Below are positions 1 to 51,594 of a stretch of DNA of 51,594 nt, in pieces (within the stretch, counting starts at the first letter, position 1; each line of letters begins with the position of its first letter). A program made the position numbers and the translations under genes. This DNA comes from Ginglymostoma cirratum (Eukaryota): NCBI GenBank assembly GCA_024137785.1, contig JAHRHZ010000085.1:3664869-3716462 (forward strand), given 5' to 3'. Below the pieces are notes generated by a model that was not told the DNA's origin, did no database searches, and saw only the letters and a list, made by a program, of their open reading frames with translations.

Positions 1-700
1 CCACAAAACAGCAAACATCTCATTTTGCTGACTTTCTTCGTTCCCTTCCCATCCTTCCCTGGTTTTCCCTTGTTACCGCGCTCCTGCATGAGCTTGGCGC
101 ACTTCCGCATCCACTAACTGTCCAAACAACATTACAACTTCACCGCCTGGTCTGCCCTGAGCTGGCCCCAACATTGCCAGCAGCGTCCCTCTGAGGTGCG
201 TTTGTCCGTTGTGCATGAGTTGGTTTCTCATTTGGATTGTGAAAGCTTCTTGGTCCATCCCTGGAAATTGTTCGTGCACAATCCTGTTTGTGTAGCGAAC
301 TCCGGAATCGGGCACTTCCCTGTGATATTGTACGTCACGGGACAGCTTCCTGCTCCCAATCCATGAGTGGTCCAGATACTTAGCTCTCAATGCTTTGTGT
401 ATCCATGCAGCGAATGCTCCTGTTCCCTGTGCTCCATGGAGAGCAATCTGCGTGGCTGTGCATGGAGACAAGGCTCCTCATTATTGAGAGAAACATTAGA
501 CGCCACGGAGTCCCACAGCCGGGTTATCCAAGCTCCCAGTGCCCTGCTTTCTGACGGAATATTTTTGTCCCAAATCCTGCAATTCTGCCAGTGGGTAATC
601 CCGCACGATTCGAGCATGGTGTGGGGCCTGCTGGCCGAGCCCCTTAGCTGTATTAGTTCCTAACGGGCGCGCTAAGGGGCACATTATCACCATTAGGGTC
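1..700 (-). mobile_element. Degenerate endogenous retrovirus gag (ERV-L / Fv1-like capsid region), frameshifted
   Basis: Three minus-strand ORF pieces join colinearly: RDYPLAELQDLGQKYS / ESRALGAWITRLWDSVASNVSLNNEE / GAFAAWIHKALRAKY...FPGMDQEAFTIQMRNQLMHNGQTHLRGTLLAML. These match, in order, recalled ERV-L gag motifs (YTxxEL..., WxLRxWDxGxxxIxL, GPEDxPxTxAxRNxxVxxAPxxLxxxxxALL). Confidence 0.65.
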
Positions 701-959
701 TCCTTCCCAATCAGTCCCCTCGTACTCCAAATCGGACGAATATGAGTCCCAGTGGCTGGGGACAAGCTGAAGCAAATAAAAAGCACTTCAGCTCGATTCA
801 CTTTCCAGTTTGTTGTTTTCTCCTGGCTCGGCGACTTTTTGTGCTGCAATGTGGCAAATTTGCACTTTATACAGTTTGACTGTTCTTCCCAGTCCGGCAG
901 TTAGACACACCACTGTTCTGCCCTTCTCACATTCCGATCACTTAATCTGTAATGTCAAC

Positions 960-1150
960 ATCATTTCTCCCCCCAGCACTCCAACCCCCACCACCACCAT
1001 CCCCAACACCCACCATTGTATACATGCTGCCCACTACAGACTTCACCAGCTCTGATGAAGGGTCGTCTAGCCCTGAAATGTTAGCTTGCTCTCTCTCCAT
1101 GGAAGCTGCCTGACCCTCTGTGATTCCCAGTACTTCTTGTTTTTGTTGCA
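960..1150 (+). mobile_element. Penelope-like element terminal fragment inserted in the ERV
   Basis: Same terminal motif (ctgatgaaggg...gaaa.gtt...gctgcctgacc) as the Penelope ends at ~5380-5460 and 17740-17830. Confidence 0.6.
1048..1086 (+). ncRNA. Minimal type I hammerhead ribozyme-like motif
   Basis: AGCT-CTGATGA-AGGG(tcgtctag)CCCT-GAAA-TGTT-AGCT: stem I AGCU/AGCU, CUGAUGA core, 4-bp stem II, GAAA, and a GUU triplet with a vestigial helix III. Confidence 0.55.
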
Positions 1151-1550
1151 GGTTATACTAGTCTGCTTCTACTCGGCTTTATCTGTTTTTTTCCTGGGCG
1201 GTCTGAGCCGCCCTCGCCAGCGCAGCGGTCAATGTCCCTTTCGCCTCCTTGAAATCTCGCTCCTATCGGGGCACCGTACGGGAGGCCGCTCAGCAGTATC
1301 CACCCTATGTGGGTGACGCCCTTGGTTTGCTTTGAGAAACCTACTTCCCCAGACAGCCCTTCATGGCACAGAGTAATCCCTTAGGATTCTGCTCCTAATC
1401 CCTTTTCCAAAACTACGTGGTGCTGCCATAGCCAACCGGTCACTAGCACACGGAACAGATTATTAAAGGACCATCTCGGGACACAGAATGTTTCCACAGC
1501 CAAAGTATCCTTCATTTTCTTCAACATCTTGCTGCAGGCAGCACCAAATG
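1150..1550 (-). mobile_element. Probable 5' leader / gag N-terminus of the same ERV, with a possible PBS
   Basis: GC-richer segment contiguous with the gag remnant. The minus strand reads ...ACA TT TGGTGCTGC (1550-1538), an LTR-end/PBS-like junction, followed by an ATG-opened frame MLKKMKDTLAVETFCVPRW. Confidence 0.3.
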
Positions 1551-1754
1551 TATTGTTCGGCTGAAAGTACCGAACTACCTCTCTAAATTCTGGTCAAAAT
1601 GATGACTAGGGTACTTAAATATATATAATTTATTGGGTTAAAATACTTTACATCGCTGAATTACAACTGTTCGTTTACGCTACACATATATATTAAAGCT
1701 AACTGGTGACGTTAACCAACTGAGACGTATATTAAACATGTGGTCTTTCTGTTT

Positions 1755-2560
1755 GTATTCATTGAATGTGTTATTTACTGGGAGGATATTTATTGTTTAT
1801 ATCTAATTGTCAAGAGGGCAGTTAACAACCGTTCAATTTGCAGTGAGTCACATGCAGGCCAGTTAACAATGACAGAATGAGTTCCAAAAGGATATTAAAC
1901 CAGCTGGTCTTCGAATTGTAGAGATGGACAGCATGAAAACAAACCCTTCCTTCCAACTCGTCCATGCTGACTAGATATCCTAAATTCATCTAGTCACATT
2001 TTCCAGCATTTAGTACGTATCTATCCAAGCCCTTCCTATTTATACACCCATCCAGACGCCTTTCAAATGTTGTAATTGTACCAGCCTCTACCACTTCCAC
2101 TGGCAGTGCGTTCCACACATGCAACACCCTCAGCATGAAAACGTTGAACCTTGGGTCACTTTTAAATCTTTCCCCTCTCGCCTTAAACCTATGCCCTCCA
2201 GTTTTGACTCCCCGACCCTGGGAAAAAGAGTCATGGATAGGGTGAACCCTCCAATTGTCGAAGCTTCTATATGTTCACCTCTCAGCCTCAGATGCTCCAG
2301 AAAACAAAGGACCAGCCTTTCAGCCTCTCTCCCTCCAGCTCAAGCTCCCAAAACCCTGGAAATACCTTTGTAAACTTTTCTGAACCCTTTCAAGTTTAAC
2401 AACACCATTTTGACGGCAAGGAGACCAGTGTTTTTAACGTAAACACCATTCCAGGTTTTTAATAAATTCAAATGTCACCTTCTGCGCTGGTGGTATAAAA
2501 ATCCATGAGCCAGGAGCTTACAGCTCTGTATTGTGAGCCTAGTATATTAAAACTATGTAA
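1755..2560 (-). mobile_element. Degenerate DeuSINE-type tRNA SINE split by a CR1 insertion
   Basis: 1755-1910 and 2450-2560 resemble the reverse complement of the two halves of the SINE at 13718-14067. Confidence 0.45.
1913..2430 (-). mobile_element. CR1 LINE 3' fragment
   Basis: Reverse complement of the CR1 ORF2 C-terminus and 3' UTR seen at 26280-26830. Confidence 0.8.
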
Positions 2561-2992
2561 TTGTTTCCCGTCAACAGTTAGATTCGTTGTACATGGAGAA
2601 AAAAATTGTTTAAAATTATGTCAATTACTTTATGCTCCAAAGTGAATCTCGGAGAATGTTGCCCTATGATAACTGCTATCTGATCCGAACTCTTTATAAT
2701 CGAATATTGCTATTGTTGGATTCATAAACTATCTTTATTTCGATAAATTAAAAGATGACCATTCAAATATCTTCATCATTGCTGTAATTTCCCCAAAATC
2801 TGATGACTTGCCCTTTTTGTATCCAAGTGCATACAGGAAAACTGACTGGAGAAATTGATATGTGAGATTTCATGAACAGTATTAGAACACTAACAAGGTG
2901 GTTTCATGGGAAATGAAACGTGTGATATTTAAATTTATGTGTCTCTGCTTTCCAATACAATTTCTGATTTTAGTTTTATGTCCATCTAACAG

Positions 2993-3106
2993 ATTTTGCC
3001 GCCAAAAACCGGGTTGCTAAGGTTGCTCTATGTGCCACTGGAGCACTTGCAATTCTATTGTGCACAGTGATGATTGTGAAGCGTCTTCTCTTCATTATAT
3101 CTAAAG
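2993..3106 (+). CDS. SIRPalpha-like receptor gene 1, transmembrane exon
   Basis: ctaacAG|...AAAG|GTatga, 114 nt, phase 1-1. Translates xFAAKNRVAKVALCATGALAILLCTVMIVKRLLFIISK (hydrophobic stretch followed by KR). Confidence 0.8.
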
Positions 3107-3546
3107 GTATGAATAGGAATATATATACTGAATGAAATAACTTCCATCTGAGTATTGATTAAACAACCTGAATTGCATTCACATAATCGGGTACTGAAAT
3201 CTGAATTCTCCAGTTGAAATAAATATATGATGTGAAACGACTTGCAAGCATTTGTGTCACTTCAACACTCGCATTACATGTTCAGGTTCATAGCTTTAGT
3301 ATGCTAAAGCCTATCTGTTCAGATCTGTAGGTAGTCTGGTGAATTTGACTGATGAAGTAATATTTCCACAGCTTCAAAACATAACTCAATATGTGCACTT
3401 GAGTTGAACATTTTGAGTTACATTCTGAATCCAGTTAGCCTTTTATACTACTTTTGTATTTGAATTACATGGTATTTTGTTGGCTTACAGACGCATGCAA
3501 ACATCACATCTCTCTTGACAATTAATGCTAAATTTATTGTCGCCAG

Positions 3547-3590
3547 GTTCAAAGGAAAAAGTAAGAAATCCTACTCAACACAAAGATGAG
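3547..3590 (+). CDS. Gene 1, short cytoplasmic exon
   Basis: gtcgccAG|...GATGAG|GTaaag, 44 nt, phase 1-0, GSKEKVRNPTQHKDE. Links the TM exon in frame to the exon at 7268. Confidence 0.75.
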
Positions 3591-3699
3591 GTAAAGCCTT
3601 TTGTCATCAACTTTGCTTTGAACTTCATCTGAATGATTCAGACATTGCAATCAAAATAATATGCTTTAATCTATCTGTATGAAGTCAAAGCGTTTTACT

Positions 3700-5480
3700 G
3701 TTGTGACCTACCTTGACTCAATTTTCTCCCCTGTGGTCCAAGCACTTCCCACCTACATCCAGGACACAAACCATGCTCTTTGGAAACTTTCAGTTCCCTG
3801 GACCCCAGTATTTCATCTTTACCATGGATGTGCAATCTCTACGCACATCTATTCCCCACAAGGAGGGCCTACAGGCCCTCAGTCTTTTTCTCTACAACAG
3901 ACCCATTCAGTTCACCCCCACCAACACTCTCTTCCATCTTGTCGAACTAGTCCTCACCCTCAAAAACTTTTCCTTCAATTCTTTCCACATTCTCCAAATT
4001 CAATGGCTTGCCATGGACACTTGCATGAACCCCAGCTATGCCTGTCTGTTTGTCAGTTCTGTCAAATAGTCCCTGTCAGTACGTACACCAGTGCTGTTCC
4101 CCAACTCTTCTGCCGTGACATCAATGATAGCATCGGGCTGCATCCTGCACCCAGGCTGAACTGGAGCAGTTCATTGATTTCACTAGCAACTTCCATACCC
4201 GCCCTCACATTCACTTGGTCTATCTCAGACACCTCCATCCCCTTTCTTGACCTCGCCATTTCCATTTCTGGCAACAGTTTACGGACCGACATTTATTGTC
4301 AACTCACGGACTCTCATAGATACCTGGACTACACCGCCTACCACCCTGTATCCTGCAAAAACTCCATCCAATTTTCCCAATTCCTTCACCTTCCTCACAT
4401 CTGGTCTGACATGGTCTACTCACAAGCATTCCAGATGTCTGCCTTTTTCAAACAACACTCTCTTCCGCTTCTGTCGTCCAGATAGCCCTCCACCACATGT
4501 CTTCCATTCCCTGCTTGACAGCTCTTAACCACTGCCCCCACCCCCAAACATAATAAAGAGAGAGTTCCCCCTTGTCCTCACTTTCCACCCCATCAGCCTC
4601 TGCATCCAATGTATCATCCTCAAACACTTCCACTAACTGCCATTAGACCCTACCACCCAGAACATCTTCCACTCCCCACCCCTCTCTGCCTTCCGCAAGG
4701 ACCATTCCCTTTGCTACTCCTTAGTTCGTGCCACACTCCCCACCAACTACTCCAACCTGACCTTTATCTTGCTGTTGTAACTGTAAATGATGTAACACCT
4801 GCCCACACACCACCTTCCTCACCTCTATCCAGGGCTTTCAACACTCCTTCCAGGTGAGACAGAGCTTCACCTGCATCTCCTCCAACCTGGTCTTTTGCAT
4901 CTGGTGTACACAATGTGGTCTTCTCTGCATCAGTGAGACCAGACATAGGCCAGGTGATCGTTTTGCGAGCATTTTTGCCTGGCCTGTAATGGTGAGCCTA
5001 ATCTCTTGGGCACTGTCCATTTCTACTCCCCCCCTCCCTCCCCGACTCCTTCTCAGGCATCTCCATCCTTGGCCTCCTCCAGCGTCACAGCAACTGAGAA
5101 CGCAATTTTGAACAACAACACATTATCTTCCTCCTGGGCACCCTCAGCCTGGAGGACTCAACATTGAGTTCTCCAATTTCAAATAATTTTCCAACCCATC
5201 ACCACCTCCCCTTCTAGCCCCACCTCCTCCCTTTCATTCCACCTTCTGACGCTCCCTTCCAGCCACCAACCGGATTCATCTCTCGCAATGACCACTGTCC
5301 ACCTATCACCAACATTCTGCTACCCTGCCCTCTCTCCTCCACTTTATCTACAGCTCCCCCTACCCCCACATCCAGCCCTGAAGAAAGGTAATACCTGAAA
5401 TGTTGACTTCTCATTTCCTTCAGTTGCTGCCTGGGTTGCAGTGTTCGTTCAGCCTCCTTTGTGTCTTCCTTGACGAAAGT
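3700..5480 (+). mobile_element. Penelope-like retroelement, 5'-truncated and degenerate (RT + GIY-YIG endonuclease + terminal repeat)
   Basis: LPTYIQDTNHAL, FTMDVQSLRTSIPH, IPFLDLAISI, DSHRYLDY (PLE RT); FTCISSNLVFCIWCTQCGLLCISETRHRPGDRF (GIY-YIG). Confidence 0.9.
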
Positions 5481-7267
5481 GTAACATTGCCTTTGATATG
5501 AAAGGAACATATAGAAAGAAATGATTGAATGTATTACAAACACTTACAACTCTGATGCTTGTCATGAACAATTCCACCATTGTACGGTCACTCATGTTTC
5601 AAGGTTCTCTCACAACAACATCGTTAATTAACTATTTTTTGTCATATGTTACTAGATGGACATAGTTCTCTCATCTGTTCCTCAACATACTACTCTCAAA
5701 AGCTATCCCGAACACACTCCAAACCTCATCCTTCACAGCTTTCGTGTTCATTAGTTTGTCAAGCCTTTATCTAGATTGAATCCAGCCCTGATTGTTGCAC
5801 AAACTATGTACCACATGTCACAAATCTTTCTATTTAGTCTACACCTAACGTTACTCCTAGTGTTTGTGGCTTATAAGCAATTACCAATGATTCCTGCTTC
5901 TTGCTGTTCCTTAGCTTCACCATAGAAGATTCCTCATTTTATTATTCCAATCTCAAATCCTTCTTCACTGATCCCACCCATTACTACTCGCTAATACTAA
6001 CATATCTTCTTTTCCTTTGTCCCCTCCTAAATGTCATTGAATATTATTGAATAATCAGTTGTCCTGATTATCCTGCAGTGATGCGTTTGTAATGTCGATT
6101 ACGCCATCTCCATTCATCTCTATTTATTTGTTTTTAATCATCTACTTGTTGCAAGTAATGCATGCATTGAGTAGACTGCCCTTGAAATTGTCATTGTTAA
6201 CATGATTCTAAGCTTTGCTAATGCTTACCTTCATTTCCCCTGGTCTTGTCAGGTTGTGAAATCCTGTGTTTCACTGACTCAGGTGCAGAAGTGCAGATCA
6301 GAAGAGAAAAGAAATTCCTAATGATAAAGTACCTTGCATAAAACGTCTAAGAGCATATATGTAAATTAAAACTGAATTCTTGTATTTTGTTCTTTGAATG
6401 AAAGGAACACCATTGTTTATCCATTAAATTATTTCATTGCTCTCTGTATGACTATTAATGCTCCCCATTAATATGTTGCCTCGTGTTTCTATCTTAACAA
6501 AAAATCTTTAGATAGAAATTAACAATTTGCTGGAAAATGTTGTATGGCATTTTCTGTACCTTAACGATTCTATACAATTGGATTGCAAGTTCATCTTCAC
6601 TAAAAAATCTTCACTGTCCCATTTGTAGTCAATTAAATGGTGCAATTGAAATAACTATAGAGAGCTAATTATTTCATCACTGTTCAACTGTCCAATAAAC
6701 AATTGCTTTTATCAGTATAATTAACTCATAATTTATGCATTAAGCAAAAAAAAATGCCAGTTATAAACCAATTATTGCACAAATCAAAAATAGCATAGAA
6801 GTTTAGTAATTACACACAGTTTGAATTTGTACTTTTATTTCCAAATGGAGAAACATTCATTTATGGAACTTTATTTATCTTTGTAAAGGACATTCAGACC
6901 AATTCCATTTAGAAAATACACAATATCTGCAACTTGCTATAGGATGTAATGTTGAATGATTTCCGTATGAATGTTGAAAATTAATAATGGTGAATTAATG
7001 CAATTATTTTTTGCACAGGAAACGGAATTTAGCAGAGTTCCTCTTCTAAGTTTTAATACTTTCAACCATGAAGCTTCATAGATTATGAGCAGGGTTGCGT
7101 CAAAGCTTTCATTTATGTCCAGTGGGGAGAGGGAGATTGTATACAGAAGTTTTAAGCTATTAAGAATGTAACGAAGAGATAGCAAACTCAAGGAGACAAA
7201 TTGATTGCCAATGGTTACTTGGCTGCAGAAAATAGAAATTAATGAATGTTAAACCTTAACTTTTCAG

Positions 7268-7378
7268 AGAAAACAAGAAACAGCTGAAGACAGATTAATA
7301 TATGCTCATCTTGATCTGGTCCATTCAAAGGATGCTAAAATTCCTAAGCTGCAGGATGAAAGAACAGTATATGCCGAG
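7268..7378 (+). CDS. Gene 1, cytoplasmic exon with ITIM
   Basis: ttttcAG|...GCCGAG|GTacct, 111 nt, phase 0-0. RKQETAEDRLIYAHLDLVHSKDAKIPKLQDERTVYAE, containing ITIM LIYAHL and TVYAE. Confidence 0.88.
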
Positions 7379-7517
7379 GTACCTTTCTGTTCATATGTAT
7401 GAATAAAGTAACTATTTTCTTAATTACAATCATTTGGTTTTGAGATAACGTTGAGTAATTCTTAACTTTTAGTGAAATTTGAAACAATAATGATCTACTT
7501 TCAATGTTGTTTTACAG

Positions 7518-7646
7518 ACCAAACATAGCATGAGCAAATGCCAGCTGACTTATGCTGCTCTGAATTTGAATGGTCCCAGATTAACAGCGAAGCCAGAACA
7601 CACAACTGCAACTCCATTGTATGCAGCGGTGAAAGCCAGCAGCTAA
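7518..7646 (+). CDS. Gene 1, terminal coding exon with ITIM and stop
   Basis: ttttacAG|TKHSMSKCQLTYAALNLNGPRLTAKPEHTTATPLYAAVKASS*, containing LTYAAL and PLYAAV. Confidence 0.88.
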   Translation, partial: TKHSMSKCQLTYAALNLNGPRLTAKPEHTTATPLYAAVKASS

Positions 7647-8274
7647 ATTAAATGATACTGAGACAAAAATCAAGTGTTATTGGTATTATGGGTGTTTTCT
7701 ATTCTTTTCTGCCTGGTGAAGTCTGTTTCATGGTCTTTAATTGCTTTCAAAAAATAGTTGTTAACTTTTTTCTTCTGTTAATGTCTCATGAACTAACTTT
7801 ATTTTGCCCTCAAACTTGCTGCACCTTTTGAGATAGCAACTGGCTTCATTCTAACTATTAAACTCATCATTCTTTTGAACTCTCCACTATGTTACACATA
7901 ATGAGCATCATTGTTTTCTAATAGATTTCTAAAAACTCCAATACCATCAGATTTTGCACGCGATTTCACTGCTAGTTACATTATGAAAATACTGATATTT
8001 TGATTCTGTTTGTTTTTTTCAGTGTAGGATGGTTCGAACTGTGCCAAATATATATCAGTTTTTCATTGCTTTATTCTTTTTAATTTGTTCATGTTTTATT
8101 GGATTTTTTGGATTTAAAGTGGTTGTTTGATCCACTATAATTCAAGCAATAGTTCTGATTTTATTAGACCTGTGTCATTCCACTTTAACCATGTTCTGTA
8201 AAAATATTTTTCCTTTCATTTCCCTTCTGTGAAGCTAAATAGGCCCAAGTGATAATTGGCTACAATACTTTGTT

Positions 8275-8670
8275 TTCGTTTGTTCAGTGGATGCAGGTTC
8301 ATTGGCTGGGCCAGCATTAATCGTCCATTCCTAATTGCACTTTAACTGAGTGGTTTACGAGGACAGTTCAGCGAGCCGCGAAGAGTCAACCACATGACTT
8401 TGGGTCTTGAATCACATTCAGGCCAGAGCTAGTAAGGATAACACATTTACTTCTGTAATGGGCATTAATGATCCCAATTTTTTTTTTTTTTTGTTTTGCA
8501 AAAGTCATGAGTGATACATGGTCAGAATTAACCTAGCTTTCAATTCCAAATTCTCAAATTGCATTCAGGTTTTCCCTTCTGCCATGGAGGAATTTTAACT
8601 CATGTCCTCAGAAAATTGGTCTGGGCCACTGAATTACCAGACCATTGACATGACCATGATGCTAATGCCT
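8275..8670 (-). mobile_element. DeuSINE-type tRNA SINE
   Basis: Reverse complement similarity to 13718-14067 (gagtcaaccacat, gaatcacattcaggccag). Confidence 0.7.
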
Positions 8671-10719
8671 CCTTGATTTCATTAATTGGCAATATTTCCT
8701 GCTCAAAAATGACTCTTCAAGTGGAGATAGCAAATAGAAATGCTCAATCCATCCAATGTTTATACCAATGTTTCAACCTTGATAACTCACCTTTTCAATA
8801 AAGTGCATTCCTGCAGAACTATTTGCAGCATCTCAGAAATAAGCACCTTCACAAGTCAAGAACATTTAATGTTCATAATTTTTTTTTGCATTTCTGGAGT
8901 CCAGCAGTTACTCCAGTTTCATATTGCCATAACACGTAATTTGAGGATGATCTGTTGATTGTTTCCCTGCAACAGAGCTAATGTCAAGCTTTATATTATT
9001 CTGGTAAATTGATCAGTATTTGTTTCCATTGAAGTTACTCTTTATTCAGTGCTACCTTTCTCCTGTTGGATTTACTTGTATAATGTTTAGTGTGAGCTTG
9101 AGTTACTGGTTTTGTGTTACTAACCAGCTTGCCCCCACCCCCACACCCCACCGCTGCTGTGTCTGATGTTAATAATTAACTTGGAAGTATGTTGTTGGCA
9201 GGCAATTGCTTTTCTAAAGCAAATTACAAAGCCCCGCTCTGAGGGGTTTGGATTCTGTGCACTCATGGACTATTGTTTGCCACAGATTCCTTGCAAACTA
9301 GCAAGGTTAATAGTGGGGTATCAAATGTTTGCTGGGGAGTTGTGAAATTTGCTTTGCTTAACAGTCAGGGACATGTAACGTTGCTGACAGAGAGAGCCTT
9401 TGAGTCGTGAAGTTCTTGGAAAGGGATGGAAATATTGTGAAATGTTCATCAGCAGGGACTGGTAGATTTAGTGAATTAGATTACCTGGAAGCGTAGAGAT
9501 TTTGTTAGTCCCGAAACAGAAGTACTGGGATAATCAAAAAACTCAACTTGCATTAATTCAGAGAAGCTCAGGTATGTGTTAGCTTCAGGAAGAAGCAATC
9601 ATTGTTCCAGTCTAAAATTTGTTGTGTCAATTAGCTTAAACCTACCATCTTAATATTATATGAAAGGTGTATTGAGAATTGCACTGGCATTATGTTTTTG
9701 ATACTAATTAAAAGCTAATTCCTTTCTTATCAATTTATTGAGGGGTGTTTTGTGATTAATAGGATTATACATTTTACTCTGTGCTTATAGTATTTGAATT
9801 TGTGTGGAATTTTATAGTTTTGTTTATTCTATTTTATCTTTGCTCTTTTGTAATGCATTTGCTTTGTTGATAAAGCAAAACCTATAGTATCGTGTGCTTT
9901 TGTTTACATCAGATGACACTGTTTAAACCAAACAAACAAAACGATGATCTATCAACCAGACTCCGAAGTGGTTTCTGATTCATCTAGTTTTTTAAAAAAA
10001 TTCAGCTGGGATCATCACAGCTACAAAAGCAATTTTCCAATCTCAGTGTACGGATTATGCACCTTTAATCTACACCAGCTATCACATCTCACAGTTTGGT
10101 ATTGATGACGGTTTCCATTGTCATATCTACTTCCAATCTCAGTAATATCAAGTACTTCAGTATTCTGGACTCTACTCTTAACTAGCTGAAAGAAGTATCC
10201 AGACTATTCAGTTATTTACCTTTGCAGATATAATTTCACAAATTTATTTTCTGATAATGCATTGTTTAACTTTTAAAACATCAGCATTGTTTTACTTATG
10301 CTCTGTGTTAAGATGTTGTTGATTTTTCTTTAAAAAAATCACTTTTGATGTCTCTGTATAAGAAAAATGTAATTTGGTATTGATAGAAGTGAAATGAGAG
10401 AAATGAGTGGTTTGATTTAGAAGCAATCATGTTGGTACATATCTAAATAAGACTAAAAAGGCAGAAATTAATTCTTTTGAAAAGCGACAGTATGATTAAT
10501 GTAGCTTCCACGTGAAGTGCAACTTAAACGGTTACACCTCAAACAGAATTTCATGAAACATTATTTTTTCTGGACCATATTACATAGCATATTACACCAA
10601 TTTAATCTATCATTGTTTTCTTATGAGTTATTTCATTTATATATAAATACGGGATATGATTTCAGAAGAGGTATGTTCAAATGCATACAGACAGTTAGCT
10701 GTAATATTAATATTTAAGT

Positions 10720-10960
10720 AAACATAGAACATAGAAGCACGAGTAGGCCATTCAGGCTTTCAAGGCTGCTCCATCATTCAATATGACCATACAAGGTGGT
10801 ACCCTGTTCCTGCTTTCTCCTGGTACCCTTTGGCTCCTTTAGCACAAATAACTATATCTAAGTCTTTCTTGAAAACATCAAATGCTTTCACCTCAACCAC
10901 TTTCTGTGGCAGAGAATTCCACAAGCTCATAACTTGCTGTGTGAAAAAATTTCTCCTCAT
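10720..10960 (-). mobile_element. CR1 LINE 3' end
   Basis: RNFFTQQVMSLWNSLPQKVVE on the minus strand; (aacatag)n tail. Confidence 0.8.
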
Positions 10961-11254
10961 TGCAGGAATGTGCAATAGGACATTTGGAAAACCATATTTT
11001 TTGATACAGTTACAAAGTTTCTGGAAGTGAATGTGTAAATAGAAAGGCAGCATTTTCCCCTTTATTCGAGGAAATATGTGAATCAAATGAATAACTTGTG
11101 CAAGTACAAAAGGTTTTGATGAGATCTCAGTTGCAAAACTGCACATGGTTTTGATTTCACTGTGTAATGTAGGATATACCTTTGTTAGCAAAGATGCAAT
11201 TCCATGATGTCTGTGAAGAGAAGACCATCTAATGGGTACAATCAATCAAAAATG

Positions 11255-12280
11255 GACCACGTGCTGGAACATTATTATAGCCTTGGTTCAAACATGGACA
11301 AGAGAGCTGCATTCCAGAGGTGAGATGAGAGTGACAGCACTTGACACCAAGGCCACATTCCATTGAGGGTAGCATCAAGGAGCCCGAGCAATACTGGAAT
11401 TGCAAGGAGCAACTTTTTGGTGGTTGGGTTCATACACAGCACATAGGAAGATGATTGTGATTGCTAGATTTCAATCATCTCCGCTCCAGGATATCTCATC
11501 ACGAGTTCCTCAGGGTTGTATCATCGGCCCAACTATCTTCAGCTGCTCATCAATGACCTCCCCTACATCATAAGGCTGGAGATGGGGACAATTGCCAATG
11601 ATTGCAAAATGTTCAGTGCTCAAATATTGAACCTGTCCATTTTCAGACGTGACAATTTCTGGACAATATCCAGGCATGGGCTGACAAGTGGGAAGAAATG
11701 CTCGTGCAATGCAAATGCCAGGCATTGGCTATCTCTAATAAGAGAAAATCTAACCATAGCCCCTTCACATTCAATGCCATTATCAACAGTGAACCCTCCC
11801 CCACCCCAATTATTAACATCACTGGTGTTACTATTGACCAGAGTCTCAGCTGGACTTGCCACATAAACACAATTGCTACAAGAGCAGGTAAAAAGGTTGA
11901 AGTACTGCAGTGAGTAACTCACCTCTTGACTCCCCAAAGTCTGTCCACTATGTACATGGCACAAGTCAGGAGTTTGATGGCTATCTGTCCAGTTGTCTGG
12001 AAAGGCATAGCTCCAGAAACACCCAAGAAACTTTACACCATCCAAGACAAAGTAGCCCACTTGATTGGCACCACATCCACAAGCATCCATTGTCCCCACC
12101 ACAGATACTCAATAGCACCAGTATGTACTATTGATAAGATGCAATGTAGAAATTCACAAACGATTCTCAGACAGTACCTTCCAAACCCAAGACCACTTCG
12201 AAATTGAAGAGCAATGGCAGCAGATATATGAGTACACCACCACCTGCAAGTTCCCCTCCAAGCCACTCACCATCCTGTAA
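11255..12280 (+). mobile_element. CR1/L2-group LINE RT fragment, degenerate
   Basis: Remnants of ALDxKAxFxRVWH, VPQGxxxGPTIFSCxINDLP, GVTIDQSLSWTCHIN and AQVRSxM across frames. Confidence 0.8.
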
Positions 12281-12344
12281 ATTGACCTTTGAGACAGAAA
12301 TGGTTTTGTGTTTCAAAGGTGAAATCTAAGGAGTTTTATTGGAT

Positions 12345-14250
12345 TTTTACAGTGCATCCTGTGGATGAATCACACTGACGTTGCAGAACATCAGTACTGG
12401 AGGGAGTATATATTTATGGGTTGCCAAACAAGTGGGTTGATTTTTTCTGTGGAAGGGTATGGAGCTGCACTCATCCAGGCGAGTGGGGAGCTTTCCATCA
12501 CACTCTTAACTTGTACCTTGTAGATGGTGAATGGTCTTTGTCGAGTCAAGAGGTGAGTTACACACTAAACATTCCTGTTGTATTAAAATGCATAGTCGAG
12601 CTCAGTTTCTGGTCAATGGTAAATCCCAGAGTGTTGCTCGTGAGGGATTCAGTGATGGAAATGACAATAAATGTCATGGGACATTGGTTTAATTGTTCCT
12701 TACTGGAGATGGCCATTACCTGGCATTCGTGTTGTGCAAACGTTTCTTCCTATTTATTCACTCAAAGTGGATATTGCAGAGATCTTGCTGAATTCAGATA
12801 TAGACTGCTTCAGTACCTGAGCAACGAATGGTCCTAAATGTTCTGAGCTCATGACTGAATGCCCTCAATTCTCATTTTATGACGGAGGGAAGATCATTAA
12901 TGAAACAGGAGTAGAAGATTGGGCCTAGGACATTACTCTGAGAATCTACTGCAGAAATTCCTGGATGGAGAATGACTGACATTCGACCACCACAATCATC
13001 TGACTTTGTGCCATGTGCGTCTCCGATCAATAGAGAGCTATCCCGCTGATTCCCATTGATTCAATGTTTGCTAGGGGTCCTGGATGCAACTCTCAATCAA
13101 ATGTAGCCTTGATGTCAAGTGCTGTAACTCTCACCTCAGCTCTGCAATTCAGTTCCTTTGTCCATGTTTGGACCAAGGCTGTAATGTGGTCAGGAGCTGA
13201 GTGCCCCTCGGCAAACTGAGTATCACTGAGCAGGTCATTGCTCAACAGGTGCTAGGTGAGGACATTGTTGTTGATACCTTCCATTTCTTCACTGCTGGTC
13301 AAATTTATGCATGGTACAATAATTGATCGGATTGGATTTGTCCTGCTTTTGGTGTATGAAATTACCTGGGCAATTTTCTATGTTTTCAGGTATTTATAGC
13401 TATTCTGGAACAACTTGGCTAAGGGTGTGTCAATTTTTGTAACACCAGTCATCAGTACTATTGTTGGAATGTTGTTAGGGCCTATATCCTTGTTTCCTGA
13501 TATCACATGGAGGGATGTCTCGCATCTGTGATGGTGGGGACCTCTACAGGAGGCCGAGACGGATCACCCATGAGGCACTTCTGATGAAGGCTGCGGCATA
13601 TCCTTCTGCCTTATCATTTGCACTGATGCACCAGGCTCTTTCATCATTGACAATGAAGATAACTGTGGGGCTCCCTCCTCCTGTGAGTGAGTTGTTTAAA
13701 TGTCCACATTGGTCTCAGGGGAGGCAATGGTCTAGCGGTATTGTCGCTGAACTGTTAATCCAGAGACCTGGGTAATGTTCTGGGGATCAGGCTTTAAATC
13801 CTGCCATTGCAGATGGTGGAATTTGAATCCAGAAATATCTAATGATGACCATGAATCCATTACCAATTGTTGAAAAACCCATCTGATTCACACGTGTCTT
13901 TTAGAGAAGGAAACTGCCATCCTTACCTGGTCTGGCCTACATGTGACTCCAGAGCCACAGCAATGTCATTGACTCACCACTGCCCTCTGGGCAATTGAGG
14001 ATGAACAATAAATGCTGGCCTAGCCAGCAACACCTTTATCCTGCGAATGAATAAATAAGAAATAAAGAACCACCATCATGACTGGATGAGGCAGGACTGC
14101 AGAGCTTAGATCTGATTCATTTGTTGTGAGATTGCTTAGCTCTATCTATCACTTGCTGCTTATCCTGTTTGGCATGCAAGTCGTCCTGTTTGGTAGCCTC
14201 ACCAGCTTGATACCTCATTTTTACCTGTGCCTGGTGCTGCTCCCAGCATG
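12345..14250 (-). mobile_element. Second copy of the same LINE family in inverted orientation
   Basis: Reverse complement of motifs in 11255-12280 (e.g. tttgtccatgtttggaccaaggctgtaatg vs cattattatagccttggttcaaacatggacaa); interrupted by the SINE at 13718. Confidence 0.75.
13718..14067 (+). mobile_element. tRNA-derived SINE (DeuSINE/SacSINE-like), full length
   Basis: tRNA-like head (ggcaatggtctagcggt A box), central ccttacctggtctggcctacatgtgactccag block, and a LINE-like tail ending in gaatgaataaat. Confidence 0.75.
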
Positions 14251-14840
14251 GGATTAATGTCCCTGGATTTTAAAGAGAACAATGACTTTTTAACTTAACT
14301 GGTCTGTGGTTGTTCTGATCAGTGAACCTCATCACAGCAAAGAAATTTTATGACTTTTGAAGATGACCTTGAATGCTGCTGGAAGTTTTGTGGAAATTGA
14401 ATGTATAACAGGAGGTAACTGAAAACTTGGCTAAAGATAAACTGAGAAAGATCATCCATAAATTGCAGATGGGAGTCCAAGGAGGGTCATGAAAAGATGC
14501 AGAATTTCAAATTATAATCCAATATTTCCAACTGAAAAAGCGAAACCAGAAATTGTGGTGTCACAACTGGAACTAACTAAGCTACAACTACAAGAGAAAA
14601 AAAGATTTAATAGAGGAGGTCAAGGCAAAATGTAAAGACATGAGTTAGAAGAAAAATCAGGGAAATTGAGTAGAAAGATAAAGTGGATAATGAGCAGTGG
14701 GTAAAAGAACAATGGCAGTAATGCAAATGTACATCAATGAACAAAACTTGAAAGTAAAGAGACTGAAAAGCAGATAAAGATGAATTATTAAATAAAAACT
14801 GGTCTCCATAGGAATAGAGACCATAAGACTTAGAGAAGAA

Positions 14841-15172
14841 GGCATGGTGGCTCAGAGGTTAGCACTGCTCCTCACAGTGCCAGGGACTCAGGTGTGATTC
14901 CAGCCTCAGGCGTCTGTCTGTGTGGAGTTTGCACTTTCTCCACTTGTCTGTGTTGGTTTTTGTCAGGTGCTCCAGTTTCCTACCACATTTCAAAGATGTG
15001 TATGTGGATTAGCCTTGTCCAGGGTTGTGCAGGTTGGGTGGATGAACCAGGGTTAAATGTGGTGTCACGGGCATGGGGTAGGAATTTGGGTGGGAATCTC
15101 TTTGAAGAGTCTGTGCAGACTCAATGGGGCTAATAGCCTCTCTCTGCACTGTAGGAATTCTATGATTCTAAT
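14841..15172 (+). mobile_element. HE1-type V-SINE
   Basis: ggcatggtggctcagaggttagcactgct A box, V domain tgtgtggagtttgcac..., tail attctatgattcta. Confidence 0.85.
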
Positions 15173-15294
15173 GACTTTTTTACAGCAGAGAGCGGCCGGA
15201 GCTGGGTGGAAACGAGGTCGGAGCAGAGAGGCTGTTGGGAAGGTAAGTGTTTTGCTATTTAAGCACTTACCTCGAAGCCAGTGGTCCTTTTTTA

Positions 15295-16100
15295 AGTAGG
15301 TGTGTTCATTTGGTACATCCCTAATTGCAAAAAGTACGAACAGAGTTTCTTATCCCTATTGTCTGGAATAGTCTTGACTATAAGCCCTTAACATAGTCTG
15401 TAAATTTTGATGCCCAGCTTTCTAATGCTCCCTGGGATTCAGAACTGTACGCAGTGGATTTTAAATATTTTATTCCTAGACTATCCATAACTTTCCTGAA
15501 TAACTTGGATGTAAAATGTGGCCCTTGATCTGATTGTATGTTTGTGGGTAAGACATCTATAGTCCTTTTAACTGTGATATTGTGTAATGGAATAGCCTGT
15601 GAAAATATGTGCACACATCCATTATTGTTAACAAATTCTCATTCCTACTTTTTGTTTTCGGTAGAGATCCTACTCAATCAATTAAGATCCTTGTGAAAGG
15701 TTCCTTAAATGCAGTAATGGACATTACAGGTGCTGGCTTTATTACTGCCTGAAGTTCTCCAACTACCTGACATGTATGACATGTCTGGCAAAACTCAATG
15801 ACATCCTTATGCAATCCAGGCCAGGAAAATTGTTTTTGAATTTTGGCTTGAGTTTTTCTTAGCCCTAAATGACCGCCGACTGGTAATTCATGTGCTACCC
15901 ACAACACTTCCTTTCTATAACCTAATGATAATAACAATTTGATTAACTTTTGCTCATTTCTCATCTGCCTGAATATGTGATGGTTTCCATTTGCTCATCA
16001 AGACATCATTTTTAAGATCGTAACATTCTGGAATACAGTCAAATTCTTCTTCTGTGCACGCTTTTCGATACAATTGCTTCAGTTTTTCACCTTCAGTTAA
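15295..16100 (-). mobile_element. Gypsy/Ty3 LTR retrotransposon integrase fragment
   Basis: HHCC zinc finger VAHELPVGGHLG...CQTCHTCQ; core motifs PFTRILID, IQSDQGPHFTS, STAYSSESQGALE. Confidence 0.9.
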
Positions 16101-16214
16101 CACTTTGTGGTCTGGTTTCAATGTACATTTGTTCGTTGGTGGCTACATGTTGTCTTGTGCAATATTTGTGTTTTCATTCCCTGCAGCTTGAGATTGAGGG
16201 ATGCTTTGAATTTA

Positions 16215-17110
16215 GGGGTAACATAGTGTGGAACTAGAGGAACACAACGGGTCAGGCAGCATCAGAGGAGCAGGAAAGTTGACGTTTCAGGTCGGGACCC
16301 TTCATCAGAAATGGGGGAGGGGGAATGGGGTTATGAAATAAATAGAGAGAGGAGGCATGGGGCTGGTGGAGGTAGGTGGGATGGTGATAAGTGAGTGCAG
16401 GAAGGGAGTGGTGGGAATTGGTCAGTCAGGTGGGAGGAGCAGATATGTGGGAGAGAAGACAGACAGATTGTGTCAGGTCAAGGAGGCAGGGATGAGAGGG
16501 AGGTATGGTCATGGGATGAGGCGGGGGGGTGGGGCGATTTTGAAACTGGTAAAGTCCACATTGAGGCCATTGGGTTGTCGGCTCCTAAGCAGAATATGAG
16601 GTGCTGCTCCTTCATTTTCTGGGTGGTGTCATTGTGGCACTGGCGGAGGCCCAGGATGGACATGTCATCCAGGGAGTGGGAGGGGGAGTTGAAATGGTTT
16701 GCGACTTGAAGGTGTTGTCGTTTGTTGCGAACAGAGCCCAGGTACACCACAATGTGGTCTCCGAGCCTCCGCATTGTCTCACTGATGAAGAGGAGGCCAC
16801 ATCGGGAGCAGCAGACACACTAGACCATATTGGCGATGTGCGGGTGAATACCTGTCTGATGTGGAACGTTGTTTTGGTTCCTTGAATGGAGATAAGGTGG
16901 GAGGTGTAGGGGCTGGTGTAGCACTTCCTGCGGTTGCAGGGAAAGGTGCCTAGGTTGGTGGGGCTAGTCGAGATTGTGGAGCAGATGAGAGAGTCACAGA
17001 GAGGCTGGTTCCTCTGAAAGGCAGATAGGGGTGGGGAGGGGAAAATGTCCTTGAATGTGGGGTCAGATTTCAGGTGGTGGAAGTGGCGAAGAATGATACG
17101 TTGAATATGG
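16215..17110 (-). mobile_element. Penelope-like element 3' part (GIY-YIG + terminal repeat), left arm of an inverted pair
   Basis: RRLGDHIVVYLGSVRNKRQHLQVANHFNSPSHSLDDMSILGL. Confidence 0.88.
16281..16308 (-). ncRNA. Hammerhead ribozyme-like core in the Penelope terminal repeat
   Basis: Minus strand CTGATGA-agggtcccgacct-GAAAC-GTC; stem I is weak. Confidence 0.45.
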
Positions 17111-17114
17111 AGGT

Positions 17115-17835
17115 TGGTGGGGAGGTGCTACACCTGCCCCCACAACTCCACCTTCACCCCCATCCCAGGCCCCAGGTGTTCACCTGTACATCCACTAATG
17201 TGGTCTATTGTATCTGCTGTTCCTAATGTGGCCTCCTCTTCATCAGTGAGTCCAAGTGAAGGCTTGGAGACCACTTTGTGGAGCACCTATGCTCTGTTTG
17301 CGACAAACGACAACACCTCCCAGTCGCAAACTATTTCAACTGCCCCTCCCACTCCCAGGACAGCACGTCCATCCTGGGCCTCCTCCAGTGTCACAACGAT
17401 GCCACCCGGAAATTGGAGGAACAGCACCACATATTCCACCTCGAAAGCATACAATCCAATAGTCTCAATGTGGACTTTACTAGCTTCAAAATCTCCCCAC
17501 CCCCGACCTCATCCCAAGACCAGCTCCCCCTCTCGTCCCAGCCTCACGGACCTGTCCGTCTTCCCTCCCACCTATCGGCTCCTCCCACCTCACTGACCAA
17601 TCCCCACCGCTACGTACCTACACTCACTTTTACTAGCTTCCTGCCCGCTTCCTTGACCTGTCAGTCTTCTCTCCACTATCTACCTGCCATCACTGCCGCC
17701 CCCTCTCTATTTATTTCAGAGCCCCTTTCCTCTCTTCCATTTCTGAGTAATATTCCCTACCCAAAACGTCAAATTGCCTGCTTCTCTGATGCTGCCTGAC
17801 CTGCTGTTTTCCTCTAGCTCCACACCGCGTTATCT
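17115..17835 (+). mobile_element. Penelope-like element 3' part, right arm of the inverted pair
   Basis: EHLCSVCDKRQHLPVANYFNCPSHSQDSTSILGLLQCHNDATRKLEEQH; its end tcctctagctccacaccgcgttatctcc is the imperfect reverse complement of 16215-16241. Confidence 0.88.
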
Positions 17836-18647
17836 CCTTTTTAATCTACTATGTTCCTGAATTCTAGATGGAAGACTTCATCCGTTACTGTACCTGTATC
17901 TTGGTAACGTCGACTTCTAACTTATTACCCTCTCCATTCAGGATGCACTGTAGCCGTTTCGTGATATCCCTTGTGTGACAATGTCAATGTCAGAACTCAT
18001 GGATTGAGAGGATCGGCAATGACTCTTTCTGGAAGAAACTGTTTCCTGAGATGAAAAGGACAAGAAGAAACTGTTACAAAGGAATTAAATGCAACATGCA
18101 AATAATCCATTCCCAGGAAGTGAGGAGGTAAATCTTCTTGATAACCTGCTGCCTCATGACAAATGGGCAATTAAGAGTGCCTGCGGGAAAAGAAATGTTC
18201 TGAGTAAAAGGGATTCATTTCACATACACAGCTAACACTGAATGTAACAAGAATTTAAAAAAAGGGATCATCAATAACATCACACCATGAACTTGAAAGT
18301 CAGGAAATACCATAAGAATTCAAATCCAGGATTCTTCCGCAGCAGAACTTCGAAGCATAACACGACACAAGGATCAAGACCCCGAAATTCACAGACAGAT
18401 GCTGTTGTTTGGAATTAAAGGCAAATGCCAACGTTAATTGAGGAATGGCCAAGTTACGTTGTGAGGCTTAGCTTCGTCACTTGTGGGGTCTCAGTTTGGT
18501 CGCTGCATGCAATTAACGTTTGTTATTGTTTCAGCATATGATTGAGATTTTTTTTTAATGAACAGTCGGATCAAAAGGATCTCGTGGTAATTTACACACA
18601 CCACCTGTTTCCAGAGTCACGTCTCGGGCTGCAGAAACGCCTGTCTT

Positions 18648-18938
18648 CACAGAATCACTACAGTGTGGAAGCAGGCCATTCGGCCCATCAAGTCCACACC
18701 GGCCCTCCCAAGGGCATCCCACCCAGATCCACATCGCTGCATTTCACATGGCTAATCCACCTGACCTACATATTCTTGTTATATTATGGACAATTTAGCA
18801 TGGTCAGTCCACGTAACCTGTACATGTTTAGACTGTAGGAGAAAACCGGAGCACCCGGTGGAAACCTACGCAGACAGAGGGAGAATGTGCAAACATAAAC
18901 CAGGCAGCTCAAGGCTGGAACTGAACCCGGGTCCCTGA
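18648..18938 (-). mobile_element. HE1-type V-SINE
   Basis: gaaaaccggagcacccggtggaaacctacgcagacagaggggagaatgtgcaaac is the reverse complement of the V domain. Confidence 0.85.
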
Positions 18939-18939
18939 C

Positions 18940-19360
18940 TCTGTCTTTCTCCTCCCTACTTCTGAGACACCATCAGTGCCGTGAACTTTGCCTTTGCTGC
19001 ATTCTCTGTCTCTTTCACTGTCATCGTTTTCCAACACAGGGGGGAGAAAAAGATTATTGAGTAAAATGGTCTCTGGGGCTCTCCTTTCTGCCTCGCCTCT
19101 TTCCTCTTCCTGGTGGTCCTCCACTCACAACCTGCCTGCAGCGTTACTACTTCAGAAAACGTTCTGTCACCAAGGGTTTATTTAGCCTCGTGGTCGAAGC
19201 TCTGTGCCTCCAGAAACCAAGTCTTGAGACTCGGCACTTGAGCTGTTTAAATGAGCAGCACTTCCCTACAGATGTGGTTATCCAGACTGCCAGAACCAGA
19301 AGCACAGATTCCCACATGCTGCAGGAAGTGCAACACATTGCCTTGGGCTCCCCTGCCATG
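18940..19360 (-). mobile_element. CR1 ORF1 remnant
   Basis: MAGEPKAMCCTSCSMWE (zinc-finger start typical of CR1 ORF1) and PETILLNNLFLPPVLEN. Confidence 0.6.
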
Positions 19361-19910
19361 CTCAGTTGAATTTGGCGAGCTTTACTGTAGCAATTATTTT
19401 TCTGGGAACTGGGATGCAGATAGTCGAAGGTGCAGCAACATTTCTTGAGCTTGGATAATTAGTCCAGTTTGCTAAGTAAGGTTCAAATTCTGGAGATGAA
19501 ACTCTTTTTGCGGGACAGCAAGAGAGAGAGAGAATTGGGAACATGCCTTCCAGCTGCTGAAGTTCGGAACTGGTCCTCTCATGGTGTGAAGACAATGTGT
19601 GTAAAACCCTGAGTATCTGACAGATTGCTTTCAGTTTATGTTTAGTGGTCTCAAAGGCAAAGATCACGCTAATAAACAACACCATTGTGTACAGTCGCCC
19701 AATTTCCACTCATTGCCTTCACCATTCAGAGGTCAATCGGTTCAGGGAGCCTTTGAAAGGACCTAACCTGTTTATTGTCACATTTACACGAGTGCATTTA
19801 TAAACAATCGGTGAAATTTACAATACGATTTTGTTTTTATGTCCTGCACAATGTGCGATATTCCCTTTGATATCAATGTATAGATATTTTTGACATTCTT
19901 TGATTGTTGT

Positions 19911-19923
19911 CACTTCCGAGAAA
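19911..19923 (+). promoter_or_regulatory. Overlapping ETS (ACTTCCG) and GAS/STAT (TTCCGAGAA) motifs just before the putative start of gene 2
   Basis: cacttccgagaaa lies immediately upstream of the ATG at 19927; motif match only. Confidence 0.3.
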
Positions 19924-19926
19924 CCA

Positions 19927-19989
19927 ATGCTTGAATTTAGTCGCCTCCGTTATCTAGTGGTTTGTCAAATTGCAGCATGCTTACTTACC
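19927..19989 (+). pseudogene. Gene 2, putative leader (signal peptide) exon; splice donor not found
   Basis: MLEFSRLRYLVVCQIAACLLT lies ~330 nt upstream of the V exon. A 27-nt tandem duplication occupies the place where a donor is expected. Confidence 0.45.
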
Positions 19990-20034
19990 ATCAATTATTT
20001 CCACCACTTACTTATCATCAATTATTTCCACCAC
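19981..20034. repeat. 27-nt tandem duplication
   Basis: ttacttaccatcaattatttccaccac / ttacttatcatcaattatttccaccac. Confidence 0.85.
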
Positions 20035-20320
20035 CAGCAATGCACTAAAGTGTTTCCAGTTAACTTGGAGCGGGGTGACTAAGGTTATCAACTTAATGCA
20101 GCATGTTAGCACTTGATCTGTTCAATTACCTTTCGGCTTTAGGCGTTATTTACGTAGGTATATGCATTTAAGACTTTCACCAGATCAGTAGCAGAGGAAT
20201 ATATTCAATGTTTATTGTAGTTTCCGATTGCCTTTAGTTACATTTCAAAAGAACGGTTTTCTATTTACTCCTCCTAAATTATCTCTGTTGATAATCCCTA
20301 CCTGTGCTTATTTATGATAG

Positions 20321-20777
20321 TCTGAGACACTCTGACCCGTTCCTCCGTGCATAAGGTCCCAAAGCGTGTGACTAGAGTGAGAGGCGAAAACATTTCCACT
20401 AATTGCTCAAAGATAGCAAGGACTACAGATGCTGGAGTCAGAGATAACAAGTCATGGAGCTGAAGGAACACAGCAGGTCACAAGGGTCCCGACCCGAAAC
20501 GTCAACTTTCCCGCTCCTTTGATGCTGCCTGGCCTGCTGTGTTCCTCCATTAATCGCTCTGCATCTTTTCTCATTCCCACTGCAATGGTGGATGGGCAAC
20601 GCACAACTTTTGATGCGACTGCAATGAAAACTAAAATAGCGATGCCTTTTCTTTAAGGGTCTTCCAAGTTCTATCCGATCAGTGTGAGATTCCAATATTC
20701 CGGGGTTTATTACTGCGGCGTTAGAGAAGGGGCAGGGATGATGTCCAATGGCAGTGGGACTGAGCTCCGGGTAAACG
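20321..20777 (+). pseudogene. Gene 2, IgV-set exon with germline-joined J-like strand, disrupted
   Basis: gatAG|..*DTLTRSSVHKVPKRVTRVRGENISTNCS [insertion] ...QWWMGNAQ (frameshifted) ...*GSSKFYPISVRFQYSGVYYCGVREGAGMMSNGSGTELRVN|GTgagt. B-strand Cys, C-strand Trp, YYC and GSGT motifs are present; in-frame stops at 20323 and 20654. Confidence 0.85.
20409..20549. mobile_element. Short palindromic Penelope-derived element inserted in the V exon
   Basis: gaacacagcaggtca ... ggcctgctgtgttc arms; flanked by ccactaattgctc (20396-20408) and ccattaatcgctc (20547-20559), an imperfect TSD. Confidence 0.8.
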
Positions 20778-21014
20778 GTGAGTGATACCGAGGAACTGAA
20801 GTGCCCTCTGAAATTAATCAGTGAACAAGAAAATGTCAACAGTCCTGCAAATAATGCGGCAATTTCACCAGAAAGCATTTGCTGCAAATAAGGATAGTAG
20901 AACCATAAACCAGCACTGAAGAAATGCCTTTATTTTTATTTTCTTGTTCACTGGTTAATTTCATTAGGATGTAGTCCTCGTGTTTAGGGATTTTATGGTT
21001 AACACAAAAGGCTA

Positions 21015-21480
21015 GGGACTCTTGTGGTGCAGTGGTAATGGCCTTACCATTGAGTCAGGCAGCCTGAATTCAAGTTTCACTTGCTCCAGAGGTGCATAAT
21101 TACATCCCTGTACAAGTTTATTCAGCAATCTTAATGCACAAGGCAATTTGGTAAGGGGAGGCCCACTGCTACCTCACAGCACCAAGGACCTGGGTTTGAT
21201 TCCAGCCCGGAATGGTGGTCTGTATGGAGTTGCACATCCTCCCCATGCAAGTGTGGGTTTGTTCCAGGTATTTTGAATTCCTCCGACAATATATGAAATA
21301 TGTGCACATTAGGTAGATTGGCCATGCTAAATTGGCCATAGGTCCCAGGGATATGCAGGCTAGGGGAATTAGCTATGGTAAATATAGGGTTACAAGGATA
21401 AGGTAGGTCTAGGTGGGATGCTGTTTGGAGGGTTGGTGTGGACTCGATGGGCTGAATGGCTTGTTCCCATACTGTAGGGA
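21015..21480 (+). mobile_element. tRNA-SINE head followed by an HE1-type V-SINE
   Basis: gtggtgcagtggtaatg A box (~21025); V domain tgtatggagttgcacatcctcccc (~21220). Confidence 0.75.
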
Positions 21481-22484
21481 GCCTAAGGTGGAATGGATTT
21501 TGCAGTTAGCGCAGACACGCGTATAAGGTGAAGCGAGTGGCTGTTTAAGATGGCCTATAGATTGCAATTATATAAATTATGTTTTTTTTTCTCGAAATCC
21601 TGTCTGGAATTGCAACCAATCTCCCCCAGATAACTATAGAGCTTTCTATCAGATTCCTGGTTTGTAGGTAATGGAGAGAGTTTGCATAGAGAACATGCTT
21701 CACCACATGCTGCAGAAGACCCCTGCAGCAATAATGTCAGCAATTGTATGACATTTTGCATAACCATGGCTTGAAATAGAAGGACAATGTGCATAATTTA
21801 CACACTAGCACTCTGTTTTGAATCACCTCCTTCAATAAACGAATCATGGAAATGGCTAGCTTCTCCCACACTCAGGAGACCAATGTTACTTTTGCACAAC
21901 TGTTTCTTGATTCAAATCTGTGAAACAACAATGAAATTGTAAATATCAGTCAGAAAATGTGCTTTTAAATGAGGCATAGATGTAAAGGGAATGGGCAGCT
22001 GGGAAAAAATGATAACAAAGGGGAAATAGTGATATGATATACAACTAACAATGTTTTTCTTCATCTTCAGTATATTGAAGAAAAACTCTTGTAATGATAA
22101 TACATTATTTTCCGAGTCATATCTGATAGGTTCTTAATTGTAATCTATTTGTACAATTCAATTTTATTTATAGTAAACACCATCTTTACATTCTTATATT
22201 TTCTAGGCAGTAGAAACATTAACAACATTAATGCTCCTAATGCTAAAAGGAGATTAAAATTGAAGTTTCTTCTTAGCTCTATACATATTCGGAACATTTT
22301 AAAACGTTTAAAGGAAAATCACAATAAATATTTGAAGTTGGAAAGCTAAAGACCTTGGAGCTAAAGAGTGTTGGAGTGTCGGAGAATGACAGTAATTTTC
22401 AGCTATCCTGGGAAAGAGGTGCTTTTATATAAGGGACCAAACAGCTTCCTTTGGTACTATAAATCCTAATGGTCTACTTGGGTG

Positions 22485-22720
22485 GCATTGGCAATGTTCC
22501 CCTCCAAGTCACTCAGCACCCTGACTTGGAAATATATTGCCATTCCTTCACTGTTCATGGATCAAAATTCTGGAATACAAGGGCATTGTGGGTTTACTTA
22601 CAGCCTGTGGACTGCAGTGTTTCAAGCAGGCAGCTCACCACCTCTCTAGGATGATGAGAGGTAGGCAATAAAAAGTACTGGCCAGCCAGTGATGCCCACA
22701 TCCCATTAGTGAATAAAAAA
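22485..22720 (+). mobile_element. LINE 3' tail (same family as 11255-12280)
   Basis: gttccccctccaagtcactc-like block continues the 12250-12275 motif; ends gatgcccacatcccattagtgaataaaaaa. Confidence 0.65.
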
Positions 22721-23738
22721 AGTCAGATTTAGTAGAGGCTGACATGTACTTGTCAGTTTCTTTTTCTGCATAAATCTCCTTGAAACCTCCTTTCATCCTA
22801 CTCACCACTTATGTTTCCATATCAGCAAACTTAGAAATATTACATTTGGTCAGTATATCCAAATCAATTAGATACATTTTAGACAGTTTTAGTGACAGAA
22901 CCAACCCTTATCATGCCTTACTTGCAAAAGGACACCATATCGAACATCTTGAGAACTTGTTTAGTCTTACTGTCTTTTTTTCTGTCTGTCAGCCAATTTT
23001 CAATCCATAGCATTATATTAACCCAATTCCATGTTTTCTAATTCTGTTCACCAATCTACTTTGTGGGACTTTATCAAAAGCCTACATAAAATTCCTATAC
23101 AGCATATCTGCTGGTTCTTACTGGTTTCTACTGCAAGTACCATATTTATGGTAATGTGCTATTCAGTGTTGAAATTCTTGAGCTCAACGTAAAAGCAGGG
23201 AGGATGAATTGGACAAAGGTCACTGACCAAGTCAGATTAAAATAAATTAGTCCAACATTTCACCATGAATGAGTTATTCAATAAGATTTCACATTGCACC
23301 AACGAGGCTATAAGCAGGAAAGGGGTAACATGAATTAAATGCCTTCTCAAGAAATAAAAGGCATGAATTTTCAGAAAGGCCCAGTGTTGTGATGATAGAT
23401 TTATGGATATTTGTTTGGTCTTCCTGACCTTGTGTTTCTGATATAAACTCCTGCAGTGACGGTTGAAATTTTACATGAGCAGGTTCTGTTTAATTGGGCC
23501 ATAAATCTTTTGCAGTGCAGGCTTGAACTTTTCCCTCATCCAGTTTAGGTAAACAAAAGAATTAAAGAAACATGGTGTGATCAGCTTCAAATAATTCAAG
23601 CTAGTCATGGTGATAAAACATTCTGATGTAATTAAAATTCCAGTTGCTAAATGCTTTCCAGTCAGCCTCTCTTTCTTCTGCTGTGTTCAGTAATGGATGA
23701 AAAGTAATTTCAACTTATTTCCTTTAATTTATTTACAG

Positions 23739-24020
23739 TGCCACCAAATTCAGTGATGATTACTTGGCTGTCCTCTCCATTCATCACAATGTTCTGTACT
23801 ACAGCTAGCTTCTTCCCGACAGAAATTAACCTTATTTGGTATAAAAATGACAGCAAAATTACATCTAGAATAAATATTATAAAGTTCCAGAAAGAGGAGG
23901 GATTATATCAAGTTTCCAGCTCCCTGAACCAAGTGGAGATCTTGTCAGTTTATAGCTGTCAGGTTTTACACATTTCACTGGTAGACTCAGCCAATGACAA
24001 CTATTTAGTTTTGGATCAGG
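23739..24020 (+). CDS. Gene 2, Ig C1-set exon (open frame)
   Basis: tttacAG|...CAGG|GTaaga, 282 nt, phase 1-1. C1 motifs MFCTTASFFPTEINLIWYKN, GLYQVSSSL, YSCQVLHISL. Confidence 0.9.
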
Positions 24021-24612
24021 GTAAGAGTCTCAGCTTCTTCACATTCCCCTGAACTACACTTTGTTAAATTTAAAGGAGCAATACTTGCCCTATGTCTCCA
24101 ATAATCTGCAACAGAATGTTCTTCAAATCATAATGTTATTGATAAGAAATTGACTTCATGCTTCTAAAAAATGCTGGATATGATGGAAAGAAGCCATTTT
24201 GTTTATCTGACATAATCAAGTTCTTTGTCAATCTATTCTACTTGTTCCAAGCATCCATTCCTTCACAATAGATTCTCCCTTTGGGTTTTATTCCAATTCT
24301 CTTTCAAATGCTACCACTGAAACATCTTTGCTGCTTTTAGAAAAGAGATTCCAAGATGTGACATGCTGTATAAACAAAGGTTCCCCATTCCCTTGCCAAA
24401 TGTTGCCTGTTTGTCTGCCAATCACACTAAATCTGCATCCTTGGATAACCATCCATTTCACGACTGTAACTATTCCTTTTCTTTACCGTAACCAATGTTG
24501 ATTTTTGAGCAGCTATATCAATTTGTCTCAATCATTGCAGCACCATGAAGAGTGGTGCTAGCTTCTCCACTGATTCCACACAATGAAAATCCAATGTCCC
24601 TGGTGTCATTCC

Positions 24613-24680
24613 GGTATATATGTACATATATATATATATATGACACATATATATGTATGTGTGCATGTACACATATAGAT
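24613..24680. repeat. (TA)n/(TG)n microsatellite
   Basis: gtatatatgtacatatatatatatatatgacacatatatatgtatgtgtgcatgtacacatata. Confidence 0.85.
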
Positions 24681-25339
24681 TGTGAAGATATTCTGTTCTA
24701 GCAACCCATTCAGATTCCATAATTTAATCATCCTGAATCCCACTCGGATCTCCATTATTCTTCAGAATGAAATGCACCCCTTTAATTTTAAATTTTATTC
24801 ACCAAGTCTGTTGCATTTTTACAACACGCCAGTGCTTTTGATTATCTCATAATAGGTACAAAGAGGCTCCATATACTCCAAGACACATCCTTCATATATA
24901 TCTTTAACAACAAATGCTCTTCATAAAGAGAAGTGCCATTGATGTCTCGCCAATTAGAAAAGTAACTGTCTTAATGCTTCTCTAGCTTATAGATACATGG
25001 AGAGAGACAGGCAGAAGTGATGAGACATATTAAGCCCCACACATATATTCACAAAATCACCATGATCAAATCTTACTTCATAGAACATAAACATTAATAA
25101 TGTTAAACATGATCATTATGCTGATAAAATGCTAAAATGATCAGAAAAGGTAATTGTGTGTGCTTTAATCCATGTTTGCTCAGTTAATACTGCAATAGAA
25201 CCTCAGGATAAATGGAAAGTTTATTAGCTCAGTGAGATGCGATAGGTTTGATGTGTCAGTGTGGCCTGTTATCTGTTGTTCTGCTTATTTACCATCATTT
25301 GCGCTTTAAATAGTAATGTTCCACATTCTCTTAGTAAAG

Positions 25340-25447
25340 AAGAAAGTGTCTTCCTGTATTCCTTAGTGTCTAGCTGCATAGCAGGAGGTTTTATAATTTT
25401 GGTTCTGGCAATTTTTGTCAGGCGATGCAAAGTACAGAGATCTCGTG
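25340..25447 (+). CDS. Gene 2, transmembrane exon (acceptor uncertain)
   Basis: EESVFLYSLVSSCIAGGFIILVLAIFVRRCKVQRSR then G|GTaaga. The in-frame acceptor is a weak AAG at 25337-25339; the better TAG acceptors (25313, 25334) are out of frame by one base. Confidence 0.7.
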
Positions 25448-25889
25448 GTAAGACTGTGATTAAAAATTGGTTTTTAACATCTAAGTGTACTGCAATACTG
25501 TGGGAGTTAGACGGGGTAGGTTATTGCATCGACTGGGATCTGGATTTCGAGATTGCAGGCCACTGTACAGAGATTGTTTGTCCTACTGGTGGGGGAGGCT
25601 TGTGAAGAAGAAAGAAACAAAAATGAACCAGCCACATCAGGAAAACTTCGTCAAACAATAACTGTATTGTCAGGGTTTTTTTAAGATAAATGGCGATGAG
25701 AAATTGAACTGTGTATGTTAAATGTGACTAAGGCTGGATTGAATAAAGAAGGCACAGAAACCATTAATCAGGAATACAAACTAAAAGTAAGTACATCAAG
25801 ACAGAAAATTTTTCAACCATTCAACGGATCAGACACCATCAGTGGATATAAAGGCAAGGGTAATATTTCTGGCCATGAACACAGCAGAT

Positions 25890-26836
25890 ATGCTTACTAA
25901 GTTGGCAGATGACACCAAAATTGGAGGTGCAGTGGTCAGTGGAGAAGGTTACCTCAAAGTACAATGGGATCTTGATCAAGTGGGCCAGTGGTACGAGGAG
26001 TTCCAGAGGGAGTTTAATTTAGATAAATGTGAGGTGTTGCATATTGGAAAGTCAAATCAGGGCAGGACTTATACACATAATGGTAAGGACTTAATGGGGA
26101 GTGTTGCTGGACAAAGAGACCTTGGAGTGCAAGCTCGTAGTTCCTTGCCAATGGAGTCACAGGTAAACAGGATAGTGAAGAAGGAGCTTGGTATGCTTGC
26201 ATTTATTGGTCAGTGCATTGAGTATAAGATTTGGGTGGTCATGTAGCGGCTGTGCAGGCCACTGGTTAGGCCACTTTTGGAATATTGCATGCACTTCTGG
26301 TCTTTCTGCCAAAGGATGGATGTTGTGAAACTTGAAAGGGCTCAGCAAAGATTTACAAGGATGTTGCCGGGGTTGGAGGGTTTGAGCTATAGGGAAAGGC
26401 TGAATAGACTGGGGCTATTTTCCCTGGAGCATCGGAGGCTAAGGGTTGACCTTATAGAGATTTTTAAAATCATGAGGGGCATGGATACAGTAAATAGACA
26501 AGTTATTTTCCCTAGGGTGGGGAAGTCCAAAACTAGAAGTCATAGGTTTAAGGTGAAAGGGAAAGATTTAAAAGGGACCTAAGGGAAAACTTTTTCATAC
26601 AGAGGGTGGAGCGTGTATGGATTGAGCTGCCAGATGAATGGGTGGAGGCTGGTGCAATTACAGCATTTAAAAGGCATCTGGATGGGTATATGAATAGAAA
26701 AGGTTTGGAAGGATATAGGTCAAATGCTGGCAAATGGGACTAGATTTACTTATGACATCTAGTCGGCATGGGACAGTTGGACTAAAGGGTCTGTTTCTGT
26801 GCTGTATATCTTTTAGACTCTATGACTCTATGACTG
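25890..26836 (+). mobile_element. CR1 LINE 3' fragment
   Basis: KLADDTKIGG, FNLDKCEVLHIG, LERAQQRFTRMLPG; (actctatg)n tail. Confidence 0.9.
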
Positions 26837-27017
26837 TATAACACAGACCTGGAACATTAACTTTCTTTTTATTTCCACAAAATAATGTCTGACTTGCTTT
26901 GTTTCAGTAATAAAAATGATAGTCCTGCCTGTTAATGTCTGAACATCTTCTGAGTGTTGGCTGTTGCTGCTCTGTACTGGCAAATTAACTCCATGTCTTA
27001 GTTCAGAGCTTTAACAG

Positions 27018-27074
27018 AAAAAAAATGTACCGCCTGAATTAAGCAAACTCAGAACTTGAATGTCCATTGAGCAG
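27018..27074 (+). pseudogene. Gene 2, candidate decayed short cytoplasmic exon
   Basis: tttaacAG| acceptor. With one A removed from an A8 run it reads EKNVPPELSKLRT*MSIEQ, phase 1-0, ending at gagcag|ggagt (gtgagt minus one T). Its position matches gene 1 exon 3547-3590. Confidence 0.3.
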
Positions 27075-27229
27075 GGAGTGGACATGCATCAATCCTTATC
27101 CCATTTGGCCAGGATATGAAAAGTAACTATGAATTAGAATTAGCATTCAGATAAATGACACGAGCTCAAAGTTAGTGGTCTCCATTGTCCTCAGCAGAAA
27201 GTTACTTATCAGCCAATGTCATTTAAGGT

Positions 27230-27470
27230 GGAAAAACAGAAATTGCTGGAAAAATTCAGCAGGTCTGGCAGCATCTGTGGAGAGGAAATGGAGTTAGTGT
27301 TTTGGGTCAAGTGACCCTTCTTTAGAACTTTACAGAACTTCTTCAGAAGGGTCACTGGACCTGAAACGTTAACTCTGTTTTCTTACCACAGATACTGCCG
27401 GACCTGCTGAGTTTTTGTTGCAATTTCTTGTTTTGTTTCTGATTTGCAACATCAGTAGTTCTTTCATTTT
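27230..27470. mobile_element. Short palindromic Penelope-derived element (older subfamily)
   Basis: cagcaggtctggcagcatctgtgg ... ccacagatactgccggacctgctg arms; imperfect TSD aatgtcatttaagg (27215-27228) / aatgacattcaagg (27481-27494). Confidence 0.75.
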
Positions 27471-27609
27471 CATTTAATTTAATGACATTCAAGGCTGTGA
27501 TGTGCTGTATTTGTTCACCCCAAATATGCTTTGTTGTTACTTTCTTTAATCAATTTTGGTTTTGTTTCAATTTGGTAGGTAACTAATATTCCTCACAAAT
27601 TCTCCTCAG

Positions 27610-27720
27610 ATCATTCATGCAGGAAAGGAGGAGGGTCCAACTTATGCTGATCTCTACTTCAATGATCAGAGGAACATTTGGAAACCCAAAAGTGAGAAAG
27701 GTACCATTGTTTATGCAGAC
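27610..27720 (+). CDS. Gene 2, cytoplasmic exon with two tyrosine motifs
   Basis: ctcctcAG|IIHAGKEEGPTYADLYFNDQRNIWKPKSEKGTIVYAD|GTaaat; 111 nt, phase 0-0, the same size as gene 1 exon 7268-7378. Confidence 0.8.
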
Positions 27721-27923
27721 GTAAATTGCCATTTTATCCAGGACCAACTCTGAAACAGGTATGGGATAACAGCAACATGAGTTAATTCACTGATAAAAGG
27801 TACTGCAGATGCTGGAGAATCCGAGATAACAAGCATGGGGCTGGATGAACACAGCAGGTCAAGCAGCATCATAGGAGCAGGAAAACTTGACGTTTCGGGC
27901 CTAAACCCTTCATCAGACAGGTG

Positions 27924-28323
27924 NNNNNNNNNNNNNNNNNNNNNNNNNNNNNNNNNNNNNNNNNNNNNNNNNNNNNNNNNNNNNNNNNNNNNNNNNNNNN
28001 NNNNNNNNNNNNNNNNNNNNNNNNNNNNNNNNNNNNNNNNNNNNNNNNNNNNNNNNNNNNNNNNNNNNNNNNNNNNNNNNNNNNNNNNNNNNNNNNNNNN
28101 NNNNNNNNNNNNNNNNNNNNNNNNNNNNNNNNNNNNNNNNNNNNNNNNNNNNNNNNNNNNNNNNNNNNNNNNNNNNNNNNNNNNNNNNNNNNNNNNNNNN
28201 NNNNNNNNNNNNNNNNNNNNNNNNNNNNNNNNNNNNNNNNNNNNNNNNNNNNNNNNNNNNNNNNNNNNNNNNNNNNNNNNNNNNNNNNNNNNNNNNNNNN
28301 NNNNNNNNNNNNNNNNNNNNNNN
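27924..28323. other. Assembly gap (400 N)
   Basis: Run of N. Confidence 0.99.
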
Positions 28324-28330
28324 CACCTGT

Positions 28331-28358
28331 CTGATGAAGGGTTTAGGCCCGAAACGTC
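28331..28358 (+). ncRNA. Hammerhead ribozyme-like core (mirror copy on - strand at 27889-27916)
   Basis: CTGATGA-a-GGG(tttagg)CCC-GAAAC-GTC; palindromic ACGT at helix III. Confidence 0.5.
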
Positions 28359-28569
28359 AAGTTTTCCTGCTCCTATGATGCTGCTTGACCTGCTGTGTTC
28401 ATCCAGCCCCATGCTTGTTATCTCTTGAGTTAATTCACTGATTGGTGTAAGCAATTCGTAGTGAGTGTAGACCATTGACTTTTGGAATCTGATGAATGTC
28501 AAAGTTTTAAGGTTTAAGGTTAATAGTTAATCTTTCACTGAAATCTGTTCTAGCTTACATTTATTATTT

Positions 28570-29495
28570 AGAATCATTGAGTCATACAATACAGAAACAA
28601 GACCTTCGGCCCAAATCATCCATGCCGAACAATTTCTTAAACTGAATGAGTCCTATTTGCCAGTATTTGGCCTGTACCTCTCTAAACTTTTCCTATCCGT
28701 TTACCTGGCGAAATTTCTTTTAAATGTTGAAATTGTGCCCACCTGTATGCTTCGTCTGGCAGCTCATTCTATGTAATCACCATCCTGTGTATAAAAAAAA
28801 CTCCTCAGTTCCTTTGTAAATCTTTCCACTTTCACTTTAAACTTATGCCTTCTAGTTTTGGACTCCCCTACCCTGGGGATAAGACCTTGGCTGTTCACCT
28901 TATCCAAGCCCCTCATGATTATGTAAATCTCTATAAAGTCACTCCTCAGCCTCCTACACTGCAGGAGAAAAAATGTCCCTGCCTATCCAGCCTCTCCTTA
29001 GAACTTCCATTCTTAGTAATGTCCTTGTAAATCTTTTTTGCACTCTTTCCAGTTTAATAACGTCCTTCCCATATGAGGGCAACCAGAATTGTACACAGTG
29101 CTCCAGATGTGGTCTTAACAATGTCTTGTACAGCTGTAACATGACATCCCAACTCCTGTACTCATTACTCTGACTGATGAAGGCAAGCGTGTTAAATGCC
29201 TTCTCCACCATCTTGTCTACCTGTGACGCCACTTTCAAGGAACTATGTACCTGCACACCTAGGTCTCTCCGTTTGACAGAACTCCTCAGGGCCCTAACAG
29301 TGTAGTCTGCCCTGGTTTGTCTTACCAATATGCATCAATTCACATTTATCTACATTAAATTCCATCCGCCATTTCTCGGCCCACTGGCCCGGCTGATCAA
29401 GATTCCATTGTACTCTAATATACCTTCTTCACTGTACACTAAACCACACATTTTGGTGTCATCCATAAACTTCCTAACCATGCCTTCTATATTCC
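28570..29495 (-). mobile_element. CR1 LINE 3' fragment
   Basis: RDLGVQVHSSLKVASQVD...RPHLEHCVQFW...LERVQKRFTR. Confidence 0.9.
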
Positions 29496-31084
29496 CTACA
29501 TCTTAAAGTGAAAATTTATTTCGGTCTGAGTCAGGAATTAAGAAGCTGTCAACTGAAATGACTGCTGCAGTATACCAATTAGGTAGCTTGCTTGAAATGG
29601 TTTCTTGAAACAAAAATCTCGTCTGCTTAGATTTCTACTTTGCATAAATGCAGATGGTCTTCTATGTATGGGAATATGTGAGCTTGGGGACAGCAGCTCC
29701 TCATTGGATGCATATCAATGCAGTGTGTTTGCTTAGGAGTGTGGTGAGTGAGAGAATTTGGCGTGGTGAAGGAGGATACGCTTTGCCTTAACTTTGCTTT
29801 TAGATAAGAGCATTGTGTGTTCTGGATCAACTTTAGAATTACAGAACAATTACAAGGATTAGCAGTGTACTGACAAAATGATTATATGTTTTTGAAGAGC
29901 ATCAGGTGTATATTTGACAGGTGAGTATTTTGCTTGCCTGTCTTAGAAAATCATGTAATTTGTGCTTCTGTATAAGGTTTTTATAGCATTCATACGGTTT
30001 ACCAGCAAGATCAATCATTATTTGATTAGTTGTATTTATTCAAAATACCTGTAACCTCATTAAGAAAAATGATGCATTGATTAACAATAAATAATGTTCT
30101 GGGACTGCAGAATGGCAGTTACCAAGAAAATCAGTTGCGATTCAGCGGAAACATATCTTCGTTAACTGAATGCAGTATGAGGAGCTTCAACTCAGTTTTG
30201 TTCAGCTGGAGGATGAACTGCAGGTACAGTGACACGCTGTGAGGAAGTAACTTGCCTGGACAGTTTGTTCTGGGGACAGTCACATTCCTTCAGCTAAGAA
30301 GAACTTTAGAGGTTGTCAGTTGTTACTTATAGGATGTAGACTGCAGTCAGAGAATGACAAGGAATCAACATGCAATGGTAGGAAGACTCGGCCCTTGAAA
30401 TTTGAGAACAAAGTCAATGAGGAGAAGGACTGCAAGGTGGATGATTTGACTGGCAATGTGGGAAAAAAAGTTCTGCTTCGTGGGACTAGACTTCATAACT
30501 TATTGAAGAAGTGGGTTCTGGTTCTATAGGCTCAACATAAGCCAGGCTGCAATGAGTATCCTGGCCAGTCATACATGCAGGACTGTGAACAGGTCTACGA
30601 AGTAATAGAGGAGTTGGGAGCTTCAGGTGAAGAGAAATCTCAGAAGTGCAAAAGCAAATTTGTGTCATTAGAATAGAATAGTCATTTTTGTAAAGCTAAG
30701 CAGCCAGGAAGAGATAGACAAAGCAACAAAATTGTGCATCAGCAAATAAGGCCTTTGTAAGGAATATACATTTTAAAAAGGTATCTCTATCAGCATGCAA
30801 GAAGCATTGGAATGAAAAATGGTTGACTGACAGTTATAAAGATGGAAAGGTGATTTGATTGCGATCATGGGGAAATGTTTACAAAGTGGTGGAATTTGGA
30901 AAATAAATGCCCCAGGCTATGTAATATTTTGGAATGAGAGATAGAATAGCAAACAAGAAGGTGGTGCCATGACAATAAAGTGGGACATAAGGACCAAATT
31001 GATACCAGATCTGGTCTCAGTGTTGGTGGGAATGCGGAAAGAAAAGAGTCAGGAAACACTGTTATACATGTAACACTGTTATAC

Positions 31085-33678
31085 TGAGGTACTATGGGCT
31101 GAGGTTAGGAACAGGAAGGGAGAGGTCTCCCTGTTCGGAGTTTTCTATAGGCCTTTGAATAGTTCCAGAGATGTAGGGGAAAGGATAGCAAAAATGGTTC
31201 TGGATAGGAGCGAAAGTAACAGGGTAGTTTTTATGGGGGACTTTAACTTTCCCAATATTGACTGGAAACACTAACGTTCAAGTACTCTAGATGGGTCAGT
31301 TTTTGTCCAATGTGTGCAGGAGGGTTTCCTGACACAGTATGTAGACAGGCCAACAAGAGGCGATGCCACATTGGGTAATGAACCAGGCCAGGTGTTGGAT
31401 TTGGACATAGGTGAGCACTTTGCTAATAGTGACCACAATTTGGTTACATTTACTTTAGCGATGGAAAGGGATAGGCATATACTGCAGGGTAAGAGTTATA
31501 GCTGGGGGAAAGGCAATTATGAGGTGATTAGGCAAGACTTAGGATGCATAGGATGGGGAAGGAGACTGCAGGGGCTGGGCACAATTGAAATGTGGAGCTT
31601 GTTCAAGGAACAGCTACTGCGTGTCCTTGATATGTACGTACCTGTCAGGCAGGGAGGAAGTGGTCGACCGAGGGAACCATGGTTTACTAAAGAAGTTGAA
31701 TCTCTTGTCAAGTGGAAGAAGGAGGCTTATGTAAAGATGAGGCGTGAAGGCTCAGTTAAGGTGCTTGAGAGTTACAAGTTAGCCAAGAAGGACCTAAAGA
31801 GAGAGCTAAGAAGAGCCAGGAGGGGACATGAGAAGTCTTTGGCAGGTAGGATCAAAGAAAACCATAAAGCTTTCTATAGGTATGTCAGGAATAAAATAAT
31901 GACTAGAGTAAGATTAGGGCCAGTCAAGGACAGTAGTGGGAAGTTGTGCGTGGAGTTCAAAGAGATAGGAGAGGCGCTAAATGAGTATGTTTCATCAGTA
32001 TTCACACATGAAAAAGACAATGTTGTCAAGGAGAATACTGAGATACAGGCTATTAGACTAGACAGGATTGTGGTTCATTAGGAGGAGGTGTTAGCAATTC
32101 TGGAAAGTGTGAGAATAGATAAGTCCCCTCGGCCGGATGGGATCTATCCTAGGATTCTCTGGGAAGCTAGGAAGGAGATTGCAGAGCCTTTGGCTTTGAT
32201 CTTTATGTCGTCATTGTCTACAGGAATAGTGCCAGAAGACTGGAGGATAGCAAATGTTGTCCCCTTCTTCAAGAAGGGGAGTAGAGACAACCCTGGTGAT
32301 TATAGACCAGTGAGCCTTACTTCAGTTGTGGGTAAAGTGTTGGAAACGATTATAAGAGATAGGATTTATAATCATCTGGAAAGGAATAATTTGATTAGGG
32401 ATAGTCAACACAGTTTTGTGAAGGGTAGGTCGTGCCTCACAAACCTTATTGAGTTCTTTGAGAAGGTGACTAAACAGGTGGATGAGGGTAAAGCGGTTGA
32501 TGTGGTGTATATGGATTTCAGTAAAGCATTTGATAAAGTTCCCCACAGTAGGCTATTGCAGAAATTACGGACGCATGGGATTGAGGGTGATTTAGCGGTT
32601 TGGATCAGAAATTGGCTAGCTGTAAGAAGACAGAGGGTGGTGGTTGATGGGAAATGTTCATCCTGGAGTTCAGTTACTAGTGGTCTACCACAAGGATCTG
32701 TTTTGAGGCCACTGCTGTTTGTCATTTTTATAAATGACCTGGATGAGGGCATAGAAGGATGGGTTAGTAAATTTGCAGATGACACTAAAGTCGGTGGAGT
32801 TGTGGGTAGTGCGGAAGGATGTTGCAGGTTACAGGGGGACATAGACAAGCTGCAGGGCTGGGCCGAGAAGTGGCAAATGGAGTTTAATGCGGAGAAGTGT
32901 GAGGTGATTCACTTTGGAAGGAGTAACAGGAATTCAGAGTACTGGGCTAATGATAAGATTCTTGGTAGTGTGGACGAGCAGAGAGATCTCGGTGTCCATG
33001 TGCATAGATCCCTGAAAGTTGCCACTCAGGTTGATAGGGTTGTTAAGAAGGCGTACAGTGTGTTGGGTTTTTTATTGGTAGAGGGATTGAGTTTCGGAGC
33101 CGTGAGGTCATGTTGCAGCTGTACAAAACTCTGGTGTGGCCGCACTTGGAGTATTGCGTACAGTTCTGTTCACCACATTATAGGAAGGATGTGGAAGCAT
33201 TGGAAAGGATGCAGAGGAGATTTACCAGGATGTTGCCTGGTATGGAGGGAAGGTCTTATGAGGAAAGGCTGAGGGACTTGAGGCTGTTTTCGTTAGAGAA
33301 GAAGGTTAAGAGGTGACTTAATAGAGACATACAAGACGATCAGAGGATTGGATAGGGTGCACAGTGAGAGCCTTTTTCCTTGGATGGCGATGGCTAGCAC
33401 GAGGGGGCTTAGCTTTAAATTGAGGGGTGATAGATGTAGGACAGATGTCAGAGGTAGATTCTTTACTCAGAGAGTAGTAAGGGCATGGGATGCCTTGACT
33501 TCAGTAGTTGTCGACTCGCCGACTTTAAGGGCATTTAAGTTGTTGTTGGATAAACGTATGGATGATGGTGGAATAGTGTAGGTTAGATGGGCTTCAGATT
33601 GGTTTCACAGGTCAGCGCAACATCGTGGGCCGAAGGGCCTGTACTGCGCTGTAATGTTCTATGTTCTATGTTCTATGT
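31085..33678 (+). mobile_element. Young 5'-truncated CR1 LINE (endonuclease end + RT + tail)
   Basis: GDFNFPNIDW, YRPVSLTSVVGK, VDVVYMDFSKAFDKVPH, SKFADDTK in ORFs 31314-32081 and 32088-33272; (ttctatg)n tail. Confidence 0.95.
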
Positions 33679-34691
33679 TGATCGTGCCCAAACAGTACAT
33701 ATAACATTGAAAAGAAAATTAAAAATAAATTATTGGGCTCTATTAGAAAGATAAGATATGAACTGAAGGGATATTTAAACTTCAAATGGATTGGGAAAAT
33801 CACATTAGCAGAGGTGGCCTCAAAGATGAGTTTGTTGAATATTTACACAAGAGTATATTTTTCACCTATACATTGCAGAATAGATTTGTATCTTTTCCTG
33901 AATTAAGGTTAATTGTGACCTAATGCCAAAAATGCAACCTGTAAATTAGTGATTATGACTTCATTGAATTCCATGCCAAATTTGAAAGTGACATACAATA
34001 ATGACATGCATGAATCTTAATCTTAAGAATAACGAATTACATTGATGTTAGGTGTGAACTGCTCATGGTTAATTGGTAAATAGATTAAGTGCCATGCAGG
34101 TAAATGAACAGCCGGAAACATTTAAATAAACAATACACATATTGAATAAAAACAAGTTCTATTGAAGAACAGGAACTCAGAAAAAGATCTCATCTATGAC
34201 TCACTAAGGAAATTCAGTGTGGTGTTTGTTCACAAGAAGAAGCTTGAAATATAGCAATAACAGTCAAAAGGTTAATAATTGTGAATGTTTTAGAATAGAG
34301 AAAAACATTGATATGAACTAAAAGAATAAAATACGAGATTGAAAGATAAAGATAAAATCAGATTGCAAATGCATTAAGAAGCATATAAAATGAAGGTAGG
34401 AGCTAAAATATATGATAACCCCTTCGGAACACAGTCAGAAGAAATTAGCATGAGGAAATGAGGAAATTGCAGAAGCATCATTTAAAAGTTTTATGTATCT
34501 TCACAGTGCAAGATGCAAATTTCAAACCAGAAGTGTACAGTAACATCCTACCTGAAAGAAAGTGAGGAAATTAATATAGCAGTCAAGAAATATTGAAGAA
34601 ACATATCAGACTAAAATCTGACAAAACCCAAGAATAAGATGGCCTACCCCTGATAGTTCTAAAAGAGATACCTGCAGAGAAAGTAGTTGCA

Positions 34692-34914
34692 GAGATAGTA
34701 GGAACTACAGATGCTGGAGAATCCAAGACAACAAGGTGCAGAGCTGGATGAACACAGCAGGCCAAGCAGCATCATAGGAGCAGGAAAGCTGACATTTCGG
34801 GCCGAGCTTCTTCAGGTGATTCTGAAGAAGGGTCTAGGCCCAAAACATCAGCTTTCCTGCTCCTATGATTCTGCTTGGCCTGCTGTGTTCATCCAGCTCT
34901 GCACCTTGTTGTCT
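34692..34914. mobile_element. Short palindromic Penelope-derived element
   Basis: Inverted arms around ~34816; TSD gagaaagtagttgca (34677-34691) / gagaatgtagttgca (34915-34929). Confidence 0.85.
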
Positions 34915-36035
34915 GAGAATGTAGTTGCACTAACTATGACATTCCGATATTCCTGGGCTTTGTGAATGTCCCATCAAATTTTGCATTAGTAAGTCTTGTA
35001 TTACTGTTTAGGAAGCATAACAAAGAGAACACAAGCCAATAAGCCTAAGAAAATGCCACAATGAGCAGCACCGGGGCTTCAACTATTTAGAGTCTATGTC
35101 AATGGCCTAGATGAATAGACAAATAAAAATGTATTTGGCTTTGTTGATGGTGCTAAGCTAGTCACAACTGCATGCTGTGAGGAGGTCATAGAAAAGCTTA
35201 AGAGTGACATTGGCAAGTTATGTGTGTAGGCAGCAAGTTGCCTCATGGTTTTTCAATGGTGAAGTTGTTCACCTTGATAGTGAGAATAGAAAAATAACGC
35301 ATGCATAATAAATTTAATTCATACAATTTCTAAGAATTGATATTTGGTGTGGTAGAGAATTTTGCTTGCTAAATGATGTAAAAAGTCAGCCTGTGATGCA
35401 CCAAGCATTTGGAAGGCACGTGGTTTGTCAGATTTTGTTACGAGGTGACTGCAGTATGAGAATAAAGAGGTCTTGCTGCACTTATGAATAGTTTTAGGTA
35501 AGAACACATTGTAAGTGTTGTGTGTAGCTTTCAACTCGATATCCACAAAATAATTTTCTTACTTCGGAGACAGTGGACTGAATATTCACTGAACTGCTCC
35601 CCAGCTGAAATGGTTGTACTGTGTTGAGAGATTGAATAAATTGGAGTTGGATTCTCTGGAGTTTTGAAAAATAACAGGTAATTCCATTCAGACAAATATG
35701 ATTCTGGAAGGGGAGTATCAGGAGAGTGGGTCAATTATTTGGGGCTGAATTGAGGATGATTTATTTCACTCATTTATTTCTGAATCTGTGGAATTATTTA
35801 CCCTGTAGGTTGTGAATGAGCTATTGTTGAACAAATTAATGGCATGTACATAAATTATTCTGCTCTCCGAGTTAGTACAGAAAGGGATATTGGCAGAGGG
35901 TGAAAATTTCAGCTGAAGTGAGATTAGCTGTGGTGACATTGGATAGTATAAGAGTCACCAAGGGCTGATTGATTTACTCCTGCTCCTACTTCTTCTGTCC
36001 ATGGTTTCCTGAGATAATCATCATTGCTTCCATAG

Positions 36036-36173
36036 ATCAAGCAAGGGACAGATGAGAAAACATCTTCTGCATTTTCAGATCTCACTGCTTCTGAGAAAAT
36101 GTCGAGAAGGAAAAAGAAGAAAAGTGGAGCATGCCAAGATCACAGTAAACCAGTGAAACCTGGATCGTCATGA
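36036..36173 (+). pseudogene. Gene 2, decayed terminal exon
   Basis: cttccatAG|IKQGTDEKTSSAFSDLTASEKMSRRKKKKSG...*. TSSAFSDL aligns with gene 1 LTYAALNL (TAT>TCT). A +1 frame reads VEHAKI, a probable former VEYAKI (TAT>CAT). Confidence 0.55.
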
Positions 36174-36734
36174 ACAGATATTGTTATATGGTAGGTGGGA
36201 GAAGTGCGAGAGATTGTGTCCTTCCTATTGTCTGAATATTAACAGTGTATCTTGGGTTGACTGTAAAGTGACAGTAATTAAGTAGAATATGAGGGCAGAA
36301 CAGGAAATAGAGAAACTCTTCCATGGAGATTTTTGCACGTTCGTGAAACCCTTGGTCATTGTAAGAACACTGCATTATGTATCATGCAATTCAAATGCGA
36401 AGGAAATTGTGGCCTCTTGTCCAGTTTGGTTGAAGGCAATAAGCTGGGTCACTTACTTCAAATGCTATGATGTCAAAATTTTATGGAATATTTGCATTAC
36501 TGGCTATTAGTCTCAAGATGTCACTGCCGTGTTTATACAGTTTACACCACCCTCACCTCAGCCTTGTTTATCAAACCCAATTGAAATAACTTTCAATTCA
36601 CTTTCACAGCATGTGTTTCTCTAACCTGTCCTCAAATTCATCAATGTTCCTGATGACCACATCTGCTGGTGGTAGCAATTTGCACATTCCAAGTGGTCCT
36701 CAGTAAGGAGTTTTCCAGGAGCATTTTCCCTTAT

Positions 36735-38880
36735 GTGAGACCATGAGACCATAAGACATAGGAGTGGAAGTAAGGCCATTCGGCCCATCGAGTCCACTCC
36801 GCCATTTAATCATGGCTGATGGGCATTTCAACTCCACTTACCCGCACTCTCCCCGTAGCCCTTGATTCCTTGTGAGATCAAGAATTTATCAATTTCTGCC
36901 TTGAAGACATTTAACGTCCCGGCCTCCACTGCGCTCCGTGGCAATGAATTCCACAGGCCCACCTCTCTCTGGGTGAAGAAATGTCTCCTCATTTCCATTC
37001 TAAATTGACCCCCTCTAATTCTAAGGCTGTGCCCATGGGTCCTAGTCTCCTCACCTAACGGAAACAACTTCCTTGCGTCCACCCTTTCTAAGCCATGCAT
37101 TAAGTTTCTATTAGATCTCCCCTCAACCTTCTTAACTCTAATGAATACAATCCCAGAATCCTCAGCCGTTCATCATATGTTAGGCCTACCATTCCAGGGA
37201 TCTTCCATGTGAATCTCCGCTGGACACGCTCCAGTGCCAGTATGTCCTTCCTGAGGTGTGGGGCCCAAAATTGGACACAGTATTCTAAATGGGGCCTAAC
37301 TAGAGCTTTATAAAGTCTCAGAAGCACATCGCTGCTTTTATATTCCAACCCTCTTGAGATAAATGACAACATTACATTCGCTTTCTTAATCACGAACTCA
37401 ACCTGCAAGTTAACCTTTAGAGAATCCTGGACTAGCACTCCCAGATCCCTTTGTACTTCGGCTTTATGAATTTTCTCACCGTTCAGAAAATAGTCCATGC
37501 CTGTATTCTTTTTTCCAAAGTGCAAGACCTCGCATTTTCTCACATTGAATTTCATCAGCCATTTCCTGGACCACTCTCCGAAACCGTCTAAATCATTCTG
37601 CAGCCTCCCCACCTCCTCCGTACCACCTGCCTGTCCACCTAACTTTGTATCATCGGCAAACTTTGCCAGAATGCCCCAGTCCCTTCATCCAGATCATTAA
37701 TATATAAAGTGAACAGCTGTGGCCCCAACACTGAACCCTGCGGGATACCACTTGTCACCGGTTGCCATTCCGAAAAAGAGCCTTTTTATCCCAACTCTCT
37801 GCCTTCTGTCAGACAGCCAATCCTCAATCCATGCCAGTAACTCACCTCGAACACCATGGGCCCTCACCTTACTCAGCAGCCTCCCGTGAGGCACCTTATC
37901 AAAGGCCTTTTGGAAGTCTAGATAGATAACATCCACTGGGTTTCCCTGGTCTAACCTACTTGTTATGTCTTCAAAGAATTCTAACAGGTTTGTCAGGCAC
38001 GACCTCCCCTTACTAAATCCATGCTGACTTGTTCTAATCCGACCCTGCACTTCCAAGAATTTAGAAATCTCATCCTTAATGATGGATTCTAGAATTTTAC
38101 CAACAACTGAGGTTAGGCTAATCGGCCTATAATTTTCCATGTTTTGTCTTGATCCTTTCTTAAACAACAGGGTTACAACAGCGATTTTCCAATCATCTGG
38201 GACTTCCCCTGACTCCAGTGACATTTGAAAGATCACAACCAATGCCTCCGCTATTTCCTCAGCCACCTCCCTCAGAACTCGAGGATGCAGCCCATCGGGG
38301 CCAGGAGATTTATCGATTTTTAGACTTTTTAGCTTTTCTAGCACTTTCTCTTTTGTAATGCCTACCATACTCAACTCTGCCTCCTGTCTCTCCTTAATTG
38401 TTGGGATATTACTCATGTCTTCCACTGTGAAGACTGACACAAAATACTTATTAAGTTCTTCAGCTATTTCCTTATCTCCCATCACTAGCCTTCCAGCATC
38501 AATTTGGAGCGGCCCAACGTCTACTTTTGCCTCTCGTTTGTTTCTTATGTATTGAAAGAAACTTTTACTATCATTTCTAATACCGGCTAGCCTACCTTCA
38601 TATTTGATCATCTCCTTCCTTATTTCTCTCTTTGTATTCTTCTGTTTGTTCTTGTACCCTTCCCAATCTTCTGATTTCCCAGTGCTCTTGGCCACTATAT
38701 AGGCTGTCTCTTTTTCTTTGATACATTTCCTGACTTCCTTTGTCAGCCATGGCTGTCTAATCCTCCCCCGGATAATCTTTCTTTTCTTTGGGATAAACCT
38801 CTGTATTGTGTCCTCAATTACACCCAGAAACTCCTGCCACTGTTCCTCTACTGTCTTCCCCACTCGGCTCTGCTTCCAAA
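36735..38880 (-). mobile_element. Young 5'-truncated CR1 LINE
   Basis: KSPGPDGLHPRVL, YRPISLTSVVGK, YLDFQKAFDKVPH, RPHLEYCVQFW in ORFs 37697-38863, 37100-37612 and 36828-37100. Confidence 0.95.
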
Positions 38881-39208
38881 GGACCTGTTGTGTTAGTGTT
38901 TCCTCATGTTTATGACTTCTATTTCTGGAACCATGTAGAAGTGTAATTGTTTATTTGATGCTTACTGTGTTCATCCTGTTTATAAATTTAAATACCTCTA
39001 TCATATCACCCTTCAACCTTAAAAGCAGAAAACGCAGAATTAGGAGTGCATTAATTTCTATGACCTTTGATGATGTTACTTTAGCTCCACCTATCGATAT
39101 GATCCAAATACAGCAGTGTTTTCTTGGTATCCAGAATTTTACCAATTTGCCTCTCGAATATATTAAAAAAAACTAAAAAGTAAATTTCACAATGATTTTC
39201 ACGACCAT

Positions 39209-39250
39209 CCTTAAAAGCCTTAAAAGCCATTAAAAGCCTTAAAAGCCATT
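39209..39250. repeat. Short tandem repeat (ccttaaaagc/cattaaaagc x ~4)
   Basis: ccttaaaagccttaaaagccattaaaagccttaaaagccatt. Confidence 0.8.
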
Positions 39251-40845
39251 ACACAAACCATTTTTTTCTGGAACTTTGCTCTGTATTGTAATATATGAAT
39301 ACACTGAGTAGTCAGTTTTACCACGTACATCTTTGGTCAAAAATTACAAAAATGTACAACAGCTGGAGAGAAATAAGTCATCTTCATCTTAATCCTGAGT
39401 GAACGTGCCTGTTTGGCCATCTAGTTTTAGTTACGCTAGCCATAGGTAACAAATTGCAACATCTGTTCCCTTAAGTTCCCTTGGCATTTTAAACATACCC
39501 CAAAGAGTTTACTTCAGTTTCTGCTTGAGTTATTTCAAGGAATTTTGATGTATGCACCCAGTATTTGTTCCTGGTATTTGATACCAGGAGGCACCGTAAG
39601 GAGCAAAAACAGAGATTTCTGGAAAAAAAAGACTCAGCAGGTCTGGCAACATCTGTGACGAGAAAGTAGAAATAATGTTTTGGGTCCACTGACCCTACTT
39701 CAGAACAGTTCTGTCTCCAGTGCTATCACATCTTGCCTATATGCTGGGTATGTAGATCCTAAAGAACACCAGCATTTCCCAGTCTCTTAGAATTTACAAA
39801 TTATTTTGTTGTTCTTTATTTATTTCCTTCCAAAATGAATAACTGAACCCTAACTTTATTCCTTCTTTCACATTCTCGCCCATTCACTAACTTAGTCTAA
39901 ATATTAGACTCAATCACTGCATTGCAGTATTCAGTAAATAACAGCCTGCCAGTTACAAAGTCAAATGCCTGTCTGATTTCTGTCCATTGATCAATTCATG
40001 GTTCGTGCTGACATAAAGTTAGGCTCCATTAAACTCAGATTTCATGAATGAAAGTCTCAATTCCTCGGTTACATGCTTCATTATTTTAGTGTCCATAAGT
40101 ACAATCCATCTAGATAGGGGACATTATCCTCCCTAATGCTGAAGCGCTTCTTAATTTTCTGTCAACTTCCTATCGTGATTGTCCTTTTTCTTTGTTTGAT
40201 AGCTTTTTCTAATCATGTTACACTATGTTAGCATTTCTGGCTAACACTGAAGCAGCATTATTATTTAGTTATGGTACGATGTCACAAAGATCATCACTGA
40301 TTTTGAAGATTTCCACAAAGATCGATTTATTTGGTTGGTAAAAATTACATTGGACAATATGAGTATGCATTTGGCATCAAAGCAAGGCTTTTTGAAATGT
40401 CCAGTTAAAAAAGGTACCAAACACAGTATACAATCAATAATGTTGATTGTTTCTTGCAATAAGCAAAAGAGCACATTACGTATCCTTCACTAGTTGACAT
40501 TGTCAATAGATTACATTACTTAATCATTCTGAATTCAAATATGAGAAGCAAGCTTGGAAGAAAGTAAATTGTGGCTAGATGATGTTGCCAATAAAAAAAA
40601 GTGCTTGGCATTGATTGGAACGTTGTTTCAGTAATGAAAAAGTAATCACTACAATGTGGTTTTGCAAAGGCTGCATGATATTTAGGCATTTTGCCTAATG
40701 TTGTGTCATGTGGCAACAGTGACAACTGAAAGCTGGCAGATTGACAATCATATTTTTATGTTCATGAATGAAGTTTAAAATCATTAAAATCTTTTGTGTC
40801 GAAGTTATTTTCCATGACAGAAATGAGTAACTAGTATTTAATTAA

Positions 40846-42895
40846 GTCATAGAGTCACACAAAGTAGAAACAGGTCCTTTGGCCCACTCATGTCTACGCC
40901 GATTAACAAAATCCAAACTGTGCTAATCCCATTTGTCTAAACCTAGTCCATAGACTACTGTGCCCGAACATTGTAAGTGCTCATCAAAATGCTCCTTATA
41001 TGCTGCAAGAATATGTGTCACAACCAGCCCCTCAGGCAGCACATTCCTTGTTTCTACAACCTTATGGGTGAAAAATGTATTACCTCAGACACCCTCTAAA
41101 ACACCTACTCCTCACCTTAAACTTATGCCCTCAGTCTTAGACACATTTACTATAGGGAAAAGATACAACTGTATTGTCTATGCCTCTCGTTATTTTGCAG
41201 AACAATCAGATTGCACCTCTGCTTTATGGAAAACAAACCTAGCCTCTCCAGTGCCTTCTCATAACTGAAACTTTTCGCCCCCAGGCAACATCTGCTCTGC
41301 GCCCTCTCCAGTGCAATCACATCCTTCCAATAGTATGACAACCATAATGCACACATTATTCTATCTGTGGCCTGACCAGTGCTCTAGAAAGTTGAAAACA
41401 AGGCTTTCCTATATCAGACATCCTGGTTAATGAAGACAAGTATCCCATACGTCTTCAAAATCATAATGTCTGTCTGTGCTTGTACCTGAAGGGATCTATG
41501 GTCTTGTACACTAAAGTCCTTTGTTCCTCAGTACACTTAAGGAACCTACTGTACATTATGCATATCCTTCCCTTTTTAGGCCTAGCAAAATGCACCATCT
41601 CACACTTATCAGGATTAAATTCCATCTGCCGTTGCTCTGCCCAATTTTCTAGCTGACTAATAAGAATATAACCTGAGTCCTTTCACTTCATTACCAACAA
41701 CACCATCAATTTTCCTGGCATCTGCAAACATATTAGTTATACCTTTTGCATTCATATCAAGTCTCTAATGCAGATAACAAACAGCAAAGGTCCCAAAACT
41801 GATCCCTGTGGTAAACCGCTGGTCACAGGCTTCCAATCACAAAAACAATCCTCTACCATCACCTATTGCCTCCTATATGCAAGCCAAATTTATATCTAGT
41901 TTGCCAACTTGCCTTGGATCCCATGGGGTCTTACCTTCTGGTAACCTTCCATGTGGGATCTTGTCAAAGGCATTACTGAAGTTCATGTAAGTCACATCAC
42001 CTGTATTACTTTCATCAATATATTTCATCACTTTTTCAAAAAAAAACTAAGTTAAATTAGTAGACCTGATTTCTCTCCAACAAACTTGTGCTGACTTTCC
42101 CTGACCAATCCTTGCCTTACCGAGTGTTAATTAATCCTGTCCCTCAGAATTTTTTCAAATAATTTCTCTACGGCCACCGTCACACTAACTGGTCTGTAAT
42201 TACTCGGTGCATTCCTGCTGCCCTTCTTAAACCATGGAACCGCATTAGTTATCTTGCAATAATCTGACACTTCACCTATGGCCATCAAAGTCTTAATTAT
42301 CTCTGCCAGGGCCCCAGTAATCTCCTCCCTTACCTCAACAGCAGCCTGGGATACATATCATCGGGCCTGGAGATTCATACACCTTTATGCCCACTGAAAC
42401 TTCTTATACCTCCTCCATATTAAGTTTAACATGTTCGAGAACCTCACCGTCCCAATTGAAATCTCCAGCTGCAAAATCTTTCTCTGTTTGTGAAAAGAGG
42501 TGAGACATATTCATTTAATACCTCACCAGTGACTTGTGGCTCCACACACAGTTTGCCCTTTGGCCTTTCATAAGCCATACTGTTTCCCTCTTCACCTTCA
42601 TGCTCTTCGTAGTATTCAAAAATGCCTTGGGGGTTTCCTTAATTGTATTGGCCAAAGTTACTTCATGGCCCCTCTTTGCCCTCCTAATTTATTTTTAAAC
42701 ATCCCCTACAGTCTCTATACTTCTGAAGGATGTAGGCTTACTTGCAAGTAGCTGCTCCCAGTGTACGCTTGTCAGACCCTGTCTAATGATATTAAATTTG
42801 CCCTTCCCCTAATTTAGGCACTTTTGCATGATCCTTTTCCCTTTCCACAATGGTTTGGAAACTTGAAATATTATAGTCACTATTCCTTGTTTCCT
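40846..42895 (-). mobile_element. Decayed CR1 LINE
   Basis: YWKDVIALERAQ on the minus strand; ccatgtgggatcttgtcaaaggcattactgaagttcatg is the reverse complement of the MxFSxAFDKxPH motif. Confidence 0.85.
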
Positions 42896-42899
42896 TGTT

Positions 42900-43413
42900 A
42901 CGATAGGAAGTATGTTATGAAACTTGAAAGGGTCTAGAAAAGATTTACAAGAATGTTTCCAGAGTTGGAGGGTTTGACCGATAAAGAGGGGCTGAATAGG
43001 CTGTGGCCTATTTTCTCTGGAGCGTCAGAGGCTGAGGGGTGACCTTTTAGAAGTTTATAAAATCATGAGAGGCATGGATTGGGTGAATAGCCAAGTCCTT
43101 TCCACAGGGTGGGAGAGTACAAAACTAGAGGGCATAGGCTTAAGTTAAGAGGAGTAAGATTTAAAAGGGACCTAAGGGACAACGTTTTCACATAGAGGAT
43201 GGAATGTGTATGGAATGAGCTGCCAGAGGAAGTGGTGAAGGCGGGTACAAATACAACATTTAAAAGGCATCTGGATGGGTATACAAATAGGAAGTGTTTG
43301 GAAGGATATGGGCCAAATGCTGGAAAATGGCCCATTAATTTAGGATATATGGTCAGCACTGGTGAGTTGGAGCAAAGGATCTGTTTCCATGTTGTCCAAC
43401 TCTATGACTCTAT
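42900..43413 (+). mobile_element. CR1 LINE 3' fragment
   Basis: VWNELPEEVVKAGTNTTFKRHLDGY; ctctatgactctatg tail. Confidence 0.88.
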
Positions 43414-43670
43414 GGCCCTAGAACAGCTGTGGGACTTGTGCCAGGCAGCAGAGGATCAGCAACCAGTAATGGACTTAGAATCAAAAGGCCCTGCAAAGAT
43501 TTACAAACCAAAATCTGAGGATGGGGACAGAATCCTCATTCAGGTCACTCCAGACCTGGCAGGTTCAAAACAAATGGGACTATACAACATCATCATGTGC
43601 ATGTATAGATATGAAAGGTAATAGCTGATGGAAACATTGGTCAAAACTAAAATTATATAAAAATGGTAAA
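43414..43670 (+). mobile_element. Retroviral integrase C-terminal remnant
   Basis: PKSEDGDRILIQ...KQMGLYNII and WKHWSKLKLYK resemble the GDxV.../W.GPY/W.H.SxLK integrase C-terminal pattern. Confidence 0.55.
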
Positions 43671-43699
43671 TGACAGCTTCAATAAATGTGCAGTGGCAT

Positions 43700-46300
43700 A
43701 TCAGGAGTGAAAAAAATAAATTGGAGAATAGTCTATTCGGGGCTTGAGAATAATGTTAGCATTAATAGGGATATGGAATATTATTTAAATGGCTTACCAG
43801 CAGGGCATGAGCTTTTGAGAATAAAGACCACTCTGTCAAAGGGGACGAAACACTAACTGACAGAAATTAATGTCAGGCGGCCAGCAAATCCCCTTTCTGC
43901 TTGAATAACAGATAGTCCTGAGGAGAACAAACAAGGATGAAGGGCTACAGTGGCTGTGGAATGTGCCATTAGTATGCGGAAGCTCATGACACCAGTTAAT
44001 GAGGAAGTACAACTGAGTCTCGAAAAGGACACAAGAGACTTGATGGATTGTGGGGCACAATATATTGGGTCAGATCCAAAATGCATATCAGGGACCAAAG
44101 ACTGGAATAAATACAGGGCACATGTTAATACTTGGCCCATGGCGGATACACGTGAATACATTGTGTGTGTACAGAGCTCTACAGACATGTCTATTAAATC
44201 TGTATTGGAAAAGGATACTGAAAAGACAGATAGATACACTTTTGGACGGCTTGGTGCTCCTCCCTCTGGACACTGGGTTTTAGAACATGCAAGAGGTAAG
44301 GTAGGGTGGGTTTAATGAGCATATGGGAGACACCAATATTATCGTTAAATGTGTGTTTTTCCCCTACTATGATAACACCACATCCTGTCCCCTACAACCT
44401 CGAGAGAATTGAAATATCCAGAGACAAACGGAGGGATGGATTAATGGAATACTTCTGCTGAATGAGATACAGAAATGTAAAGCATGTAATTGTACCTGTG
44501 CTGATCAATATCTTGGACATTCAAATGCCAGTGTGTTGCTCAGCGCAGTCAAGTAGTGTGTGCGTTATGTTAGCTAATGTTGTAGCGCACTAAGTTACAG
44601 ATGTCATCGGGCCACTAGATTTAAGGGACACAATACCTTCTGTAGACATGAGAGGGAGATATCAAGCAACATTGTTACAAGAGTCAAGACCAGAACCTCC
44701 ATAATCAATTCCCTTGACACACAGGGTGTAAATAACAATGTGGAGCCGCTCAGAAAAATCATTGAAGAACCAACAGTGCATGCTGAGGAGGCCCAGAAAG
44801 ATCAGGTGGTGCTGGAGCAAAAAGCAATGGAGATACAATTTAATAGGGTAGCTGTGATGGAGGTATCTGTTTGCCTGTGAATAGGATGATAACCAGAAAA
44901 GTTTGACAAGGACAATTAAGTCACACATGTACGCTATGGATGATAGGCCAGATAAGACACAGCCACAACCACATCCAAAGTGGGGTGGTACCTGACTGGA
45001 TTAATAGCACACACCTGGCGCAACTAACCAAGACTAAGCAGACACTGGATAACAATACATTGAAGGTCAAATAAGAGTCTATCTATTAGGCCTCTACTGG
45101 AAAGCCAGCAACGTGCCGGCATAGGGATGGTTTTGAAGATCTCCAAAGCAAATCTAGAAACAGAGTCCTACCCCCAAAATCAGATAGAAAATATTGGCAT
45201 TATAAATATAACTCTCTTCAATATTATATCACAGACATAAATGTAACATGTAGGAATAATACCATATATGGGACCTCCCTTGTAGGGTGTAAGTGAAAAG
45301 ACATTATTAGTATGTGCCTGCACTCAGTGGTGCAGGGAGGCCGAGACGAATGCAGATTCAACTGCACCGAAGCATGTGTCCTTGAAATCACCCATGTTCC
45401 CCAACACTTCACTCAATCAGGAGTGGGAAGAAGGACTATACTGTGCATCAACTAGAGGAACATCATGTACATCCAAAACCTTACACTGCACCATCACACG
45501 CCCAAATTCTGCCTCACACCCCCTCACCTCCCAGTTAGTATAGGTCAGCTCAACAACAAGACATGGAAGTATTCAAGGTATCTGAAAATCTCATGGATAA
45601 TGAGGAAGTAGAATCAATCCCTATCCCACACTTAAGTGAACAATTCAGTGAAATTAGACAAAGGTTAGGTCAGACAGTCAAGTTCAACCAGCAGTTACAG
45701 TAAAAGCTAAACATTCTTGAAGAGGATACAGAGCAGGAACTTCAGAAACAGAAATGGTGCAAAAAGGTGTAGAATTAAGGGATGAACATTATTACACAGC
45801 CCTAGATCAGATAATATCTCATTAGCATTGACTTTTTTAATTTATTAATGGGATGAAGGAGTTGCTGGCTAGGCAATATTTGTTGCCCATCCCTAATTGA
45901 GCAGAGGACAGTTCAGAGTCAACCAAATTGCTGTGGGTGTGGAGTTGCATGTAGGCCAGACCCAGGTAAAGGTGGCAGTTTCCTTCCCTTCAAGAACAAC
46001 AGTAAACCAGATAGGCTTTTCCAACAATTGATGAAATATTAACAGTCATCATTAGATTCATAATTCCAGATATTTTTATCACATTCAAATTCTACCATCT
46101 GCCACGGCAAGCTTCAAACCCAGGTCCCCGGGGTGTTATCTGGGTCTGTGGATTAACAGTCCAATTATAATACCACTAAGCCATCGCCTCCACATGATGT
46201 GACCTAATGGCCTGTAGGTCTTGTATGAAGCATGGGTTAAAGGAAAAAGCACAGGCTCTTAAGGGAACAACAGAGAGAGCTGACAATAGCAGCACACATT
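43700..46300 (+). mobile_element. Degenerate retroviral env (class III / snakehead-retrovirus-like fusion protein)
   Basis: RHER|EISSNIVTRVKTRTSIINSLDTQGVNNNVEPLRKII (44644-, cleavage site + fusion peptide + heptad); GMVLKI..YPQNQIENIGII (~45124-45203); heptad EIRQRLGQTVKFNQQLQ*KLNILEED then a Trp-rich segment (45755-45805). Confidence 0.6.
45834..46192 (-). mobile_element. DeuSINE-type SINE inserted in the env TM region
   Basis: Reverse complement of 13718-14067; ends ataataccactaagccatcgcctcc. Confidence 0.8.
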
Positions 46301-46440
46301 GATCTTATTTAGCCAACTGGATTCCCTCAAATTTCGTGACTGCCATCACAAAAGAGGCAAGGAATACCCGGTGAAACAAATTAGAGCAATAGGATCAGAT
46401 AAAGGGACTTTTCTAGCTGGCCTGACTGAAAGGGAAAGAT

Positions 46441-47160
46441 TGTTAAGGCTGTCCGTGGCTGAAGTAGTATAAAATGGTTCTCAGTTGACGCAAATGGCTG
46501 AGGAATATTTTTAGCTGAAGCAACAGCTTCCATAGTCTGTCATTTAAACTTAAACTATAAACTAGAGGAATTAACAGTCTTCATGGAAGCAATTTCTCCA
46601 AGGTTTAAGACTAGATTAAGATAACACGCATAGGGTCTTGAGAAATGTATACAATGGGTCTTGTGGAACAGAAGCAGGCATAACTGCTTGTGTGGAGACA
46701 GTTTAATAATGTACAAATGAGGAATGCTGATAGAAACCTTGATATCAGCCTGGTCCAAAGTATGGTGTGCATCATGGCATAGAAGGGAAGGGTCTGACCT
46801 AGCACTGACCACATATTCACATGATGTTAAGACTCCAGGTATAAGACTAAATATTCAGGGACAGGTTTATGTATAGCTATAATGCGGCTATTAAACTTAC
46901 TTAGCAAGATCTACTCTAATAATCAAAATGGAAGTTCCAAATCCCTTGATATCCAATAGGAAGCAATTCAGAAGGGTGGGGGCGATCTGGGGACACGTGC
47001 AATCAGTGCACCTGACTTCTAGAATTCTGTCTGATGTCGTGGATGCTTGGATCCATAGGTCAATGGCAGCTGCTCATTTTGGTAGAAAAGTAAAGACAAA
47101 CACTGACAATTCCAGCGCTAACAGAAGACTGAAACTGAGAGTGAACTCATCACAAACACA
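46441..47160 (+). mobile_element. Putative 3' LTR of the ERV
   Basis: Purine tract gaaagggaaaga followed by t and TGTTAAGG at 46441; AGTAAA at ~47089; CA end at ~47160. No 5' LTR is available in the window to confirm. Confidence 0.45.
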
Positions 47161-47174
47161 AATTCAGCTATTGC

Positions 47175-47270
47175 TGAGATAACAAGGTGTAGAGATGGAT
47201 GAACACAGCAGGCCACGCAGCATCAGAGGAGCAGGAAGGCTGATATTTCGGGGCTAGACCCTTCTTCAGG
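47175..47270 (-). mobile_element. Penelope-derived terminal fragment
   Basis: gagataacaaggtgtagag..ggatgaacacagcaggcc...ccttcttcag, as at 34720-34815. Confidence 0.75.
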
Positions 47271-48654
47271 AAAAAGCTGTTGCTGTCAGGTATTCTAAAC
47301 TTTTGGTTCAGAAGTGTTGTTAAGTGCTGAAAAAATACGTTATTGGTGACTTGGCCTTCTGAGTCAATTGTCTCACTTTGAACAACATCAATCTTTAAAC
47401 CTGTTTCTTTCATAGAGAGTCCAGTGTTCCTGAGGATTCAGGCACAGAGGAGCAATCACTATAGCATCATCTGCTACCACACATGCTCGAATCAGTCATG
47501 AGTCCAGTCACAGAAGCTACTCATCGATCATTTAGAGCTATGAATAAGCCCAGAATGAGTTACAAAAATCCATCAATTGATGAAAGTCATGAATATACTA
47601 TTGATTTGTCCTGGATAAAAGGAGTGATTCAGTCAGGGGTCACATTTGTCAAGAATGCAGGTTGGAGAATTGGGCTCTAATGATTCAGTTTTATTCCAAC
47701 CTGAAATTCTCTCAAGCTCAACTTTCCGCACTGAAATTGTTCAATTAAACTATTGGTCAAAGCGAGCTTACATTCAATCAGTGAATGTAAAATGATTTGG
47801 ATCATGCTGAACAAGCGCTAGGATCCCAGGACTAGATGAACACTTGTCTGCACTAGAATTGAACATGGAGCATCTGCTGTCATACTGGCCATAAGCATAG
47901 TAGAAGTATTCTTCAAGAATGTTCACAATGTTGTTTTAGACTGTCAAATCCAATGAAAGCCTAAGGATGCAGGCATTCACAAGTTCTTAACCATGCATAC
48001 TTTTATAGAGTCATTGATGAGTTCACACCCACACTAACTCTAGGGGTGTATAACTTCTCAATGATGACTGCAAGCTCCACTATATGGTAATAAATGTACA
48101 GAATGCTGGAGAAACTCAGCAGACCTTGCAAAGGAAGACAGTTAATGTTTTGTGTTTGGTATGACTTCTTCAGAAAGGAATTGTATCATCCTTATCTGAT
48201 ATGACCGATGTGTGCCTTCAAGCCCACAATAGTTTAGCTGACTTGTAACTGCCTTCTGAAATGGCTGAGCAAGTCAGTCAGCTTTATCAAACTATGACAG
48301 AAAATCTGAAAAAACGAGAAAGCAAGGCACATGACTCAGTATTGTTTCAGGCACTGGAAATGATGAAGATAGAAACTGTACAGTTGACCCTGTAAACTCC
48401 TCCGCTCTTTAGGCCTATCTAAGCATTTTCAGCTGCTTCATCAGTGGCCTTCCTCCATCGTAAGGTCAGAACTGGAGATGTTCACTGTTGTGCAAGGCTC
48501 AGAAATTCAAAACTCCACAAACTTTGCATCATGTGGCAGGACCTGGATAGTATTCACACTTGGGATGATAAGGGGCAAATGGCGTCATTTGTGGTGAGAT
48601 GATGGTGTAGTGGTGAAGTCACTGGACAAGTAATCTAAGTTAAATTTCAGGAGA

Positions 48655-49607
48655 AATTAGATAAGAAGATGGAAGGCATGGCTAGTAAATTTGTATATGA
48701 CAACAGAATTGGTGGTATTGTGGTCAGTGAAGAAGGTTACCTAACAGCACAAAGAGATCTTGATCAATCGGGTCAATGGGCTGAGGACTGGCAGATGGAA
48801 TTAAATTGGATGGATGCAAGGTATAGCATTTTGATGAAACAAACAAAGGACAGGACTTATAAAATTAATGGTAGGGTCCTAGTAGCATTGTAGAACAGAA
48901 AAACCTATGGTCTCTGTTGCATAATTCTTTAAAATTTGCATCACAGGTAGACAAGGTGGTTCAGGAGGCATTAAGCAAGCTTGCCGTCGTTGCTCAGACC
49001 TTTCAGTATAGGAGTTGGGGCATTATGTTGAAGTTGTACAGGATGTTGGTGAGGCCTCTTCTGGAATATTGTGTCCAGTTCTGGTTGCCCTGTTATAGGA
49101 AAAATACTATTAAGTTGGAGAGGGTTCAGAAAATATTTACCAGAATGTTATTGGGAATGGAGGGTTTGAGTTGTAAGGAAAGGCTAGATAGGCTAGGATT
49201 TTTTTTCACCGGAGTGTAGAAGGTAAAGGGATGACCTTATAAAAGTTTATAAAATCATGAGTGGTATAGATAAGGTGAATGGCAGGTGCCTTTTCCCTAG
49301 GGTAGGGTATTTCAAGACTAGGGGGTATATTTTTAAGGTGACAGGAGAAAGATTTAAGAAAGCGATGTGGGGCTTTTTTTTACACAGTGAGTAGTTCATG
49401 TGTGGAATGAACTTCCAGAAGAAGTGGTGGATGCAAGAACAATTACAATGTTTAGAAGATATTTGCATAAGTATATGAGGAAGCAATGTTTGGAGGGATA
49501 TGGGCCAAGTGCAGGCAGGTGGGACTAGTTTAGTTTGGGATTATTGTCAGCATGGACTGGTTGGACGGAAGGGTTGGTTTCTGTGCTGTATGTTTCTATG
49601 ACTCTAT
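48655..49607 (+). mobile_element. CR1 LINE 3' fragment
   Basis: SKFVYDNRIGG, RPLLEYCVQFW, LERVQKIFTRML; tctatgactctat tail. Confidence 0.9.
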
Positions 49608-50589
49608 CCTTTGCAATTGGTTGAAAGATGGGTAACTGACGTGTGCCACTATAATCACAGATGTAGGACATTAATAGCACGCATAAACAAAATTTCAGTG
49701 TGTTGAATGTCTATCTTTCGTCATCCAATTCAAGAAAACATTTTCAGAATCAAATATTTTCACAATTCCACTGTCATTAGCTGGCTGCTTACAGATTGTG
49801 AGTCCATGTCCCTCATTTATCATGTGACATGTAGGAGCCTGCGAAAAGTCAAACAGAAAGTCCACTATGGTTTCCAATGTGATTTCTCCTTTTCTCCTCA
49901 TGAATTATCACTTCCTTATTTCGTCTCTTTTATTGTCTATTGATTCAGTGCACTCTTCACTCTTCAGCTGCACTCTTGCCCTTATTTCCTTGAACAAAAT
50001 TTGCATGCAATACTGATTTTATTGGCCATGTATTAAAGATAGTTCCTTATCCTTTTCACGAAGAATCACAGTTGTAGGTGGTTTCTATTTTAGATTTATT
50101 AGTGTAATATTAATGTTCTGAGTTTATTTTCTGTTGTTCTTTTTTTCGAGACAACGATGCAATGCTTTTATTTCTGAGTCATTACTTGGTCTTTGCTTCA
50201 CTTGTATTCTCCAACAATAATGTGAAAAAAAACTACACTGTGATCGATGTTACCTAGATATAAACCTATGATTATCTAAATCTATTTAGATTATTAGATT
50301 CATCCTTTGCATTCATGGATGTTTATACGCCAAGCGAGAAATAAGTGATCCATAGTTGTAAAAGCGCCATCAATTTTATCACTGATGTTTATGCTACACG
50401 CTAGTTTCTTCAATAGTCACTTTCAGTTTTGTTTGTCACTTCACATGTGAGTTGTTTCCAACCTCCTGTAGTTATTCCAGTACCCCAAGACCATTTACCA
50501 TTTACCATTTGCACAGCCCACAGATTCCTCACTGCTTTTCTGGCTGCTCTGCTGCTTGTAATATTTTGTTATCAATTCCATTCTTAAGA

Positions 50590-50822
50590 TGTATTTTGTT
50601 CACTCATGGGATGGTGATGCCAGCATGTATTGCCCATTCCCTAATTACCCAGAGGGCAGTAAAGAGTTGAACACATTGCTGTGGGTTTGGAGTCACATGT
50701 AGGTCCAGACCAGGATAAGGTCTGAAATTCCCTTCCTACAGGACATTAGCAAATCAGATCGGTTTTTCCAACAACCGACAATATTTCATCATCATCGGTA
50801 TACTGCTAATTCCAGAGTTTTA
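50590..50822 (-). mobile_element. DeuSINE-type SINE fragment
   Basis: cacattgctgtgggtttggagtcacatgtaggtccagaccagg. Confidence 0.75.
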
Positions 50823-51359
50823 TGGCCCTTCTGTGTGGGATATCCATGTTTCAGTAGTTCCGAATACATTTGGTTTCTCACGCAGATTATTCCTTTAGAC
50901 CCTTTGTTTTCCTTTGAGTGTTGCGTACCTATTTGATAGAACAATTTTTTATTACTTTTTCATGTAACTATAGTTTAGCAGGCAATTAATGTTTTATTTT
51001 ATTCGTTACTTCATGAATAAACATGTTTTAGTTTTCTGGTAGTTCATGTTAATTTGAAAATCTTGACCTGTTGCATGTATGTATGACATTTCTCATGAAG
51101 GCACCTGAGGTAAAAGAGACTTCAAACAGCGATACGTATAGAGAGTAAATTATTTTTGTCAAGTGCCTAAAGGGCCATCAGGATAATTCCGGGTGACTGG
51201 ACATCATGGAACATGACCAATTCGCCTTAGGAGTAGCTAATTTATTTTAATTCACTTCAACTCAAACTTTGGAAGTTTAAGTTCCTTTCTCCTCGCGCTT
51301 CATTTATTCTGCATCTAGTGGTGTCAGAAATATAATCTGGCAACTTCTTCCAAAAGACA

Positions 51360-51594
51360 GAATGAACCAGAAATGCTGGAGAAAGCCAGCAGGGTCAGCA
51401 GCTTCTGTGGAGACAGAAACAAAGTAAAAGTTTTGATTTCTATATGACTCCCCTTCGGAACTGCTTGTCTCTGTGCAGAAATGGTCAGAACAGCTGAGTT
51501 TCTCTAGTATTAGAGATAAAAGGTACTGCAGATGCTGGAGAATCTGAGATAACAAGCATGGGGCTGGATGAACACAGCAGGTCAAGCAGCATCA
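51360..51594. mobile_element. Two Penelope-derived elements; the second (51515-end) is near-identical to the left arm at 27795
   Basis: ataaaaggtactgcagatgctggagaatctgagataacaagcatggggctggatgaacacagcaggtcaagcagcatca. Confidence 0.8.

Follow-up and report, generated by a model that had tools for sequence, protein, structure and literature searches.

Does the window, the 51,594-nucleotide stretch of Ginglymostoma cirratum DNA analysed here, hold part of an inhibitory immune receptor, and if so, is that receptor related to SIRP-α by descent? A sequence-only reading had proposed an inhibitory SIRP-like receptor, based on four exons joined at canonical AG/GT sites into a transmembrane (TM) domain and a ~100-residue tail with LIYAHL, TVYAET, LTYAAL and PLYAAV. 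When spliced in silico, the four exons were all in frame and gave one open frame of 131 residues, with AG acceptors at all four exons and GT donors at the first three (Table 1). The TM core has 19 residues with a mean Kyte-Doolittle value of 2.58 and is followed by 102 residues that include the four motifs, and spliced contigs bridge two of the joins, so this part of the proposal is confirmed. The statement that there are no disabling mutations likewise holds for these four exons, which are its whole scope, although the TM exon of this copy has gained three basic residues around the core that are absent from paralogs.

Table 1. Positions of the tail gene and of a second family gene within the window.
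Feature	Position	Strand	Details
TM exon	2993–3106	+	114 nt, phase 1/1; 0 mismatches in contigs of runs X3, X4 and X5
Hydrophobic core VALCATGALAILLCTVMIV	3022–3078	+	Inside TM exon
Short juxtamembrane cytoplasmic exon	3547–3590	+	44 nt, phase 1/0; counterparts in paralogs
Intron 2	3591–7267	+	3677 nt; skipped as GT..AG in spliced contigs
Tyrosine module 1 exon	7268–7378	+	111 nt, phase 0/0; spliced contigs
LIYAHL	7295–7312	+	Module 1, fits ITIM consensus
TVYAE	7364–7378	+	Module 1; final T of TVYAET supplied by exon 4
Intron 3	7379–7517	+	139 nt; absent from contigs of X2, X3 and X4
Tyrosine module 2 exon and stop	7518–7646	+	Phase 0/stop
LTYAAL	7545–7562	+	Module 2, fits ITIM consensus
PLYAAV	7614–7631	+	Module 2
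Likely 3′ UTR	7647–8802	+	Contig cover in pieces to 8700, the limit of the region examined; end inferred
Candidate AATAAA	8797	+	Putative polyadenylation-end signal of 3′ UTR
Second family gene, pseudogene-like	20561–27750	+	V remnant to one-module tail
Second gene, V remnant		+	Stop at 20654–20656
Second gene, C1 exon, open	23739–24020	+	
Second gene, TM exon	about 25316–25447	+	
Second gene, one-module tail	about 27613–27750	+	PTYADL, IVYADV, spacing 23

The four exons are genuine and spliced. Using a bridging threshold of 31 letters, the 7378/7518 joint was found in three of eight public runs (X2, X3 and X4, from two studies) and the 3590/7268 joint also in three of eight (X3, X4 and X5, from one study). 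At the 3106/3547 joint and at the joint between the TM exon and the exon upstream, runs X3–X5 gave overhangs of only 12–13 and 20–27 letters, respectively, which fall below this threshold; the reads across junctions that had been called for were recovered in full at two joints and as short overhangs at the others. Spliced contigs had a depth of 4–24 and zero mismatches, where the nearest paralog is 93% identical over the same region, and a 622-base contig of X4 spans exons 2, 3 and 4 and the 3′ UTR, again with 0 mismatches. As GT..AG introns are missing from the contigs of X2–X5, these represent transcripts, the runs themselves being recorded as ‘RNA?’ (X2) and ‘?’ (X3–X5). Run X1 covers the 3′ UTR only, and exon cover was nil in X6, X7 and X11.

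Intron 2 contains a multi-copy repeat (~3900–5550) on which reads with many mismatches accumulate. The raw-read RNA run X6 gave 29 reads, on this intronic repeat, and X7 gave 0, neither of which is evidence regarding expression. Possible extra exons noted by eye at ~6253 and ~7019 were dropped because the contigs run from 3590 straight into 7268. Among the contigs of X2, X3 and X4 no form retaining intron 3 was seen; because the GT of its donor opens a Val codon, a transcript that ran through the intron would encode TVYAEV and stop six codons later.

The contigs also join the TM exon to a C1-type exon that lies upstream of it, with 23 of 27 letters of the overhang identical, by eye, to the end of a paralog C1 exon. 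In one paralog on contig C85 the V, C1, TM and tail exons are all open and follow one another in that order, and Pfam analysis detected a C1-set domain (E 5.5e-12) and an Ig/V-like domain. Likewise, the zebra-shark RefSeq model XP_048402855.2 (P0174) is identical at 95 of 131 residues, with the same exon joints, one V and one C1. The V-C1 layout is taken from these close paralogs and this model, with this copy showing the TM-proximal C1 only, and the product is likely to be a one-V, one-C1 Ig receptor. Together, the TM core, the upstream C1 overhang and the V-C1 order in paralogs and P0174 describe a type I membrane protein with an Ig ectodomain. An upstream Ig ectodomain had thus been correctly anticipated, and the Siglec/CEACAM-type ectodomain named as contrary evidence is contradicted by the family C1 exon upstream and the V-C1 paralogs. 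To call the gene hidden was an overstatement, since P0174 already models its equivalent.

The gene carries the family TM exon, has module exons with tyrosines 23 apart and lies in the cluster, which together place it in a chondrichthyan family of clustered V-C1 genes and bear out its proposed origin in cartilaginous fish (sharks and rays). The second domain of this family is a C1-set with two cysteines, and in many members a GxGT J-like strand is joined to the V exon, although it is degenerate in the sub-branch of this gene. RefSeq relatives include P0174 (‘uncharacterized’) and the elephant shark XP_007902824.2 and Heptranchias XP_067853494.1 models (both ‘SHPS-1-like’), while other family models are named NCR3LG1-like, tapasin-related-like or Ig-lambda-like, all names being automatic. 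The RefSeq V-C1 models share the V-C1-TM layout, the exon joints, the joint motif TVY(A/S)(E/Q)T and the tyrosine spacing, but not the added basic residues. The full-text literature searches run returned no paper describing the family, which does not establish its absence from print.

The tail tyrosines are spaced 23/14/23. A single 37-codon exon module is present twice in the tail, in register, with Tyr at its codons 12 and 35 both times; an ungapped comparison of exons 3 and 4 gives 48 of 111 bases in common, compared with 28.9 ± 4.8 for random window stretches. Against the ITIM consensus (S/I/V/L)xYxx(I/V/L), as given in PMC12151841, LIYAHL and LTYAAL fit, whereas TVYAET (Thr at +3) and PLYAAV (Pro at −2) lie outside both the ITIM and ITSM consensus. 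With at least one ITIM in its tail, the gene is a candidate ITIM-bearing inhibitory IgSF receptor, which would act through phosphorylation-dependent recruitment of SHP-1/SHP-2. Module number varies from 0 to 4 in relatives and four tyrosines are therefore not diagnostic of SIRP-α; rather, this exon-module view accounts for the two, four, six or eight tyrosines in family tails. Among 41 TM-bearing family proteins, a 22–23/13–14/23 spacing occurs in eight (chimaera, sharks and sawfish), and 14 have a TM arginine without any tyrosine motif.

The cluster comprises 72 C1-exon matches on two contigs, C84 and C85; a single further match on C209 resembles what we take to be an MHC class II-type exon and not a family member. 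Constraint on the tail is weak, with a dN/dS of ~0.5 against three distant open paralogs and 0.74–1.08 against the other four, and in the TM exon dN exceeded dS in five of seven pairs. Of the 25 tails examined, four tyrosines are preserved in six; 16 tails are broken and three more have lost tyrosines, and one paralog has an open tail but a stop in its C1 exon. It is conceivable, then, that this gene is transcribed and spliced yet decaying, a working surface receptor being prevented by the altered TM segment or by a lesion in its V or C1 exon. Such losses, the dN/dS near 1 against close paralogs, and the three new basic residues found in this copy alone would fit, and its own leader, V and C1 exons lie outside the sequence examined. 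None the less, we consider decay improbable. An upstream stop is expected to lower such transcripts through nonsense-mediated decay, whereas spliced contigs at the depth given above came from two studies; furthermore, none of the four tyrosines or the splice sites has been lost, the core is still membrane-spanning, and the zebra shark has an open ortholog-like model.

A different challenge comes from SIRP-α itself, which in mammals recruits SHP-1/2 and has CD47 as its ligand (PMC8211255), and which resembles the shark gene in its type I IgSF architecture of V and C1 domains and in its four tail tyrosines in two pairs. The cluster could be the cartilaginous-fish SIRP family and this gene a SIRP-α co-ortholog, whose two-domain ectodomain would bind a CD47-like self marker on target cells and block phagocytosis. 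The tyrosine spacing is close to the 24/17/24 of rodent SIRP-α, LTYADL is present in paralogs, and rodent SIRP-α was the sole tetrapod match of the alignment search (E 2.6e-21). SIRP-α and SIRP-γ also ranked high for the V+C1 profile, SIRP-α being the top PDB chain other than antibodies and titin (E 1.5e-29), and on the family C1 profile the top score went to a lungfish SIRP-like C1 at 56.4 bits, level with a ray B7-H6-type C1 at 56.1 bits. However, rodent SIRP-α (P0180) is V-C1-C1 where the shark paralog and zebra-shark model are V-C1, and SIRP-α has four of four canonical motifs where the shark gene has two. SIRP V domains scored only 14–20 bits on the family V profile, compared with 14–22 for B7-H6-type proteins (full V domains) and 41 for a reedfish VJ-C1 protein. 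SIRP chains were absent from the best 60 listed for the V-only PDB profile, a list of mostly multi-domain proteins, in searches that are non-discriminating as multi-domain adhesion proteins dominate them. Likeness of the tails beyond the motifs is marginal, with 3.3% of motif-fixed shuffles scoring as high. Human SIRPA carries its tyrosines in one last exon, whereas the shark gene uses two separate phase-0 exons. SIRPs are a paired family that includes activating members, and SIRP-β1 has a TM Lys where the short-tailed shark sisters have a TM Arg. Since V-only SIRPs exist, the single C1 excludes the SIRP-α layout more than it does SIRP descent.

In a 35-row tree the family formed one side of a branch with support 95/96, which dropped to 70/93 in a 25-row tree; both were built without two IgH rows (no clean C1), the larger without P0125 and P0077 and the smaller without 12 of 23 family rows, and they held two to three SIRP rows, with PRARP and NKp30 absent. 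Proteins that we label UrIg-like by likeness formed a separate branch in the 25-row tree. In free trees the V and C1 domains did not group with SIRP, and AU tests returned p=0.166 for a family+SIRP clade (two to three SIRP rows) and p=0.070 for a family+B7-H6 grouping. The phylogeny that had been suggested as a check sets the family apart as its own group, with neither SIRP nor B7-H6-type rows joined to it, and the AU test does not reject a clade with SIRP, so that such kinship is neither demonstrated nor dismissed; the family is probably distinct from a shark SIRP-α. The mammalian SIRP locus is linked to NSFL1C, PDYN and PSMF1. In the shark assembly an NSFL1C-like SEP gene is on C87 and PI31 on C138, and the cluster is on C84/C85, where C85 and C87 may belong to one chromosome; a stretch of 80 kb surrounding the NSFL1C-like gene held no family or SIRP-like Ig exon. 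A genome search with rodent SIRP-α in a reduced mode and a CD47 family search both came back empty, and neither result is informative. An opioid-precursor search gave one match, presumably PENK-like, on C228. An Aa_trans exon ~210 kb beyond the window end is, we presume from its motifs, SLC38A8-like; MLYCD, the human neighbour of SLC38A8, lies apart from it on C223, and hence a 16q-type setting is not confirmed. On the left flank, 100 kb was screened for Ig exons only and no non-family gene was identified. On balance we regard SIRP descent as unlikely, and the resemblance of the tail to that of SIRP-α does not prove orthology, being more probably the result of a common ITIM+TxYxx cassette that was doubled in parallel. 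What survives of the inhibitory SIRP-like receptor originally suggested is its inhibitory function, which is likely, but not a descent argued from the four-tyrosine layout, given a doubled module of varying number and V domains no closer to SIRP than to other V domains.

That the family arose by expansion of B7-H6, the NKp30 ligand, and the protein mainly a ligand with a reverse-signalling tail, is very improbable, even though the V-C1 layout is common to both, some family models carry the NCR3LG1-like name and the AU value is as above. The predicted P0174 ectodomain aligned with B7-H6 at Z 14.0 (rmsd 3.1, 182 residues), its 30% identity being the highest in structural alignment, and with SIRP-γ at the same Z 14.0 (rmsd 4.2, 177 residues, 20% identity), while B7-family, Fab and UrIg2 chains were not told apart by Foldseek. 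B7-H6 was absent from the best 60 PDB matches listed for the family profile, and it differs in being without the tandem ITIM cassette. Instead, skate P0142 is far closer, its match to human B7-H6 (E 9e-37) exceeding every other by a wide margin; in the trees it falls among B7-H6-type proteins and not in the family, and it sits on a 46.8-Mb record, whereas the skate family member is on a 51.0-Mb record. RPS13, which is linked to B7-H6, is on a contig other than that of the cluster. The NITRs of ray-finned fish (bioRxiv 10.1101/2021.06.11.448072) are V(J) receptors encoded in germline clusters that include inhibitory ITIM, activating charged-TM and pseudogene forms, as in the shark cluster, but have an I-type second domain with six conserved cysteines in place of a two-cysteine C1-set. 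PD-1/CD28 proteins (PMC11599192 and PMC12151841) have a single V, no C1 and, in the tail, one ITIM plus one ITSM, unlike the C1 exon before the TM exon and four tyrosines seen here. The non-rearranging VJ-C1 genes UrIg, UrIg2, PRARP and NKp30 (PMC10751288 and PMC12227049) share with the shark family a V exon with a joined J-like strand followed by C1; they are MHC- or Ig/TCR-linked, a setting that the shark cluster may or may not share.

On the best reading, the gene encodes an inhibitory receptor from a family of paired V-C1 receptors in chondrichthyans. We hold it to be fairly probable that the four exons, once spliced, make up the 3′ half of a membrane-receptor gene that is transcribed and lies within a large cartilaginous-fish cluster, and that its likely one-V, one-C1 product would damp immune cells via SHP-1/SHP-2-type phosphatases. 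Ligand binding by the V domain would cluster the receptor, and Src-family kinases, which phosphorylate such tyrosines in ITIM receptors generally, would then act on the tail. Each module would offer a proximal ITIM (LxYAxL) and a second site 23 residues on to tandem SH2 domains, a two-site docking analogous to the ITIM plus ITSM of PD-1, and the recruited phosphatase would cancel signals from activating receptors, probably including the short-tailed TM-arginine sister genes. Because birth and death in the cluster are rapid, the ligand may be variable, such as a pathogen surface or polymorphic self marker, and not one fixed partner. A wider scheme, which we judge doubtful, would make the cluster a KIR/NITR-like paired system of sharks with germline V(J)-C1 receptors, inhibitory strength being set by 0–4 copies of the 37-codon ITIM+switch exon. 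The doubled form would then predate the chimaera–shark split and also be the source of the SIRP-α tail, and T(V/I)YA(E/Q)T would be a SAP-type switch site made when an ITSM Val codon became a splice donor.

By itself the gene shows no new mechanism, its type being already modelled in RefSeq, and ‘SIRP-alpha-like’ database names should not be taken as orthology. Among lineages with Ig, TCR and MHC, sharks are the oldest, and there are few descriptions of their inhibitory self/non-self receptors. Few copies in the sub-branch combine an intact four-tyrosine tail with transcript support, which makes this gene a convenient starting point for cloning, mapping to cell types, SHP-binding tests and ligand screens.

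We confirmed that four exons claimed by the sequence-only reading lie in frame: joined by coordinates, with their exact bounds fixed, they form one open frame with AG acceptors and GT donors. The product has a 19-residue hydrophobic core followed by 102 residues holding four tyrosines, in the motifs LIYAHL, TVYAET, LTYAAL and PLYAAV, in that order, at spacings of 23, 14 and 23. In this copy the TM exon encodes basic residues at three positions that are Ser, Val and Cys in paralogs, and these substitutions shorten the hydrophobic run to 19 residues. TVYAET is a product of splicing only, the unspliced DNA reading TVYAEV with a stop six codons on. Read-through into intron 3 (7379-7400) would shorten the tail and leave it with a canonical ITIM and an ITSM (TVYAEV), and no retained intron 3 was seen among contigs of the compared runs.

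Features of the studied receptor gene, the second family gene and the right flank of the cluster
Feature	Coordinates	Strand	Remarks
Exon 1 (TM exon)	2993-3106	+	AG before, GT after
Exon 2	3547-3590	+	AG before, GT after
Exon 3	7268-7378	+	AG before, GT after
Exon 4	7518-7646	+	AG before; frame ends in TAA
Second family gene	20400-27750	+	Other sub-branch (GxGT J-like strand, one tyrosine module)
Aa_trans transporter exons	L069 (stretch right of window): 146-260, 9192-9617		About 200 kb past window end; right flank of cluster

Eight of 12 public sequencing runs were compared with the window exons; none of them is recorded as RNA, and transcript origin was read from the absence of GT..AG introns. 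A 192-base contig from run X2 spans 7280-7610 with zero mismatches and intron 3 absent, and X3, X4 and X5, from a single study, cover the TM exon, again with zero mismatches. In the set of four runs that includes X3-X5, joint 3590/7268 is present in three runs and joint 7378/7518 in two, the X2 contig being additional, and in X4 a contig of 622 bases starts 13 bases before the end of the TM exon and continues across exons 2-4 to the 3' UTR. Joint 3106/3547 is seen as 12-13-base overhangs only, cover in X1 is limited to the 3' UTR, and X6, X7 and X11 do not cover the exons. Identity to the nearest paralog across exons 3-4 is 93%, so contigs with zero mismatches can most probably be assigned to this copy. 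Spliced sequence across the exon joints, a test set in advance, was therefore found, and with intron-less contigs in X2-X5 the gene is not refuted by absence of spliced reads.

Each of exons 3 and 4 begins in phase 0 and places its tyrosines at codons 12 and 35; ungapped, the two agree at 48 of 111 bases (random window stretches, 28.9 +/- 4.8), so that the tail is two copies of one exon module. The second family gene has a single module, with PTYADL and IVYADV 23 apart, and Heterodontus and elephant-shark models have four and three, respectively. In internal modules the second motif stops at YAE and the next exon supplies the T; in the studied gene, the exon 3 donor GT supplies positions one and two of a Val codon with which the motif would be a complete ITSM. 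The joint motif T(V/I)Y(A/S)(E/Q)T was found repeatedly from chimaera to sharks, and that it uses SAP is speculation. By the ITIM/ITSM definitions in PMC12151841, motifs 1 and 3 count as ITIMs, motif 2 departs from the ITSM at +3 and motif 4 from both at -2.

Tail matches occur in 24 places on contigs C85 and C84 of the nurse shark genome (G000), and matches of one paralog's C1 exon in at least 73, at least 72 of them on these two contigs. Additional clusters of family C1 exons, with greater divergence (36-49% identity to the query), lie at 9.6-9.9 Mb of C85 and 6.7-7.5 Mb of C84. In a close paralog the V, C1 and TM exons and three tail exons are all open and lie in this order, its second domain being C1-set by Pfam. 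Protein searches returned relatives from sharks, rays and chimaera under automatic names (SHPS-1-like, NCR3LG1-like, tapasin-related-like, Ig-lambda-like or uncharacterized). Nearest among them is zebra-shark XP_048402855.2 (95/131 identical across the four exons), which has an ectodomain of one V and one C1; in its predicted structure two Ig domains are accompanied by a TM helix (255-285) and a tail modelled with low confidence. Unaligned bases 5' of 2993 in X3, X4 and X5 (20-27) match the end of a paralog C1 exon, with 23 of 27 equal when compared by eye. From the paralogs, this overhang and the zebra-shark model we infer a V-C1 ectodomain for the studied gene. The paralog exons, the C1-set assignment, the relatives from shark to chimaera and the zebra-shark model together argue that it is a V-C1-TM receptor of a family as old as the divergence of chimaeras and sharks.

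Of the 47 family proteins that we screened, a TM was present in 41; eight of these (6 clusters) carry the full 22-23/13-14/23 tyrosine pattern, and another 14 lack a tyrosine motif and begin their TM with an arginine. The latter show the pattern of activating partners. NKp30 has this activating-partner pattern. Activating NITRs show a comparable one (bioRxiv 10.1101/2021.06.11.448072).

We examined 25 tails, being the alignable ones with the studied gene included and two weak matches without splice sites dropped. Six had four tyrosines, open exons and canonical sites (exon 2 not located in one), three were open with one or two tyrosines lost, and 16 had stops, frameshifts or bad splice sites. 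The cluster shows birth-and-death evolution and one paralog has an open tail yet a stop in C1, so an intact tail is no proof that the whole gene is intact; that the studied gene is transcribed but dead we hold to be quite improbable. Paired with three distant open paralogs, the tail has a dN/dS of ~0.5; paired with four others, it has 0.74-1.08, and in the TM exon dN exceeded dS in 5 of 7 paralog pairs. The second family gene has open C1, TM and tail exons, with an in-frame stop in its V exon (20654-20656) and a high-copy repeat at ~20400-20545. Within 27780-28440, a 400-N gap (27924-28323) has the same repeat on both sides in opposite orientation, with 101 bases identical, which may be an assembly artefact. 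Positions 1-1750, 84-85% identical to two further places up to 130 kb upstream, are apparently a repeat spread inside the cluster, and long LINE reverse-transcriptase frames (190-417 codons), presumably CR1-like, lie at 31275-33578 (+) and 37103-38950 (-). The first non-family gene found right of the cluster is an amino-acid transporter, which from its motifs we take to be SLC38A8-like. An NSFL1C-like gene lies on C87, RPS13 on C62 and PI31 on C138, with no family exon near the first in the 80 kb read.

The proposed SIRPalpha type held for the four paired tyrosines, spaced 24/17/24 in rodent SIRP-alpha. That the family is true SIRP, and the studied gene a SIRP-alpha co-ortholog, is favoured by these pairs and by SIRP-alpha being both the PDB chain ranked highest by the V+C1 profile once antibodies and titin are set aside and the sole tetrapod match in the family alignment search. 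However, the family ectodomain has a single C1, and tail likeness to rodent SIRP-alpha beyond the motifs is marginal (score 60, reached by 3.3% of motif-fixed shuffles). On the family V profile SIRP V domains score only 14-20 bits and B7-H6-type proteins 14-22, far below the 41 of reedfish XP_051776342.1 (P0181), a ray-finned-fish VJ-C1 protein that possibly represents the family's kin in bony fish. In structural alignment Z is 14.0 for both B7-H6 and SIRP-gamma, and identity is higher to B7-H6. The phylogeny including SIRP, suggested by the sequence-only reading, gave the family a group of its own: 23 family rows form one side of a 95/96 branch in the 35-row tree, away from SIRP and B7-H6 types (25-row tree, 70/93), where outgroup labels beyond the few confirmed by search are assumed from motifs. 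Forced clades of the family with SIRP (p=0.166) and with B7-H6 (p=0.070) were not rejected. We consider the SIRP reading unlikely, and a B7-H6 expansion far more so, the clear B7-H6 relative being a skate protein outside the family. In two reptile RefSeq models named 'SHPS-1' / 'SHPS-1-like' (P0132, P0161) Ig domains follow the TM, and in the tree P0132 falls among B7-H6-type proteins, so the automatic SIRP label is unreliable.

We think it likely that the gene encodes an inhibitory V-C1 receptor, in which ligand engagement by the V domain would lead to phosphorylation of the tail tyrosines, each module would present the tandem SH2 domains of SHP-1/2/2L with a pair of phosphotyrosines at a distance of 23 residues, and the phosphatase would dampen activating signals, probably including those from the Arg-TM sister receptors. 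It would work like SIRP-alpha, PD-1 or inhibitory NITRs without necessarily belonging to any of these families. Full-text literature searches, which covered part of the shark-immunology papers, found no published description of the family; as a gene with verified splicing this copy is new, its type being already modelled in RefSeq. The analysis contributes transcript support, derives the tail from two modules and gives a tested reason for caution over the SIRP label.

Follow-up and report, generated by a model that had tools for sequence, protein, structure and literature searches.

Analysis of a stretch of 51,594 nt from Ginglymostoma cirratum (GCA_024137785.1 JAHRHZ010000085.1:3664869-3716462; the whole stretch is hereafter called the window) indicates that the receptor-like locus in it is very likely a gene from a SIRP-like receptor family of chondrichthyans, one that has become an unprocessed pseudogene or, at best, a null allele. 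Introns are retained, and the coding sequence carries a frameshifting insertion, has lost an invariant residue and contains one or two nonsense codons. A sequence-only reading of this region had proposed a working V-C1 inhibitory receptor; however, no V domain can be produced from this copy, and the locus is probably a further, probably dead, member of a family that has already been annotated.

Exon structure and extent of the gene

Homologous exons were sought by tblastn with 178 retrieved proteins (family members and SIRP-like proteins), each exon being searched singly. The most informative comparisons were with P0164 (293 aa, X2) and P0167 (282 aa, X3), NCBI pipeline models of Chiloscyllium plagiosum named "tapasin-related protein-like", with which all exons of the locus (all on the plus strand) are collinear, at 60-68% identity each and with a shared C-terminal stop. 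This collinearity with single annotated proteins (P0164) speaks against the possibility that the V and C exons belong to a separate IgL/TCR locus. The leader (signal-peptide) exon lies at positions 20103-20157 and encodes MLALDLFNYLSALGVIYV plus 1 nt, ending on a phase 1 donor (G/GTATAT); 14 of its 18 residues are identical to the N-terminus of P0167 (tblastn), and P0004 also matches. An upstream ATG at 19927, where the gene had been said to start, was rejected as the leader start, as it has no homology support and homology points to 20103-20157. The far end was also misplaced: the gene had been thought to extend to 36173, but coding ends at the TGA at 27751-27753, and 28324-36173 consists of LINE and other repeat sequence, in which three-frame reading and tblastn with the 178 proteins returned LINE and other repeat matches and no family exon. 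By homology, the exons are genuine, although the gene that they form is broken and covers less sequence than first described.

The 3' flank contains a palindromic mini-element (27797-28424, no strand assigned) with an assembly gap (27924-28323) at the palindrome centre, 27823-27923 being a perfect reverse complement of 28324-28424 (101/101). The N gap begins 170 nt beyond the stop codon, so that it is not crossed by any reading frame and has no effect on the gene model. A search of 19900-28450 against Rfam detected no hammerhead or other family, the sole matches being sub-threshold, miRNA-like and situated on a TA/CA microsatellite. Conserved flanking genes are absent from the window.

A germline-joined V(J) exon disrupted by several lesions

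The disrupted V(J) exon spans 20321-20777 (or starts at 20327) and is collinear with residues ~20-126 of P0167, with 65% identity outside the lesions. The AG at 20319-20320 is the ancestral acceptor, and an alternative AG at 20325-20326 would move the exon start to 20327; the donor (G/GTGAGT, phase 1) follows position 20777. Counted from 20327 and without the inserted element and one duplication (see below), the exon comprises 300 nt, a length compatible with phase 1-1. Near its 3' end, YYC (20708-20716), a CDR3-like loop of 11 residues and the J-like strand GSGTELRV (20750-20773) are contiguous within this one exon (20708-20773) and are followed by N and the donor. Rearranging IgL and TCR chains have separate V and J segments with RSS, whereas here the J-like motif is contiguous with YYC, and searching the V exon revealed neither an RSS heptamer at the V-J junction nor a nonamer nor a V-J intron; the sole heptamer-like string is located at 20680, inside the body of the exon. 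The earlier description of a germline VJ exon free of RSS therefore stands, except that the loop has 11 residues and not 10. The piece from YYC to GSGTELRV found a TCR alpha V-J as its best PDB match (E 8.7e-4). No further V exon was found within the whole window.

The largest lesion is an internally deleted, 137-nt copy of a palindromic mini-element (20409-20545), whose bounds are set by target-site duplications of 14 nt (12/14 identical). The left one, TCCACTAATTGCTC (20395-20408), contains the first Ig cysteine codon (Cys23 equivalent), and in the right one, TCCATTAATCGCTC (20546-20559), the Cys codon is now CGC (Arg); both translate to the family motif S-I/T-N-C/R-S. Copies of the element with 84-91% identity are scattered over the window, at 16237-16302, 17754-17814, 27797-27899, 28348-28425, 34690-34895, 47195-47263 and 51514-51594. 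Because the element and one duplication add 151 nt, insertion of this mini-transposon at the Cys23 codon caused a +1 frameshift. In addition, an in-frame deletion of 18 nt (site at 20591-20596, between an Asp codon at 20591-20593 and a Gly codon) has taken out the residues corresponding to VYWWKK, among them the invariant V-domain Trp; in tblastn alignments to P0164, P0167 and P0010, 6 residues are missing here. This Trp (W62) is invariant in 26 aligned relatives, and the stretch around it is gap-free in 25 of them, P0132 having a 2-residue gap nearby. We also considered LQWW in an alternative frame as a frameshifted Trp and rejected it, given the clean 6-codon gap against P0164 in the frame of YYC. 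Two premature stops complete the picture. An in-frame TGA (20323-20325) replaces a Ser codon of P0167 ("IV*DTLTRSSVHK" vs "IASDTVTPFSLHQ") and would be escaped only if the downstream AG (20325-20326) served as acceptor, and an in-frame TAA (20654-20656) occupies a position that is Gln in most of the closest relatives ("PFHQGSSEF" vs "PFL*GSSKF"). An intact V domain of the family has Cys47, Trp62 and Cys106 (P0167 numbering); in this copy, Trp62 is deleted, the 151-nt insertion cuts off the Cys47 codon from the remainder of the exon, and in-frame stops are present. As a V domain would be impossible from a normal transcript, no full receptor is expected.

All these lesions were observed in one assembly, and they might represent assembly errors or a single null haplotype, in which case an intact working allele would exist in the species. 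N gaps near the locus, the frequent polymorphism of mobile-element insertions and the intact state of the rest of the gene are compatible with such an explanation. However, the 137-nt element, flanked by a 14-nt duplication whose copies already differ at 2 positions, is a biological insertion of some age, and four independent lesions in one exon are improbable as sequencing errors, which makes an intact allele quite unlikely.

The C1, transmembrane and tail exons remain open

The lesions that point to a pseudogene do not extend beyond the V exon. The C1-set exon (23739-24020; phase 1-1, acceptor ttatttacAG/, donor G/GTAAGA) is open, scores well against the Pfam C1-set (E 6.8e-9, 36.4 bits, cut-off 21) and is identical to P0164 at 63 of 93 residues, the two being sisters in the C1 tree (SH-aLRT 96). 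The core residues Cys146, Trp160, Cys200 and His204 are present, and two otherwise conserved sites are replaced (the equivalent of the invariant Pro131 by Ser, and Gly of SGIN by Arg). That the gene has exactly one C1-set exon, as previously stated, agrees with our search of the window with the 178 family and SIRP-like proteins, in which no remnant of a second C1 was found.

A transmembrane (TM) exon follows the C1 exon, also as described before, at 25340-25447; it encodes EESVFLYSLVSSCIAGGFIILVLAIFVRRCKVQRSR plus 1 nt, has no charged TM residue and shares 21 of 35 residues with P0164. Its donor is G/GTAAGA. The AG at 25333-25334, which adjoins the exon-boundary position of P0164, is 1 nt out of frame, and the acceptor (AG 25338-25339, phase 1) was thus assigned from the frame. 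Between the TM and tail exons, the best match within 25448-27609 to the juxtamembrane mini-exon of the family (...EEQ) lies at 25511-25575 or 25520-25575 and ends on a GT (...DWDLDFEIAGHCTEI/GTTTGT). Its match score of 20 was reached in 3 of 200 shuffles; it leads from phase 1 to phase 0, and retention of the 63-nt spacer would also leave it in frame with the TM exon. This moderate evidence suggests that it is probably the mini-exon. Direct splicing from the TM to the tail exon was rejected, since it would not match the phase of the 27609 acceptor, although an alternative AG at 27620-27621 would fit; the phase 0 acceptor together with the mini-exon is preferred because of the homology to P0164 at this place (VIHKGK vs IIHAGK).

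The last coding exon (27610-27753) encodes the tail, IIHAGKEEGPTYADLYFNDQRNIWKPKSEKGTIVYADVNCHFIQDQL, and the TGA stop; 29 of 47 residues are identical to the C-terminus of P0164/P0167, whose stop is at the same position. It contains PTYADL (27637-27654), which is ITIM-like with Pro at -2, and IVYADV (27706-27723), a canonical ITIM. The two tyrosines are 23 residues apart, and by sequence the tail conforms to the ITIM pattern (I/V/L/S)xYxx(L/V/I) with tandem-SH2 spacing. Several tyrosine-motif exons had been proposed, but there is only this one, accompanied by the probable mini-exon, which has no tyrosine motifs.

The reading frames of C1, TM and tail are open with matching phases, and the ~590 nt of downstream coding sequence is free of lesions, which raises the question of continued use of the gene. 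In a relative-rate test, 29 unique changes fell on the lineage of the window copy versus 19 (p = 0.19); this acceleration is not significant, so that some constraint on the 3' exons may persist. The V exon might be skipped, giving a signal peptide-C1-TM-ITIM protein, or the 3' exons might be selected for another transcript: the leader donor and the C1 acceptor are both phase 1, the phases of C1, TM, mini-exon and tail match, all 3-4 lesions are confined to the V exon, and exon-skipping isoforms occur in relatives (P0167 without the TM exon and P0155 without C1). However, the probability that chance gathered the lesions in V is only marginally low (estimated at ~0.04-0.11 for 2-3 lesions and 300/890 nt), the C1 exon has the two replacements at otherwise conserved sites, and the family has no known V-less member. 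Continued use is therefore very unlikely in our view. For the pseudogene that we favour, the open and in-phase C1, TM, mini-exon and tail would fit a fairly recent inactivation.

A family of single-C1 receptors in cartilaginous fishes

Thirty-two proteins with V-set and C1-set Pfam domains were retrieved at E<=1e-10 from sharks (Heterodontus, Heptranchias, Scyliorhinus, Hemiscyllium, Chiloscyllium, Carcharodon and Cetorhinus) and from Mobula, Hemitrygon and Callorhinchus, and the family is thus spread over sharks, rays and chimaeras. When intact, its members are type I membrane proteins that carry a signal peptide, a V(J) that is germline-joined in one exon, and one C1-set domain. A single C1 is found in nearly all retrieved members, including 26/26 aligned proteins (12 species), and a few two-C1 models exist. 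Since a single C1 is normal across the family, the V(J)+C1+TM+tail architecture seen here is not the product of a local deletion, and the alternative that a second C1 exon was lost in this copy fails, intact relatives being single-C1 as well.

The C-terminal part of family members takes two forms, namely an uncharged TM whose tail has either two or four tyrosine motifs, or a TM that bears Arg and precedes a short tail. The latter form (P0007, P0044 and P0132) would correspond to the activating members that had been suggested as something to look for. By analogy with SIRP-alpha, tail tyrosines of intact inhibitory members would be phosphorylated and recruit SHP-1/SHP-2, which would damp cell activation, and the charged-TM members may pair with an ITAM adaptor. 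The proposal of a multigene cluster is also borne out, as TM and tail exons of a second family member are located upstream in the window (2989-3129 and 7253-7643).

With its collinear leader, V(J), C1, TM and tail homology, the window copy belongs by sequence to the two-tyrosine subfamily, and its nearest known member is P0164 of C. plagiosum. P0164/P0167 have the same parts, from the leader, V(J) and single C1 to the TM and a two-tyrosine tail that ends in ...QDQL*. They differ in that their V is intact (Cys, Trp, Cys) and their mini-exon, GDAVAEEIDSRVEEQ, is clear, whereas the window copy shows the inserted element, the Trp deletion, stops and a mini-exon of weak similarity. We found no paper describing the family in the literature, and in this sense it is poorly described, as had been supposed; however, its members already bear pipeline annotations, which are inconsistent, mostly SIRP-alpha-like but also tapasin-related-like, NCR3LG1-like and CD276 homolog.

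Relationship to SIRPs and other V-C1 molecules

Judging by best match and by pipeline names, the family looks most like SIRPs. The nearest non-chondrichthyan matches of the C1 exon, among those looked up, are SIRP-like proteins of lungfish, coelacanth and pig. A PDB search with an intact member gave SIRP-alpha as best match (E 6e-14), and the two nearest named clusters in the ESM-Atlas were PTPNS1-like and SIRP-alpha (score 0.96). Mammalian SIRPs have been defined by a V and two C1 domains together with an ITIM tail or a basic TM residue (PMC12975943). SIRP-alpha/PTPNS1, SIRP-beta and SIRP-gamma share with the present family an N-terminal V that has a J-like G strand and is followed by C1-set, and inhibitory members with (I/L)xYADL-type motifs paired with short-tailed members that have a basic TM. 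Domain types match, but the C1 count is one here and not two, mammalian SIRPs have four tyrosines vs two in this subfamily, and the first tail motif has Pro at -2. The sarcopterygian SIRP-like proteins compared have no ITIM tails.

Other V-C1 molecules are also similar in part. UrIg and UrIg2 have been described as non-rearranging, antibody-like shark proteins of V-C1-C2-C3 structure that form dimers and are linked to the MHC or the Ig/TCR complex (PMC12227049). Like the present family, they occur in elasmobranchs and have a C1-type domain after a germline-joined VJ exon, and UrIg2 is among the best PDB matches of both the C1 exon and the family profile; however, they have three C domains (PDB 9dmx), in contrast to one C1, a TM and a signalling tail. 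IgL and TCR chains share the V + C1 two-domain ectodomain with YYC...GxGTxLxV, but the family has no RSS or V-J split, possesses a TM and an ITIM tail, and has N in place of F/W in the FGxG motif, giving an NG(T/S/N)G sequon. Fold searches with an intact relative did not discriminate. Fab light chains were the top PDB matches in Foldseek (E about 1e-15 over about 220 columns), with low TM-scores (0.3-0.45) because the domain angle differs, and VIA, a non-redundant fold search, placed generic V+C IgSF ectodomains on top (Neph/Rst, B7-H6, PD-L2, butyrophilin and nectin). The earlier notion of a receptor shaped like a TCR/IgL chain is accordingly unspecific, as profiles match Ig heavy chains, UrIg2 and SIRP-alpha alike and the fold search is likewise mixed.

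These results raise the question of whether the family is related not to SIRPs but to a B7/butyrophilin/tapasin lineage of V-C1 molecules, or is a membrane-bound relative of the UrIg/UrIg2 relics. We regard this as unlikely, although the non-SIRP pipeline names mentioned above and the high rank of B7-H6, PD-L2 and butyrophilins in the VIA search would agree with it, and with the family profile UrIg2 (2.3e-32) and IgA heavy chain score above SIRP-alpha (7.5e-28). Whole-chain profile scores are, however, inflated by extra C1 domains, whereas the top PDB match of a single intact member is SIRP-alpha, SIRP-alpha clusters come first in the ESM Atlas and the nearest outgroup C1 domains among those looked up are SIRP-annotated. 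Likewise, B7-H6/NCR3LG1, butyrophilins and tapasin/TAPBPL share the two-domain ectodomain type (Z about 15-16 in the fold search), a likeness of structure and architecture only, while the best sequence matches and the tail/TM pairing point to SIRPs: members with an ITIM tail and members with an Arg-bearing TM mirror SIRP-alpha and SIRP-beta. For UrIg/UrIg2, the V-C1-C2-C3 architecture differs, and the paper describing them mentions no ITIM (PMC12227049). Kinship with SIRPs appears to be the better interpretation.

Implications

It is conceivable, though highly improbable, that the locus gives an inhibitory chain that lacks V and has C1 alone, a former receptor turned into a decoy or partner subunit, and that V-C1 is the ancestral SIRP shape, close to the non-rearranging precursor of antigen receptors. 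The window locus itself, a decayed copy, adds little to such questions. Its practical value lies in a corrected gene model and in the caution that this copy should not be counted as a functional receptor. It also provides an example of birth-and-death turnover in the cluster, in which the mini-transposon family would be one agent of gene loss. Non-rearranging VJ-C1 genes have been sought as relatives of the gene into which the RAG transposon inserted (PMC12227049), and a large V-C1 family with both inhibitory and charged-TM members in cartilaginous fishes bears on the question of the antigen-receptor precursor and on the origin of SIRPs.

Gene structure and closest relatives of the locus

The gene model was built from tblastn searches of all retrieved proteins against the window, which is rich in repeats (G+C 40%) and contains a single gap of 400 Ns at 27924-28323. 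Queries in every search were individual exons or retrieved proteins. The nearest relatives are P0164 (293 aa) of Chiloscyllium plagiosum and P0167, an isoform of it that lacks the TM; both models are named tapasin-related protein-like. On the forward strand, homology to these proteins places a leader at 20103-20157 (14 of 18 residues identical to P0167), a V exon at 20321/20327-20777, a C1-set exon at 23739-24020 (Pfam C1-set E value 6.8e-9, 36.4 bits with a cut-off of 21), a TM exon without a charged residue at 25340-25447, and a tail exon at 27610-27753 that carries the motifs PTYADL and IVYADV, their tyrosines being 23 residues apart, and ends on a TGA stop. Identical residues number 13 of 20 compared in the V 5' part, 47 of 72 in the V 3' part (both P0164/P0167), 63 of 93 in C1, 21 of 35 in TM (both P0164) and 29 of 47 in the tail (P0164/P0167). 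Both proteins end in ...QDQL*, and among the 57 domains of a C1 tree the one from the window is sister to that of P0164 (SH-aLRT 96). Between its TM and tail, P0164 carries a mini-exon of 15 residues that converts phase 1 to phase 0; the best-scoring candidate for it, at 25511/25520-25575 (+), ends on GT (a score of 20, which 3 of 200 shuffles attained), and a 63-nt spacer without stops also connects it to the TM exon in frame.

The sequence-only reading had drawn the gene from 19927 to 36173, and neither boundary held. The ATG at 19927 was rejected as leader start because homology to P0167 places the leader at 20103-20157, and tblastn of the retrieved proteins found no family exon in the window past 27753, 28324-36173 being LINE and other repeat sequence. 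Its proposal of a germline-joined VJ exon was borne out: the 3' part of the V-type exon translates as ...FQYSGVYYCGVREGAGMMSNGSGTELRVN before a phase-1 donor after 20777 (+), so that the J-like strand is continuous with YYC in one exon, and the junction bears no RSS heptamer, nor was a nonamer found.

The C1-TM intron contains a TA/CA microsatellite (24600-24680) with sub-threshold Rfam matches to mir-297, mir-466, mir-3149 and mir-1277 (28-41 bits, where the gathering scores are 81-100), which were dismissed as low-complexity artefacts. Fragments of LINE reverse transcriptase occupy parts of the TM-tail intron (25860-26760) and of the region downstream of the gene (31275-33578). The relatives' pipeline models P0101 and P0014 match many places in the window because they include transposon-derived stretches.

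Disruption of the V exon and state of the remaining exons

Four lesions were called in the V exon against P0164/P0167 and an alignment of 26 family members. The first is a 137-nt copy of a palindromic mini-element at 20409-20545, flanked by 14-nt duplications (TCCACTAATTGCTC and TCCATTAATCGCTC) that both encode the family S-x-N-C-S around the first Ig cysteine, which is now Arg in the second copy. The 151 extra bases (insertion plus one duplication) cause a +1 frameshift; without them, both halves of the exon share one frame and its length is 300 nt. The second is a six-codon gap in which the counterpart of VYWWKK is lost, and with it Trp62 (P0167 numbering), which is invariant in 26 of 26 relatives; the stretch is ungapped in 25 of these, P0132 having a two-residue gap nearby. 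The third is a TAA at 20654-20656, a position that is Gln in most of the nearest relatives. The fourth is a TGA (Ser in P0167) that would be the second codon of the exon if the ancestral acceptor AG at 20319-20320 were used, and that could be bypassed by a downstream AG. Since the V exon is broken and homology searches found no second V exon anywhere in the window, the normal transcript could not encode a V domain.

Reading frames remain open through the C1, TM, mini and tail exons, whose phases agree, and identity to P0164 is uniform across exons. A relative-rate test restricted to sites conserved in eight outgroup members gave 29 window-unique against 19 P0164-unique changes (p = 0.19), showing no clear relaxation in the window copy. 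Its branch in the C1 tree is longer (0.28 vs 0.11 for P0164), and its C1 carries two replacements that are odd among the 26 members, namely invariant Pro131 to Ser and the Gly of SGIN to Arg. Leader and C1 share phase 1, which would suit a transcript that skips the V exon and joins the leader straight to C1; even when this is pooled with the alternative that the 3' exons are under selection, we consider such readings quite improbable. We read the state of these exons as a sign that the locus was inactivated fairly recently.

The same palindromic mini-element family occurs at seven further sites in the window: 16237-16302, 17754-17814, 27797-27899, 28348-28425, 34690-34895, 47195-47263 and 51514-51594. 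One copy (20409-20545) disrupted the V exon, and another (27797-28424) contains the assembly gap at its centre, with 27823-27923 and 28324-28424 perfectly complementary to each other in reverse. This gap begins 170 nt past the stop codon and is crossed by no reading frame. Target-site duplications are long (14 nt at 20395/20546), and the copy at 34.7 kb is surrounded by one of 9 nt (GTAGTTGCA), judged by eye. A search of 19900-28450 against Rfam at E<=0.1 yielded no hammerhead.

A chondrichthyan family of V-C1 receptors

A HMMER scan with the C1 exon gave 236 matches at E<=1e-3 among 1.84 billion representatives. The best single-C1 matches (47-60% identity, C1 at about residues 110-220, proteins of 240-450 aa) are shark and ray proteins modelled by the NCBI pipeline under inconsistent names (tapasin-related-like, PTPNS1/SIRP-alpha-like, NCR3LG1-like and SIRP-beta-1-like). 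A word-indexed search with the relative P0151 retrieved 32 relatives at E<=1e-10 from Heterodontus, Heptranchias, two Scyliorhinus species, Hemiscyllium, Chiloscyllium, Carcharodon, Cetorhinus, Mobula, Hemitrygon and the chimaera Callorhinchus, with several genes per genome, on one chromosome.

The 26 aligned members share a leader, V, a VPPTP linker, one C1, TM, a mini-exon ending ...EEQ and a tail with up to four tyrosine motifs. Invariant residues are Cys47, Trp62 and Cys106 in V, which also has the strand NG(T/N/S)GTxLxV, and Cys, Trp, Cys and His in C1. P0007, P0044 and P0132 have an Arg in TM and a short tail in place of the tyrosine-motif tail. Most family members have one C1; two-C1 models are few (P0028 from Amblyraja and P0006 from Callorhinchus), and P0006 may be a merger of two genes.

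A second member lies upstream in the window on the same strand. Its TM exon, at 2989-3129 (+), has about 50% identity to P0160 and P0077, and its tail is encoded by two repeat-like exons at 7253-7399 and 7494-7643 (+), which together supply the four motifs LIYAHL, TVYAEV, LTYAAL and PLYAAV, each with a tyrosine. The V and C1 exons of this neighbour must precede the start of the window. In P0010 (Scyliorhinus canicula XP_038661939, 450 aa), the stalk-TM-tail block is present twice (KPEENFPSALLVGFAAGGL...), probably by tandem duplication or in a merged gene model. The top C1-exon matches, P0001 and P0002 (Mobula birostris and Carcharodon carcharias; 1105-1428 aa), are 'titin-like' or uncharacterized, and such ray and shark proteins have 8-9 tandem C1-set-like stretches, an unusual poly-C1 architecture.

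Relationship to SIRPs and possible signalling

Among the matches looked up, the nearest non-chondrichthyan ones for the C1 exon are SIRP-like proteins of lungfish, coelacanth and pig, which speaks for a SIRP-like family, although the outgroup proteins retrieved carry no ITIM tail; against PDB, the exon's top matches are MR1 alpha-3 (4e-8), UrIg2 (3e-6) and SIRP-gamma (2e-4). Also in favour of SIRP-likeness, an intact member matches SIRP-alpha best in PDB (6e-14), and of the named ESM-Atlas clusters the closest two are PTPNS1-like and SIRP-alpha (0.96, 203-205 shared features), which serves as a lead only. On the other side, in a family profile search IgA heavy chain (3.9e-33) and UrIg2 (2.3e-32) ranked above SIRP-alpha (7.5e-28), with whole-chain scores that sum several C1 domains. 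UrIg and UrIg2 have an antibody-like V-C1-C2-C3 architecture (PMC12227049), unlike the present V-C1 family. The pairing of inhibitory and activating receptors is a known feature of SIRP-alpha and SIRP-beta (PMC12975943), and the present family likewise pairs inhibitory-tail with basic-TM members, a further point for SIRP-likeness.

The AlphaFold model of P0167 has pLDDT >90 across most of V and C1. It matches Fab light chains in Foldseek and, in a non-redundant fold search, generic V+C ectodomains (Rst/Neph1, B7-H6, PD-L2, butyrophilin and nectin; Z 15-16); the suggested likeness to a TCR/IgL chain therefore extends to domain types and no further.

Among the papers searched, we found none on SIRP-like V-C1 receptors of cartilaginous fish, and since pipeline models exist, the family is apparently annotated yet undescribed. 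The locus is one further member of this family, most likely a dead one. For intact members, a signalling scheme can be inferred from that established for SIRP-alpha and SIRP-beta: the V domain would bind ligand, Src-family kinases would phosphorylate the tail tyrosines, and the tandem-SH2 phosphatases SHP-1/SHP-2 would dock on the tail and damp activation, while members with Arg in TM would signal via an ITAM adaptor.
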